Shown piece after piece: positions 1-64,000 of a stretch of 64,000 nucleotides of DNA. Numbering within the stretch: the stretch's first letter is position 1; each line of letters begins with the position of its first letter. The stretch spans positions 62,001 through 126,000 of the forward strand of contig JADIIX010000053.1 of the NCBI GenBank assembly GCA_027604505.1, in the 5' to 3' direction. A model generated the notes under the pieces. That model ran no database searches, was not told the DNA's origin, and worked only from the letters and a program-made list of their open reading frames with translations. The position numbers were made by a program, and so were the translations under genes. The DNA is from Gonapodya sp. JEL0774 (lineage: Eukaryota).

Positions 1-1309
1 GCGTGTACCCAACCTGGCACATTTGGGATATCCGCCCATAGACATTTTGGAAATCCCGGTTTCCGTTCTGCCCGGTTTAGAGTTCTCTCATCCGCCATAA
101 AACAAACCAACCCCAAACCCCGTCCTGAACCACCCACCTGTATACCACATCCACTGGATCAATCACGCTCACCACAGCCACCTGCGCACACCCGGCAGAG
201 ATTGCATCCACAACATACTGCGGTGTCGAGGCCGGGAGACGGCGGCGGACGTGAGGGCGCAGGGTGGAGAATGTAGAGAGTTGGATGGAGGAGCCAGTCG
301 CTAGAAGGCGAGTGGTGGTTAAAGGAACAGAAGACGAGTGAAAAATCTGAGTTGGGAGGTACTGAAATTGGCAGAGCGAATTTGCTTGTGTAACACCTCA
401 AACATGCTTAGCCACTCACCAAATCGGATTATTCCGCTGTCAACTCCACGCCAAAGTCCGCGAATACCTTCATTTCGTCCAATGTGAGCCAGCGCCCTTA
501 CGAACCCTCTGTTCACATACTCGTGTTGAGCGCCAACCACTCGGGCACTTTCTGCGCTGCTCAGGCGGATCCGCGCACTCTCTCTCATGTAGGACTGCTG
601 TCGTACCTTTACCATCACCACGGGACTTCCCACCACACCACCAGCCGCCCCACACAAACCCCCCGCCAGCACCGCCGCCGCCCACTTGTTGCCTCCAGTT
701 AGCCTCGTCCGTTCAATATACCGCCGGACGGGATCGAATAGACTGAGACGAGTACCGTTCATGGTTATTTGGAACGCGTATGCTGGTAATAAGCCCTTGT
801 ATAGGGCAAGAAAACCTTCCTGGCGCAGGATGGTGGTGAGCGTGTGGAGGGTAGAACGATAGTAAGGGTTTTGAGGAGAGGACTTGGTTAAGGAACCAGT
901 GGAAGCGGAGGAAATGGGAAGGGACGAGGGCGTGTTTTGGAGCTGCAGCCGCGTTTTGATGACTGAAATTTAATGGTTGCGGGGAGGGATAAATAAGTAA
1001 CCAAGACATGCCAAAATCAATACACCAGAACCCGGGTCGTCCGAATTACGCGTTGTCAGGACATGGTGTCCGGAGTGGCTCCCCTGATTCCAAGTGGCCT
1101 CTCCTTCGTTGCACTCCTGCTACATATACATAATCCAAGGAGTCCACTTACCCTCCCTGGTGTTATTCCGATGATCGAAACTCACCATCAAATGGCTCCG
1201 TGATAGTCACCCCTACACATGCCGCGGTTGAGGCTGTGATAAAATTCTTAGCGGCTTCGGCAACGAGCGGTGATGAAGAAGTAGCAGATCCATCCAGGGG
1301 GGAACCCAT
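1..1309 (-). CDS. OAC1: Mitochondrial carrier family protein, OAC1/SLC25A34-35-like (3' end runs off the window)
   Basis: Manual splice of exons 1309-1186, 962-420 and 301-138 gives MGSPLDG..TEPFD|VIKTRLQLQ..EGFLALYKGL..MNGTRL..GSPVVMVKVRQQS..VGAQHEY..EGIRGLWRGV..GSSIQLSTF..DPVDVVY. This has three Px[D/E]xx[K/R]-type carrier repeats and OAC1-like motifs. Confidence 0.85.
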
Positions 1310-2530
1310 GGACGAGGATTACCAGATGGGTGAAAATACTTCAAACGAATTTGAGATTTGCAGGACTCCGCTTTGGTTCGGGTTTGGCCCACCCCTTTTT
1401 GGGATGACCCCTCGAGGTATGACTCATCATCACAATCACCTGCTTCCTTCCTGCACACATGACCGTGATTGTACTGTTACCGAGCGAGAGATTTTGATCG
1501 CACAAGTGATAAGAGCCCATAAAACTCAACTGCAAAAGATCTTGTGCGAGTAAAGGTGGAGCAGGACTTGCAAAGCGCCTTATCACATTCATCTAAGCCA
1601 TCCATGAAGCTGAACTATTCGTCAGAGATTGGATTTGAAGTAGCCAGCAGTTCAAGGAGCGCACAAACGTGTATGAGCTTGGCGGAAGATTGTCATATGT
1701 ACCATGATATTGCGTATCAACTGACAAACGAAATAACCAAAACAATTGAGAATACGAACGATAAAAGTTTAAAGGGAAAAGACAGAGAGCCGCAGATGTC
1801 TATCGCATGAAGAAAAACAACAAAATGAAGGGAGAGAGTCAAGTTTCCAATAAAAAAGTCAATGTGGTTGACGAGGAGGTGTTGCAAAGGTGAAGGAAGC
1901 CCGTGAACTGTCTCAGATAGAGGAAGATCCAAGATGTTCCACCAACGGCACAAAGATGGCTCGGGGGTATATCTGTCCACTCCTATGCGGTGGCCAACAA
2001 TAGCAAAACGAGTTCCGAGCGTGAATGTGGGTATGCTTTTGGGGGATAGCAATCAAAGGGGTAGTCAGTACGGTAACGAGATTTGCTGCCGTTTTTCTGA
2101 GAGTAGAGATCATCTTCAATCGATGTAGCCGGAATTCAAACTGTTCTGTTGGCGAACCGTTGCAGCCGGCTGAGTGGTATGTCGTAATACCAGGGAGTGT
2201 CCGCAAATAACTGAGGTTCTCTAGTAACAGAGGGGATAAGGCAGCCGTTGACCAGGGTCCAGCTTCGTCCCAACACCGCGAGAGTAGAACTGAGATTTCG
2301 AACACCAGCATCCCTGGGTTGAACACTAACTATGCCCTGCCGCACGCGCCCTAGCACATCACACCACCAACGACGCTTCAAACGGTGTCCAAGTCAAGAG
2401 TAAGCTAGCGTTCCTGCCGCTGCGCTTGCAAACTACGATTACACCGATTTCGGTGGCTGCACTCCACACATCTAATCGTGACATCGACCACAATTTCAAT
2501 CCAACGTCAGCTTGGACGATAAACGCCTCT

Positions 2531-4571
2531 CTACTCCGCTGCAGACGCATATCCCCTCTCCAACTCCTCCGCCCCAATCCTGAATGCATTTTCCACCATA
2601 GCCGCAATCTGCCCTGGACCAGGATCTTCATCCGCCGGAAGCTGAATCCTCACCCGAGAAGACCCACGCTTTCCACGCTCCTGACGGGAGAGGCCACCAG
2701 AAGGACTCAGGATACCACCGGTGGATTGTGGCTTGTCGCCGATGCCAGGCCCGGAGAATGTCGCAGCACGTTGGTCAAAGCGGCCTCGGGAGGTCGGAGA
2801 CGTATCTGAGCCGCTGTCGGGGAAGAGAACCCGAGCTGTGCCTTCACCAAAGTGTCGGGGGGATCCTGATGCGGATGACGACGTGGAGGATCCGGACATG
2901 AGCCGCACCCGCTCTTGTTCCTTCATGAGCTTGAAGACTACTTCTTTGAGCTCTCGATTTTCCTGAGTGAGCTTCGTGATTTTGACACGCTGCTCCTCGT
3001 TGGCGCGAACTTGTTCAGCCAGTTGCTGAGTGAGGTGGGCTATGAGCGGAGTAGGATCGACAGTGAGTGTACGGCTAGATTGCTCAGATTGTGATTGCGA
3101 ATGTGATGGTGGGGGCATGGTTGACGAGGTGACGGAGGAGGTGCGGCTGTGTGTCGTGCGGGGTGAAGATATTGGGCCCACATTCGGGGAATGGGACTCG
3201 CTTGACTGCGCAAAGATGCCACTACCGCTGCTACTGTAAACGGTTGAGTCTTGTCCCATCCATGTTGACGGAGAAAGCAACGATGACATATCCAAGGGGG
3301 AAGCGGGTCCTGAGCTGGTTTGCACGCTCAGGGAGACCGCGGGTGAGTGCGTCATTGATAAAGTGGACACGGAGAGCTTAGGCGACTGCTTTTGAGCGAG
3401 TGTGGTCGAGCCGCCGGAAGAGATGGAGGATATCGATTGCAACGATGGGATGTTGGGATTCGAGAGGTGGGCGTAAGAGAAGGCACCCGTGTTGGGCAAC
3501 GAAGAGTTGCTATGAGATCTAATCAAATTAACCAGAGCAGGGACTTGTACTGCGGATGGTGTGGGATGCGTCGGTGGTGAGTTGGGCATAAGGTTAGGAG
3601 AAGGCGCTAAGCTACGTTCAACCGAGGAGCGGTGTTCCCCGGATGATCGCTGCAAATGTGAGAGCGATGAATAAGAGGTGGTACCGGTCATAAAACTCTC
3701 GTTGTCCTTGTGGCGCCGCATATGGTCATGAAGAATGGCGAGGATCTGTGGGTTGGCAAGTTTCGTGGCGGTCTCCAGACATGAGTCCGTGACCTCTGCG
3801 CCGTGTTCCAATAGAACCTTTATGACGTCTGGATCTGGAGACTGCTCCACCCAGTCATATATCTGTGCCGAGAAGGAAGGGTTGTTGATGACAACATTGG
3901 CGCCCCGCTTGTTGAATGCGGCTCCACCCGCAGACAAGGAGAAATCCAGAGCGGAAGCAAAGCTGCGAGTAAGCCACCATCGTTTGGAGTCCCAGTGTTC
4001 GCGAGTCCATGTGTTCACTGAAGCGGCGATCTGCCAACGAATGGGGGCGTTGGGATTGCATCCTAGAGCAGAAAGTGGGGGAAATGTAAAAGAGATGACG
4101 TGAAACAACGGAGTCAAAGGTTGGGTGAAAAATTGGACAGTTTGATAATTCGAACTTTATGTTCAACCCACCGTGTTCCAGCAGTGCCCAGACAAACTCC
4201 GCCTTTCCGCTTCGGATTGCAATACATAAAGCAGACTCCATTTGACGGGTATCTTGGAGTTTCTCTGTGGGTGATTTCGCGCACAGGATGCGGATAGTAT
4301 TCCGGAAAGTGGTTGTCCGACGTGTCGCGAGAACAAGACGGATTCAATGGTCCGAGGGAACAAGATGCATTCAAATTATTTCATTTTAAATATCTTGAGA
4401 TTACTACGATGATCGCGGCTTACCTGAAAATAATCCCAACTTGCAGACAAGAGTGACCGACTTGCACGCTCGGGAAGGGTCAGCCCCTTCGCGAAGGGCC
4501 TTTTGAACCAAATCAAGTCTGCCTTCTTCCAAAGCCTCAATCAAGCGTCCGTTGGCGGCTTCCGATGCCAT
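2531..4571 (-). CDS. Ankyrin-like repeat protein with Ser/Pro-rich linker and coiled coil
   Basis: Exons read MASEAANGRLIEALEEGRLDLVQKALREGADP, MESALCIAIRSGKAEFVWALLEHG and GCNPN..DVIKVLLEHGAEVT. A coiled coil (LTQQLAEQVRANEEQRVKITKLTQENRELKE) follows. Stop at 2531. Confidence 0.75.
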
Positions 4572-5070
4572 CGTGAGCGTCTCTGTCCCTTCAGAGCTTG
4601 TATCTTTAAGACAATGAATGTGTGCAGAAAATTTACATGCACAGAGTGTTTCATGAGACTGATGGGAACTTTGCAAAAGAGAATCGATACAATGCCTACC
4701 TGTGCTCGCCAGCGTGTTAGCAGGTCTGTGAATGGTGATTGTTCTCCGACTCTAAGAAGGTTGCAGTTTTCACCACAGGGTGTTTTATTTTCGTCGTCAG
4801 TGCAGTGAGTGTTATGTCAGCAAACCTTCGAAGAATGAGTTCCAGGATCGAATAGCTCCTCTCAATCGACACGCGTCACGTTAATTATTTTAATGCGCAG
4901 ACGAATGTCAACTTGTCTTTGCGGGGTCGGCCCGATTTCCCGAGTAATCAGAACGTGATATTCCACATGCAAAATGAGTAAGGAGCGAAAATGTTTACAT
5001 TTTAGAAATCATTCCTTTTTGGCTGGTCGAAACAAAACCTGCAAAAAAACCTGTGCAAGATTTGACGATC

Positions 5071-7601
5071 ATGAAATGGGAGACTCCCCTGCCTCACCCT
5101 CACGAACATAACTATAGTTCCAAATTACCAGTTCGAATGCCATTCGGCCTTCTCAGCGCAGCGTCTAAAGCGCTCACGGACATCTCTCATTGGACGGGAC
5201 TGGACTCTCCCACCGGGTGAGTCATCCTGTCATGGTCATTTCATCAAACGATGCTGCACAACTGAGATGTTATTGACGTCGGGACGGCTGTTCCCCAAAC
5301 CATTACAGTCCTTCGCTGCCCTTGATGTGGGTGCGCATGGGTAAGTTGAAGTCTAGTCGAGAGCTCTGTTGGCAAATGTGAACTCGTTCCTCCTCTGTAA
5401 ATATGTTCTTCTACAGGTCTGCAGGTGCCAAAGACCATCATTGACCGCTTAAATGGAAACTCAGTGTGCCCTCAGTGTGAGTTGGAGCCCTAGAAATTGT
5501 AATTCTCCGTGAAATCGTTGGGATGTCAATGAAATTATCACGTGAAAGCCAAGCCTGACCTTTCCAGAGGTTTAAGTGCTCATTATCCATAATAGCAACA
5601 CTGCAAAATTCGAAGAACAAACAATGATTTCTGCCTCATTCGCGGAGGAGGCTATTCGACATGCAAACTGTTGAAGGCTAACAGTCCATTGCCCACTTCT
5701 CCCTGCTCTCTCCACGTCCCTAGGGACTCTCCCAGAAGAAACTATCTTTGCAATGATCCGCGTGTTTGCCACCTCTACCGACCACGGCAATCCTATGACG
5801 CGAATGGGTTATCCGCAGATACAGTTCCTACGAATGACTTGTTCCGAGAAAACGGAACGAGTCGAAGCTGAGTTCGAAGGACATTCTGTGAAGGGATACT
5901 GGATTGGGACATCTCCCGTGGCGTTGGATAGACCGGGGGACCCCACAATACTTTACATTCATGGTGGTTCATTTGTGACTGGCCACCCTCTACAAACTTG
6001 TCACGCAATGGTGAGCGGAATTTTTCCGCATTAAACCTTTAGCCCTCGCTGGAATCTTTCACTGTAGGCTTCTCTACTATACCTACTCCGCACGGAGGAG
6101 AACTTAAACACCAGGATATTCGCTCTCGAGTACCCACTGGCGCCAGGTTCGTTGTAACCGAACTTGAAGCCATCTCCATCAATTATATGAACAACAATGG
6201 TTTAAATTTCAGAAAATCCTTATCCCGCAGCATCGGATGCTTCCGTGCGGGCTATTCGGTGGTTGATAGACGTTGTGGGAATTGAGAACCTGATCATAAG
6301 TAAGAGAGGCTCTTCAAAAGCTGTTTTAAACCACAGTCAGATGCACTCAGGTCCCAATTCCTGCCTCCGTCATTGTCTTTTGAAGTTGGTGACAGTGCAG
6401 GTGGCAATCTTACCCTGTCGTCCATTCTCCGTCTCCGGGATCAGTTTCCACCGGCGGCATACCTCCACCACATAGTGGGCTGCGTGCCGATATCGCCATA
6501 CGTTGATTTTCTTGGACCTAGGATGCCTCCGCATGTGGACATGTCGTTGAATGGAATGGACGCGGGATTGTTTACCGACTACTTGGTGAGTAAATGTAAC
6601 CAGTGTACTTGGTATACTCAACATAAGCACATCTTTGATGAAGGGTGGATTTTTGGGTCGAGCGGCATCTCGTTACTACACGGGAACGAAACCGTATGCC
6701 TTCTATAAAACGCCTGATGCTTGGGTAAGTTGTGAAGTTATGAGAGTTCTGAAGGTTGACGCTATGATCACCTTGCTGTGCTTTATATAAGCCTGTTATC
6801 TCGGATGAGAACGCTTGGGATGGGATATGGTTGAAAGAATGGGAGCAAGTATGAGTCCATGCAGAGAATTCACTTCACTTTCAAGCAATATGAGTCTCTG
6901 AATCCTTGTTTACTCAACATCAGATCTTGGGCATTGGTCATTCTCCAGCGAATTCGAACTCCAAAACGGCTACGCACAGCGAAGTCCTTCCTGCCCGTTC
7001 CCGCTTGCTCCGACGTATGTCGTCCTCCAATGGCAATGCTAGTGCCACTGAATCCGACACCGAGACAAGCACTGGTGGATCTCGCCGGAGCAGTCTGCAA
7101 CGCAGATACTCTTTCGTTTCTGACCGTCACCCTCCCTTGGGCAACTCGGCTGAGCTTAGCGGAGTGCCGTTTCCGCACTTGGAGGAACTCCAACAACCCT
7201 ATTATCAAAATCACGCACTCTCCTTACATGATCTCGAGCGCATCCACCTCACTCGCGCACTCGACCCGTATTGCAGTCCATACCGCGCTGCAACATTCGC
7301 CAATCTTCCTCCTATGCTTTTTGTGGTGGGGTCCAAGGAGCTTCTGTCCTTTGACATCCTGAAATGTGTACGGAAAGCACGACGCACAATCGCAGTGGCA
7401 AAACAGAACGGGAAGGAGGCCCTGGATAACCCTAAAGGGTTTGGAAAAGTTGATTTAATTGAAGAACCTGTTGGAGTTCATGTCTACCTTCTCTTACCGG
7501 AAGGGTTGGTGGGGAACAAAGGAATCAGTGCACTCAAGGATGTGGCGGGGTGGATTTCAAGTGCGTGGAAGGAGAGAAAGCCGAGTGTAAGATTGGAGTA
7601 A
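5071..7601 (+). CDS. Alpha/beta hydrolase, HSL/GDXG family (Say1/Abhydrolase_3-like), multi-exon
   Basis: Motifs ILYIHGGSF, IFALEYPLAP|ENPYPAA, I|GDSAGGNL, ISPYVD, LPPMLFVVGSKELL and GVHVY lie across GT-AG introns. The start codon is tentative. Confidence 0.85.
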
Positions 7602-7680
7602 TTGATTTTCAAAAGTTCAGATTAGCAAAGTAATTCAATTGTAAATTTCAAAAATTCTTCGCAACAACAGGTTGTCAAGC

Positions 7681-7931
7681 AGTTTATTCGTTTCGATCGC
7701 GCCAAACTGTTACTTCTGCCGGTCAGGTGAGACGGGCGCGAGAGGACTCTATTTCTTTCATATTCGCTACTGTACATGCACATATTACACTCTTCTCGTC
7801 AGTGAGCCGTGCCTAGGTGACACAAAACCTCACCAGCACCCAACACTGATCCATCCAGCTTCTCAAACAAGTTTATTCGTTTCGATCGCGGCAAACCTCC
7901 TCACCAGCACCCAACACTGATCGATCCAGCT
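7681..7931. repeat. Tandem duplication of a ~62 bp unit upstream of TRAX, first copy interrupted
   Basis: Block A at 7681-7707 matches 7870-7896 (26/27). Block B at 7828-7860 matches 7899-7931 (32/33). Confidence 0.9.
7708..7822. mobile_element. Candidate short solo LTR (115 bp)
   Basis: The insert is absent from the second repeat copy. It begins TGTTAC and ends GTGACA (TG..CA, 5/6 inverted repeat), flanked by CAAAC and CAAAA. Confidence 0.55.
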
Positions 7932-7944
7932 CGAACATAGCCGC

Positions 7945-9631
7945 ATGGAAATCCCCAGTAACCAGACGATCACAAGTACTCCTAGCCATGCCGAGGGATT
8001 GCAAATCACAGCAGATCCGATTCGTGCGCTTTTTGAAAAGTGCGCGGTTCAATTGAGTGCACTGGTGAGGGTCAACTTTCATTTGGTGAAAGCAAAACTC
8101 TACCAACAGAGACAGATGACGTTTGGCATATATATCTACTCGGATTCCCTTCCCTGAAAGCACGACCGCAGAGAGCGCCTCGTAAAAATTTCACGGGACA
8201 TCACAATCTCCTCAAAACGACTCATTTTCCACCTTCATCGGTTAGTGACTGCTTATCCAGTGTTGACAGTTTGAGGTTTGAGCTCAGTGTACCTCCAGTT
8301 CATCTTCCCCCGAATCCGACACCTCCACCATTCTTTCCGAAGCTGTCCAACGACACACCGAATTGCTTAATCTATTTTCCCGTCTTGAAGAAGAACTGAG
8401 GCTGAGTCTCGACAACCCAAGCCCTTCAACGTAAGCGCTCGTGCTGCAAACCTCCGGGGCTGCCACCACCGATGAATCATGATAATGTATTTGTTGTTTA
8501 CTTCCTTCGAGCGTCTTGGTGGTGCGGCCAACAGCCGACCCTTCACTGCCAACGCCTGGTCACCTTACCTATCGAAGTGAAGCTCAACAGTCACATAATG
8601 AACAGACTGCGGGAGACGGCACTGGCTTGACTGCACAACCTCCCACTGACAGCTCTAGCAATGCTCAAGACATCCAAGAGCCTCCGCAGAAACGTCAGCG
8701 TGTTGAGAATGCTACCACAGAATCCCCACATGCGTCAACGGGAACCCGCACACAACCGGAGTCAATTGATCCTGCATTTGTGGCGAACTTCTACAGGTTC
8801 CTTTCGGCATACGCGCCAGGTCTCGAAGAGTTCACAGAAGCGGCGTTGTTTTGGATCTATCTCAGAGACAATGGACGACTTGCAACTGCCACAGACGTGG
8901 CCGCCCTAATGGGAGGTGTGAGGGTCCTCTTTCTCCTTTGAGAAACATGTGTCACCTATCACTGATGTAGGTCTAATTGTATTATCCAGTCCCTCTTGTT
9001 GCCGCCGGACATTTTTGCATGCGGTCTTGCCGATCTTACGGGGGAGCTTATGCGGCTCTGCATCAATCACACCACTCGTGGAAGTACCGGTGAATCCGAG
9101 GCCATTCGCGCCGCATGTGCCGTGAGAGCAGCAGCGAGGGCGTGGCCGGACATCGGAGCGTACTCTTCCTCGGCAAGGTCGAAGTGGAGTGCACTGGAAG
9201 GGAGCTTGAGGAAAGTGGAGGGAGGTAGGTTGCAATTCGGTGGCGCTTCATAGCCCATTGTAGTAGGTCTTGACAGCTGTACTGGATTTCAATTCCCCTC
9301 GGCCGAACTCTACCAAGCACTGTATTCTCTTCGTCTACGCTCACTTGAAGGCAACCTTCTCCCTTCAGGTGCTGCGCTTTTGCCACCCACACTCATATCC
9401 CTTGACTTGCCTCAAACTTCACTATGGGCGCCTCTCGATCCCGAGTACAGTAATGGTGGAGGGGGGGATGTCGAAGGTGATAGAAGAGAGCCAATGGAAG
9501 CTCACAGTGGGTGGTCAATTCGGGATGTTGGTGCTTCCGGAGGAGAGAGAGGTGGGGATCGAGGGGGAGGAAGGTGGGCGGATAGGAGAGGTCGAGGAGG
9601 TGGGAGGGGTCGAAGAAGCCGAGGGGCGTGA
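7945..9631 (+). CDS. TSNAX: Translin-associated factor X (TRAX, C3PO nuclease subunit)
   Basis: Motifs [50 protein letters not shown] and [18 protein letters not shown]. The acidic catalytic-type residues are present. Confidence 0.88.
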
Positions 9632-9974
9632 CACGTTAAAATCCCATTTCTGATTCCAAATACTTTGGAAGGGCTTTCTTTCAGAACCAAATCAATTGAT
9701 TGAGAATTTACACTGCTTCATTCAAAGGAGGTCTCAAGAGCCAGCCGCTCGTTAGGAGCGGTGTGAGTGTAAACCCCCGCGCCTCTAGATTCAGCGAAGA
9801 TTTCTTTTGCTCAGAGGGAGAGAATCCAAGAAGGCCAGTCCGGATTGCCCCGTTTGCAATCTGAATCAGGTATTTCCTTCATTAGGGGCAGGGTTGTCAT
9901 TCTGATGCATATGTGTCGTCAACAGATTCTATCTTCCCTCCGCTTACCTCCAGTGACACTGTTTCTTTATTGAT

Positions 9975-10835
9975 ATGCAAGCGCTCTTACCTGTTCCGCC
10001 TCCAGTCGTCAATACCTCCTTTTCTCCAGACATCTCAGAAGAAAGGCGTATTCCCTTTTCCTTGAGTGATGCACAGCTAATTGAAAGCATCGAGGCAAGA
10101 GATGTGGAAGGAGTTCGAAGAGCTCTAATGAATGGTGCGGATCCAAATTGCAGGAAGCGCGTTCTGCTGGGATCGCGCGTTTTTAGCGACTCGAAATCGA
10201 CCAAAGACCTTTTCCGAAGGGAGTCTCGAGAGAAAGGCACCGGACCAAGCGAGATTAAGGTCGCTGCGGCATCATGCGAGTCTGCACTAGCCCTAGCGAT
10301 CATTGTGGACTCGTTGGATATTGTCCAGTTGCTATTGCAGGCTGGAGCTGATACAAACATCGGAATCGAGTGGCGGATTATCAAAGCCCGCCCCGTTTGG
10401 ACAGAAGAAATATGGTCGGACGTTGTGTTGCGTGGATGGGACATTACGTTCACTTTTGAGAGTGGGCTAGAATTCGCTCTCCTTGAAGGTACTGTCACTG
10501 ATCACACGGGATCCCCAGTAACCGCTGTTCAAGAACGGATGAACAATTTCCACTTAATGATCAGTAAAGCCGGAGCACTCGTAAAGTTGGACAACCCCAC
10601 ACAGCATCATGAAACTCTGGAGCAGATTGAATTCGTTCCAAATTTAGAAATGATACCCCTCCTACTCAGTTTCCAAGCACGGCCCACAAAGCGTGCGCGA
10701 GCAGCAATTGTTCGGTATTATTCCGATCCACAGCTGCTCCAACGTCTTGAGGACAGGCACCGCAAAAAGTTTTCTCAACAACCGGACACTTCACGAAGGC
10801 CCCTGGACCGTACTAACTTCAGCTTATCGAGCTAG
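9975..10835 (+). CDS. Ankyrin-like repeat protein, intronless paralog of 2531-4571
   Basis: 286 aa ORF containing LIESIEARDVEGVRRALMNGADPN and CESALALAIIVDSLDIVQLLLQAGADTN. Confidence 0.75.
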   Translation: MQALLPVPPPVVNTSFSPDISEERRIPFSLSDAQLIESIEARDVEGVRRALMNGADPNCRKRVLLGSRVFSDSKSTKDLFRRESREKGTGPSEIKVAAASCESALALAIIVDSLDIVQLLLQAGADTNIGIEWRIIKARPVWTEEIWSDVVLRGWDITFTFESGLEFALLEGTVTDHTGSPVTAVQERMNNFHLMISKAGALVKLDNPTQHHETLEQIEFVPNLEMIPLLLSFQARPTKRARAAIVRYYSDPQLLQRLEDRHRKKFSQQPDTSRRPLDRTNFSLSS

Positions 10836-11089
10836 CGATTAGGATTACGAAAAGACTGAGAACCCTGGACTGACTTGTGCACACATTTGCTGATTATGTA
10901 CCTTTACCCTAGCACCAAGCACCTTTGGATGTGTACACTTCTATTACATGTATTCATAACTAGCAAATGCACTTGAGAGTGAAGAAGAAAAGACGGAAGA
11001 ATCTCTGCATATTTATCAGGTGGCAGATATCCCCAGCTCCCAACCTTTGATTGGAATGCTGCCAACAACCACGGGAATCAAAAACAAAA

Positions 11090-11141
11090 TTCCAGTGATT
11101 TTCCAGATTTTCCAGATTTTCCAGATTTTCCAGTGATTTTC
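11090..11141. repeat. Short tandem repeat of 9-11 nt units (TTTTCCAGA / TTTTCCAGTGA)
   Basis: Sequence reads ttccagtgattttccagattttccagattttccagattttccagtgattttc. Confidence 0.9.
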
Positions 11142-11369
11142 GAGATGTTCTTGACTTGCGACTGATCTGGGGATGTCATTATCGGCAGTCAGCATGTTGA
11201 ACCCTGTGATACAGGTTGGGCAGGCGCATCCCAAGCACGGACGCAGACTAGTCGATCGCTCTCCATCCGTCACAAACCCCGGGTCTTCGTCCCATAAAAA
11301 CAGCTGCTATTACACTTCCCAGCAGTCAAAACTCGACCTCAAACTCTAAACCAACATCGAAGCGAGCCA

Positions 11370-12666
11370 ATGCAACTACTTCCAGAGGAGCTTCTCCTTC
11401 AAATCTTCATGTTCCTGCCGCCTGCTACCGTTTATAGCACCGTTGCCAGAGGATGTAAACGGTTCCGCATTATTGTTTGCTCCCAGTTTCATGATGACGC
11501 TGATCGTATACCTGTCGCTGTATCCCTGACCATCAGACAAGGCGGTCGCCATGGCGAATCATTCGAAGAGCCCGGACAACGAGCTCAGACGACTGGCGTT
11601 CAATATCTCCCTCGCTTCACAAAAGCCAAACTTCACTGGCTGGCTGCTCATGCGGAAGTCTCTCTTCTTCTGACGGTTTTCAACGTGTTAGACAGAGATG
11701 AGATTGATACCCTTGTGAATCACAATCTCAAACTTTTTCGGCAATTCATCATTCTCGGCACAGATTGTCAGGATTACAATTCCTCCCTTCACATTGTCGA
11801 AACTTCGAACGGCGAGCTTTCAGCGCGCGTGTTCCTACATCTCACGCTCTCTTCCTGTTCGCCTCGACTTATCGGCGGACTTTTCTTCTCGATGGGCGGA
11901 GGTCAAGCCTGATCCGTGTCAGTCAGTCCGAACCTTGGGTACCTCAGGATTCCTTCCACCAGTATTGGACGGCATCGGCGGTGTGAGCTACGTGGATCTT
12001 GTCTCCTTCTTTCCGAGTACGGACTTCTTGGACCTCAGTGGAAGTTGGGGAGATTTCAGATATTTTAGGCGGGTGATGGGGGCATTAAAAGATGCCGGAA
12101 AAGACGCCAGGATTGCCAGAGTCCGTATCAACGACAACAACTCTACCCCCCCTTTCAAACCCTATATTTTGTCACAATTCTTCTCCAACTTGAAGGACTT
12201 CGGAAATATTCCCCTGACTTCCTCGCTTTCAGGGGTCCTCTCGCACTCCTCACGATTGCTTTCTCATCCCCGTCCAACAGTTGAAGTCCTTCGATTCTAT
12301 GTGGAGTTGTCCACCGTAGTTGCCAGAGAAGCGGTCCGAGCCGCCGCAATACTCCACTCGGCCTTTCCGTCTGTCAGATTGATGATCTTGCAACTGGAGG
12401 CACAGGATCATCAAAAGTTTGACGATATCAGCTGGCTTGTTGACAGGTGGATCTATGTTTTAGATGCTTTCCACCCTATTGACGAGGTGCGCCTCGTAGA
12501 AGCGGGCGAATGGGGGCTTGAAGTACTCACATTTGTGCAGAGGCTGAAGGAAAAAGTGCAGCAGCGGACCTTGAATGCAAATCACCTTGTGAAGGTTGTC
12601 ACGGTGCGTGTCGGGGAGCGCGAGGATGATTACACCCCGTGGACAGCCGCGCGTGGGGTGCCTTAG
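11370..12666 (+). CDS. F-box domain protein
   Basis: N-terminal F-box LPEELLLQIFMFLP..VARGCKRFRII. Two overlapping frames are joined by a possible 46-nt intron (11902-11947) or by a frameshift. Confidence 0.7.
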
Positions 12667-12925
12667 AAATTCGTTGAGTCCTTTACCTGGAGAGTTGGAG
12701 TATTGTTATCCGGCCTTCGTTTCTTGTAGTGTGTCACTGTGTCATTACCACAATGGTACTGTGTCACAACAGGAATGAGACCCCATTCCACTGTTTGTTA
12801 CTCATTTGGATTTGAACACGTAAATAGGTACTAGGTGTACAGATATTGATCATGCAGTCGAATGATGGTTGCCCAACCAGGTTTGAACCACGAAACCACC
12901 ACTGTTCCTGAGCACACTTTGAAAA

Positions 12926-15900
12926 ATGGACGGAGAAGGGGGGAATGCAGGTGCCCTGAATCAAGACAAGGACAAGAGGAGCATGGACGGTAGCGCAGAT
13001 TCCGTTCCTGGTTCGCATGGATCGCAGGACAAAGGCGATGCAACTCGCGTCGAACTAATATGGCGATCAGAGACACCGAAACAGATGCTACAGATGCCAC
13101 AGCCACCGCAAACACCACCTAGGGTTGGTCCGGGGGAGAAGGTATCTGCATGCACCGAATCCATGGTTTCTGCGCCGCAACTTCCCACAGCGGGATCGCT
13201 CGACGACCTAATGGAAATGCGAAGACTTGCTCCATTGAATGGAGGAATTGGTGGAACCGGTGGTCTCATGGGCTCATTATCGCCGGGTGGTCAATCTTCG
13301 TCCGGTCAGCATTACAACCAGGTGATGCATATCCAGCCACAAAGCCAACAAATTCAGCATGGGCAGCAGATGCAAAGCTTGAGCAACAGGAACAACCTGA
13401 TGCCGCCGCCGCCACCGCACTCGTCCCCTCTTCGCCCCGTACCACAGTACCAACCAGCCCCTGCAAGCTCACAACACTCTCAACGATATTCCCAAAGCCA
13501 GTACCCTCCTTTGCCCCTCTCTTCATCGCGACCCCCAGTGTATCCGTCCAGTGAGCATCTCGCAAATCCACATACGCACCAAACTCACTTCACTCACCCT
13601 CGCTCGCCTTCGGTGGCGCTCGCATCTACAGGAGACCACATCAATGCTTTAACTCCCTTAGGCGCTGCGGCTGGGCCGTCACAAGTCATGTCGACCACCG
13701 CGTCGACTTCTGCTATCACTCCTTTGTCACCTGGGCGCAGTCCATCTGTGAACACAAGCTCACCGACTTACAGTAATGGTAGTAGCATGCCAGTCTCAAA
13801 TGCTGGGGCAGGTGAAAATGGTGTCACGGAGGGGTTGATTGTAGGACAAGCGCGGATGACATCCCCTACCCTGTATCCCTCACTTGTCCCACCTCGACCA
13901 GTTAACGATGCTGGAGATGGTGGGTCAAGTACTCTGGATTATATTGATGGTGGGCCTAGCGCAGACGGAATGGGGAGAGTGTCATCCCCCGCATCCGGAC
14001 AGAATTTCCCAATCCACCCTCCATCCCCATCTCGGAGTCACGTTTTCGGTCAAACCACTCCATCTTCGGCTTCTGCATCCCCCGCTCCTTACCTTTCTTC
14101 GCAAGTCGACCTTTCAACTCACTTGCTTCAATCTCCCAGCCGGGAATCTGGCCTTGCTAAATCAACGACTGCTCGTTCTCCGTATCCACAGTTCAGTTCT
14201 AACAGCCAACAACAACATCTATCTCAGTCACCCTTGCGTCAATCACTCCAGCATCACCCTCCACTGGCTCAAGCACAATCCCCAGGCAAGGGTTCGCTCC
14301 AACAAGTGCATCACTCGTATCAAAGTCACCAGACCCAGCAGATGCATGCATCACAACAGCAGCCATTTTATGCGCAGCAATATATGCAATCACAGCAAGC
14401 TACACAGCCGCACTTGCCAATGCAGTATGCTCAACAACAGCAGTTCTCCCCGCATTACTCATCACAGCACCACCAACAACAAATGCAGTACGCAAATCAT
14501 CAGCAACAGCAAATGCAATACGCGCAGCAACAGCAAATATTCGCAAATCAGTTCTACTACTCCTCAACTACCTCCGGAGCCACTGGAGCAGGTCCGCTGA
14601 TGGTTCCACCGTCTCAAGCGCTGCCCTTGCCGTTAGGAGTAGGAAGTGGGATCCCTGTGGGCGGCTTAAGTGTTCCACCATGCCCCGCCAGCTCGGCTGG
14701 ACCTGGTGGCCAGGAACAAACGAGGCGACCTTCCATCTCTACCGCAATCGTTCCCCAAGGGATCACCGGTCCATCACTTGTGAGTTTTGCTCACGGGACT
14801 GCCTCCGCCGGTGTTACCTCAGTGTCAGGACCCATGAGCTTTAGTGCTATGAACGGCTCCACGCTCGCCGGTGCAGCGCCTCCTGGATACGGACATGTTA
14901 CTGGCCCATCACGGGGATCCAGCGACGGGACCGGTGGCGCTGTTTCCCACGGGCGGACGGGAAGCACTCATGGGAGCATTCGAGAGGTATGTGAGAGCAA
15001 ACGTGGTATGTTGGCTTAGTGACGTCAATGTTCGGACATTTTTCATGAACTCGTTCTGATTCGCTTGAACTCTTTCAGCCCTCCCCGGCCCAATCCCACC
15101 AAACCCCAAACAATCCGCGCCCTCCCACGCCATCAACCTATGCCCACCACACGGTCACGTATTCACCTTCCCGTCCGAACCCCTCTGCCTTTTCATCTTT
15201 TGGCGCGGTCGTTGCTCCTGTAGTTCCGTCTTCTCCTGGTCGTTACCAAAGTCACTCCAGCGAGCAGTTCGGAGCTGGAGTGGGTCCAATGTCGGGTCTA
15301 GTTCCCTTTTCACATCCTTGGATCGGTTCGGCTACCCAACCAAGTGCTCAACCCGTGACATCCCGATCTGGCAGTGGGCTTGATTTTCTAATGAATGCTG
15401 TGGATTTGGATCGGAGTGGTGGTTACTCGTCAGCACCGGGTGTGCGAAAAACGAGTGATGCACAAGCGGGGCAGGATTTGGAAGTAGGAAGCCAGATGGG
15501 AATGGGAATGGAGGACGTGAGTTTTGAATTTGAACACTCAATCGTGTTTCCTCTTTCATGATTTTTTGTCTTGCTTTTCTACCGCCCAGCAACTGCCTCC
15601 TCCACACTTACCTATCCAACCTTTTACATCGTCTTCCTCAAAGGCGCCAGTTCCCCCATCTGTCCCACTGGCAAAGAAGCCGCGTCGACCAAAGGCCGAC
15701 CTCCTTCTTCTCGACGACGTGCACCGAATGGGAGCTTTCAGCTCTGCTACTTTAGGCTCCCGGCGGAGCGGGAGCGGCGGATGGGGATCCGGAAAGTCGG
15801 GGGGAGATTACAGAATTGAAGATGAAGATTGGGAGCAGCCAGGTACAGTGAGCTCGGGTGGGTATGGTGTAGGAGGACAAGGAGGAGCATCTGGGTATGT

Positions 15901-17692
15901 CAATCCTAGTGGCGTTAAGAAGCAATCTGGGGGAAAGCGGCGACGAGTGGGGGGCGGGTCGTTGTGGGCAGAATCGGGGGAGGACGAAGATGGTTTAGGA
16001 GAAGAGATCTACCACCGCCGCAATATCTCTCATTCCAAGGCAAGGGGTGTAACGCCTACCTACTCTGCTTCGGCGTCTTCAACTTCCTCTGGAACTTGGC
16101 AGGGATTCGCCGGTTCGACGCCGAATGGTGCTCAGATATCTTCCGACGTCGCATGGGTTTACGCTCCTGGATCTTCTCAGCCACCGCCTGCAGCGACGTT
16201 ACCGCAAACAGTAGTGGAGAGTTTGGGAGAGTTCGGAGAAGGCGTTGTTGTCGTTCCGGTTGACGGACAGCAAGGCTGCCCAATCTGTGGGGACGTTGGG
16301 GTGGACGAGTGGGTGGGATGTGACGGTTGCGAAAAATGGTATCACTTTGGGTGAGGATTAGGTTGTTATGACTGATTCGGAATTGTCATTGGAGTACTCA
16401 AATTTCCTGTCCCATCCTCCTCCCAGCTGTGTATCCATGACAGCTCGCCTCGCTTCCGCAGCAGACAAGTGGTACTGCCCAGCTTGTCATATCCGCCCAG
16501 AAGGTGGTCTCGTTACGATCTGGAAAGAGGCTTGCTCGAACCCTCAGTGTCCAGCTCAGCACCCCTCCTTGCGTTCCTTGCCACCACTCGAGGATTCTTC
16601 TGTATCAGGAATGGTGGTCGAGGAGACGAGCAAATACTGTTCGGAGAGATGTGGCATAGATGTAGCGAAGAAGGTGCTCGAGGAGGGGAGGAGAACGCTC
16701 GTAAGGGAGGAGGTGAAACGGAGAGTTGCAAAGGAGAAAGAAGATATAGAAGAGGAGTATTTGAGAAAGATAGAAGAGGCGGGCCTTGTGAGGTCAAAAT
16801 TCGCATGGCTGGACGGGAATGGCGTTCCGCTAGAGAGCGAACACGGGGAGGATACTTTCGGGGAGGAGGAAGATGGGAAATGGACAACAAAATTGGACGA
16901 CAAGGATTTGGCAGAACTCAGGGTAATCAAGAACAAGAAGGACACGTGCAAACGTCTCGGATCCGAGGCAATGGAAAGATTTGTGAGTCCCTGAGCGGTT
17001 CCCAGATTGTTGCAGGTGGTGATGGTTCCAGCTCGATATCGACTCACAATCTACGATCGTAGGAACTTTTCGCTGACTACGTTCTGAAAGTCCATGATCA
17101 CAACGAAAATCTTGTAGCCACCAACTTTTACCCAATGTGCGGTTTCGACCAAACCGTTATTTCCATACTAGATGGCACCGTCAGTTTTGCAGATGGTTCA
17201 TACGAAGCACGATTTGTGAATCCAGATGCAGCAAAGTTTGCCGCTACGGCAGCGGTTACTCTAGTGCCTATTGAGGGAGCACACGGGGAGACGAACGAGG
17301 ACGAGGACCAATCCAATGATGCCAATGGACACGTGGAATCTGCACCTACTCCGCTTTTTCCTGTACCATACACAGCATGTCGGTTCCCGCCGACCCGTTG
17401 CCCACGACACGTTGGTTGGGAGACGCTCAAGCGAGAGGAGCTGGAACTAGTTGTGACCAATCTCGCTGACGAGCTCGAAGACCTCAGAGAGGAGGAGACT
17501 GAGGTGTTGGCAAGGATTGGCAAGCGTGCTTGGGATGTTGGTGAATGCAGCGCTGGTATGAGAGATGGGGATGGGTTGAGAAGAGGGGAAATGCGGGAGA
17601 TAGAGGCTGAAGTGGAGGTTGTGAGAGTCGTTACTGTGAAGATTGAGGAAAGGAAAAGGGGAAAGAAGAAGATCGGAGTGGTCCCAAGATGA
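12926..17692 (+). CDS. SPP1: COMPASS subunit Spp1/Cps40 (CFP1-like PHD protein) with long low-complexity N-terminus
   Basis: PHD finger CPICG..WVGCDGCEKWYHF|CV..KWYCPAC, then SKYCSERCG, MCGFD and CPRHVGWE followed by a coiled coil. The link to the Q/P/S-rich 5' exons is inferred from splice sites. Confidence 0.8.
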
Positions 17693-17824
17693 AACGACCT
17701 TGGCAGACAATTGCAGTTGTGCAATGTTAATATACCCCCACAATCTTAATGCCATCCACACATGATCACGCTACAAGGTTCACCCGCAGTACGCGACCAG
17801 CAAGGACACACGGAGTACAGTGAG

Positions 17825-18046
17825 TCAGTTGCTTGCAACCCAATTCATGAATGGTGAGCTCTTGGTTCGGGGTCTCCAAATGCGCACGAAAGAGAAGGTA
17901 CCACTGTTCGCTGTTATTGGTTTACGTATCATGTATCCCACATAGTAAAACGTGATACATATGATAGTTCCAAAGATAACATCTCGCGCAACATTCCAAA
18001 CGTCGCAGTGTAGATACAAGCATATTCCGGGGGGAAGAATGCTCAA
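17825..18046 (-). pseudogene. Hydrophobic membrane-protein-like gene fragment
   Basis: ILPPGICLYLHCDVWNVARDVIFGTIICITFYYVGYMIRK has no ATG and abuts the repeat fragment at 18046. Confidence 0.3.
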
Positions 18047-18220
18047 AACGTCTAGATAGATGCAACCTAGATGCTGATTAAGGGTTTCGGTCTAGGATTC
18101 TATTGCGCCAAAACGTCTAGATTTAGGTGGAATTTGGTAGAGACTGCTATAATAGAGTCATTTTGGTATAGATCCTAACAAACCCTAGTTAGATCTTCCC
18201 AGAAAATCTCCGGCCGTGTA
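18046..18220. mobile_element. Terminal fragment of a putative DNA transposon with TAGAT/CTAG subterminal repeats
   Basis: AAAACGTCTAGAT occurs twice (~18046 and ~18110) with several further (C)TAGAT motifs. The stretch ends CCGGCCGTG-TA, i.e. TA|CACGGCCGG on the minus strand. The other end was not found. Confidence 0.4.
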
Positions 18221-18226
18221 GTCAGC

Positions 18227-18345
18227 CTCAAGCTACATCAGGCCAGACCAACCCTGAACCAGGTCCCGACCTGGAGGTTGAAGGCCCAATGTAGAATCCT
18301 CCCCTTGCGAGGATAAAGACCTGTATGACAGCAGGAATCTCAAGC
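18227..18345 (-). ncRNA. Putative omegaRNA (Fanzor guide RNA) scaffold
   Basis: Minus-strand UCCUC-GCAA-GGGGA hairpin (18313-18300) plus a nested 62-nt hairpin at 18294-18233 with 12+7+6 bp stems. Its mismatches are G-U pairs only on the Fanzor strand. The 5' boundary is uncertain. Confidence 0.65.
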
Positions 18346-18487
18346 AATGAGACAATTTGATGGTGAAAGGAGAGTAGGAACAGTGACACTACAGTTTGGA
18401 TCAAAAGGTTTTCGAACCATCAGATAGTTTACTCTCCACCAAAAGATTTATTGGAATTCGCACTCTCTGTTCCTCCCAAAGGTATAC

Positions 18488-18903
18488 TCACAGATGTGCA
18501 GATGTGTTTAGCGGTGGAAGAGTCCAGGGTGAGTGATAACTGATATCACTGGTTGCATTGGTCTCAAAGAACAGGTAAAGGATGTTTTGGGCAGCATTCC
18601 TGTCTCTATTCCAAGTGATTCCACACTGAGCATTGCCACACAATCTGGAGAGAGGTCAAACAATCAATGTCAATTGCTGATGATGGTATCATATTTGGAG
18701 ACTTTGATCCCAAGATCGCGAGAATACACTCACTTGACTCCCCAGTGTCTTTGCTTTGTGCCTTCTTCCTTGGGGAAAAAGGTCTGGCATCTGGAGCATG
18801 TACGAGAGGTACGAAACTCATCAATGAGCACAACTGTAATGCCACACATGGCGAAGAAGCGCTTCATCATTTTATTTGGTGATGATTTATGGCCTCTGCT
18901 AAC
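18488..18903 (-). pseudogene. Fanzor (eukaryotic TnpB) C-terminal part: RuvC-II, zinc finger and RuvC-III in two exons
   Basis: Exon 18903-18734, intron 18733-18645 (GTGAGT..CTCCAG) and exon 18644-18488 give VSRGHKSSPNKMMKRFFAMCGITVVLIDEFRTSRTCSRC..HWGVKLCGNAQCGITWNRDRNAAQNILYLF. RuvC-I was not found. Confidence 0.85.
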
Positions 18904-19494
18904 CTGTAAACCCAAACATTCAAGCTAAACTCGAATATCTCTGCAAAGGTGCTTCACATTGTAAATCTGTTTGAATTTCAACCTAAACTTGTCCCCCACG
19001 ATCTTTACCTCAGGGTTGATGAACCTTCGGCCGGTTTCCGACGTGGACGCAACAGGTTGGAGTTTTCAGAAGGGTATTCTTCCACTGTTATTATAAGGGG
19101 CATCCATGTATCCGCGCATCATTGTCATTCTCGACGCTCCTCATCATACTGGAAATGGGGTGATGTTGGAGGCGGAGACAGGGAGGGGAACAAGGGCGCG
19201 CCCATGGTTTCCATGGTGGAGGTAGAGCCGTAGAGGAGTTGAAGGAGTGAGGGTGGGTGGGACGGTGGTAACGCTGTCTGGGAGGGGCGACCTTGGAACT
19301 TTTCAATTTTCAATTAAATCATTGGTATCGTTTATCAGCATTGTCTTTGACCTTTGACAGAATAAAGTTGACTGTCAGAATTGTCTTTATCTCAACATTA
19401 GACAGATGAAACACTACTATTCCCAGGTTTTTTAGTTGCAGTTGAGAGACTGCATTTTACACGATCAAAGATCTTGTGACCTGATGTGTATATA

Positions 19495-19968
19495 CGACTC
19501 CGGAAAGACCGAGCATCAGCATGAAGAGCTGCAGCCGGTGGCAATAAAAGTGAGTCGAAGTAGCTCTGGCTCGCGCTACAAAAACCGAAGAACTGTGAAA
19601 ATGAAGTTCGGTAGAGTGTGCGAGCTGTTTGCGGTCACCTGCCAGAGTAGGTGGGGGCAAACCTTCAATATTCGAATGCAAAGGAATACCACCATTGCGG
19701 GACTATCAGCGAAAGATGCTCACTGCGAAGTGATGCGCAGTGAGCAAGCTTTGTCGAGAAACGCACAATAACGGAGTTCAGAATCAAGAAAAGCGAGTAT
19801 AAGAGGATCGGAACACCTTATTTGGACAGGATGTGCGACTCCCGAAAGACCGGAAGCCCAGCATTCAAATCAAGAGCCGGTGGCAATTGATAAAGTCCTC
19901 AGTCTCTCTCGCTCACGTTACAAAAGCCGAAACATCAAGGAGATGGTCTGCGGTAGAGTGTGCGAGCT
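19495..19968 (+). repeat. Two diverged ~130 bp direct repeats about 341 bp apart
   Basis: 19495-19626 and 19836-19968 share CGACTCC.GAAAGACCG, AGCCGGTGGCAAT and CGGTAGAGTGTGCGAGCT. Confidence 0.8.
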
Positions 19969-20275
19969 CCTTTTGTGCAATGGCACACTCCAAAGGATGA
20001 TGGAGCCTTTCAAGGACGAGTGAATGGTCGCATCAACCAATAGAACATCCATGAACGATGCCGAAACTTCAGATCTCAAAAGAGCGCTCCTGGGGAGAGA
20101 ACAGTACGTGTTCTTCATGGGGAAAGGGAAGTTGAAAGGGAAATGGAGAAACTGCCCGCCAGCCACTACACCGGGAACCCCATGCTGGCCGTGCCACCCA
20201 TTTTGTAAAACGCAGACTGATTCGTCTGGCGTCTCAGACGTTTTGTATGCAAATATAATCACCACAGCGTTCGAG

Positions 20276-22462
20276 ATGGCAAACATGATTGCTCATCGAT
20301 CGATTCGGGTCATTGCGGGTCAGGGATCATCCCTGGAGAGAATTGGTTCACCGAGCCTGTTGTGGACTCCGCGCCTGCAGGCGTTTTTAGCCAGGAGCCA
20401 ACGATCGCACTCCGGATCTATTTCCTTCGCGAACTCCCTCAGAGCATCACGTGCTCTCCCTGCCGCAGCTGTTGCACGAGCAGTTGGAACGCGAGATTTC
20501 GTCCAATGGGACTCGCACCAAGTCGCTGTATGGGCATTTCAAGAAACTGACGGTGAGGTTTTAGCGCAAAGTAACCTACTGGGAAATAAGTTCACTGGGG
20601 TGGCGAATTTTCTAGATCCTGCCGTCCTTGAATTCTTTGCTCAGAAGATGAGATTAAACGGAGAGTCTTTGCTCCGACTGGTTGAAAAGGCAAGAACAAA
20701 GGAGGTAAGCAAACTTCTTTTGACGCAGTTTTAATTCAAGGTGAAACTTCCGAGGCAATTTAAGATCGAAGTACAAATGCGCTCGCATGGAATTCAATTC
20801 GCCGATGTTAAGCTTGATATTCTTCGTGATGCATTACGAGAAATAAAGCAGGGACCTAAAGGTAAAGCCCCACTGAGTGCATCGGAAGGTGAGGTATTTA
20901 TGTATTAAGGGTGCTGTATTAGATCTCCTGGAGTGCACTGCTGCGATCCAGAACTGAAGTGGGGCTGGATCTTCTCTCAAATCCAATGTCTTCTCACTCA
21001 CACTTGCACCCGCGTACAGGCCCCCTAACCGTTCAATTCGCATCGTACCAGCACGTCTCAAGCGACCGCAACCAACCCTTCAGCCGCAAATATTCCGGTA
21101 CATATTATTCCATTCGACTGCAGGACCAATCCTCGTTTGTAGAGTTTCTGAGGTCGGAGGGAGCCATCGGAGTCAGTCCTGGCCCTGGTGTAGAGGTGAG
21201 GTTTCGTTCCTGTCACCAGCCCGATATGAGGGCCGATATGTCCATCCATTGCTCCTCATACGGCTTGGGTTTATTCGTTTCATTGTCACAGCCTCTTCTC
21301 ACCCATATCACGGACCTCCGCGACGGGGAGACTTATGTCACCGTTCTCCCTGGTGGTAGCAATGTTGCTGAATGTAGGTCATTAAGAGCATGATTTGCTC
21401 TTCTCAAATGTGATCGGTGGTATCCACAAAACCTCTCATTTCTTAGCGTGGCTCTCTATTCGTTCGTCGTCTCTCAAACTCCTCCTCACCTCTCAACTTT
21501 CTAATCTGCTCAACCTGTCCTCACCTCTTGAGATCTCGACTGCGCGTGACGGTGTCTACATCCCCCGCAAGAATGGAACATCCACACACGATGCGAAACC
21601 GAATGAGGACTATGAATGGGTACCATTGCACGCTATTCTAGAATCGGAAGGAGCAGTGGTGCTTAATTGGCACGTTGGATCAGGAGGGCTTAGCGAGGTA
21701 AAAATTCGGCGATAAATTCACTCTTGTGGGATTGCGTTATGGCTCTTTCTTATCTCGCAGACTACTCTGCCAGATATCCTTGGCCGCCTGAACACGTTAC
21801 GACGATTTGTCACAGAATCAGCACATTACTCCAAATGGCTCGCCGATCGGATGCTGGTAATTGTGCTGAGTGCAGATGAGCTTTCTGTTGGTGTGCGGAG
21901 GCGCCTTATGAAGTGAGCTGTGCTCGAGGCTCATTTTGCGACGGGGCCAAAGTTTGGTTGCTGATGGATTCATCTTGTCGCAAGAACCCCTGACCACCCC
22001 GTGAATTTCATCGCGTACTGGAATAATTTTGATCACCGCTGGCTTTTGGAAGGGAACAGGCTCAAAGACACGGCTGTGGTGGATGTACCGGATACAAGTG
22101 ATGCGTCACCACCTCCCACCGATGCCACCGACGAACCCCACAGGTTGATCGAGGGGAATAGTGAGACAAATGGCGATGGCTTAGCTAATGAGGACACGCT
22201 TGTGACAATGAACGAAGGGGGTAGTTCTGCCAGTTCTGCGCCGGAGTCCAGCAATGCGGAAACCCCAGTTCGATCTCTTCTCCGCGATGCAGCTGATCTT
22301 ATTCGCAAACCCTCCATGGCAGATTTCTCTGGTCCAGTGCCTCGTACTTCCGCTTACGACAAGCGTGATGAACAACGGGATTCCGCATCCGCCGAAGAGG
22401 TCGAAGGATGGGTGCGATGGAAACAAGATTCAGGGAGGGAAGGGGGAAGTAATATACCTTAG
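20276..22462 (+). CDS. Multi-exon protein with SAM-like domain and Arg/Ser/Ala-rich N-terminus
   Basis: WDSHQVAVWA..RLNGESLLRL..MRSHGIQF..LRDALREIK resembles a SAM fold. GT-AG introns start near 20704, 20862, 21196, 21698 and 21912. The gene model is approximate. Confidence 0.5.
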
Positions 22463-22529
22463 ATAGATTTTCGTTACAAACAAAAACACGCACAATAATA
22501 TTCGCGTCGCACACGGCAGAAACAAAGGA

Positions 22530-23925
22530 TTGCAGGAGCAACTCTACCAAGAGTTGCATTCCCCAAGGGCGATATTGTCACCTTTCATGATCCAAATAAT
22601 GATGGTCTTCTTCGTGGCATACCAGAGCTGCTGTGTATTCGAGATATCTACAGAAAATGTTGATGGCGCACTCAATTCGTTCGCTAGTTTGCATCCACTC
22701 TATGCTGACTTGGAGCTGTCCTCTCCACTATTTTTTAAATCTTTGACTGATCCGACTTTGGCCTCAAAAATCGTGCCCCAAGCTTCGGCGGCGACTATTC
22801 CTCCTGCAACGCAAACAGCAAATGTAACTCCAAGCGCTGAAGCAATCCGCTGCGGTCCGACGGCTTGTGCAGAAAGCGTGTGGAACATCCGACTCATAAG
22901 AGGTTTTTTGAAGACTCCAGAGTTTGCATCAAAACTCACCTTTCTGGATGACCGGGATCCGGTCCGCAACGGACAGAATTGCGATGAACGCGATACGAAT
23001 TATAGGTATGTTGATGAGGAAAATTGACGTCTTCGTCACTGTTTGATGAAGTGGTGAACGAAGTGCAACAATTCAGTGGTGAAAATGATTCGGTCATATA
23101 CACTCACAGTAATACTGATGAAGTGCAATGCTAGCTCTCTTCTTCCGCCCAGTGGGCGCAGCTACAAGCGCAAGATAGCCCATCAGTGCGTTGTATACTG
23201 GATAAGAGAATGTCACTGTAGAAAGGACTATCTGGACAAACATAACATTTGCAGGAGAATGGTTGGTGGACTGCAACAGATTAGAATGGCCCCATTACAC
23301 GCTCTTAGCACCCACTTTCCACCGAGACGCCACCGCCTGAGATGTAAATCCCAGCATGAATCCGGTCACGCTGGCCGGGATGAGCGAAAGAAGTATGAAC
23401 CGGCCATTCCACCGATGCAGATTAATGTAGTGCTTCCGGATGGTTGAGCTAAACTACCGACAGAATTGGTGATTCATGCCTTGTTTGGGTTAGATTACAT
23501 TTCTGTACGATGAAACGCACTTGAACTGCCGACAGGAGCGCCCACGGAAGCTGTGTCGCATTATGCAGAAGGAACACGAACTTTGTCTTTCCGTACCATT
23601 CATCGGAGTAGAGAAATTTACCAAACTCGTGAAGGCAATAATAGCAATTGGCCATAGGGGATGGAATACAGATAATGCATTCAATGAAGATAGTGGTTGG
23701 CCCTTGTGCAAAACTCACAGCGTACGCATCTTCCTTTGCAACGTTGGGCACAATTTCTGAGAGTCCAGATACACCTTGGTACATCTTTTCCATTTCCTGG
23801 GGATCATTCCGAGCAAAGGTCGTGAGATTTGACCCGAGTGCTGATGGTGTTGTCGTGAGTTGATAGGTTAGCCACCCGAGGCCATTGAGTCCCACGGCGA
23901 CGATTGGAGAGAAAATATCAGGCAT
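22530..23925. pseudogene. Broken coding-like fragments on both strands (partly hydrophobic)
   Basis: ORFs 22530-23027 (+) and 23449-23925 (-) look protein-like, but neighbouring frames contain stops and no complete gene could be assembled. Confidence 0.25.
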
Positions 23926-25473
23926 TCTTGCAAGCTAGGTGCGAATTCCGGGTGGCTTGATCAGCGTGGGGTTTGAGAATCGGCTCCTCGCAGCCGCTGC
24001 TACGTGTTTCCAAATCCACCTGGACACGTCGCCAAGGGGAAATGGAAAGTACGGGACGAGACGAAAATTCCCTTGCTATCGGGCTGTGCGATGTGTCGCT
24101 TCTCTCCGTGTTGGGTGGCGTTGAAACGATACGCGACACTGCGTCCATCAAATCTTCGGCACAGAAGGCGCATTTCAAACTTCACGCTTTTACTAGAGAG
24201 AGTAAACGTGGAGAAAAGGTGTCATTTGTAGGCTTACGTCCTCTCGTCCCTATGTACATTACAATCACCAACAAATATCGAAGACTAGAGGGGTTCTGAC
24301 CCCACCTTCACGTGAGCTGAAATGTCCTACTGTAATGAATTCTTGTGTGAAGTGAGCGTCACATGATTGCCCTTGCAGCTCGGGCCGAGACGGCACCACA
24401 GAGGATGTCAACGGACCCTGGAACTCTCGGGATCTTAGTTAGAATATGTTTATCGTGTAAGTCGGGGGCACGGGCTGATAAGAGGCTGTCACCGTACTCC
24501 GTGGTCTGACAAAGGGGAAGACTCTCGTCAAACTAATTTTTGAAGAGGCCGAAGTTGTGCCTATCTTCGGGGTGATTCGAGCAGCTAGGGTGCAAACAAT
24601 CTCTCCAGCCCTGGAGTTTACAAAAGGTGTGATGATGGCGACGCTGGACGACAGATATCAAAGTCCAGAGTAGCGCCACTAACTGATGAGATCATAAGAT
24701 GATAAGAGCTTTGTTGTTCCATTGCATTGACATCTGTATATATAGAATTATTTGGCGTGTACCAGCCGCTGCTCGGAGATTTCCGTCATCTCTGCCAAGC
24801 ACCGACTTGGGCCCAAGGCCGCAAGATCTGGAGCGCGGAAGGAACAGACTTATTGACACGAGCCTGCAACTAAACGCAAAGAACACTCCATCCACACCGG
24901 CTTAGCTAAGCATTGTGTGTCTTTCTGATTTTGGAACGATATGAAGGTTTGCAAAAGGTAATAATATAGACCCGGTTACCATTGCTGGACAACGACGTCC
25001 CTAACAAGCACACAACTTTCATATAGCTGGGACAATGCTGGCATGTGCGTTAATTGGTTTCTGCACCACAAGTCAATGAACTGGATGCTTTACTCTTCTC
25101 ATTGAAGCATCCTCTCCTTCACCAAACGCAAACATTCCCTTCTCAGAAGTCCAAACGCGCTGCCCTGTAGCTACATACAGTCTCAGTGTATTCTGTCCCT
25201 TCTCACCCTGTTTGTGCCCCTGGGCGGGTTGAGAAAATAATGTTCCCTGCGCCTTGTGCGGCCAATCAAGTCCTGATCCCTGTGGCCCATGACCTCCGAG
25301 ATCATAGATTGGCGCTTCAGGAATCAGGAATCACCGATATATAACCTGCCAACTCTTCCCCCAAACCATCAAGCATTTGCTTTCGAGCTGTCGTCTGTTC
25401 TCAAAGCACGTCGAACAACTTGCATCACTGTCCGCATTCTTTCCACCTCGTGTGAACGTCAAACATCTCTGCC

Positions 25474-25752
25474 ATGCCATCCATTGCGTCAATCCTCGAA
25501 ACCGTTCTCCCCACTTCCGCATCGTCAGCTACCCACTCTCGTTCTTCCTCCACCTCTTCTATTGGCTCTGTTTCCAGCACATCAGCTGGCGCTGACGCTC
25601 AACGCGCTGCCGACTTTAATGCGGCTGTCCACCTCGGCCTCTCAGACCTGGCCTCCTCCCAGCATCACCGAGCTATCCACGGTACAGGAGGAAGGATGGG
25701 CAGGAGGATGAGCCGCATCTCGAGGCCCGGTGTTGCCATGGCTGCCAAGTAA
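25474..25752 (+). CDS. Small Ser-rich hypothetical protein (92 aa)
   Basis: ATG in GCCATG context after a pyrimidine-rich leader, with strong C/T third-position codon bias. Confidence 0.5.
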   Translation: MPSIASILETVLPTSASSATHSRSSSTSSIGSVSSTSAGADAQRAADFNAAVHLGLSDLASSQHHRAIHGTGGRMGRRMSRISRPGVAMAAK

Positions 25753-26362
25753 GGGATCTGGTGGCGTTGGGAGACGGAGTGGTGTCGGACATCGTTTAGT
25801 GTCGTTGAGGGAGAGCTGGCTGGATCCTCGACGGAGCTGAAGGTGACACGAACACTTTGGTTTGAACTTACGTATGGGCTTCTCGGTAGTGTGGGCGCAG
25901 TGCGCACTCCATCCACCCAGTACGATGTGAAGCAGCGCTTCTAATGAATTCTTTTAAGCTTTATTGGCAGCGAGTAAACTTCAGTCAAAACCGTGTATGT
26001 ACTTCTTATTTTGCAAAACAAATGTGACAATATTTCTGTTACCCGAAACCACGTTCACCTGGAACAATGACTGTCTTGTCCTCAGAACGTTTATTTGGGC
26101 ATGCCATTTATTTATAATTAGTAAATGGCGATCCCATGTCAATAATGCTGGTTTGTTCTATTCTGTTTTGCAATGCACTAGAGTAATTGATTCACTTGCA
26201 ACAATGACGTGTGTTCGCATTTGCATATCTTGAGAGGCAGCAGCACTTGCATGGACTGACGAGAATCATCACTGCTTCAGTGGAGGTGGTCAAGTTTTGA
26301 ACGCACACGAGCATGTTGATGAGCCACGACCGCAGCAAAGCCGAGCCGACCACCGAAATCTA

Positions 26363-27193
26363 ATGAACGGACAGAAACTCTCGATGATGGCCGCTCATCT
26401 CAATCCAAAGTACATCGGGACACCCGGGAAGGAAAACGTCTGGAAATGTAAGACTTCTATGGCGGCGTAAATGAACTGTCCGTCGAAAAAGCTCACACCG
26501 CCGACGCTCTTCTTCACCTCCACATCCAGACCCGAGACCAGCGGTATTCGAGCCAACAACCCGGCATCTGAAAGTTCTGCTTGGCGATACAGTGATCGCA
26601 GAAACGCGCAGAGGATTTCGAGTTTTAGAAACAAGTCATCCTCCTGGTCAGAGAGAAAATGAATCTCGTAACCTGCCATCCCGGAGTTCACCCGCGCTTG
26701 CCTCCACAAAAGCCTATTACTTTCCTCTCGAAGACATCACGCAGTCACATCTGCGCAAAGTCGCTGGCAAAAAGACATTCTGCGAGGTGAGAAATGTATG
26801 AAGGAGTTACCAACTGGTCAATAATGTCATTTCAAATCACACCGTGCGTGCGTGCGCTCAGTGGAAGGGTGTTTGCGAGTACTATGACGTCGTTGTTGGT
26901 GGTCAAGTAATTAAATCTCGAGGTAGGTAGAGTCCGTCTAGGATCACCTTGGCTTGGTTTTACTTCTGATGCCGTGATTGGTTTCCTCCTCTCGTCTAAT
27001 AGCATGGACTTATCCGTCTCCCTCTCCCTCTTTCCGACCTATGGCCAACGCCGTATCATTCTATGCTTCCCCCTTCACGTGTTACGTGGACGGCGAGCTT
27101 GTGAACCCCCAAGAGGGGGACTTTTATGGCGGGTGGATAACTTCCGATGTGGAAGGTCCTTTCAAAGGTGCCCCTGGAACGTGGGGTTGGTAG
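26363..27193 (+). CDS. DUF427 (NTP_transf_9) family protein
   Basis: Spliced ENVWK|YPRP..IAETRRGFRVLETSHPP|AYYFP..TFCE|WKGVCEYYD..|AWTYPSP..GDFYGGWITSDVEGPFKGAPGTWGW. Confidence 0.88.
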
Positions 27194-27568
27194 ATTTGCA
27201 ATCTTGATGCCTGTTGTCATTGTGAGAGGGCGTTCGTCAGGTGCAGCGATCAGTTGTTTCAACTTTTCGAAAGAGGAGTTATGGTTCCCGGAAATCGAAA
27301 AGGCATGTATATTCGTGACGACAGTACAATTTGAAAATGTGGGTCGTATTATATAAATGTAGAACAAACAAATTAGGAAGCAACGTTCTTGAAATATCTC
27401 CAAGCAATAAAGTCCGTCCGGGTCTTGAGATTCAATACTCGAGAAATCATCATTCTAAATTGAAGCCAAACGACAACAAAGTTATTGGTGATCGAAAACA
27501 ATGGCAGCAGGACATTATTCTGATTCGTCATCCAAACGAAGGAACATAAGGGTGATCGATCCTCAGCA

Positions 27569-28579
27569 TCATGGATGATGAATCCTTGTATCCGCATTCC
27601 GTAAAACTGCAGGCGAGCCCTTGACTGTCCTATCCCCCGAAGTCGCCTTCTCCCAATCGTTCTGGTCTGCACCTTTGTCAAATCGCAGGAGCGCACCACG
27701 ACTTGGAGCAAGGGAGAGCGACCACCCAGTAGCTGAAGGGGCCGAAGTTGTTTGCAATACTTTGCGGGCAAAGATCGGCTGCTCCTGATTTTCGAGGGGG
27801 GAGCCGTCCGAGTCTACCATCGGAATGTGGGAACCGGGCGGACCCCGGTGGAATGGAGCTGAAAAAGGTTTACGTCGAGGAGACTTGAGAGTTTCGTCTA
27901 TGGTACGGGTGGACTTCGACGGTGTCAGAAGTTGCTGAATAGTTACAGGACTTTCGAGGGGTCCTGGGGGGAGCTCTTGGAGCGGATGGTTCTCGATCGG
28001 AGGTGAGGAAAGCAATATGGGAAGCGAGGGCCGTTGGAGAATTGGCGTGGGTGTTGTTGGTGGCGGGGTTGTAGGTGTCGCTTGTCTGATCTCATATCCA
28101 GGTTTGGAATGCGATTCGAGCCCGCTAACTTTCAACTGCTCCATTCTTGACTCGGACAGTCCGGTTTCAGCATATGACTCCATATCCCGATGCAAATATG
28201 CGAGATCGTGGAAGACATCACCGTGTTCGGCACTTGCCCTTCCACCAACCACAGAAAAGTTGGGATGGCCGGGGGTCGGCCCGTTCCACAAGCGCGGTGG
28301 GGGCTGAGTCCTCACTGGAGAAGGCGTGTACAATAAGTGTGCTTCGAGAACTTTCTGCTGAGAAACAGATGGAGGGGGTGGAAGATTGGCAAAAGCTGGT
28401 GGTGTTGGCCGAGAGTAGGCATGAAGTGGGCGAGGACGCTGACTAGCCATCCGATCACCAAGGTAGAGTTGGACGCATGTTTGAGTCGGAAAAAAGTACC
28501 AGGACGCAGTCATTACGTACGCTGGAAGGGAAAGGCGTCGCGTCGTTGCGTTCGCGTGTATAGAAATTGGCAACATCAA
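27569..28579 (-). CDS. Pro-rich hypothetical protein (upstream exons probably extend towards ~29330)
   Basis: 336-codon ORF with no recognisable domain. Confidence 0.4.
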   Translation of the reverse strand: MMLPISIHANATTRRLSLPAYVMTASWYFFPTQTCVQLYLGDRMASQRPRPLHAYSRPTPPAFANLPPPPSVSQQKVLEAHLLYTPSPVRTQPPPRLWNGPTPGHPNFSVVGGRASAEHGDVFHDLAYLHRDMESYAETGLSESRMEQLKVSGLESHSKPGYEIRQATPTTPPPTTPTPILQRPSLPILLSSPPIENHPLQELPPGPLESPVTIQQLLTPSKSTRTIDETLKSPRRKPFSAPFHRGPPGSHIPMVDSDGSPLENQEQPIFARKVLQTTSAPSATGWSLSLAPSRGALLRFDKGADQNDWEKATSGDRTVKGSPAVLRNADTRIHHP

Positions 28580-29933
28580 AGCGCGGGCGCGAGCGTCAGC
28601 CTGTCGCTGACGAAATGATACGTTAGTAAGCTATGTGTTTTAAACTGACATCTGCGCTACGTTATTCTTGCTCGGTTCCGGACAAAGGTTGATAAATTCG
28701 CCAAACTGCATATTCCGGTACCTGTTCGGTGGGAATCTGCTCGCTGCCCAAATAATGAGTACGAACCTCCATAGCGTCAAACTTGGCGGTGAGTCCCATC
28801 TTTCTTCCTTTTCTTTGCTGGATTTCAAGTCCTTGAACGGAGTCATTTTTCGCTTGCCCGATGCCTTGAGAGTTCACAACCGCGAGAGGAAGGGCAGTGC
28901 GTCGTGAAGTAATGGGCGTGTCGGATGAATAGGATGAGAGAGGAGAGCGCAGGCGCCCTTGCATTCCTGAGAGGGGTGACGGTTATTGGTTGCCAACAAC
29001 CACGTTCAAAGGTAGAAGGCTCACCTCCAGGAAACGATCTTGACCCCTGCTTAAGCATGGCTGGAACCTCTCCTTCCGCTGGTTCTCCGAATCTTTGCGA
29101 CAATCATGTGGGGCGAAAGGTGAGACACCAGTTTGTCCGTTCACACCATCGATCTGTCCGCACCATTTTCCGTCTTGCCTCTGTATTGTAGCGATCGCAC
29201 TCACTTTGCACCTTTAATGAGCGCCAGATCCTCTGCAGGAGTTTTTGCCACCCGTCTGCATCCATCGTCTGGTTCTCGGGGCAAGTTTGGAACCGGATCC
29301 CGCGAGAAGCGCGGCGCCAGCTCCATCCCAGCGTTCGAAACGCGAGGCATAGAGCGTAGAAAATCGGACTGAACTGTTGTGGTTTGCCGTTGAAGTAAAT
29401 TTGCAGAAAGAGAGCGGAATCCCAGATTAAGACTCCCACTTAACGAAAATCTAGTAGTACACAATGGTAGTGGAAAAAGTAAGGCCTTTTCAAATCATGG
29501 AGCTCAGTTCTCTCATCTCTGGGAACTTATGTCATCTCTTAATAGTGTTCTTAAAAAACCCAATTCTGCACATAAGTCCGCAATAGAACAAGCGGACCCA
29601 CACAATGGGTTGTCTATTATAACATGCGAGTCTTAGGATCAGTGGAGCAGAGGTGATACAGGGTACTCTGTTGTCAAAGCTACCTTTAGGCTTTCTCTGC
29701 CGCAAGCGTTCATTGCGTCACTTGGCCCCAGAAAGTGACTCCAAATATATCTCACAGTTTGCGCGTGGGTAATATGCAACCCAGCGGCAGCATCGAAAAA
29801 TGCCGTTCCTCCTCATCACACAGTAGAATGGTGTTCTCCTCCGTGCAACCCCTGTCGATCGTCCATGCCCCACGACTCGCTCGAGTGTACAACTTAAAAC
29901 GGAGCGTCAACTCCGATAAGTTACACGGAAGGC

Positions 29934-30497
29934 CTACCACTGGGCCTTGGCAACACCTGGAATGAGGCCATCAAGTGCCTGCTGACGGAAGTTTATCCGA
30001 GATATCCGGTATTCACCAACGACTCCCTGTGTGATTAGAGAAGAAGGGGCAGAAAATATGTGAGGGTGCGGTGTTGGAGGAGAAAGAAAGGAAAGGAGAG
30101 GGCAATTCGATAACCAAGGTATGTAAGTCTGAAGGAACTGGGACCACCTTTTAGAGCCAGGCTTTCATTTCGTCGCCTTGAGCTTTGAAATTCAGAGTGG
30201 CTCGGGAAACTCGATGCAGCAACAGCGATCTTTCTCTTCCTAAACCCATTTTCACGACCATCTCTGGCTACCGCGCATACTCACCCTCGCCATTCCTGTC
30301 TCCGTACATCTATTTACGATCGCATGCTTCCTAGCTGCCCGAGGGTACGATGCCAGAGCTACTCCTGCCTGCATCCGCGTCGGCAAAGGAATCGTCTGGT
30401 TTCTCACCAGGTACCGCAAAGCATTTCGTTCCACCTCGTATTCTGATGTTACGTGGCGTGCGATTTTGTCTCGGAGCACCCACGAGCGGGGAGCCAT
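29934..30497 (-). CDS. MRP2: Mitochondrial ribosomal protein uS14m
   Basis: MAPRSWVLRDKIAR..EVERNALRYL..IVNRCTETGMAR|GVVGEYRISRINFRQQALDGLIPGVAKAQW*, with one intron at 30284-30027. Confidence 0.92.
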
Positions 30498-30915
30498 CGG
30501 TGTGGGTGTTTGTCCACGCTTGATGGGAAAAGGAACAGGTGTTCGGGTGTTCCGACAGTGTGCAAACCCACCACCACCCAGAACCACCCCAGAATTCTCA
30601 TTTGGGGTTGTTGCGAAACACCACAGGAGGTGACACCCCATATCCATATGGGGTACCCCAGATTTCACTCATGGCTCAGGCTGGCACTCTGTCATCCTTG
30701 CCGTCCCACGTCATCTCACAAGTTTCTGCAATTCTCAAAGCCAATGAATCTGCTCATGCGCAGATAAAATTATCAACCAATGGTGTCTGCTCTGCGCACT
30801 ATTTCCGAAGCTTTGTATTCGGTTCGGACAACGCACACCACTCACTTACAACAAACCCCCTTAGCTACTAAGCGCCCCCTTATACACAGGTCACTGGTAT
30901 GCACCCTCCCCTACC

Positions 30916-32373
30916 CTACCCGACGTTCACGTCACCAAGAGGATCCTGCCACTCGGGGAAGTACTTGACTCGTATTCGTGTAAAGTAACTAACGAGGTTT
31001 GCGTGGCGACTGTTGTAACCGAGTGCCGGAAGGCGAATAAAAAAAAATGTCGGGTGCGTTTCTATATTGAAGAAGTAGCCACAACATGAGAACACTTACA
31101 TAATCTCGGAGAAAACGTGAGGGTTGTATTCCTTCTGTCCGATATGTGCTGTAAGAAACCCGAACAACGATGCATCGGTAGTCGTTGGATACGGGGTACC
31201 TAAGATCCAACTGGCGAACAATTGAGGATGAGCACAGACAACATAGCCAGGGGGTTAGGGTGGTTGACGTGGTGAGACGGCACATTCCATGACAATGACT
31301 TCTTCTCATATGCAACAAATATTCACGTGTTGGAGCCGAGCTGAGTTGCCAGCGCGTTGATACCTTCCGGGAGAAGTGTTGTGAACATTTCCGGTCCGTA
31401 ACGGCCTAAGACATGAACAAGCAGGTGGTGAATTTCCTTGTTATAGAAATGGGATCATGATGAACACAGACCAACTCCCGACATGATCGTCTTCTTGATG
31501 CTTCATACACAACAAGTCCATTCAATGTTCGAAAATGTCAATGTCCAAGAAATTTCCGACCAAGCTCGCGGTGGCTTTGTGTTTCTCGACTCACGGTGGG
31601 TACATAATTCGGATGAGCACGACCCGTACTGGATAGGGAACTTCCTTGAGTATTACATGCAGGAACTTGGGGTAGTGATCTATCCACCGCTCGTACTGCA
31701 AGCCACATTGAGAGTGTCAGTATGGAATGGTGATTGTCTGGGAATTTAGAAATCAACAATGCTTACCGCGCCAATGGAGACAAGTTGGTTCTCCATGACG
31801 GAGCGGAAGGCCACTCCAATCGCACGCGTAGCTGGTGTAAGCTTTGAATCAAGGTCCGCTAGAGTGGTGGGAATCGATTGGGTGCTCCGTTTCCTCCCAA
31901 GGTTCCCGACCCCTACTCACCGAGCACGCCATCCCGAATAAGTCCCGCATATCCGTTCTGTGAATCCTGGTACACCTTGCCATTGTACTCGTACACGGGT
32001 ACTTTTTTTCGGTCGAATTTGTCGTTCAGACACCACGCATTGTCATACTTGGCACCGAGAAATCGGAGTATAGTTTCCCCTTTTGTGCAAAATGGGCTTC
32101 CAGAGGGAGCAGTGGTTGGTCTTTTGAATTGCCACAAAATGACTGAGTGGATGGATAGGTGATTTTCATTCGGCTGGTTGAACAGACGATAATGTACAAA
32201 CTTCTGTCCCGGTGCTTGACTTCAAATTCCAGCCTTTGCGCTCTCGCTCTGTGCTGGGCGATGGCCGAAATGGTCACGCCGGTAGCGAGGAGTACCACAG
32301 CGACAATGGCCGCGGTGTAGGGTTCCGGCACAGGGAGTGAAGACAGAAGATCAGTGGACAAGAAGACAGACAT
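30916..32373 (-). CDS. FAX/metaxin-like glutathione S-transferase-fold protein with N-terminal membrane anchor
   Basis: WQFKRP..PSGSPFCTKGETILRF..KVPVYEYNGKVYQDS, DSKLTPATRAIGVAFRSVMENQL, PTTTDASLFGFL and NLVSYFTRIRVKYFPEW across several exons. Confidence 0.82.
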
Positions 32374-32497
32374 TTCGCAGCTCTCCGTAGTTCGGGCTAA
32401 CAGGTTGATCGACTGTTATTGAACCATCTTTTTATTGAACATTTGAATCATGAGATGGGAAGAAGTCGAGATGATCCGACCAAGGAAATCAGGAGTT

Positions 32498-32562
32498 AGC
32501 ATTAATAAATTACATTGACATGCGAAACCTCTGTAAGAATTTATGGAGAGACCGAAAAGCAG
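32498..32562 (+). repeat. 65 bp dispersed repeat, copy 1
   Basis: 60/65 identical to 58702-58766. Confidence 0.9.
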
Positions 32563-32797
32563 TTGCTGTACATGCATAGCCAGTATTGCACTGCCACTCT
32601 GAAGAGGAAGCCTGAGCCACTCCAGTAAGTAATACGATCTAAAAATTGTTAAATGTATGAAACAGCACGAGTAGACAGCTTTGGTGGTTCTTCCTGGCGT
32701 GTTTTCAGAAGCTTGTGACAGGTGAAGCTCCCTGTGCCTGAGTGTGTGCACTTTTCTCTTGACCAATGGAGATTGGCTCTCATCCATCAAAACCCGG

Positions 32798-35158
32798 ATG
32801 TCTCTTCTGATCATCGGAGACGAATTGGGAACGGTCAAAGGCGAGCAAAACCTTGTCAATTCTCCTCTTCTTTGGCATTCATGACAGAAATATCCTGAAT
32901 AGCCATCCATGTCGACCCGTTTTCGAAGTCAAACGCACCCGAAAAGGACAGTATTGGGCACCAATCGGATCGTAATGAACGGCCTGTCAAACGAAGGAAG
33001 ATTGGCGATGAAAGGGCAGAAACTCAAATCACGGCTGCTGCTGGAAACAGCGTATATGGACCCCGGATTATCGCGTCTTGGGCACCGTCAGGGTTCCCTC
33101 TTGTCCGCGGGTCTTCTACAGAGGCCGTACTTGACAAGGGACTTGGTGTCGTCGCAGTAGGGGTTGGGTCATTGCCCACGTCCGGCTCCGACTCCAGCAC
33201 CAATCACTCGACACCAGTCCTGCTTACTCCTCGCGCCTCCGGGTCCATCCTCGCTCTTCCCTTACCTCAATCTCCCCCTTCTTCTTTTCTTCCGTACCCT
33301 TACTTTCCGCTCCTCCGTGCCGCTGCTGCTGACCCGCGGCTCCGTGAAGAAGCCCGCCAACGACTACCGTCACACGTCATTCCTTTACCCGTACCCGGTC
33401 CCAATGCACACAAAAAAATCAGAGGCGCTACATGGGCGGGGAGGGGTCGCATTGTTGCCACCGAGATTCTTCCTGCGGTGATGTTCCCTGTCAATGCCGA
33501 GTCGCCCCTTGCATCCGACGCAGATGTAATCAAGGTGGACAGCGACGCCCCGGAATCAGTCCCCGCAACAGTATCTACCAATTCAGGCAATGGTGGTAAA
33601 GGTGGAAAAGGTGGGAAGCAGGGCAAGAGCACCGACGCCAGAACGTCCACCTGCGCACCGTCTCCTGCAACACCGAAATCGCAAACCCGCCCTACCATCA
33701 CCCTCCCTGCTCTCCTCAGTATCGACGAATCCGGATTTCTCATCATTCACGCGATCCCCGATCCTGTACCCACTTCCACCATCACTCTGAACCCCCCTTC
33801 CGTGCCGGAACCTCTCTTCATCGACCTCCTCCCCAATCCCCCTCAAAACTCTCACTCGGGATTCCACCGAGCACGAATCTCCCTCTGTGGCACGTATCTG
33901 GCGGCCGGGGGGGAAGAATTGGATTTGCGTGTGTGGAGCTTACGCGATCTGGTGAAAGCAGCGGGGGGCGACTTGCCCGGACAGGCGGACGGCCTCGACC
34001 CCCGGATGTCCACCATACCTGCTCCAAAGAAGCGGGCCAAATTGAATCATACCACCGCATCTGGCTCTGCGTCCGATTCGATAGCACCTGCCGACCATCA
34101 ACCACCATCCCCAATCTTCCTCTCCCGCTCGCCGGGCCACGATTCTCTCTCCATGCGGCGTCCCGTCTGGATCACTGACTTTCAATGGTGCTCTCCCGGA
34201 ACGGGTCTCATCCTCGTTGGCACCGCATATGGAGAAATCCGTGTGTACGACATATTCTCCAACCAGCGTAAACCTTTGATAGAGTTCCGGACTGATCCCT
34301 TGGCCGAGAAACTGGCTGATCCGCCGGCAGTAAGGTGTGTCGCGGTAGTGGCGAGGTGGGAAGACGGTGTGACTGATGTCGAAGGGGCTGTACAAAAGCT
34401 TACTTCGCTGGCAGCCAGACCTGTTGCAGTTGCCAAGGACGGAAAAGTCAAGCCTACATCTGCCACGGTCCGATTGGCCCTGCGAGTATGCTGGGGAGAC
34501 ACGGAGGGCGAAGTGGGACACGCCGAGGTCATTGCAGCCGTGGGTGTGGCAACCCCCGCTCCACCCGTCACTTCGTCCAGTAGGACATCCGCACCCGCCA
34601 CCACTCCATCTCCCATTCCATCCACTTCCACCCCGACCACCCCATTCCTCACTGTTCGCTCCACCTCGGCCACCCGAGTGCAAAGATTTAAGCCATCTTG
34701 CGCTGGGTCGGTATCTTCTGTCGGTTGGATACCACCAACACGCTTGTCCTTGAACAAGGGTAACGGCCACTGGGCCGTTGCCGCAGTAGGTGCTGATAGG
34801 TTTTTGAGGTGGTGGAATGCAGACTCGCCGGCAGGTGGCAAAGTGGGGCACAAGTCGGGCATCGTTGCAGAAGGTGCTGGCAAGGTGAGTTTCTGACCTG
34901 GGTTGATCTCGCCTGGGTTTGAAGTGAGCATTTTCGGGACTGATATTCGTCGTATTTCGCAAGTTGTATCTCAAACATCGCCTCACGTCGCTCACCGTGG
35001 CACCATCATCATGCCAGGACATACTTGGACTGAACAATACCACCTCGATTGTGACTGGGGGTGTCGTTAAGGTAAAGGAAGAAGACCAAGAGGACGGTAC
35101 TACAGCAGTAGAAGATGGTGGTGCTGAGTTGTGGGACGGAATGGAAGTGGTGGAGTGA
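32798..35158 (+). CDS. NSA1: Ribosome biogenesis WD40 protein Nsa1/WDR74
   Basis: MSLLIIGDELGTVK| then a GC-AG intron at 32841-32902, followed by AAGGEELDLRVW, DSLSMRRPVWITD, GTAYGEIRVYD..QRKP, VGADRFLR, YLKHRLT and ELWDGMEVV. Confidence 0.88.
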
Positions 35159-35465
35159 TGGCGGCTTTTAGTGCCCTTAGCTCTTTGAGCTGTCTGTTTA
35201 CGTCTTCCCTCACTAGAAATCGGAGGTCTTAGACGTGAAACGGGGACTGTTTCTTCAATACATACACAATGCAACTCTGCTACAGGTCAACCTTGCGAGT
35301 TGAACTCTGTACTCCATGGGGAATGCCAGGGACACTTCGTAGACCACGGCGCAAATATACCCTATACAATTGCAATAAGCTCTGCTAGCCCTCCGGCTAA
35401 CTGATATAGCAGCGCTAAACTGCAGATGGCAAAGTCTGTCTTTTCTCCACTTCGCAATGTGTACG

Positions 35466-36067
35466 TCATCGCCCAGTTGTTTCTTCGAGCCAGGTAGGGG
35501 GTTCCGGCTCCGCTTCTGAAGACAGAAGGTAGCTGGAAAAGCGAGCAATGAACCGGAGCTCCAGGGGCACGTACTGAACCGCTGCAAATATTGCAAGAAA
35601 GAAGGTAATCGCGACCACAGTATCTTTGAGGGATGCGAAGGAAAGGGGAAGGTGGTTCGTTGGTGGCGGAAACACGCCGTCCAGCAGGTTGACGGTTTTG
35701 GTGCCAAGCATGATAAGAGAAAGTGATGATAGTGAAGAAAGAAGGACGTATGAAGTGTGCGGATCCGACAAGCGTAGGTGGGAATCAGAGGGGCTCGGTC
35801 ATGCTCCGCTTCCAATCTGCAGCGCTCAGCAAAGAACTCACTAAAAATGGCGACTTCCCACGAGTCCAGCATATAAATCCCCGTTTCTAGTGTGTAATAG
35901 TAGTACCTGCAACGAAATCAACCGTCAGTGGCAGAAATGATTTGTCCAGAAAGTGGATCTCACAAGTCCCCAACCCAACCCAAAAAGCGAGTGGCTGGTC
36001 CTTTCCGCTTGCTTGGAAGCTTTTGGTAAGCAAATTTAGTGACTGTTGGAGGTAATGCGGTCGCCAT
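35466..36067 (-). CDS. Serine palmitoyltransferase small subunit (ssSPT / DUF3317-like)
   Basis: Three exons: MATALPP..GWVGDL|WYYYYTLETGIYMLDSWEVAIF|NTVVAITFFLAIFAAVQYVP. This matches the YML[E/D]xWE..FN signature. Confidence 0.8.
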
Positions 36068-36483
36068 GATGTGCTTCGAGTCAGATGTTACGTGGGGTAG
36101 CGGAGAGCTGAAAATATCTTCTGCCCAAGAGACAGCGAGCGTTTCAAGGAAAGCGTAGTCTTGTGCAACTGTCAAAAAACTGGTTGGGATGGTGAGTGAT
36201 CGTGACGTTCAGCGTTCTCAAGGTGAAGTTTCAATGGATAATATCATCTGGCGGCGATCCCTGTGCATGGTGAGTTAGGGACAGTGAGGAGGTCACTCAG
36301 TGCACAACTGAGATGAGCCCGTTTGCGAGAACCCCTCGACCATGATTCCGCGATTCGCATGTGATGATGGGTCACGAACGCCAAACGAGGTAGCTAGTTC
36401 TATTATGTGCGAAGATTTCCGACTAAGCAATCAGGAAGTGACAGGAACACAGCACACTCTGTCACAACGCCGAGTTTCCATTA

Positions 36484-37380
36484 CTATTTCTTTGCTTTCA
36501 GAAGGCCAATATCTTGCTGTAAGTCCCACAACTGTGCTCTGAGCTCCAAAATTGATGTTTGTGCGGAGTCCTACATGCAGGGTGACAGAGGTTTGAGGAG
36601 TGACAGCATATTCAATCCGCGAATTGCGACGAATGATATCTGATACATAGCATGCTTGGAGTGCACCAGATTCCGCATCTTCACACTTCGCGCTTTCAGC
36701 ACATCCAAACATCGAAGATCCGCGACAGTGGCTTTCGGCATCATATCTCCAACTCACCCCGGATTTAACGAGCTCCCCTCTCAGCTTTATCACCTCATCC
36801 CGAGTTGCTGCTTCAGAGCGTAGAGATTTGAGGTCGGCCGCGACACGGTCGATGGCAAGGTGCGAATCTCGAATCTGAGTTGTAAACGAACAATTTGCGT
36901 GAATGGAATCCAGGAACACCGAGCCAACGTCCAAGACAGTTTCTAGCAAAATGGGCGCCATAGAATATCCACGGACTCAGGAAGGTGTTAGTAAACCTCC
37001 GAGAGTAACTGTGACCCATCTGCACCCATGCCAAGCAAGGTAGTATCGCAATTTGCTGTATTATCTGTCTCGAAATAACTCATGATCCACTGAGCCATCC
37101 GTTTTCCACCAAACCTTAAAACATGGCTGACCTTGTTGGTGCTCTTCTGCAAATCCTCCACGCTCTTTACCACTGTACCTGATGCATGGGTGTAATCCGA
37201 CATAAGGTATGTGTAGCCGGATGCCGAAGCGACAGAGACACCCAGTAGAAAGCCGAAGACCCTTTCGGTTGACCCGTTCATTACATAAGACCCGTTTCCA
37301 CAGAAACCGTTTGATGTCAACATGCAAGCCAGCTAGGAGTGTAATCTGCGATCTGGAACGGACCCGCCTCTGAAAGCCAT
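36484..37380 (-). CDS. Small conserved fungal membrane/coiled-coil protein (RGGxFGFLLG family)
   Basis: MAFRG|GVFGFLLGVSVASASGYTYLMSDY..LQKSTNK|IRDSHLAIDRVAADLKSL..|DSAQTSILELRAQLWDLQQDIGLLKAKK*. Confidence 0.7.
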
Positions 37381-37486
37381 GGGGACAACGAAAGATGCTG
37401 GGATGAAAGTTGATTTTCACACCAACTCGTGGCCTAAAGGAAGTGCACCCGAATTACGGACATCATAACAGTGGTCAATGTAGAAT

Positions 37487-40400
37487 CTAAATTGGGCAAC
37501 CCCCACATCTTACTCCATCCACACATCCAATGCACGTCAGAACTTTCACGCCCAATGCCTTCATGGCGGCAACCAGGAGAGACGTAACTCCCTCTCCGAG
37601 CACGAGTCCCGAGGCAACCACAATACCGTCTCCGCCTCGCCAAGATTTTGGTCGTTTGGTACGCCAAAGGTATGCAACGATCCCCCCGGCAACACGCGGA
37701 AGTACGAAATTTGGGGTTATGTACATTCCAATCGCAAAGCCCTTCATTAGAGTGAGCGTACAGATAGAACTGAATGTAGTGGCACGGGATGTCAACAAAA
37801 TGAGTCTCTACTTACCACGCCACTTGGCAGTAACCTCGCAAAGAATATCCTCCAGCTGTTCCAGTCTAGTTTTTCCAGAATACTCAATGCTCGGTCCCAG
37901 AAGGAATCACCTGACTGTCCTCTCGTTGTACTGAGGGGCACAGAAAGTAGCAACTCCAATATTGGAAGGAATGCACCAAACACTCCGCCAATAATACACC
38001 AAGGTACAACGCTCTCGGGCAGCTTCCCGCCATTCACAATTCGCGCCATATCCAGCCATATTGCTGCTGTGGGGGCGCCCAATTCTGGCCCTGGCACTTG
38101 ATACACCTTCGTGTACAGAAGGAACGCACAAACCGTAAGGGGTACTGACGCAACCGATCCGATGAGTTGACCGATAAACTGAGCATAAGGTGAGGCAGAG
38201 AGAAGATGACCTGTTTTCAAGTCCTGAAGTAGGTCCCCGGCTTGTTGAGCGCCAGCTATTTCGCGAAGAAGTTTAACTTGTTGAGGTGGTAGGTACCAGG
38301 CGTAATACAGGATACTCACCTTCTGCAATTGCCCCAGCAACGAGATTAGCCACAATATTGCCTGGTGCAATCGCGGCGAAAACCAACTGGGAAACTTTGC
38401 CGATTCTAACCATCAGAGAGAGTGTGGGAGACTCTGCACTTAACTTTCACGCATCAAAACTCGACCATTCTCCAACTTACCCACTCACGGGATTAACATC
38501 AATCTCGCCTAATGTCCTCACAGCGACGACGGCACATAGGCACCCCACTATGACTGCAACCCCCACCTTCCACCAAGAAACACCAAACATCGGGCCAAGG
38601 ATTGCCGCGCAAAGCACAGTACTCAATGCGAGGCCTCCATATGCGACTAGAGGTGGCACAAGGTGATTACGAGGAGCCGGATCGCGGACGGGAGGACTTC
38701 GTTGAATTATTGCGCGAACGGTCGACAATACAAAGAGATTGAAGGAGGTGAGAGACTCGGCGAGCATTAAGGAAAGCGATACCCATAGGATCCATCTATG
38801 TATCAATAGTTGATTGGTGGCGAAAGCGTTTGAGAGGAAGACGGTCTCACGAACCCTTGAGCACCTTCCTTCCAATCGAATACTCCTTTGCACCAACCCT
38901 GACTCTCAGCGTAAGGTCCAAGGAATCCCCATCCAAAGAGAGCACCAAACAGCATAGAAATCGTGGTGTGTGCCTTCAGGGAACGAAATGGTGGGAAATA
39001 TGGACACAATACACTCTAATCCAGACCTCACACCCATAATCATCCCTTGACCAACATAGCTCAGGGCTTTCAGAGGTAAAAGGAGAGGAAAGCAATCCCA
39101 AAATTTTGAGATACCCGTGTAGCGGTCGCTGATGCTAGCTTCCCCACTCACAAGGTGTCACCCACCATCCCCATTTCGTCGCCATTGAGATCCCAATCCA
39201 TGACATTACCGGTGCATTGTAGAGCACCGGAACGAAATAAGAAGCTATCGTATAGGAGGAGGAGGCGACGAAGGAGTACAGAAGTGGAGATCGCGAAGGC
39301 CCGACAACATTGGGTCCCTCGGAAATGGGGGTGATGGCAGAGGTAGCAGGTTCCTCGGAGATCGTTGAGTGGAGGAGCTTAATTAGCTGGAAATTGACGG
39401 AGGAAGTCACACAATTCGCCGCAGGAACCGCTCAAGCAATCTTAACACACCACTGCAGTTGCCGTTCCACTTGGAAATCGCAGCTTTTCCCTCAGAATTG
39501 TCATACTTCTCATCCCTACAGCGAAGAACACACCGAAAAATGCCTATGTGGGGTAAAAGACAATACGTCAGAGGGACGCAATCCGGACAATACTTTGCAA
39601 CAAAAGTACCAGTGATGAAGTCCACGCAATCATGGCTCCGGGCGTCATTTGGACTGGTCCACCTTCTTCGGGTTCAACCTGAGTTAGAGCGATCACGACC
39701 CCGACAAATCCACCGGCTAGTGGCTGTCAATGGTCAATGTGGACGGTTGATATGTACCAAAATCACCTCCTTCAGTGACACAGTCAAAGATACTACCATT
39801 GTGCCAGTTGCGACCGCTACGGTCTGAACAAGTACGTTTTCCTGCGGTGACCACAAGGAGAATCTGTGCAAGATAATGTAGCCAAGGAGAGCCGATGGCA
39901 AAGACGCCATCTTGGGATGAAGCGATTCCGTCAGAGTTACGATCTGGCATCACAGTCTTTATCACAGCTGCAGTGCCCGCAGTTCCCACTCACCGTAACC
40001 CAACCTGTTTGCAGTCCAAAATACATGTTGGAGAAGACCAAACTTGTACCAATAGCCAACTGGTAAACAGAATGTCACATCTCAGAGATGACTGAGTCGT
40101 ATTAAGTGCCACGATCCATCAACTCACCCCTGCGATAACTGCGCGAGCCGAAACCTGTGACTGCACAGACATGTGCTCAAGATCCCTTTGAATGAGAACC
40201 TCGTCGTCCAGCCCAGCATCAGTAGTTCCTCCTAGTCGCCTTCTCACACGCTTCCTATCCGTTGTTCCTTGGATCAGTGGCCCCTCTTCCGAATCTCTCC
40301 GTTGAACCAGCCCGTCGTCCTCATTATCATTCGCCGTCACAAGAACATCATCGGCGCCCCCTGGCAAATCCGAGTACGCTGAATGAACAGTTGAATGGAA

Positions 40401-40490
40401 GTCCACGTTCTCTGGAAGAAGAAACGCCTGTGCTTCGTCCACTGTGTCCTCTGTCGAAGAAAGTTCGTGTGAAGACCCAATTCGGGTCAT
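37487..40490 (-). CDS. OPT-family oligopeptide transporter (YSL/YGL114W-like)
   Basis: NMYFGLQTGW, LGEIDVNPVSG, AGDLLQDLKTGHLLSASPYAQFIGQLIGS and GIVVASGLVLGEG, with many transmembrane segments across multiple exons. Confidence 0.9.
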
Positions 40491-40840
40491 AGGTGCGGTC
40501 CTCCAGACAACGCTGAGGGAGTCTCCCCAACTCTGGAATAGAAGAGTACTAGTTTTACTGAAGCGGACTCGACAATATGGCAACGTAGTCACTTGCGCCC
40601 AACCTTTGTTTGCTTCTCAATTCTCAACCAGGAGTGCCAGACAGACTTATGTAATTCAGAGTCTTCACCCCAAAATTGTTCGGCATGCAACGACATAGTA
40701 ATTCGAGGAAAATATCTCTGAAAATGTCTGTACATGGACAACTGATTGCAACCGAGTTAAAAATAGAAAATCAAGCTAACACTCCCCTCCTCCCAATGGC
40801 AAAGATGACTAGTTAACCTGTACCCGCCCACAAACAAAAT

Positions 40841-43800
40841 TTAGCGACCGTTTGCGGCGACCCACTGAAGCTCCGGGCTGGGAAACATATTTGCAATCCC
40901 ACCCATCGGCAGGAGTCCATCCTCCAATCCCGGGAACCCAAGCTCTCCGTGCGAGAGACATTCGTTCAGTACCACGTTGACTAAAGATTCACTCTTAGGA
41001 ATCTTGGAAGCATCCTCCAGCCACTCTGACACCATATTGTAAGCGACCTCAAAGCTAACCCATCGCTTTGACAGTGTTTGCAGCGCCGCAAGATAGATAA
41101 GCCCCTTCCGACGGTACTCCAGGAACTGTTCTGCAAGCTCAGCATCCTCTCCCGTGGCCATGTAAGGAGTTTCCGGTACTGCGTGACCAATGCCGATCCT
41201 TGAAGACGACATTGATCCAGATCGGTTCCTCGCTCCCATGGAAGGCATCGCGGCACCACCGGTTTGCATTCCTTGGAGCGTAGCACTCGGCATACCAGTT
41301 GTGATCCCTACCGAGGGCATCTGGATTCCCTGAAGTATCGATCCGGTTGTCCCCGGCGAGTTGGTGCTCCCACCCGTTCCAGGAGAGCCACCGGTGGCCT
41401 GACCGTCGTACATTGAGTAATGCATTGCTTGTTTGGGCGAACCAGGTGAGCTAGGCGATCCCTGGCCACCACTGTTCGGCGTGCGCGGCGGGTATCGCGC
41501 GAGTTTGTCCCACGATCCATGTGCACCCTGAATCCCAAGCTGTGACTGCTGCTGATGATGCTGCTGCTGCTGAAAGTTCCCAACGGCACTCATTCCCATA
41601 CCATTCACGACTTCAGGGCTGTCCGCCGGTGACACGTGCTGCGAGAGGTGGACTTGGCTGGCGAGGCTCAGCATGTGCCATGTTCCCAGAAACCACAAGT
41701 GTGTGACCCGGCATAGGCCAAGTCCGTAGAATTCTGGCGCATAGTGAAGCCCTGGATCGTACCGTAGCAATCCTTCGAGAATGCTGATATATCTCTCGGA
41801 GTCGGCAAGGAGATTGGGTAGAGCGTCCGAATTAAGCCAGTACTCCACATCTCGCTCATATATCCACGGGCCACGCCATACAAAACGTATGTGAATATGG
41901 CGAAGGAATAAGTATCCAGCCTCAAACGAGAGCTTGTTTCCTGAGGTGTTGGTCCAGGAGGCCGGTGGACCTTCGCCAAACACCCAGTTGCGCTCCTCGT
42001 CATTTTTCTTGACGAGAGATCGTACGTTGGCCGGAAGAGTACCCCTTGACATATAGAAGCGACGTGTTTAGTTACAATCCGTCGACGTACCCACACAACT
42101 TCCCCCCACACAAGTTCCCCCTCTCACTGGTAACTCACCACCAACCCTCCATCTCCAATTCAACTAGCCTCATAATTTTCCGAATCTCCTCCACTCTGGG
42201 ATCTGCCCAGCTCATATCCGGATTTAAGCTCGTAAGCAGTCCATGTAACCTCTGTACCGCCCCTCCAAATATGGAGTAGTGCCTTATATAATATGGTATA
42301 ATGGTTGCATGAGAGACAGTCGTGTCCACCATAGCACTGTTACGTCGCTCTCCAGCGACCGCAGACGCCATGGCGGCTACATCAGCGGCAAGAGCCTCAT
42401 CCGGATCGTTCGGGGTGCCGTTAGCGATGGTGGAGGTCATTGCTTCGGTGATTTCGTACTCCTCCTGAGGGAGAGGAAGTAGGCAATCGGACTCGGAGAT
42501 GAGAGGTGCAATGCCGAAGATATGGGTAACAGCTCGATCTTGGGTGAATAGCTAAAATGAGGACATTTGTCGAGGGTTTGGTGAGCCAGCAAGAGGAGAT
42601 GTCGACCAGAGAACGAACGGGTAAATCATCAACCCAATCCAAGGAACAGCTTGTGGCCGCGACACGCACCGTCCAAAAAGTTCTCCTCTTTACATCCTGA
42701 GTCGCTTCGTCCTCCAATCCCGGAAACTCGACGTTGATCTTTACACACGGGTATTCATCACGGAATCGAAAATCGTGCCAAAATTGAGTCTTCAAAATGC
42801 AACTTCGATGACAGACCACACCAATAACACACCTGCAACTCCTTGGCGATTTGGACGCACGCTTTTGTTAAATCCAACGCACCGCTCCACTTCCCGCAGA
42901 CAGGTCCCACATACTTTGCCATCAGCACCAAACTCTGTACCAGTGGCAATCCCCTGGCCTTCACCGCCATAGCCGAAGGAAGAAGCCTCTTTGCTCTTAA
43001 AAAGAAACTCCTGGACTCTCCGATGTGTCCGTCCCACGCCGAAGCAAGCGCGAGCACACTATACATAAGCAGAGGGCTCGCCAATAACGACTGTGGAGTC
43101 CTGACCATGGAGAAAGACATAGTGTCGACGAACTTGAAGTAGACTAAGACATATCGATTCGTAGACGCTGTATTAGGCAGAGGCAGTAAGTCGTCAAACA
43201 AGCCGGGTGCCTTAGGAATTGCAGGCCCAGGCCCTGCAACGGCCCCAAACCTCGCACGTGCCATGGCTGCATATGCTTCGTTGGCTCCTCTTGGTGTCAA
43301 GAACCCTCCTGCGGCAGCAGCTGCTCCTCTTGTACCGCTGGTAAGAGAACCACCGCCAACTCCGAGCGCTGTGCCGCTCACGGGTGGCACACCCGAGATC
43401 GGACCAGAAGCCGAGAGTGGCACAGTAGACGATGAGGAAGATCTCGACATTTGGCGAGCAAGCGCGTTGGCTCGGTGACCAACCCCGTTTCCTCCCGGGC
43501 CTCCCGGGGTTCCTGGCTCGACCCCAGTGGTCGAATCCATTCTCCTCATCATCGAAGCTGAGTCCGCCCTCGTTCTAGTTTTTCCAACCACTTCCATTCT
43601 CCCGTTTGGATTTGATACCCCAGTATTTGATCTGGAGTGGGCCTGAGCATGGGCCATTTGCGGTTGCTGCTGACCCATCCACCGTACCTGATTGTCGTCC
43701 TCGTCCTCCTGCTCCCGGATTGTCATCACACCACCGCCCTGCTGAATCTGACCAGTCTCGAACTGCCCATTTTCGTACTCAAACTGCATGAAATCCTGAC

Positions 43801-46328
43801 CCGTCATCTGCTGTTGCTGATGTTGCCCAGTGGCTCCAACTTCGGGAGAAATATCACCCATGTTCACGCCCCGCATCCCTCTCCCTGCCCCGATCATTCC
43901 GGAAGCCTGTGATACCTGTGCAGCCCTACGCGCTTGATCAGCTGTAACCTGCTGATGATGGTGTTGCTGCTGGGTGATCTGCTGATGCTGCATCGGGTGA
44001 TGGTGTCCATGCCCCAGCATTTGAGGTGATGGGTACGGCCTCCCGTGCTGGTTGTGTCCACCGTGGCCCAGACTAGACATACGATGCAAGTGCGTATGCT
44101 GCTGCTGCTGTTGTACTCCTTGGCCTTGAGATTGTGCCATCCCAGACCCCAAACTCATATTCATAGCCATTCCAGTCGCCATACCCATGCCCATCACCCC
44201 AGTAGGGGGTGGTGAATCCGCCATGATACCATAACTACCACTGGCCCCACCACCTCCAACGCTTGGCAAGGAATCAAGGCCCACTGTAAATTCGAGCTCA
44301 AACTCTGCAGCCTCTCTCGGCAAACCGACATCGACTGGCGATTGTGCGAACCCTGCGGATCCGGATTCTCCAGAAACTCCGGAACCGGACACAGGACCGT
44401 TTCCGCCAAACGAGGAATACAACGCATTCAGGTCTGGTGCGGGGGATGAACCGGAAGGTGGCGGAGATATCGAAGTAAAGAAGCCAGGGGACACAGACAG
44501 CATTGACGGGGAAAAAGCAGGCTCAAAAGGTGAGTCAGCCAGGGAAAGCGAAATTTGGGTAGGTGACGATGCCGTTGAAGGCTGAGGTGGCACAGCTGTT
44601 GCAGCGGTGGTGGATGTTGTGGATGAGACAGATGTTTGTTGTTGCTGCTGTGAGTTGAGCGAAGAAGATATCGGGGCATCTGTTGGTGATGAGGAGCAAC
44701 CTTGCGCCTGCCCTGACAACGACGTGGCGGCCGCTTCCATCATGGACGAGGATGGGGCACCAATCCCCAGATGATGTCGATCCCTATCTTTCGCCACGTC
44801 GGATCCTCGGCGGGGCTTGTTGGACGATGCTACGCGAGTAAGGGACGACACTGCTTGGGGAAGGGGGTGCTGGTTATGGTTCATACCAGTATTACTCCGG
44901 CTTCCAGGTGCCACCAACGTGTTAGTGGCCGCTGTGCCCATTCCAATAACCCTGCCACTTTGGTGTTGTTGTTGGCCCGCACTGGGTCTCCTTTCTCGTG
45001 CTTCCATGGCTGAGTGACCTTCTTCCGGTCCCATCCCCTCTTCCTCAGCCACAGATTGAATGCAGGGTCTATCACACTCCAGACTGCCTTCAGTATGCTC
45101 TGTATCGTAGTGCTCCCCGTTCCCTAAGCCATCACCGTCTGCATCCTCATCATCGAGGTACTCTACTCCTTCATCGAACTCGGCATCAGAGTATCCATCA
45201 AGAGGGTCAAGAGGCCCATCGTACTCATGATTAAAATCGGTTGAGTGGTTGACACTGGATGGGTCTCCTCCAGTGTTCGATCGTGCTGGTGCTCTGTGGT
45301 TGTGAGGATCGACACCGGGCCACGACGGTGCAGGAGTGGGGCTTGCCGATGCTGGCCCACGTGACCACGAGTTCGTGTTATGAGAAGATTGGCCGTTGGA
45401 ATGGGGCCAGTGGTTGGATTGGCCTCGATACGATGAGTATCCGTTAGTGGGATGAGGTGCAGGTGTAGAGAGGAATCGAGAGTCACTTTTGGGGTCGTGG
45501 TGAGAATATGCAGAGTTCGGGCCCCGTTGCAGATGATGTACGGCAGTAGCTGCGGATGGGGGATGGCTCTTCCGGCGGGGAACGGAAGACAGCGAGTCGC
45601 TATTCAACGGAGTGGAATCAGGTCGGTAAGGCGAGTTAGGATTCTGCGCATTGTGAGCAGATTTGCGCTTCACGGCGGGACTGGAGGATGTAGATATGGA
45701 GGATGTCGAAGAAGCGTTCGACGACGGGGCTCGACGAGGGCGGCCTTTTTCATGAAAGGTAAAGCGGTGGAGGCACAAAGACAGTGCGAAACGCAGCCGC
45801 ACACAAAGATGGAGAAGGCAAAAGAAAAAGAAAAGACAGATAGACGGACAATCAGTGTTGAAGTGGGTGCGAAACCTCACAGATTTAAAAGGAGGCACAA
45901 CGGCCAGATGAAGGCACGACCGTGCAGACAACTCTCAAGGAGCCAGGTCCACCTTTCAGAGTAGTAACGTACCCAGCAGAGTGGCCGGACCGGTGTCCGA
46001 GCACGCACCCAGGATAAGGGGAGTGCCATAAGAAGAGCCCTACCCTGACACTCACCTCTCGGTCTCTCCACCCGGTCAAACGAGCAATCAACCCGTCTTC
46101 GAATGCAGTGTACACAGGCTGTGTCATTTGCAGCGATGATACATCGGATCTTCCTGAAGGTCAGAATGTGGAACGGGTTTCAGGTTGAGGACCAATCATG
46201 ACAGGGTCAATAACCGCGAGCCCGTAGCATTCCCGCCTTCCTAACGTCTCCTCTCACCTGGAATGACAGGCGTTACAGCTCTTCTTTTGCCCACTATTAC
46301 TCAGCCCTTGCGACAAGTCTACCTCCAT
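40841..46328 (-). CDS. Zn(II)2Cys6 transcription factor with fungal TF middle-homology region
   Basis: SCNACHSR|KIRC..ACVHCIRRRVDCSF, then YFKFVD..SPLLMYSVLALAS..LVQSLVLM..AKEL and DVKRRTFW, separated by a very long Q/S/G-rich linker. Confidence 0.88.
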
Positions 46329-47685
46329 CACGCAGGCCCTCTTCGCCACTGTGTCACTCAGGGTTCTCTTTGTTGCCGGTTTTATCCGATTGGTTGTCCT
46401 TCTTCTTGTTTCTGGTGTCCAATACCTCCCTTGACTGTTTTTGTTGGTTGTCTCCCGGAGTGGAGCCAACCAACCGGGAACCCCAACCCCTCCCTCCCCC
46501 CAAACCGTCTGATATTTATAGCCACAAGTGACTGCCCGCAGGATTTAAGCAGGCATAAATTAGAATCCTCTTTTCAAGGGCCTACTAACTGCAGGAGTAC
46601 CCAGATTATTCCCTGTCAGAAAGAGATTTCTCGCTACAGTTTGGAGAGGTAACGCAAAACAAAAAAAATTGAAGTGATAGATCTCTCGTCACGGCACTTT
46701 CCTTGTTCCCTTCTCCAGTCCCCAACCTGCCCCGGCAACAAAGCACCTGCCCCTCACGCAAAGGGTGCAGGCTCTCTGAGACCATACATTCTGTTCTACA
46801 CTTTTCCTATCCTACTTTGCTATAATGACAGTGTATTACATATATTAGTTCAGACACGTGGCCTACAGGATCAAGGCAGTCGTCTGTCGACGGGAACGTC
46901 AACTCAAATGCGGACTCAAGATGTCATTGCGACTATGCTAAAGAATACTCTAGTGCGATGATGAATCATTTTGTCCGAATTATCTCTTGTTATGGGTGGG
47001 AGATGGAGTGGATGCTTTTTTAGAACTATTGTATTGCCGATTCAAGGAGCAGGTTCAATCCTCCCCCTCCTTCGGACCCACAGTCAGTCATCACAAAACC
47101 TGCCAATGTGTCATTTCATGGATATTAGTTTATCGCAACTCATGCCTTCTCCAATTTATTGTACCCGACAGCCCAGTAACTCGCTCCAAAGCTGTTGTTC
47201 TCCACCACAGTGAGATCTGATCAGCTGGGCGCTCATTAAGCCATCAAATCTCATTCGATTCCCCTTTCCACAACTCCCCTTCATGGATCTCCCCGCAATA
47301 TTGGTGGGCATACCCTGTCACCGACGGTGCAGATGCTTGGAACCACCAGTAACTCGGCATTACATAAAGTCGGTCAGAACGAGGTGGGGTTGGAAGTTGA
47401 GAACGGCAATGATGGGGATCAGCAAGCGGAGGCAAAGGTGCGCGAGGAGGGAAGACGAGAAAGTGCACAAACCTTTTGATGTCGGGACTGGGATGACCGC
47501 AGCAGTGCCAGAGCACCACAATCAAGTCTCAGTGACAGGGAACATTTGGTTGAACGAAGTAAGTTCGTTCCCAAGTGGAAACATCGAGAACTTGAATCAA
47601 ACGTAAGTTATTGAATTGTGTCAACGCTGAGTAACATGCCCATTCATGCAATCAATCCGATGTATAAGCTGTGTTCTGAACAGGA

Positions 47686-50600
47686 ATGGCCTTCCAACCC
47701 GGTGACATTAGCGCAGAGTATGCGAAGGTGACTGATGCATCTCTTTGGGGTTCGTTGTGTCTTCCTCTCTGACCGGTCATCACAAACATTCTGTTCAGAG
47801 CGGACGAGCAGGATGCAAAGGATGCAAATCGAATATCGCTATGGGTGCCGTAAGAATTGGGAGACACACTCAGAGTATGGCATGTGAGTCGTTCTTTTTT
47901 TTGTGGGTGCGTGTGGTTCTTGGGGATTGTGAAATGAGACGGGACGAAGGTGTATGGACCAAAGGAGATGGACAAACGACGAAAAGAACCCTCTCCATTG
48001 CAATGTTTACCGAGCAAAAAAGCCGATGCTCACAGTCTTGTTTTTACATCAAAACCGAAACCAAACCCAACCTGTTCCCTCCCGGCCGAATCTTCACTTC
48101 CCCTTTTCCGCTTTATAAAGTTGACGGTATCATGACTGCCTGGTTCCATCCTTCATGCTTTTCGAAGAAAGCGTTTGGCAAGAACACCAAATTGTCTGTA
48201 AGTCTCAAACAACAGTTATGACGTGGTCCCAATCACCTCTCAAGGACCGTTCCAGGAAATTCTTGGTGTCCCTTCTTTGCGTTGGGAAGATCAACAGAGT
48301 CTTGGTAAAATTTTCGGTGACGGGGGTGGTGGTGGCGGTGGTGCCCGGAAGCCGACTGGTGGTTCCAGTGGCTCAGGGCGTGCACAAGACGTGGAAGAAT
48401 CAAACTCGGGTGAGTTGTTGCTGCTCCAATTTGGGAATGCGATGAGTGCGAAGAGCATTCTGACCACGCAAATGCAGCCCTTAACATTGCTTATGCTCCC
48501 ACTTCTCGATCAACCTGTCACGGATGCGAGAGCAAAATCGAAAAGGGGGAACTAAGGATGGCGTTTAAAGAAAGCAAAGGAGACGATGCACGGCCGTGGT
48601 TGGAAGTGGACAGGTGGTGTAAGTTTTGCTATTGCGTTTGGCTTTCCTTGTTGGATGCGATGGCGAACCGAGAGGGACCTTGAAACCCACGGCCCACTCA
48701 CATCTCTCAAACTTTTTTTTTTTTGTGTAATTCACCAATCCCACTTCGCGCGCTGCACTGCTCTGATTTCGTTAGATCATCCTCCTTGTTTCTACACACA
48801 CGCCCTGGTCGCAACACCTTCACCGTGTCCAGTATCTGACGTGAAGGATGTCAAGATATTCAGCGGTTGGAAGAGCATCGGTGGGTTTTAAGGGATGTTG
48901 GTGGTGTTGGGGGTCACTCGCAAGGGACCGAATTGGTGATTCACTTCATTGCGTTCTCGCCAGCCAAACCTCATCTCGACTATGCGACCGCGTGTTTGAC
49001 TGGCACCCCGCCAGCTGGTCCTGTTCCATCAAATTTGTCTGGGGACAATGTAGGACCGAAGAAGAAAAAGGCAAAGAAATCAATGAGAGGGAGTGCCGAG
49101 GAGATGGACGACGAAGAGGCTGAGGTGGGGACTGAGGAGGAGTACGCACTTCCGGAACGCAAAACCAAAGCAAGGGGCAGAGCCGCCCTGGAGGAAGGTG
49201 AGAGGAAGAGGAAGCGGGGAAAACCGCAGACGAACGAGGTTCAAGAAGATCAAGGGGATGTCAGTATGGACGAGACATATGTAGCGAGACCAACGAGAAG
49301 AGCAAAAAACGCCGACAGCCGAATGAAACGAGACGTGGTAAAGAAGAGAGACGGGGATGAGGAAGAAGAGTCCAGAACGGAGACTAAAAGCGATCCCCAG
49401 CCTCCTCGTCGGCGAAAGAGGGGAGTGACCAAGGACGGGCATTCGACGGTTAGTTATTCGACGGTTAGTTTGCCGAGCGATGAAGCGCCACATGCGGCTT
49501 CAAAGGACGATGTGCAATTGCCAGGACGGCGTAAGAAGGCGAAACGGGTTGAGGAGGATTTGGACGCCAAGGACAACATCGAGATGGAAGACGACGAAGC
49601 TGACAAACCTAAGAGGGGAAGAGGAGGGCCCAGACTCAAGAAGGAGACTCTTCACCACGAGTTGGGTGCGGAAGACATGAAAGAGTCCAAGAAGAGGAAG
49701 CTGAAAGAGCCTTCGAATGGCAAAGGCAAACTCAAAGCCGAAGAAGATGCAGAGGTAGCGAAAGAAGAGCAACAGGACCAAGGGCTTATGGATCCGGCAC
49801 GCATACAAGCAGAGGCGCTGTGGCAGGTGAAAGTGAGTTCTCGAAAGGTATGAGGCCCACCCGAAACAGTGATTCCATGCACTTCAACTGGTAGGACAAG
49901 CTCTCCTCCTTCTCACTCGGTGGCCGAGGCACTGTCTTACGCTGCCTGAATGCGCTGGGGTTTTCGATGCCCACACCGACGGAAACTGCTGCCAAAACCC
50001 TATTCGCAGATGTCCTCACGTTCGGGCTTTCTGGGCCATGCCCTGAGTGCCGTTCATCTTTCCTTGCTCCCAACGAAAAGGGTACAGGATACCGTTGTCC
50101 CAAGATCCACGATTGGGGCGCGTGCCCCTTCGAGACGACGCACCCGGTGTTTGATAAGAAGGGGACAGAGACGAGAATTGGGAGCGATTTGACGGCAATT
50201 TTGGGCGAAGAATTAGTGGAGAAGATTCTGGAGGTGGCGAGGGGAGTAGGCGAAGTGACGAGGGTTTTGCAATCAGAGGTACGTCTTTGGCGCCTGTCTG
50301 AGTCCATCAAGGATTTACATTTTGCGCCATCCTACAGCCCAAGCGTGTCAAGACAGTCGCTTCAAGTACCTCCATTTCTTCACCCACTGCTTTCGTCCCC
50401 CGGTTTGGTGCCACCACTGGTGAACCTTTCCGTGGTATGACATTTGTGTTGGCAGGTGGTTTTTCCCGTCCACATGGCGAAATCGCGTCAAGGATAAAAG
50501 TCGCAGGGGGGATCGTCGACACAAACGTGACGGAAGGAACGACTTTGGTTGTGAGCTCCAGAGTAGAGTGCAATAAGGATGAATCGGCGACAACTGCCAA

Positions 50601-52956
50601 GATTTTGAGGACAAAAGAACTGGGGATAGAGGTGGTTGGAGAGGTGGGTGTTTGTGAGGAATCTAGCTCTTGCAGCGTGGGCTTGGCTTGGCCATCATCT
50701 GAGCTCTGGTGCATGCACTTGAACGATTTATTTCTACAGAATTTCATTGATGAGTGTATTGGCAAGAAGCAATTGTTGGATTGGCGGATCGATGGATGGC
50801 GGATCTGGGGTGGGGACGAAGATTCGGTTAGAAAACGCAAGGAGAGGAAAGAAAAGGAGGTTCGTGATAACTACTGATAATCGCTTTCAGAAGTGACTCA
50901 TGAGTGAATACTTCGCAGGAGTTTCGTCCCAAAAAATTACAAGCGATGACAGTCAAGAACTCGACTGCGGTCGACCCAAAAAGTGCTTATACTGCGACGC
51001 ATCATGTATACCGAGTGAGGAATATCTAGGATGCAATGTCGAGTTCTTGATTGACTCTTTCCACCGTTCAATGTTCGAACATTAGGACAAGCAAAACGTC
51101 CCATGGACTGTACAAATGGTTCGTGTCGACGCCGCTACGGGTCGGAATAGCTACTACGTACTTCAAATTCTCGAGAGTGACGGAGGAGGAAGAGGTTACG
51201 TATTTCTCAAGAGCTGGGGTCGGGTTGGAACAAACATAGGGCAGATCGAAGAGGACACTTGTGACTTGGAGTGGGCAAAGTCAACTTTTGCAGTCAACTT
51301 TGCCGAGAAAAGTGGAAACAAGTGGTTGTTGAAACCTTATGAGGCCATTGCAGTGAGTATTTAATTCAAGGTTTGTGTCCCAGTTCACCTGCGTTGTTAA
51401 TTTTTCACTGCAGAATCGGTACACCGTGGTCGATGTGGACTATGGTGGCGAGAAAGCGGAGACTGTGTCGACGAAGATCACCTCTGATTTGGTGGATTCC
51501 TCGAGTCTCGCGAAGCCTGTTGCAGAGCTCGTTGCCTTGCTTTTCGATATGGAGAGGATGAAACAGACGATGCTCTCATTCGAAATTGACCTTAGCAAGA
51601 TGCCGCTAGGCAAGTTCCGCTGAATACGTGCGGTTGGAGGCCCGACAACCTCGATAACCGTGAATTTCATGATTGCAGGAAAACTGTCCAAAGCAGCCAT
51701 AAGTCGCGCGTATACAATTCTCGCCGAAGCTCAGGAGCTAGTCAACCAACGTACACATAACTCCGAAACCCCGGGACTCAAATCCGGTTTTGCACGTGTT
51801 TCCAACGTTTTCTACTCAACAATCCCACATGATTTCGGAAGGAACTCACCACCACTTCTAGATGACGAGGATCTGATTCAGAGCAAATTGAGCATGCTTG
51901 ACACCCTTCGGGATATAGAAGTTTTCAACTCGATCATTGCTGAAGAAACTGACGAGAAGAAGGCAGAGAACGTTGTTGATCAGCACTACAAGAAACTAAA
52001 GTGTTCAATTGAGGTCGTCGATAACGATTCGGTTTGTTCTTCATGTTTTGAAGAAAGGACGTACTTGCAAAAAATAATCTTCTGGGAACTCCAGGTTGAG
52101 TTTTCGCGAATCAAGAAACAACTTGACAGCACGCACGCTCCGACGCATTCGCAATACTCATTGGAGATCGAGCATGTGTTTAGAGTTTCGAGGGATCAAG
52201 ATGAAGAAAGGTTTTCATCATGGAAGAACAATAAGAACAGGAGTGAGCGTTTGCACAACACCGAGACGCGACATGACGAGTCTAATTGCGCTCCTTAGTG
52301 CTGTTATGGCATGGCTCCAGGCTTTCGAACTGGGTGGGAATCCTCAGCCAAGGTTTACGTATCGCCCCACCGGAAGCTCCTGTTACCGGCTACATGTTCG
52401 GGAAAGCGTTGTATTTTGCGGACATGGTATCTAAGTCTGCGAACGTGAGTTGGACCTGGGTTCTGCCTTTATTTTATTCACTATCGTTACTGCGGTTTCA
52501 TTGGCCCGAAGTACTGCTTTGCAACGCCCACAAATCCTTATGGTTTGCTGACATTGTGTGAAGTGGCGCTGGGTGATATGTAAGTCCGTTTCGTTTCTTA
52601 AAGCAGACGAGTCTCCCACTAATACTTGCATGCGGTGCAGGTACGAGTTGACTGCGGCGCAGATGATTACAAAACTGCCCCCTGGGAAGGAGAGCACAAA
52701 AGGTTGTGGCAAAACCGGTCCGTCTTCTTTCGACTTGGAAGATGGATTGCGCCGCCCTTTAGGCCCTCCCACTGGCCAAAACATACCGGTGAGTAGTGTT
52801 CGACTGAATCCCTGCAGTAAACTGAATTGCTTTTGGTAGGGGACGAAAAGAACGGACTTACTTTACAATGAATATATGGTATATTCTGAAAGCCAACAAC
52901 GTATGCGGTACCTCGTCAAAGTCAAGTTTCATTTCGGTCGTTCGGGACGGTTTTAG
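47686..52956 (+). CDS. PARP1: Poly(ADP-ribose) polymerase 1 (Zn1-Zn2-PADR1/Zn3-BRCT-WGR-regulatory-catalytic)
   Basis: [97 protein letters not shown] and YNEYMVY. Confidence 0.93.
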
Positions 52957-53113
52957 CATATCTGCATCGGCTGATTTGAAGAAATGTACCGTTTTTGCAT
53001 AAACTGGCACTTGTCCGTTTACACCGTCAGAAGGAGAAGGTTGAAATAAGTCAGGAATTGATTGTACTGTAATAGTGCCTCTATATACAATAATAGCAAT
53101 GGGTAATCGGAAT

Positions 53114-56100
53114 CTAGACGGTGTTGTTTCCTGATAGATTCGCACTTGATTTACTTCCTTCAATAAGTTCGCGAGCTTCTTTCGTAGTAGCATTTGCTTC
53201 GGGGGTAGCCCACTTTGATCGGTCCACCTCTATGAACAGCAGCCAGCAAATCAAATATTTGCAAAATGCGAGGACGCACTGTGAAACTCACCATCACCGT
53301 AGTCTACGAACAATTCCTCGCCCTTCAATATGTCTCGACAAGTCCTGACAATAATCTGATTCACTTTCGCTCCCATGATATACTCAACGTTGATTCGGGT
53401 CTTGTCCTCGTTAATAAAATGCAGACAACAGTAGCCCGGCAGCGATGGCTTAGTGAACGGCATACCGTCGGGGTCAGTTGCGTCAAGTACAATGTGACCA
53501 TATCGAATCTGAAGATGAGGACAAGCGAAGAGCATTAAGGGCAGAGGACAGCATGACTGCGTTTCAGAAGAAGGACGTACCGTGTACATATTAGACAAAA
53601 GCATGTGTTCTTTTCGAGCATCGTACTCATCCTCCAACATTGGTACCCCAAAGTAGAACCCTAAGTAAGTGTATTTGGGTATCGATCGGCGCGCATAGAC
53701 TCCGTTTCCTGAGTTTAAGATCTTAGAGAGTATGTGTGGAGAAACGAAGTTTTGGTGCACATTTGTAAGACACGGTCCAACGAACAACTCACCGAAGAAG
53801 GTCTGACATCCAACAGCTCCTCCAGAGATCCCGGCAATGGTTCCTTTTCCTTCAATGTATGTCGTAGCACGGGAACATCCACTTCCATCGCTTCAATCAT
53901 GCCCGGTGCCAACTCAGCAGGCAAGCTCACAGCACTTTCCGGGAAAGCCGTATTTGCCAAAGACTCCATAACCAGCTCGTGACTCATATTAAGATGGCTC
54001 GGTGCACCCGCCTCGTATTCTGAACTAGTCTTGGAACGCTTCGTCAGTAAGCTGGGTGCTGCTGGAAAGCTCTCTACTTCGTCGCCATCCTCCGACCAGC
54101 GCTCCACCTCAAATTCCGTAGGCATCTTCCGCTTCTCCCCGCGGCTTCCACAGGAGCCTTGAGACGGTCTGCCGTCGGCCCTCATTTCATCGTCGGAATC
54201 GGCTGCACTGCGATAGGCGGAATCGATGTCCGTTAAAGGGGGGGTCAGCGCACCAACTGCAAATGTGGTTTCAGATTCCACTAAAGATCCCGTTCGGCGA
54301 CGACGGACTTGAGTTTTCAACAGATAGGGTTTGCTCGTGGAGGTTCCTTTGGCCGTAAATGTCCTGTTCCCTCTGGATCCCATGCTGCCTGCTCTCGAAC
54401 CTCTTCTCGTTCCTTTCTTCACTGGTTTGTTTTCAACAGCGACTTTGATGACTGGGACAGCTTTCTTTATGGAGCTTTTGTTGGCCTCCACCGCATGTCC
54501 CCCTTCTTCGTCCACTCCATCCATCATCCTGATCACTTGGTCTTCCTCATCCTCATCGAGTCCAGGCTCCGCCACCTCCCAAGTATTGAAGACATCATCA
54601 TCACTGTCGCTGGGTTCGTCGTCGAAATCTGATATGGACGCCCGAGATCCTTTGACTGGAGCGACGTGACGACTGAGTCCTGGCGGACCGTGCTTTCCCG
54701 ATCCTCGTGTCCGGAAAGACGTTCTGGTGGAAGAAGAGCTCATAGTCTTGCTCTGCTCGGTACTGAAATCACCATCTGGTGCCATCAGAGTTCCAGACAC
54801 ACAACCCTCTGCACGGAAGTTTTGATATCCATCTACTACCGACGTTGGGTAGCCCAGGATATTGTTCATGGTTGGTTGCGTTCTTGAAAAAGGAATCGAA
54901 AATCCACGATTTCGGCGCACTTTCAGAGGCTTGGAGAGAAAAGCTGAGATGCGCTGCTTCGCCGCTACTTGCTCTGCTGTGGTCTCCTCCACCTTCTTCT
55001 TTTGGATGGGCATTTTGCTTTTTTCCGTCTCCTCGTTGTACCAAAGGTTTTCTGTGTTAAACATGATGGGCCAATCCTTTTCGACCAAGTCACGAGTCCA
55101 GTCAAGGTATGCCGACCACGCAATCTCAAAAGATGATGACTCAAAAGAGGGGTAAAACCACGTCGTGTTGGAGTTCAGTGGCCGAAAAATGTGCCAAAAA
55201 CTGTCCCGGTTGTCAGCGAGCACAGCGGCTGCAATGGTGGAAGGTTTCTAAATTGTGCCGTGGCGGATAGGGAACTTTCTGGCATATGAATCGCGGGCTT
55301 ATTGCATCCAAAAGAAACTCACCTTCCCCACAAAACACCGCACCAAGCCTCTTTCCAAGCTGATCTTCTTGTCGAGGGCAAGTCCTCTAACCACGAGCTC
55401 ACCCTTGCTTAACGGCCTGCCAGCTTGACGGAGTGCCATAAACATAACGTAAGAGCCTGTGTACCATCGTGGCCTCGCTGGTGCGGGTCCGTCCGTAGTA
55501 GGGGCGCTAATCTTCGGTTTGCGTGTAGGAATCTTGCGCTTGCTCTTTGAGGGCAGTCCGGCAAGGTCGTGAACAGTCGTTCCGAGGAAGTTGTAGCGAG
55601 GTTGAGATACTTCTTTACCCTGAAGGATTGCTTTTTGTCGACGAGTCGCTCGAGGTTCATCGGGGTCCACCTGCACCTCAAACACGTTGACTGAGGCTGC
55701 CGAAGAAGAAGTATCTGAAGCCGCATCGTCATCGGGTGGAGTCAGTGGGCGATATTTGTCCCGATTCGCCGTCTCTTGCTTCGAATCCGCAGGCACAACA
55801 GACAGAATGCGAAGGGCAGGAGGCCCGTCGGGATCAGATATCAACTGTGGTGAATGTGACATCACGTCCTCTGTATCGGGCGAATAGTCCGAAGCAACTG
55901 TCACAGTATCTGCAGATCGCCATGAACATTCAGAACATCCAGAGCAGGTAGAGGCCCCATCATCATCGATATCCTCTACCACTGCAATATGGGTCGCAGC
56001 AACCCTGGCAGCAGAGGACACCTGCCCGCGAGTGCGGGCACGAGGACGGGTGACTTCAAAGGGCAGTGTCGGTGAAGAGGATGGGGGCAAAGCAGCACCT

Positions 56101-57674
56101 GAACCAGGCTGCAAGGTAGGTCGGAACATGCCGTCACCCTCCGCAATGTCATTGCGCGGATGATTCGGATCCCACCCTTCTTCCAGCATTCTTCGCTTGA
56201 GTTCTTCCATTCGCTGCGATTCTGCTTTCCTTCTCCGCTGATTTGCTTCCCATCTTGGCTTATTCCTCTCTTTCAAATCTCTCAACTGCTCCACAACGAC
56301 AGCGTCTGAAAGTCGTAGGGAGTACAACTCCTCCAGCTTTGTGGGCCAAACGTCATCATCTGCTTTGCCCCACCACTGGCTTATGGGATTCGATCCCACC
56401 AAAACTGAGATGGAAAACTTCTGTGTTCGAAGCTTCATGTCTTTGGTAGGAAGCACGATGAATGCACCACGTCGTTCAATCCCAGGGAGATAGCGCTTTG
56501 GTTTGGGTATTGGATTGAGTGGTGCGGGACGCCCCCTGGCCGCCTTGGGGTGCGACCTTTTGTGCGGCACGACATCGAACGGATATTGTACATGAATCGA
56601 GTCGTACGCCATCCGAGAAAGAAATCTTGGGCGATGAAGTAGTGGAGCGGGGGGAGGCCGGAGACGCGCGTTGGTGGGGTCCGGTACGCGGTTCGGGAGA
56701 GGTTGTTTATGATCAGAATGCTGGTGCATATCAGGATGCACAACACTTTGATGATGGTAGCGGAAGACGTTAGCACTGTTCTGGAGCTGTGCTCGTGCTT
56801 CAGAGGAGAGTTCTGGTCCCCGAGAGCGGATTTGGGAAGGAAATCTCCATTCTTCTCGATTGGATGATGACTGAACCTGTCCTGAAAATTGTGGTTTGTG
56901 ATCAGGTGTCTGCGGTGAGCTTCCTTGCTGGGCCCGTAGTTGCTGGTTGAAGTTTTGTAGGTTGGCCATTCGAGCAACTGAGTGAAGTGGAGGCAAACTA
57001 AATGGTTGACTGTGCTGCTCAATCTTTGACGTGACGGAGAGTATCGGGGGAAGAGTGAAGGTATTGAGTGAATTCTGAGGCGCGATAGGCAAGTATGTGT
57101 GCCAATACGTTGTATGTGCAGATCGAGAAGGTGTGGGAGGGGGCAAGAGGAAAGATTTGGGAGCAATAATACGACCTTCTGGCGACTTGAGGTACGAGAT
57201 AGGTGCGTCGCAGGCAGTTTGAGCGATACGCCGGGTACCGTGCTGCCCGCTATTCTGAGTTGTGTGTGCATGGGGTGCCCCAGTTGTGACTTGGAGATTG
57301 GATGCATTCTGGACAAGCTCATCATTGATGGTTGACTGTCGGTCAGATCCGACAGCAAGGTAAAAAGCAGTCTCTTGCTTCGATGGGGAGTAGTGGATGT
57401 GGGTTGGGGAGGTGATGACCCTGGGTTCCTGAGGGGTCGGCGCCGGTAGCGCCAGTTTCAAATGAAGGCCCCCTGACATAGCGGAGCTTTGCCCGGTAGC
57501 AATGTTGGAAGCATTGGGACCACGGCCGAGTGGTTTCTTTGGATTCGCTGCGGCTGACTTCGGTCTCGGCGGTCTCGCAGGAATCTCCACCAGAAAGGAG
57601 GAGCCATCTCCAGGCGGCATCGGAGCTACAATTGGTAATTCCGGAAAGCAGCGAGGAGCGGACGATGGGAACAT
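53114..57674 (-). CDS. SET-domain protein with internal winged-helix (HARE-HTH-like) domain
   Basis: C-terminal SET: SGNGVYARRSIPKYTYLGFYFG..LDA..HFINED..NV..RDILKGEELFVDYG. The internal YVMFMALRQAGRPLSKGELV..FVGK|KPSTIAAAVLADNRD resembles an ASXL/HB1-type HTH. The start codon is uncertain (57674 or 57620). Confidence 0.78.
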
Positions 57675-58701
57675 GAGGCGGACAGTTGTTACACTCACGA
57701 CCCGACTGAAACTCACCAGAAAGGAGGTCAAATCACTCACAGACACGGTCGATCTCTTTATCTAGCTATCGATCGTCGTCTCGAATTTGTGATCCGCTGG
57801 TAAACCCAGAAATCTGTCGAAGATTTGGGGTGTGGGGAACTCTGTATGACCAGTCCTACCACGACCAGCAACACCAATATTCGACACACCACACGCTGAC
57901 TCGGTTACCATTTTGAATGCTAGTTCTCAGCATTCAGTGCATTAGCAGTGTCTTCTGGTCGCGCCGACACCCTGAACAACTACGAAGTTCTCAAACAAAT
58001 GTTGAGCTGGATACAAATATTCATATCATGTCGCAATTCATGGGTTTGAATTCTGTTCTGTTCTGTTGGATGCGACTCTGGGCATCAAATTATTAGCGCA
58101 AGGGCAGGTCTTCGCCTGGGAGCAAAATTACATCCGATTGTCCAACTCCTCAAACCGTGACGATGGCACGTCTAAGAAAGACAAGAGTTATGCTTTTGAG
58201 CTAGGACGTGTTTTCTCGTGTGTAGCTCCTCGTATGGCGGAGAAATTAACATAAATGTGAACTCGAAACTGCCTTCAGTTCGGGGACGTCCACCCAAGGA
58301 TGAAGTGAGAAGTGAGGCCGATTTGGATTCGAGATCGGGAGGCTTGCCTGGAGACTTGAATCGCATGCGTGCAACAGGAGCAGCCGCCGACATCGGCGGC
58401 GGCGACGGATCTCGGTTCACTCGAGGTCCACCGTCGAGAACGCTTTGGCGCGGCGACGTCAATCATTTTGCATCCGATACGAGTACCAGAACAAAGCACC
58501 TAGAAGGACAACGAGGACGCCTAGGTAAATGAAAAGGAGGATCCACAGTAGCCACCCAGGGCCTTGGACGGCGATGGATTTTGGAGCCTCGGAGAAAAAG
58601 TCCCGCACGGATCCTGTTGCCCAGCGCCTGCTTCCAGTCAGACACGATCGCCGATCAACCAATCCGCCGAGGATTGTACCTGGACGTACAACTGGAACAG
58701 G

Positions 58702-58766
58702 AGCATTAATAAATTACATTTACATGCGAAACCTCTGTAAGAATTCAGGGAGAGACCGATAAACAG
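58702..58766 (+). repeat. 65 bp dispersed repeat, copy 2
   Basis: 60/65 identical to 32498-32562. Confidence 0.9.
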
Positions 58767-59477
58767 AAGGCTAAAAGAGTTTGCCTGGTGTAAGCAAAAT
58801 TCCACGGAGTGAGTCATGCTGGTTGGGCAGCAACATCCCACCTCACGCAGAAAGGCTTGTGACTTTCACACCTGAATGGGGAGTTCACCGGGCACCCGGC
58901 CACTACCCTCCACGCACGAATTAAATTAATTAATTGTTAGTGCGTCCATATATGCATTCTGATAAGCCACTCCACACACACCTACCTGCTGTGACTTTCG
59001 TGGGCCGTGGTTGTGAAGAAAAAGACTCCAAATGTGTCCCCAGAGCATCATCTGGTTGAAAACTTTTGGTCGGTCTCACTCCCCAGTTTGCGTGGCATCA
59101 GGTGAACCAGGATATTGTTTGCAACAATTGTTAGTGCTTACAGTTTATTTAACCACTTTAGTAAAGACAGATATACTAGGAGAAGAAAAACGTTATCGCT
59201 AGCAACCTACGAGCATCTTTGCGACGGGTATGCCGTCCCGTTAACTGAACAACAGCAGGTCCCGGTCCTCTGTTGTGCAGCGAGGGGTTCGAAAAATAGA
59301 GAGTCAATGATAATGTGTCCATAAATGGGAAAACAGAGAAAGATGGGGAACCTCTCTCGGCGCGTCGCATCATGACGACTGTAACTTTATACCTGTCGAG
59401 TGTCCCTGCTAAGGGCTGTGCCTCAGAACAATGAAATCGCGACCTGAACTGAATCCCACAAACCATCAGTTTATTCA

Positions 59478-60573
59478 ATGAGAAGTCCCTACGCACCGCT
59501 CATTGCTGCCATCTTCTTTTCTCAAGCCCTCGCACTTTCTTCGATTCAGCGTGCCGAGGTTCTCAACACGCACAATGCTGTGAGTCCTGGCACGACGCAA
59601 ACACTCTCACTCTCACATCCTACGAACTGGGCGTATTGCAGGTCCGTGTCGAAGCGAACGATCTTGTGCCAGCACCTATATCCTCACTCAATATCATGAT
59701 CTGTGAGTTTGAGTGTTGAAATGGGACGGTGTGGGACTCACCTCATTTCTGGGCGGTATGGAACTTGACACCAACCATAGACGATACTACTCTCGAATCA
59801 TCTGCACAAGCATATTCTGACAAGTGCAACTTGTGAGTGTCAAGTCATCTTTCGGGACAATTGCGTTGTTAATCATTTTCAAACAAGCCAACATTCAGGG
59901 GCACCCGGTGTCGGGGAGAATCTTTACGCTTCTTCAAAGGGCAATGAATCTTCGGCAGTCTCTGCTGTCAGGGCGTGGGCTGGGGAGAGGTCTCTTTTTG
60001 ATTACAAAGCGGACAACCTTGTAATTTCCGGGCGCCAATGGCAGGAAGTGGGTCACTACACTCAGGTTTGTTTGTTTGTTTTCCTTCCTTACTGTATGCG
60101 CGTTGTTATCAATTCTGTGTTGTTTCGGCACCGCTCACACTTGAAGATGATATGGAACTCAACAACGCGAGTCGGATGCGGATACACCAGCTGCGCTGTA
60201 GTGGCAAATGCTGGATCGAGTCTAATAACTGAATACTGGGTGTAAGAGCGATACTGATGTTCTGTGCTTCAGGCGTCTGTGGTGTCAAGTTTCTGCCTAC
60301 TTCTTTCGTCCAAAACGCAGGTGTCAATACGCTCCGCAAGGGAACATACTCGTTTCTAGCTCGCCTTTTGTGTTCCAAAAACCTTACGCATCGACATCCT
60401 CCCCGGCCTCTCCCGGGCCCTCCCCTTCCAGTAAGGCGACGACAACGGCAACCACGAAGACTAATGGAGCAACAAAGAGGATGAGGAACTTCATTCACTA
60501 CGCTGCAGAATCAACGATAGTTTTCGTTGGAGTTTTTAAACGGATTTACCTAGTACGATATTTTTTTATATAA
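59478..60573 (+). CDS. Secreted CAP/SCP/PR-1 (PRY-like) protein
   Basis: Signal peptide, then VLNTHNA|VR, HSG..GENL, GHYTQ|MIWNSTTRVGCG and V|CQYAPQGNI, ending in an S/T-rich tail with a hydrophobic end. Confidence 0.9.
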
Positions 60574-60649
60574 ATGTACTGTATATGTGTTTGCTGTACA
60601 GTTTAGCTGTGGCACTGATTAGTATTTACAATATCCGAGATTCGTCACC

Positions 60650-63600
60650 TCAATTTATTGATCTGAAATCCATCGCTTCCAACTTTAGGTCGAATTTGAT
60701 ATCGGGAAGCAAGATGGGTTTAGGCTTGTTCCAATCCTTCTCATAGGATCCAGATATCTTCCAAAATCCCAAACGCCTCCCTGATCCATCCAAGTGCCCC
60801 GGTATGATGGACTGCTCGATCGTAACTGGCAACGAACTTGAGTCAATGCTCAACGAACGAAACACAGCCAGATCTGATTCTGCGACGTCGTCTCGCAAAC
60901 CTGTTGGTCGCAGCGGTGGGTATATTGGTCGCATGAGTTTCGAGATGGCAGACTTTTGATGCTTGAAGTAGTACTTCTGTCCCGGGTGACGAGGGCGGCT
61001 ATCTGAAATTGGCCGGCGCGGTGCGAGCTTTGCATGAAGCATTTTCTCTCTGGCTCCTGTTGACGGATGTTGCGAAACGTAATCCTCCAAGTCTTCTTCA
61101 TCACTGTCGAAGTCCTGATCCTCCGACTTGTCAAGCACCATCACTGGGTCCCCAGTGGCGATGAATGTAGAGTCCACATCCATCGGCGATTGAGGGACTG
61201 ACGCAAGGTCAATCGCCTTCGTTGTTTCGTGATGTCTGCTGGCTTTTGAATGTGACCTCCTGGAGAATCCCCAGGGTTCATCCTCACCGTCACTCCAACC
61301 GAGCCCCGGCATTATTCGCCTTCGTTTCCTTGACCTTCTAAAATCTGCACCTGGTGCCATGGGATCGTCCAGGAGGGCGTCGTAGTCGTGCAAGCGAGCC
61401 GTCCACCAAAACCGCTGCTGTTCCCTCGATCGGACAAATGACGTATCGCGCGGGCGATGGGACCGACGTCTCGGAGCAGTAACAAGACCTGTTTCGGGTT
61501 TCAGTTACATGTATAAGTTGGAGCATGCATAGGTTTGCTCCTCGAAGCTTAGTCCCGAACTCACGTGTGTTCTCAGCCTCAACCCTCCAAAGATCTTCCA
61601 CCACCTTCTCAATCATGGACTTTTGAATCTGTGACTTCGCCTTTTTGTAGCGACGATGAGCTGCTTTCACGTTGGCCTCGTATTCTCGCTCAATCAGAGC
61701 TATGTCCTCCTTTAAACGGGCTCCAAGAGACGAGAAGCGGTGTTCATAAGATCTTTCGTACGCAAGACGATGGTCTTCGAAGGAAGGGCCAGAATCTAAC
61801 GATATTCAAATGCAGATTTGAAACATGGAAGTGCGTTTGCGTTATCGCGATTGACTGACCCTTCCTAATCATCTCAATCTCCATGTCTAGGCCCCTTATC
61901 TGCAATTCCTTCAGACGTTTCCCCAGTGCCTTTGCATCTTTGAGCAGTGACAATGACTCGCCCTTGGAAGATTCCATGATCTTCGTGAGGGAGAGCGGAA
62001 AGCCACCTATGTATTCGTCAACAATGTCCTGTGGACCTGGTCGAGGCTGCACGCGCTTTCCACCACGCCTTCCGATATCAGGAAGATCCGGTGGGAGGAT
62101 TCGAATAGTCTCGCGAATGGGCTCGGTCACGGAGGCAGTCGAGGAGACTTCTGTTCGAGATTTGCCGCCACGGCCATAGCCACGCGTATTATGGACGGGA
62201 GGTCCTTCTGGCTCCTTATTGCCCTTTGTAATCGTAGAATCGTTATTCTCCGCCGGTGAAACTTCTGGATCACCGTAAAATTTGGTTGGTGGCTCTTCTG
62301 ACTGCCCAACAACTGTCCTGCGGATGACTACCTCAGACTCCTCAACATTTCTCCCTTGGACTCTCGTTAGTGAAGAGTCCTGTGGCTCTTCATCCTTGCT
62401 TGCATCAGTTTTGGACGTCTTTCTCCCTTTAAATATGCCCTCAACAGCAACGTTCTCCTCCCCATCAGTCCTCGCAGCATTTCTCCTTCTAGACTTTCGA
62501 AGGGGCTTCGCAGATAATGGATATCCTTCGTCAATGACTGTTTGCGCGTATCCATTTGGTCCGACTGAATCATCTGAGTCCGAATTGTGCTTGTCCACCA
62601 CAACATGACGAAATCGGTTACGAGATCCAATTGATTCGACCGGAGCATTGTTTAAATCGGTGTTAGCTGACACTTTGTGTGAGAACCCATATCCTGGTCC
62701 CGATTCCGGTGACACTTCATTCGGAGCCCCGCGTCTGGCTGCTGGGAGCGAAGAACTGGAGTCTTCTATAGCCTCAGACTCCTCCTCATCCTCCTCCAAA
62801 GAGCTATCTTCATCGCTATTGCTAGAAATTGTACTGGAATCTTCCAGTCCTTTTCTCTGGGATCGGTTTCGAGCTCTGGCAGGCTGTCGCAGTCTCATCG
62901 AACGAGGTCCCACCACTCTACCACGACGGGCCATAGGTCTCGCCGCTCTACCATGACGGGTCGAAGGAACTCGCGGCGGAGTAATAATCAACTCGAACCC
63001 TGGGCTGGACGGTTCAAGCACTGACTGCTGTCCGGGTGAGGGCGTTCGGCGGTCATGATCAGAAATGTTGCTGTGGTTCGCATCCCTGCTGCGCGCCGCT
63101 CCTCTTCGTGAGTTCCGTCTTGAGCCAAAATCAGATGTTGCTTCAGACTGCCCGACATGGCCTGACAAGGAAGGGAAGGATCTTGCGTCCGGTACCGTCT
63201 CTTCTGCGAACGTTGCAGCTCCACCGAAACTGAGTGCGGTTTTCGCTGCACGAGCAGACCGGCGAATATTCGGTACATCGTCTACTCTCTCAGGGGAATG
63301 AGGTGTCGAGAGTGCGGAGTTGGAGCGCTTTGGGGCCCGACCTCGACGCCCTTGTGCTGGAACAGCCGCAGCCGGTTCTTCGTCACTAAGGGATGATATA
63401 GAACTAAGAGGCCCTGAAGACAACGGTGACAAATTGTCGTGATCTATTGGGTCAAGAAGCGCTGTAGATATGGGAGGTGGCTTGTGGAGAAGTCGAGCAA
63501 GGGAGGAAGCCGAGGCAGACTCTCCGACCATTGAGTTCGCTGCAAGGGGTGGCCTTTGAAGTGTTTCCGGAAGGCCAACAGTGACCGCATAATCTGCTTT

Positions 63601-63987
63601 TGCATCATGTTTCATATCCGCATCCACTGGTTGCCCGTTTGTATGTGCATCGGCTGGATCGACTTCTGGCATAGAAATAGGAGCGAGTTCTGCGGATTCA
63701 GAATCCCCATCAGTTTCGTCATGGTCTATGTTCCGGGAGGCTCTGCTGGGAGAATCCCCGGTGGATATTTTGAGTCCGGTTTCGGATTCCGACTGGTCTC
63801 CGTTGGACCTACGGGTCCTCCCGACAATAGCAGACGGAGACGCCCCCGGAACAGGGGAAGTTCTCGAGATTCGTCGGTCAGTTGAATTTCCTTCCTGGAA
63901 TTCGGAGGCTCTGCGTGGACTGTCCTGGGGAACATTAGGCGAGATTGAGTTGCGTAGATTTTGGGCGGTGACTGCACGTGGTGGCAT
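60650..63987 (-). CDS. Sds3/BRMS1-like Sin3-HDAC complex subunit with long disordered N-terminus
   Basis: LKELQIRGLDMEIEMIRKG|, RKAAHRRYKKAKSQIQKSMIEKVVEDLWRVEAE and PTGLRDDVAESDLAVF are helical segments typical of Sds3-like proteins. Confidence 0.6.
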
Positions 63988-64000
63988 CCCTCGTAGGACT

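Follow-up and report, generated by a model that had tools for sequence, protein, structure and literature searches.

Fanzors are eukaryotic relatives of CRISPR nucleases. Two hairpins at positions 18317-18233 on the minus strand of the 64-kb stretch of DNA analysed here (the window) probably constitute, in the single copy seen, the omegaRNA scaffold of a Fanzor1, placed at the right end of its transposon. This reading is supported by the position and strand of the hairpins, by their layout and by a 5' motif that is common to published Fanzor1 omegaRNAs. The mapped Fanzor1 guide RNAs are few and have little sequence in common, so that a compact scaffold with predicted borders provides a new data point.

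A Fanzor1-like gene remnant lies upstream of the hairpins

Upstream of the hairpins and on the same strand, we identified the remnant of a two-exon Fanzor1-like gene that has kept RuvC-II, the zinc finger and RuvC-III. The RuvC-II exon (18903-18734, minus strand) carries DEFRTS and the first zinc-finger half (Pfam PF07282, E 4e-6), and the last exon (18644-18488, minus strand) carries the second zinc-finger half, the RuvC-III NRD motif and the stop codon (PF07282, E 0.0012). Both exons are stop-free. Between them lies a predicted 89-nt intron (18733-18645, GT-AG, phase 2), whose removal yields 108 codons with the sole stop at the end. We built a Fanzor profile from 48 relatives (636 positions), in which positions 511-571 match 18903-18734 and positions 573-600 match 18644-18488 (E 1e-8); the spliced sequence matches positions 511-600 with an E value of 7e-33. 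It is 41-49% identical to the closest among 52 proteins compared, and the named Fanzor relatives include chytrid, yeast, aphelid and oomycete proteins. The best relatives include proteins of 685-749 aa, and those inspected carry the TDG/TNG motif, which PMC10711439 describes as typical of Fanzor1. For the RuvC-II exon the best solved-structure match was the Parasitella Fanzor1 PpFz1 (E 0.006, weak if taken alone). The remnant protein thus appears Fanzor1-like, a placement made by best match and by the motif in its relatives.

The front of the gene is missing. Sub-profiles for the missing front gave nothing below E 0.03 between 18900 and 26000 on the minus strand, and since RuvC-I, WED (with TDG) and REC are absent, this copy is not an active nuclease. 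The broken Fanzor that the earlier note had placed on this strand is borne out by PF07282 and by the profile. A further intron of 105 nt (19008-18904, minus strand, GT-AG) is predicted on the basis of splice-like ends only, and the sequence 5' of it gave no significant profile match. The segment 19100-19009 (minus strand) directly 5' of this intron resembles by eye the strand that precedes RuvC-II in relatives, but it is out of frame. A comparison of the 57-aa exon with longer proteins retained none of 61 candidates, and no full-length Fanzor was found within the 64-kb window. A possible Fanzor N-terminus at 19574-19740 (plus strand, E 0.07) was rejected, being weak and overlapping a likely intron. 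This match comes from one copy of an old duplication beside the element (19490-19626 and 19831-19968, plus strand; 72% identity over 137 nt, spacing 342 nt). The window is eukaryotic, probably from a fungus; spliceosomal introns are predicted in it, and its host genes encode, among others, a mitochondrial carrier, an OPT, a PARP, a SET and a PHD-finger protein.

Two stable hairpins fold on the Fanzor strand

The hairpins themselves are real and go beyond chance. All pairing stems that had been proposed were recovered in place on the minus strand, and folding confirmed helices of 12, 7 and 6 bp. These make up the second stem-loop (SL2, 18294-18233, minus strand), with 25 pairs in three helices, four of them G-U, and pair probabilities of 0.85-1.0 in the ViennaRNA ensemble, including each G-U. 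Its last pair is the likely end of the scaffold. The fold check suggested in the earlier note was carried out over the window: the 90 nt at 18316-18227 (minus strand) have a folding energy of -43.1 kcal/mol, the most stable value obtained. It was reached by none of 4262 sampled segments (90 nt, step 30, both strands, 64 kb) and by none of 1554 GC-matched segments (mean -21.4, sd 6.1), and the best segment on the grid was itself one overlapping the hairpin region (-42.3 kcal/mol). Against shuffled sequence, the whole span 18227-18345 scored z = -2.4 and the trimmed span 18233-18317 scored z = -5.2, the trimming having been chosen post hoc. The stretch from the stop codon to the scaffold (18487-18318, minus strand) is unstructured, as two 85-nt blocks 5' of the hairpins scored -0.05 and +0.44. 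Elsewhere in the window, the 90-nt folds next in stability were seen at 55951-56040 (minus strand, -42.2 kcal/mol) and within 58351-58470 (-39.9 kcal/mol), both of higher GC content.

The first stem-loop (SL1, 18314-18296, minus strand) was previously described as a GNRA hairpin at 18313-18300. Such a hairpin of 5 bp with a GCAA loop can form, but its pairs have probabilities below 0.1, and ViennaRNA prefers a register of 6 bp (18314-18309 with 18301-18296) closing a 7-nt loop, with probabilities of 0.70-0.89. In the 6-bp register a seventh position would be U-U.

The direction of the G-U pairs had been taken as a sign of selection at the RNA level, on a count of five. The direction holds, although the favoured fold contains four such pairs. 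All four are G-U on the Fanzor strand, which would happen once in 16 times if each were a coin flip. Folding energy favours the minus over the plus strand by about 9 kcal/mol, and the shuffle z-scores of 18233-18317 show no strand preference (-5.24 on the minus versus -5.26 on the plus strand). With equal z-scores on both strands and only four G-U pairs left, the strand argument is modest. A hairpin of single-stranded DNA would presumably favour G-T over C-A in the same way, so that the bias is weak evidence for strand selection and fits an RNA and a single-stranded DNA hairpin alike.

A 5' motif and a terminal stem suggest the borders of the probable scaffold

The 5' start of the omegaRNA likely lies at 18317-18311 (minus strand), where a UUAUCC motif (18316-18311) lies at the base of SL1, 171 nt downstream of the Fanzor stop on the same strand. 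The earlier note had the RNA begin at 18345, which we move to about 18317. Between the Fanzor stop and 18200, 18316-18311 is the only instance of YT[AT]TCC. The resulting layout, a UUAUCC start followed by a short SL1 and a long SL2, is that of Fanzor1 omegaRNAs. A strict pattern of YTATCC, stem-loop and GGAG occurred once in 128 kb of strand sequence, namely at the scaffold, and the loosest form of motif plus hairpin occurred six times in 128 kb, which corresponds to a chance of about 1.4% within 290 nt behind the stop. A descriptor of motif, SL1 and closing stem gave 12 raw matches in the window, three of them supported by folding, with -0.52 kcal/nt for the scaffold versus -0.23 and -0.10 for the other two. 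The descriptor recovers 36 of 83 ends of the giant-virus family described below. Pattern and descriptor were both designed after the locus had been seen, and their counts are therefore not blind tests.

We compared the motif with the Fanzor1 omegaRNAs in PMC10432273 (supplementary file 5), where 11 rows are labelled Fanzor1; Torulaspora (495 aa, no motif at the start) was left out. A YUWUCC or AUUCC form, judged by eye and not by a published rule, starts eight of the ten RNAs, five from Spizellomyces, two from Parasitella and one from Guillardia. The Batrachochytrium RNA has the motif internally, before a hairpin, and the Dishui Lake virus RNA has a looser form. In the same file, inspection by eye showed a stem flush with the guide in the RNAs of Spizellomyces, Guillardia and Dishui Lake virus. 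The Parasitella RNAs lack a flush long terminal stem, and the Batrachochytrium RNA gave no clear picture by eye. This comparison suggests that Fanzor1 scaffolds may be recognised by three features: they start with YUWUC(C/A), their first hairpin is short, and the stem that closes them ends flush with the guide.

According to PMC10711439, the scaffold of a Fanzor1 RNA has its last bases paired in a double-stranded stem and forms no pseudoknot. Since Fanzor1 scaffolds end in a stem there and in the giant-virus family, we place the guide start at 18232 and not near 18226, where it had been put before. The scaffold is thus likely 18317-18233 (about 85 nt) and the first guide nucleotide is likely 18232. 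The predicted guide comprises about 15 nt of flanking DNA (18232-18218, minus strand). The 12-bp terminal stem expected of such a scaffold is present, but the border was derived from this same stem and the agreement is circular. A scaffold of about 85 nt with a 15-nt guide falls inside the 75-150 nt given for Fanzor1 omegaRNAs in PMC11423790. The same source describes SL1 in three solved Fanzor1 RNAs as the first stem-loop near the 5' end, with 7 bp; the 6 bp found here count against the omegaRNA reading. For the predicted guide, we found no second site with fewer than three mismatches in the window, and the four sites with three are near what chance would give.

Comparison with known Fanzor1 systems

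The arrangement is already known from Spizellomyces and Chlamydomonas, as are truncated Fanzor1 copies with intact RNA ends. The SpuFz1 omegaRNA of Spizellomyces punctatus is alike in that the scaffold lies 3' of the stop, begins with YUWUCC and continues with SL1 and one long SL2 up to the guide, and partial and gene-less Spizellomyces loci are described as retaining the scaffold. The window gene differs from SpuFz1 in having introns, a scaffold of about 85 nt that begins 171 nt past the stop, and an SL1 of 6 bp, and the window element shows no clear 30-nt terminal repeat. In the GtFz1 RNA of Guillardia theta (PMC11423790, Table S3), SL1 likewise begins inside a YUAUCC and has a 7-nt loop, and the outer stem ends beside the guide (both by eye), whereas the RNA is about 150 nt long, has four stem-loops and overlaps the end of the coding sequence. 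In Chlamydomonas reinhardtii, the CrFNuc or CRe-1,2,3 elements are described as intron-bearing Fanzor1 carried on Helitron2, frequently 5'-truncated with intact 3' ends, and with the RNA in the 3' UTR about 100 bp past the last exon (PMC3627910, PMC10530073, bioRxiv 10.1101/2023.06.13.544871). Asymmetric repeats are real in these elements and only a candidate in the window, and the distance from their 3' repeat to the end is 20-30 bp, whereas here it would be about 80 nt to the predicted end.

These systems suggest how the scaffold may work. In an intact family member, the 3' untranslated end would give rise to the omegaRNA; SL1 would presumably bind the RuvC/zinc-finger surface of the nuclease, as Fanzor1 SL1 is described to do (PMC11423790), and SL2 would have its closing pair at the end of the element. 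Starting at 18232, some 15 nt of flanking DNA would serve as guide for cutting the empty insertion site; a guide taken from flanking DNA is described for Fanzor1 in PMC11423790 and PMC10432273. The nuclease of the present copy has lost its front and cannot cut, so that its scaffold RNA would need the nuclease of another copy and would probably act only if loaded by it. In Spizellomyces, gene-less ghost Spu-1 scaffolds are reported to have supported editing with SpuFz1 in cells (PMC10432273, PMC11423790). If copies had kept the scaffold after loss of the gene, this would bear on the question whether Fanzors are supplied with guides in trans by loci that have no gene. The intact scaffold may just mean that the truncation was recent.

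A giant-virus Fanzor1 family has a comparable right end

Scans of IMG/VR viral sequences yielded 160 Fanzor1 loci (L121-L280), of which 149 share one common right end in 83 distinct versions. The last 120 nt of the viral element (for example L124:3665-3780) are a ready-made omegaRNA family with a sharp right end. Among 38 ends picked for diversity, 32 have a TCA motif followed by a 7-bp SL1, and in these 32 ends each pair of SL1 shows 4-18 double-sided changes, while conservation stops at the point where the SL2 domain's outer stem stops. In an alignment of 29 viral ends, a biased set since it was drawn from the 36 that the descriptor recovered among the 83, pairing holds in 98.9% of cells, and these descriptor-chosen ends have a covariation score of 0.374 versus 0.165 when shuffled. 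For 7 of 67 loci, a terminal repeat consisting of the inverse of the right end was detected upstream.

The window scaffold as predicted resembles this family in having a motif, SL1 and a closing stem that runs exactly up to the end of the element, and both outer stems read UACAY/RUGUA. The viral Fanzor1 differs in being intronless and 21-31% identical to the query used, and its scaffold in being about 120 nt long, with a branched SL2 and true terminal repeats. With filters off and a cutoff of E<=10, a covariance model of the viral family (R1) found no match in the window and so lends no support to sequence homology between the two RNAs. A short motif of the viral end is shared by the Guillardia RNA and also, if one gap is allowed, by the hairpin in the window.

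Searches for copies and related hairpins

Within the window, neither blastn nor tblastn found a second copy. A metagenome scan with a 16-nt pattern, which is too short, returned 120 loci, none of which extended beyond the short hairpin motif (best 31 nt) or gave a Fanzor-like match below E 0.05. Exact and degenerate hairpin patterns had no hits in prokaryote genomes and viral contigs, and blastn against phages gave no match. Neither P0008, P0012 and P0002 nor the window exon, used as queries in viral scans, led to DNA around the closest relatives, and a genome scan for Fanzor relatives found none among 40 stretches. Rfam has no family at the hairpins, with two weak matches outside them that are below the gathering score. 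A reading as a prokaryotic terminator was rejected, as no T-tailed hairpin is present.

Element ends and alternative readings

We looked for features that would mark the ends of the element. A 20-nt stretch abutting SL1 (18331-18312, minus strand) matches, inverted and at 16 of 20 positions, a stretch further upstream (19391-19372, minus strand) that is followed by a 6-bp hairpin and is a weak candidate for the left end. By chance, an arm of this quality turns up in 40 of 1534 spans of 40 nt and in 37 of 511 spans of 120 nt across the window (p about 0.03-0.07). A third match to the repeat, at 39944-39963, has no related context and was treated as chance. A second weak candidate for the left end is a 17/26 inverted match to the end of SL2 at 19487-19462 (minus strand), whose score is matched by 5% of 12280 background positions (p 0.05) and which sits at the edge of the old duplication. 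At 18233 we saw neither a terminal repeat nor a target duplication that was convincing. A 7-nt direct repeat (18345-18339 and 18233-18227, minus strand) lies on both sides of the scaffold and begins where the border is predicted, and a 5-nt part of it also adjoins the 5' repeat arm (19395-19391). It is possibly a target duplication or due to chance, a 7-mer repeat within 150 nt being expected at roughly 1% per position with 16 positions tried.

The candidate repeat raises the question of a Helitron2-type unit. In PMC3627910, Helitron2 elements insert after TTTT or in TT and carry inverted repeats that are asymmetric: the 5' repeat itself makes a hairpin, whereas the 3' repeat directly precedes one and is 20-30 bp away from the element's end. 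SL1 could then be a DNA terminator, with the end of the element near 18296-18281 and SL2 belonging to flanking DNA or to another element. The geometry fits, with the repeat directly next to SL1 and a 6-bp hairpin behind its partner, and in Chlamydomonas Fanzor1 rides on such elements, but the 16/20 match is borderline (2.6-7% of spans by chance), TTTT is absent before the 5' arm, and RepHel gave no Pfam match among 37 frames scanned in the window. We consider this reading unlikely because it would leave the scaffold upstream in unstructured sequence and SL2 unexplained, with the most stable hairpin of the window adjacent only by coincidence. A combined picture, in which a fungal intron-bearing Fanzor1 sits on a Helitron2-like element that has gained the 85-nt omegaRNA behind its 3' asymmetric repeat and ahead of its end, and in which the scaffold of the gene-broken copy was selected as a guide donor for intact copies, is also unlikely as a whole. 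A narrow literature check found no description of a fungal Helitron2-borne Fanzor1 in titles and abstract openings, which is not proof of absence.

The hairpins might also have no guide function and belong to a small palindromic element, to the end of another transposon or to the 3' UTR of the convergent PHD-finger gene. Such an origin would agree with the lack of an Rfam family and of a match to the viral model, with the 7-nt repeat flanking 18338-18234 as a target duplication would, and with the flank at 18122-18044, which carries short repeats of its own. The chance rate of such 7-mers speaks against it, as do the Fanzor1-type motif at the first stem and the non-canonical SL2 pairs, all four of which read G-U on the strand of the Fanzor and not on that of the PHD gene, and we give this explanation a low probability. 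Least probable appears a longer omegaRNA, in which an outer stem (18332-18316 with 18229-18213) would enclose both hairpins and shift the guide start to near 18212. Its outer pairs do reach probabilities of 0.39-0.48 in the ensemble of 18335-18212, but the stem is interrupted and rich in G-U, two local hairpins compete with it equally, and SL1 would no longer be the first stem-loop near the 5' end as in the three solved RNAs. The omegaRNA reading itself, advanced in the earlier note, is the likely one by position, strand, layout and 5' motif, with its borders moved to those predicted here.

Beyond the predicted guide, the flank contains an exact 14-nt repeat (18044-18057 and 18109-18122, plus strand, 65 nt apart) with a partial third copy at 17995-18004, together with further short repeats and, at about 18196-18168, a weak hairpin. 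This repeat flank (18044-18122) may belong to the end of another element, or the Fanzor element may extend into it. A dispersed 65-nt repeat occurs elsewhere in the window, at 32498-32562 and 58702-58766, with 92% identity.

Follow-up and report, generated by a model that had tools for sequence, protein, structure and literature searches.

A dead, internally deleted Fanzor element with asymmetric inverted repeats and a predicted omegaRNA hairpin in Gonapodya

Results

We analysed a 64-kb stretch of the Gonapodya sp. JEL0774 genome (hereafter the window), the gene content of which is intron-rich and fungus-like. Its plus strand carries a gene at 15524-17692 with weak Pfam matches to a PHD finger and a CpG-binding C-terminal domain, which we take to be, most likely, an SPP1/CXXC1-type COMPASS subunit, and an intron-split PARP gene at 47736-52295 (zinc finger, PADR1, BRCT, regulatory and catalytic domains) that is followed on the opposite strand by a SET-domain gene. 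Between these genes, the minus strand contains the 3′ part of a Fanzor gene. One exon (18734-19065) encodes the RuvC-II glutamate (codon at 18819) and the first half of a zinc finger; a predicted 89-nt GT-AG intron (18645-18733) lies in phase between the two halves of the finger; and the last exon (18488-18644) encodes the second half, the RuvC-III RD motif (18607) and the stop codon (18490-18488). The region 18915-18733 matches Pfam family PF07282 above the family's own cut-off (27.4 bits against 26.3), and 18655-18491 gives a weak match. Both halves of the [TS]-[TS]-x-x-C4 zinc finger that precedes the RD motif were thus found, divided by the in-phase intron. The RuvC-II glutamate is present in P0001 six residues ahead of the zinc finger, which is the Fanzor-type site (PMC13565253), and the DEFRTS block of columns around it is invariant in our alignments.

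The remainder of the gene is missing. A profile built from 95 full-length relatives matches at its positions 533-617 of 655 and nowhere else in the window, so that profile position 386 and the whole of 1-532 are without a match in the 64 kb. Likewise, neither the RuvC-I aspartate (DPG, expected 125-275 residues upstream) nor the WED and REC domains gave a profile match anywhere in the window, and sequence and profile comparisons found no Fanzor similarity upstream of about 19075. The Fanzor exon also contains an in-frame stop (18927-18925), and its upstream part is decayed. A possible second intron of 105 nt at 19008-18904 (minus strand; GTAAAG donor, acceptor assigned by reading) would, if removed, delete this stop; the same segment also resembles decayed coding sequence. 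We read the absence of the first RuvC motif as a deletion, which makes this a dead member of the Fanzor family. The locus is therefore a broken, internally deleted, dead Fanzor copy with a C-terminal gene remnant inside, known from one copy.

Among solved structures, the remnant is most similar to PpFz1 (E 0.006) and SpuFz1 (E 0.22), a distant and weakly scoring likeness over 61 amino acids. These two Fanzor1 structures rank above the Fanzor2-type chain, an order that rests on weak scores and on about 90 residues of remnant in all. The remnant had a single match among 1.84 billion protein representatives (E 6e-4, 47% over 43 residues), and two further protein searches with it returned none. 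A further protein search gave 1746 matches, of which the 120 matches listed follow the viral rows of the query, and none of the protein matches brings eukaryotic DNA context. The atlas features comprised eukaryotic clusters and one PF07282 set. Viral scans by protein retrieved no relative of P0001 or P0002. Separately, viral contigs contain open Fanzor1-like frames of 630-650 amino acids (L007:1357-3294, L008:1351-3309 and L010:3-1898).

Downstream of the gene remnant, the minus strand is predicted to form two stem-loops. A short one (18296-18314) of 6-7 bp, with pair probabilities of 0.6-0.8, sits one base ahead of a long one (18233-18294) with 25 pairs, including 4 G-U pairs. The long hairpin ranks first among about 914 independent 70-nt windows of the minus strand after correction for composition, and a shuffle test of the hairpin gave z -4.9 (0 of 200 shuffles as good). 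It folds better on the minus strand, which is the gene strand (-34.5 kcal/mol), than on the plus strand (-25.8 kcal/mol), owing to the four G-U pairs in the stem. A broader fold test over 321 nt was weak (z -1.70), and a 60-nt scan in steps of 15, in which no window spanned the whole stem, missed the hairpin (best value for the region, -1.4). Given how exceptional the hairpin is, we place the right end at or past 18233: the element very likely reaches at least that position, and a guide would then start within a few bases of the TTGAG motif that begins 2 nt past the hairpin base (18227-18231), a candidate right junction.

As a fold prediction from one sequence, this layout matches the two-stem omegaRNA of SpuFz1 and PpFz1, with the short stem as predicted SL1 and the long stem as predicted SL2 and terminal hairpin. 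A 7-bp SL1 occurs in three Fanzor1 omegaRNAs, and a single SL2 precedes the guide in SpuFz1 and PpFz1 (Xu et al., PMC11423790). The predicted scaffold (18314-18227) is 88 nt long; that of SpuFz1 is 75 nt (PMC10432273). If the element ends at 18227, the flank at 18212-18226 would be the source of the guide; a second site for this candidate guide does not exist above 12/15 within the window. Rfam gave no match to the predicted omegaRNA region. A pseudoknot between the bulge of the long stem and the terminal bases was rejected on geometry, as a 2-nt linker would be unable to span 18 pairs. A short right end near 18287, according to the 20-30-nt rule for Helitron2, was also rejected, because it would cut the long stem.

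Several features lie around and beyond this end. The minus strand at 18227-18212 contains a further 5-bp stem (pair probability about 0.63), followed by ATTTT at 18207-18203; ATTTT is the 3′ end of FoHeli1/2 and may mark an alternative right end 24 nt further out. Just past the right end, an AT-rich tract (18040-18210) contains 12 copies of TAGA (0.69 expected) and 5 of CTAG (0.23 expected), counts that exceed those in all of 1120 tiled windows, together with a 14-nt direct repeat without mismatches (18044 and 18109); this tract is possibly the end of another repeat element. The second-ranked fold in the window (51325-51256, minus strand) is a near-perfect 13-bp inverted repeat in the PARP gene region, and the hairpin at 19495-19426 comes 13th among minus-strand folds. 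Beside the left end, a gene-like region contains an internal duplication (19495-19627 against 19836-19968, 71% identity).

The original prediction held that the element has asymmetric inverted repeats at its ends. We recovered the 16/20 inverted match between minus-strand 19391-19372 and plus-strand 18312-18331, which contains exact blocks of 9 nt and 6 nt. The right copy is indeed subterminal and directly precedes the hairpins, the arm overlapping the first stem by 3 nt. A direct second copy of the motif (19332-19351, 15/20) follows the left arm (19372-19391), so that the layout is two direct copies at the left and one inverted copy at the right (18312-18331, minus-strand feature). This second copy contains the direct repeat described earlier as 14 nt long (19335-19348 and 19375-19388); its position is correct and its match is 13/14, with one mismatch that had gone unmentioned. 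The segment between the two left copies (19355-19371) has two pairing options, a 6-bp pairing with the arm's end and an 8/9 pairing with 19400-19392, and contributes to a weak 5′ hairpin: the TGACAG/CTGTCA stem (19377-19372 with 19360-19355) does form in a DNA fold, at a stability no greater than that of shuffled sequences (z +0.32 and -0.40 for DNA, +0.23 for RNA). We regard the 20-nt end motif as the likely binding site of a transposase.

Taken alone, the 16/20 inverted repeat is weak evidence. Random pairs reached this match in 3 of 400 trials for segments of 100×300 nt, in 16 of 400 for 300×300 nt and in 28 of 40 for 1800×1800 nt, and a 27-nt inverted pair of 74% identity, without evident meaning, outranks it in the region. 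It gains weight through its overlap with the left direct repeat. The window has only 6 places with a 13/14 direct repeat at short range (within 60 nt). Of 6000 trials, 165 produced the inverted match taken alone and 1 produced an inverted arm that overlapped a direct repeat of this kind. Three different hexamers of the motif also each occur twice in 91 nt (0.03-0.06 expected), in a test that is partly circular. A third motif-like site (39944-39963, 15/20) was rejected, as it lies near an OPT transporter gene and is accompanied by neither a Fanzor match nor a hairpin.

These numbers bear on the question of whether the ends are real at all. As no Fanzor similarity extends upstream of about 19075, the motif alone ties 19075-19395 to the element, and conceivably only the gene remnant and the omegaRNA hairpin are genuine, with the inverted repeat and TTGAG arising by chance or forming part of the neighbouring gene's promoter; the actual left end would then be lost or lie elsewhere. 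The frequency of 16/20 inverted matches in regions of this size (28/40) and the choice of boundaries after the sequence had been viewed would fit such an account. We consider it unlikely in view of the joint occurrence of inverted and direct repeats (1/6000), the doubling of the motif hexamers in 91 nt (partly circular as that test is) and the exact coincidence of the right arm's end with the first stem. Nor are the arms likely to be ordinary terminal inverted repeats (TIRs). They enclose the entire gene remnant, as a TIR pair delimiting an element at 19391-18312 with the hairpins as flanking DNA should; yet no duplication of at least 4 nt was found outside this pair, and none of 2-3 nt by reading, and the best hairpin of the window would then lie 18 nt outside the element by chance, leaving the Fanzor without a scaffold. 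An element of that kind is very improbable.

A further possibility is a DDE carrier, moving by cut and paste, in which the binding repeats are subterminal and the terminal repeats are short or have decayed; DDE transposons carry most Fanzor1 (Bao and Jurka table S1; PMC13565253). For example, an element with G...C termini could be flanked by a 4-bp TTGA duplication, which lies exactly around 19391-18232, or its left end could lie beyond 19411. Set against this, no terminal inverted repeat better than 9/14 was found for any boundary pair tested, and the TTGA duplication needs one extra base to match by chance. We therefore judge this carrier to be decidedly unlikely.

Searches with the end motif and related patterns brought no relatives, and the matches that they gave were attributable to chance. 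A metagenome scan with the left-end pattern found six loci, which showed neither a Fanzor match nor any similarity outside the pattern itself; viral pattern scans gave 0, 9 and 0 loci, the nine being without Fanzor; and prokaryote genomes gave one locus without a TnpB or Fanzor match. Plasmid and phage collections gave no match. Conversely, in nine viral Fanzor1 loci, which come from five distinct contigs, matches to the end motif do not exceed 13/20. A motif search in the element file of Bao and Jurka yielded no match at an element end, and a peptide search of Data S1 of Jiang et al. (PMC10530073), in which the sequence text searched extends to 400 characters per entry, yielded no close relative. 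Within the window, no long duplication or inversion links the flanks of the element, the best score being reached by 33.5% of random pairs. Our literature search found no publication on this element and none combining Fanzor, Chytridiomycota and transposable elements; Repbase, the main supplement of Jiang et al. and the supplements of Saito lay beyond its scope and could hold the family.

TTGAG occurs on the minus strand at 19395-19391, where its final G doubles as the first base of the inverted arm, and at 18231-18227, both as originally reported. The suggestion that it serves as a TAM (target-adjacent motif) or TSD (target-site duplication) found no support in that form. A third, internal copy lies at 18339-18343; for boundary pairs close by, TCTAA and GAGAT would serve as 5-nt duplications just as well; and the left-end repeat continues outwards past the motif. 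The resemblance to the TTGAT of ISDra2 carries no weight, because measured Fanzor1 TAMs differ among themselves (CATA, TTAA(N) and ATN; including PMC11423790). Moreover, as a TAM is a motif of the left flank, the right-end copy does not count as evidence for one.

The left border itself is ambiguous. The left end can be read as two tandem units (19411-19372 and 19366-19332), which agree at 26 of 35 positions once a single 5-nt gap is allowed; this gap coincides with the left TTGAG (19391-19395). Outside the proposed border, 19396-19411 resembles the inner segment 19366-19351 at 12/16 (P about 0.0055 against AT-rich random flanks), and 19400-19392 pairs with 19371-19363 at 8/9 (P 0.0076); both tests are post hoc and share bases. 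Because the tandem units continue past TTGAG, the left end may lie anywhere from 19390 to 19411 or beyond, and to judge from this repetition the border may be 16 nt or more further out than proposed.

With these borders in mind, we weighed an element bounded by the TTGAG repeat (19390-18232 plus one copy). The motif would here be either a 5-bp target duplication or a fixed site for recombination or nicking. Of its two copies, the left would be target sequence and form part of the TAM, and the right would be incorporated in the omegaRNA scaffold; the 20-nt motifs would be subterminal sites at which the enzyme binds. Placement argues for this arrangement: the right TTGAG starts 2 nt after the hairpin and the left abuts the arm, a coincidence with a chance of 0.4% (2×2 offsets) to 6% (5×15 offsets). 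Fanzor1 scaffolds do include the TSD (PMC10711439). There are also precedents in MCi-5, which lacks TIRs and has a 6-nt repeat at each end, and MCi-2, with a Crypton fragment (PMC3627910), in Cryptons with terminal repeats of 4-6 nt (PMC3212892) and in Replitrons with short direct repeats and a right-end hairpin (PMC10288648). TTGAG fits the 4-6-nt terminal repeat of Cryptons in one copy with a disputed left border, and the combination of short direct repeats and right-end hairpin fits the Replitron layout, again in one copy. However, an unanchored shared 5-mer has a 30% chance, the third TTGAG and the rival 5-mers count against the motif, and, outside the left copy, the sequence resembles the inner repeat at 12/16 and can form 8/9 pairs around the arm. 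Furthermore, the text of PMC3212892 available to us describes no asymmetric inverted arms in Cryptons, and the main text of the Replitron paper outside its references makes no mention of fungi (PMC10288648). Overall, a TTGAG-bounded element is the leading alternative to a Helitron2-like carrier, and we hold it to be somewhat unlikely.

A more radical form of this idea treats TTGAG as a fixed nicking site at both junctions and also as the TAM, in a fungal Fanzor1 family on a single-strand (HUH) carrier of a kind not yet linked to Fanzor. The ends of IS200/IS605 elements pick their target by base pairing. By analogy, TTGAG would be chosen by pairing with complementary bases just inside the left end (8/9), and the whole omegaRNA scaffold would have been inserted between the right binding site and the terminus. 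We give this possibility very little credence.

The best single guess for the carrier is Helitron2, a type to which the original prediction had linked asymmetric inverted repeats with hairpins. Several features fit. The arms are asymmetric and a hairpin immediately follows the right one, as in Helitron2/HLE2 elements. A short inverted repeat is nested in the left arm, 11 nt on, within the 3-22 nt described for DINE-1 (PMC4067079); repeated left termini occur in fungal Helitron2 elements (PMC5148889); and a T/T register, that is, a border after the first T of each TTGAG, is available at both ends. Fanzor1 in Helitron2 has a precedent in CRe-1/2/3 (PMC3627910), and the lack of a terminal inverted repeat above 9/14 fits as well. 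The arm-to-end distance is the part of the assignment that did not stand: if the long hairpin belongs to the element, the right arm is separated by 79 nt from the base of that hairpin and by 85 nt from position 18227, compared with 20-30 nt (PMC3627910), 38-51 nt (PMC5148889) and 38-60 nt (PMC4067079) in described elements. The 20-nt arms are 80% matched and their longest perfect inverted block is 9 nt, which falls below the 11-nt block used by HELIANO (PMC11417382) and within Bao and Jurka's range for asymmetric inverted repeats (8-15 (11-17) nt). Helitron2 elements have a left arm 0-4 nt from a 5′ T terminus, which fits our element if the end is at 19394-19395; a left end at or beyond 19411 would put the arm 20 nt inside. 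They also have a 5′ hairpin that uses part of the left arm; the corresponding 6-bp stem here does not exceed shuffled sequences in stability. A TTGAG repeat is not predicted by Helitron2, and no site fitting a Helitron1 end (CTRR then T) was found by reading, so that type was rejected.

Helitron2 and TTGAG as the TAM are mutually exclusive. Cutting between two Ts leaves four of the five TTGAG bases inside the element; a border that excludes all five would give an element beginning with A, without the 5′ T of a Helitron2 start. No transposase family was found in 90 open frames of the window, RepHel, tyrosine recombinase and Rep all being missing; the scan covered 9 frames plus 81 of 94 stop-to-stop frames of at least 125 amino acids (5 of the other 13 being already among the 9), leaving 8 overlapping frames aside, and short exons would escape it.

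Discussion

Taken together, our data support a Fanzor element whose inverted repeats are asymmetric and non-terminal, with hairpins immediately past the right arm and a right end near 18227-18232. It is a new dead Fanzor element of a known type, with a well-supported right end, an ambiguous left end and a putative junction motif. Our best, if tentative, reading is a dead non-autonomous Fanzor1 element riding a Helitron2-like carrier. We do not file it as a member of that group: its right end works like a Helitron2 end with a whole omegaRNA between arm and terminus.

The closest parallels are CRe-1, CRe-2 and CRe-3 of Chlamydomonas reinhardtii, non-autonomous Helitron2 elements with an intron-bearing Fanzor1, no transposase and no TIRs in their published description, asymmetric inverted repeats, a hairpin after the right arm and internal deletions that leave the right end intact (PMC3627910). 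The CRe right arm is 20-30 nt from the end and followed by one small hairpin, and about 34 nt from it in CRe-1 as we counted from the supplement text; here the distance is at least 79 nt and there are two stems. CRe arms are short and near perfect, whereas ours match at 16/20, and CRe elements insert after TTTT with variable TSDs (PMC3627910). By eye, no sequence likeness was found between our element and CRe.

SpuFz1 (Spu-1 of Spizellomyces punctatus) and PpFz1 (Parasitella parasitica) are fungal Fanzor1 proteins, as ours probably is (PMC10432273, PMC11423790); their scaffolds have a short first stem and one further stem and take the guide from the flank (PMC11423790). At their loci, partial and gene-less copies retain the scaffold (PMC10432273), as the remnant here is predicted to do. 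Spu-1, however, has true TIRs of 30-33 nt, TA duplications and the TAM CATA (PMC10432273). More generally, TIRs with a flanking target duplication, as in Spu-1, Mariner and MuDR types, were not found in our element, where the best terminal match is 9/14.

FoHeli1/2 of Fusarium oxysporum and the DINE-1/HINE Helentrons share the asymmetric arms and the inverted repeat nested at the left (PMC5148889, PMC4067079), and some of their copies have repeated left termini, as here, in a host that for FoHeli is a fungus (PMC5148889). They differ in that the available text of these papers describes no Fanzor, the right arm is 38-60 nt from the end, the elements end in ATTTT or T-runs, and their boundaries were proven by empty sites, whereas ours are read from one copy (PMC5148889, PMC4067079). 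MCi-5 and MCi-2 of Mucor circinelloides, Cryptons and Replitrons resemble our element in having short direct repeats at the ends and no TIRs, and the MCi elements place Fanzor1 in an early-diverging fungus (PMC3627910). Their repeats are 6 nt and AT-rich in MCi-5 and 11-12 nt in MCi-2, and asymmetric inverted arms do not feature in the description of them available to us (PMC3627910).

In a Helitron2-like model, the non-autonomous element would be moved in trans by an enzyme that binds the 20-nt motif: a RepHel would nick at the T/T junction and copy a single strand until halted by the right-end hairpin. With the border after the first T of each TTGAG, the motif would be neither TSD nor TAM, and the TAM would consist of T-rich bases to the left of the junction. 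In an active family, a transcript running past the right end would give rise to the two-stem scaffold followed by a guide of about 15 nt taken from the flank. Fanzor would then cut alleles that lack the element and so favour its restoration or spread; cutting of empty alleles has been shown for TnpB and proposed for Fanzor (PMC13565253). Our copy cannot make the nuclease and could still supply guide RNA to intact relatives, as has been proposed for 'ghost' loci.

As it stands, the locus is one further dead Fanzor element, probably of the Fanzor1 type, from a fungus and without a near relative among the collections that we searched, and it supplies a candidate omegaRNA scaffold and an end motif for retrieving its family. 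The sole worked Fanzor-Helitron2 case that we found in the literature is algal (PMC3627910). Should the family prove to have fixed TTGAG junctions or a RepHel partner, the significance would be greater, because how Fanzor1 TAMs and scaffolds adapt to TIR-less carriers is open (PMC13565253). And if the improbable HUH carrier were real, the element would represent a eukaryotic re-creation of the IS605 coupling of target motif and TAM.

What the first reader, a model, noticed from the sequence alone, without database searches (positions are those of the whole stretch)
18488..18903. Hidden intron-split Fanzor (eukaryotic TnpB) nuclease C-terminus
Seen in sequence: on the minus strand, removing an 89-nt GTGAGT..CCAG intron (18733-18645) joins two frames into VSRGHKSSPNKMMKRFFAMCGITVVLIDEFRTSRTCSRC..HWGVKLCGNAQCGITWNRDRNAAQNI. 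Established: DE.xTSxxCxxC, a second Cys pair and WNRDxNAAxNI are the RuvC-II, zinc finger and RuvC-III signature of TnpB/Fanzor OMEGA nucleases. Inference: this genome hosts a spliceosomal-intron-containing Fanzor family. This copy lacks RuvC-I, but a full-length relative elsewhere could be a new RNA-guided endonuclease.
Basis: partly seen in the sequence, partly recalled or inferred. Interest (0 to 1): 0.9.

Follow-up and report, generated by a model that had tools for sequence, protein, structure and literature searches.

The report
Truncated Fanzor1 gene with hairpin tail
This is the tail end of a known kind of RNA-guided DNA-cutting gene (Fanzor1), split by a predicted intron and missing the parts it would need to cut, followed by a strong hairpin that is likely what remains of its guide RNA; it is a mostly ordinary transposon relic.

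Summary
Removing the 89-nt GT-AG stretch 18733-18645 gives 108 codons carrying the Fanzor catalytic Glu, a C4 zinc finger and the RuvC-III Asp; this splice scores best of 42 candidates. The closest relatives are full-length Fanzor1 proteins. The copy covers 86 of 647 profile positions. RuvC-I, WED and REC blocks are absent from the window, and the upstream gap is too short to hold them, so it is a 5'-truncated copy, inferred to be dead. Intron-bearing and 5'-truncated Fanzors are published, and two Gonapodya Fanzor1 genes are already tabulated. It is likely the omega-RNA scaffold or element end. An 8-bp repeat flanks the unit (weak support). No genome was held and no sequencing run was listed, so expression and full-length copies are untested. 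This scan found similar dead intron-bearing Fanzor1 tails before in other genomes. Verdict: real, known kind, low interest.

The parts
18734..18903 (-). Exon: end of the lid region, catalytic Glu motif (DEFRTS; Glu codon 18819-18817) and first Cys pair of the TNB zinc finger
   Evidence: PF07282 E 3.2e-6; best PDB hits PpFz1 9cf0 (E 0.0058) and, weakly, SpuFz1 8gkh (E 0.28); profile positions from 528
18645..18733 (-). Predicted 89-nt spliceosomal intron, phase 2, GTGAGT...CTCTCCAG
   Evidence: Best of 42 candidate splices; branch-like motifs; not present in 152 of 152 related loci that showed both flanking motifs
18488..18644 (-). Exon: second Cys pair, RuvC-III motif WNRD (Asp codon 18604-18602), C-terminal tail and TGA
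   Evidence: PF07282 positions 45-60, E 1.8e-3; block score 33, top of the window
18904..18919 (-). Likely 3' remnant of a preceding intron (ends TACAG); homology starts right after it
   Evidence: Alignments start at residue 1-3 of the exon; acceptor resembles those of the neighbour gene, no YTRAY branch motif in the 45 nt upstream. Inferred.
18920..18927 (-). 5' copy of an 8-bp direct repeat (TAGCTTGA), candidate target-site duplication
   Evidence: reached by 8 of 300 and 26 of 300 control pairs with narrow windows chosen after the fact, by 31 of 100 and 78 of 100 with wide ones. Weak.
18228..18235 (-). 3' copy of the 8-bp direct repeat, overlapping the last 3 nt of the long hairpin
18296..18314 (-). 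Short hairpin (6 bp plus one possible inner pair), candidate stem-loop 1 of an omega-RNA scaffold
   Evidence: Predicted fold; not significant when folded without the long hairpin (z -0.52)
18233..18294 (-). Long bulged hairpin, 25 pairs of which 4 are G-U on the Fanzor sense strand; candidate stem-loop 2 or element-end hairpin
   Evidence: z -4.58, 0 of 200 shuffles; pair counts; rank 1 of 18,266 70-nt windows of both strands after composition correction, joint third by raw energy
18321..18491 (-). Possible further intron in the tail: GTGAGT donor overlapping the stop codon, acceptors at 18389 or 18321 (the latter 6 nt before the short hairpin)
   Evidence: Sequence only; no homology or read support

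Best explanation
This is the 3' end of a Fanzor1 gene that keeps two of the three catalytic residues and the zinc finger but lacks RuvC-I and the WED and REC domains, so it is predicted to be unable to bind a guide or cut DNA; the hairpins behind it are likely the guide-RNA scaffold and right end of the parent transposon. Shown: the motifs, the missing blocks, the short upstream gap, the unusually stable predicted fold. Inferred: the parent element gained spliceosomal introns in this host lineage; a copy was made from, or cut back towards, its 3' end and breaks off inside the intron before the first remaining exon, leaving about 16 nt of it; the 8-bp repeat may mark the insertion. In an intact parent the protein would bind the RNA from this tail and use the 14-15 nt beyond the element end as guide, as shown for SpuFz1 (PMC10432273 section 7).
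For: Profile of 36 relatives matches SpuFz1 (E 8.6e-50), PpFz1 (1.7e-44) and GtFz1 (1.2e-43) far better than the mimivirus L79 protein (3.8e-15) or TnpB/Cas12 chains; the model of relative P0007 (pLDDT 88.5) finds Fanzor1 structures first (TM 0.58-0.62). The window's Glu and Asp fall on chain positions 935 and 1000 of 8gkh, 158 and 223 residues after the RuvC-I Asp at 777, the spacing of D383/E541/D606. Six-frame search with a 22-sequence profile finds only the two exons (E 9e-12, 1e-10; next 1.3). The three control blocks rank first in the window with scores 22, 42, 33, whereas RuvC-I, WRRLRW, WED, REC and the strand before the exon score at most 4.3 in 18904-26000 against member medians of 23-45. 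The neighbour gene P0125 starts at 20276 on the other strand, leaving 1,372 nt for at least 1,581 nt of missing coding sequence. Structured tails are usual in relatives: minimum z at or below -3 in 25 of 33 tails against 7 of 33 coding controls; L083 shows the same short-then-long hairpin order.
Against: The remaining frame, splice signals and catalytic residues are all intact, which a long-dead copy would not be expected to keep; this needs a recent truncation or some selection. The hairpin starts 173 nt after the stop, whereas the SpuFz1 RNA lies in the 80 nt after it. The hairpin is also significant on the opposite strand (z -4.1 to -4.5), so the fold does not prove an RNA. No Rfam family reaches threshold and no DNA similarity to relatives' tails was found, so there is no covariation support. 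A five-residue block was too short to discriminate. The tree places the fragment on a long branch with no starred group.
Confidence: 0.75

Rival explanations
1. The copy is a working guide-RNA donor: the protein part is dead, but the tail is still transcribed and loads onto intact Fanzor1 made elsewhere in the genome, as proposed for ghost loci.
For: Hairpin pairing is unbroken over 25 pairs with 4 G-U pairs on the sense strand; sense-strand fold is 9 kcal/mol more stable than the antisense. Ghost omega-RNAs work with SpuFz1 (PMC10432273 passages); stand-alone fRNA copies exist in Chlamydomonas (PMC10530073 passage).
Against: No promoter or transcript is shown; no intact partner is on record. 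An intact fold is equally explained by a recent truncation.
Confidence: 0.12
2. The long hairpin is only the single-stranded DNA end signal of a Helitron2- or other HUH-type carrier, or an unrelated element, and the guide scaffold lies elsewhere or is lost.
For: Significant on both strands. 5'-truncated, 3'-intact Fanzor1 copies with variable target-site duplications are described for Helitron2-type CRe-1 to 3 (PMC3627910 passages and section 9). A 16-of-20 inverted repeat 18312-18331 / 19372-19391 lies just before the short hairpin.
Against: The inverted repeat is not convincing: 2 of 57 controls reach it at length 20, but 39-57 of 57 reach the best match at lengths 12, 16 and 24, its gapped score (26) is below the control mean (31), and the hairpin at the far arm has z -0.25. 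No transposase gene was recognised near the locus among the ORFs scanned. In Fanzor1 elements the end sequences are predicted to be part of the RNA scaffold (PMC10711439 passage), so the two roles need not exclude each other.
Confidence: 0.15
3. The gene is intact, with its front part in many short, diverged exons that the searches missed.
For: Acceptor-like TACAG directly before the exon and a donor-like GAG|GTAAAG 105 nt upstream; some tblastn alignments to distant relatives run on to 19065 at 25-28% identity, across a stop and with long gaps.
Against: Five upstream blocks are all absent while three control blocks are found; the sequence before the candidate donor does not match the conserved strand; there is not enough room before the neighbour gene.
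Confidence: 0.04
4. The truncation is an assembly artefact that collapsed a repeated full-length element.
For: Young repeated elements are prone to mis-assembly (general knowledge); the frame is intact.
Against: The window has no N; flanking genes look continuous; a repeat-like 8-mer brackets the unit.
Confidence: 0.04

Closest known systems
Fanzor1 of Spizellomyces punctatus (SpuFz1, PDB 8gkh) and Parasitella parasitica (PpFz1, PDB 9cf0)
   Same: Catalytic Glu and RuvC-III Asp, C4 zinc finger; their RNAs have a 7-bp first stem and one second stem before the guide (PMC11423790 section 5), like the predicted short-plus-long hairpin here.
   Different: This copy has only the last 108 residues, has a predicted intron (SPu-1 is a single ORF), shows no significant terminal inverted repeats, and its hairpins start 173 nt after the stop.
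Uncharacterised Fanzor1 proteins P0004, P0007, P0001, P0008, P0006 and the group with Amoeboaphelidium P0010
   Same: 41-49% identity over about 80-100 residues, shared S-R-G-H lid motif and W-x-V/L-K-x-C motif.
   Different: They are continuous at the site of the intron; most are about 690-730 aa; the tree grouping with them is weak (87/79).
CRe-1, -2, -3 Fanzor1 elements of Chlamydomonas (Helitron2-type; PMC3627910)
   Same: Multi-exon Fanzor1, frequent 5' truncation with intact 3' end, variable target-site duplications.
   Different: Their carrier and ends are established from hundreds of copies; here the carrier is unknown and the ends rest on one copy.
Ghost Spu-1 and partial Fz loci (PMC10432273)
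   Same: Guide-RNA region without a working nuclease gene; 23 of 42 Fz-gene loci in S. punctatus are partial.
   Different: Ghosts lack the ORF and keep both 30-nt inverted repeats; this copy keeps two exons and no convincing left end.
Gonapodya prolifera Fz1 entries KXS17374.1 and KXS09892.1 (supplementary table of PMC10432273)
   Same: Same genus as the source name of the neighbour protein P0125; KXS17374.1 spans 3,489 nt for 845 aa, which implies introns (my inference).
   Different: Their C-terminal sequences were cut in the view I had, so whether they belong to this family could not be checked.

Membership tests
Fanzor1 nuclease | RuvC-I catalytic Asp (first D of the D-X(125,275)-[TS][TS]-xx-C4-X(5,50)-RD motif) | tested here: not met
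   Best upstream score -2.2, best in window 10.0, member median 38.3; no profile hit
Fanzor1 nuclease | Rearranged RuvC-II Glu just before the zinc finger | tested here: met
   DEFRTS aligns with the SpuFz1 and PpFz1 Glu motif
Fanzor1 nuclease | C4 zinc finger followed by RD (RuvC-III) | tested here: met
   Four Cys and WNRD after splicing; PF07282 on both exons
Fanzor1 nuclease | WED domain with TDG motif and enlarged REC domain | tested here: not met
   Blocks absent from the window; present in relatives (alignment); feature from PMC10711439 passage
Fanzor1 nuclease | Closer to Fanzor1 than to Fanzor2 or TnpB | tested here: met
   Relatives' profile and fold; exon 1 alone has PpFz1 as best PDB hit
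Fanzor1 nuclease | Structured omega-RNA transcribed from the 3' end of the element | tested here: inconclusive
   Strong predicted fold at the expected side and strand; no covariation or expression data
Fanzor1 nuclease | RNA-guided DNA cleavage | not testable with these tools
   Needs biochemistry; not expected without RuvC-I
Helitron2-type carrier | Asymmetric terminal inverted repeats with 5' and 3' hairpins | tested here: inconclusive
   16-of-20 inverted repeat near background, 5' hairpin z -0.25
Ghost Spu-1-type element | No Fanzor ORF, both terminal inverted repeats kept | tested here: not met
   Two coding exons remain; no significant inverted repeat

The most novel reading that the evidence does not exclude
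A headless Fanzor1 copy acts as a guide-RNA cassette for intact nucleases elsewhere in the genome, and its guide scaffold is brought next to the gene end, or released, by splicing of a spliceosomal intron whose donor overlaps the stop codon (18491) and whose acceptor lies 6 nt before the first hairpin (18321): omega-RNA maturation coupled to the spliceosome.
Probability: 0.06. Interest if true: 0.65.

Novelty: new member of a known kind. Interest (0 to 1): 0.24.

Why it matters
As it stands the locus is a relic. Its use is as a pointer: the parent family is divergent (47% best identity in the tree alignment), appears to have gained introns in this lineage, and this copy gives a concrete candidate for its guide scaffold and right end, which is what one needs to test any full-length copy as a programmable nuclease. 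It would matter more if the tail proved to be an expressed guide whose maturation depends on splicing; I found no paper on that in one search (listing only).

Tried and rejected
Whole-genome search: no genome held. Sequencing runs: none was listed, so no reads were laid. ESM Atlas: no answer for exon 1 or P0002. Word search with exon 1 among proteins of 101-2000 aa: 0 of 61 candidates passed. Exon 1 patterns in viral contigs: 0 of 17 stretches confirmed. Exon 2 against PDB sequences: no hit. Non-RuvC zinc finger (zf-TFIIIC): weaker than PF07282 and does not explain exon 2; rejected. In-frame read-through upstream of 18903: has a stop and does not match the conserved strand; rejected. Terminal inverted repeat 18312-18331 / 19372-19391: near background. 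First folds of the tail, ending at 18290 or above, showed nothing (z 0.3 to -0.6); the signal appeared only when the scan went further 3'. Donor sites at the stop codon as a family trait: within 45 nt of the stop in only 6 of 75 metagenome and 1 of 78 viral loci, none of them among the closest; not supported. Rfam: one chance-level hit (group II intron D1-D4, E 4.3), none at threshold in the window. DNA similarity of the region to 160 fetched loci: best E 0.13. Exact short motifs in the PMC10432273 table hit only unrelated rows, and its cells are cut.

Full report
Observation. On the minus strand, 18903-18734 and 18644-18488 join into 108 codons once the 89 nt from GTGAGT to CTCTCCAG are removed. 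Both exons hit the TnpB/Cas12f zinc-finger profiles separately and in order (PF07282 positions 7-41 and 45-60; NF040570 positions 325-368 and 371-388). Of 42 candidates (39 GT/GC-AG joins and three controls) the proposed splice scores highest against a profile of 36 relatives: 102 bits, next 83, unspliced 44. It restores a conserved W-x-V-K-x-C spacing without a gap. The intron is therefore well supported by sequence, but no reads were available: no run was listed.

Family. A search of 1.84 billion representatives with exon 1 gave four hits at 48-58% identity, one from the chytrid Borealophlyctis. A profile of these found 225 longer proteins, of which 120 were listed. The closest to the spliced peptide share 41-49% identity. 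A profile of 36 of them matches SpuFz1, PpFz1 and GtFz1 at E 1e-43 to 1e-49, the mimivirus L79 protein at 4e-15, and other TnpB/Cas12-type chains at 1e-8 or weaker. A model of relative P0007 (pLDDT 88.5) finds Fanzor1 structures first. The window's Glu and Asp align with 8gkh positions whose spacing equals that of the catalytic E541 and D606 (residue numbers from PMC11423790 passages). A tree of 55 C-terminal segments (a subset of the 124 proteins then held) puts the fragment on a long branch beside P0001 and a group containing Amoeboaphelidium P0010, without strong support.

What is missing. A 656-position profile hits only the two exons in 2,824 six-frame fragments of the window. Three control blocks inside the exons rank first in the window. 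Five blocks from upstream (RuvC-I, WRRLRW, the strand before the exon, WED, REC) score at most 4.3 in the 7 kb upstream, against member medians of 23-45; a sixth, five-residue block could not discriminate. The next gene, P0125, matches the window on the plus strand from 20276 to 22459. That leaves 1,372 nt for 527 missing profile positions, which need 1,581 nt before any intron. Because a defining feature was tested and not met, I file this as a fragment of a Fanzor1 gene, not as a Fanzor1 nuclease.

Where it breaks. Homology begins directly after TACAG at 18904, which resembles acceptors of the neighbour gene but has no YTRAY branch motif upstream. I infer that the copy breaks off inside an earlier intron. 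In 152 of 152 fetched loci that showed both the Glu and the RD motif, the two lie in one open frame; those loci were picked by tblastn score, which favours unbroken genes, so this suggests but does not prove that the intron was gained in this lineage.

A sliding scan found one outlier among 28 local windows: 18320-18231, z -4.75, while the lowest of 119 background windows was -3.21. With 200 shuffles it gives z -3.9 (sense) and -4.5 (antisense), at -43.1 and -34.0 kcal/mol. It is a 6-bp hairpin followed by a 25-pair bulged hairpin with four G-U pairs on the sense strand. It ranks first of 18,266 windows on both strands of the 64 kb after correction for composition, and joint third by raw energy. 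Relatives usually have such tails: 25 of 33 against 7 of 33 coding controls, with only 12 shuffles per window and loci that are not independent. L083 shows the same short-then-long order. SpuFz1 and PpFz1 RNAs have a 7-bp first stem and one further stem before the guide (PMC11423790 section 5). I read the hairpins as the likely omega-RNA scaffold and right end. Against this: the distance from the stop is 173 nt, the fold is significant on both strands, and there is no covariation or expression evidence.

Ends. An 8-bp direct repeat sits 16 nt before the first exon and at the end of the long hairpin. Controls reach this in 8 of 300 to 78 of 100 cases depending on window width, and the narrow windows were chosen after seeing it; 8-mer matches between the flanks overall are at chance level (20 seen, 20 expected). 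It fits the 5'-truncated copies with variable duplications described for CRe-1 to 3 (PMC3627910 passages) but is weak. A 20-nt inverted repeat was near background. A second perfect donor overlaps the stop codon, with possible acceptors at 18389 and 18321; it is not a trait of the fetched relatives and is untested.

Prior knowledge. Seen as passages or named sections: PMC3627910 (five- and ten-exon Fanzor1 with EST support; 5' truncation), PMC10530073 (intron gain, rearranged Glu, stand-alone fRNA copies), PMC10432273 (partial and ghost loci), PMC11423790, PMC10711439, PMC10288648. The source name of P0125 is a Gonapodya protein. No main text in the library holds both 'Fanzor' and 'Gonapodya', and the two supplements of PMC10530073 do not name the genus, but supplementary file 3 of PMC10432273 lists two G. 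prolifera Fz1, one with about 950 nt more span than its length needs. Their sequences were cut in my view, and file 2 of that paper could not be read, so identity with this family is open. Earlier notes of this scan describe similar dead intron-bearing Fanzor1 tails in other genomes; none matched this DNA. They are unchecked and are not used as support.

Verdict. A real, probably recent, 5'-truncated Fanzor1 copy with a predicted intron and a candidate guide scaffold. New member of a known kind; interest 0.24.

Noticed in passing
window 19495-19626 and 19836-19968: A 137-nt direct repeat at 71.5% identity, 342 nt apart, in the gap between the Fanzor fragment and the next gene; each copy lies in a short plus-strand open frame with similar translation and no Pfam hit.
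   Followed up: partly
window 32498-32562 and 58702-58766: A 65-nt dispersed repeat at 92% identity, 26 kb apart; no Rfam or tRNA hit.
   Followed up: partly
window 20276-22459 (+): Multi-exon gene equal to P0125 (571 aa), no Pfam domain and no other homologue at E 0.01 among 931 candidates; its N-terminal part looks SAM-like to me from recall, untested.
   Followed up: partly
window 18030-18200: AT-rich stretch with repeated TCTAGA/CTAG words and a 14-nt exact direct repeat (18044, 18109), just beyond the hairpins; possibly the end of another element.
   Followed up: no
L083:613-790, L085:1173-1384: Close metagenomic relatives have a purine-rich run right after the stop, a pyrimidine-rich run, then strongly folded hairpins (z -4.4 and -3.9); candidate omega-RNAs of an untested Fanzor1 group.
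   Followed up: partly
L081:2356-4489: Apparently complete, intronless 710-codon frame of the closest group with a hairpin beginning at the stop codon; a ready candidate for a biochemical test.
   Followed up: no
window 15521-17692, 49895-52298, 53254-53892, 37795-38412: Ordinary eukaryotic genes: PHD plus CpG-binding-type protein next to the fragment, a PARP (PADR1, BRCT, regulatory and catalytic domains), a SET-domain protein and an OPT transporter.
   Followed up: no
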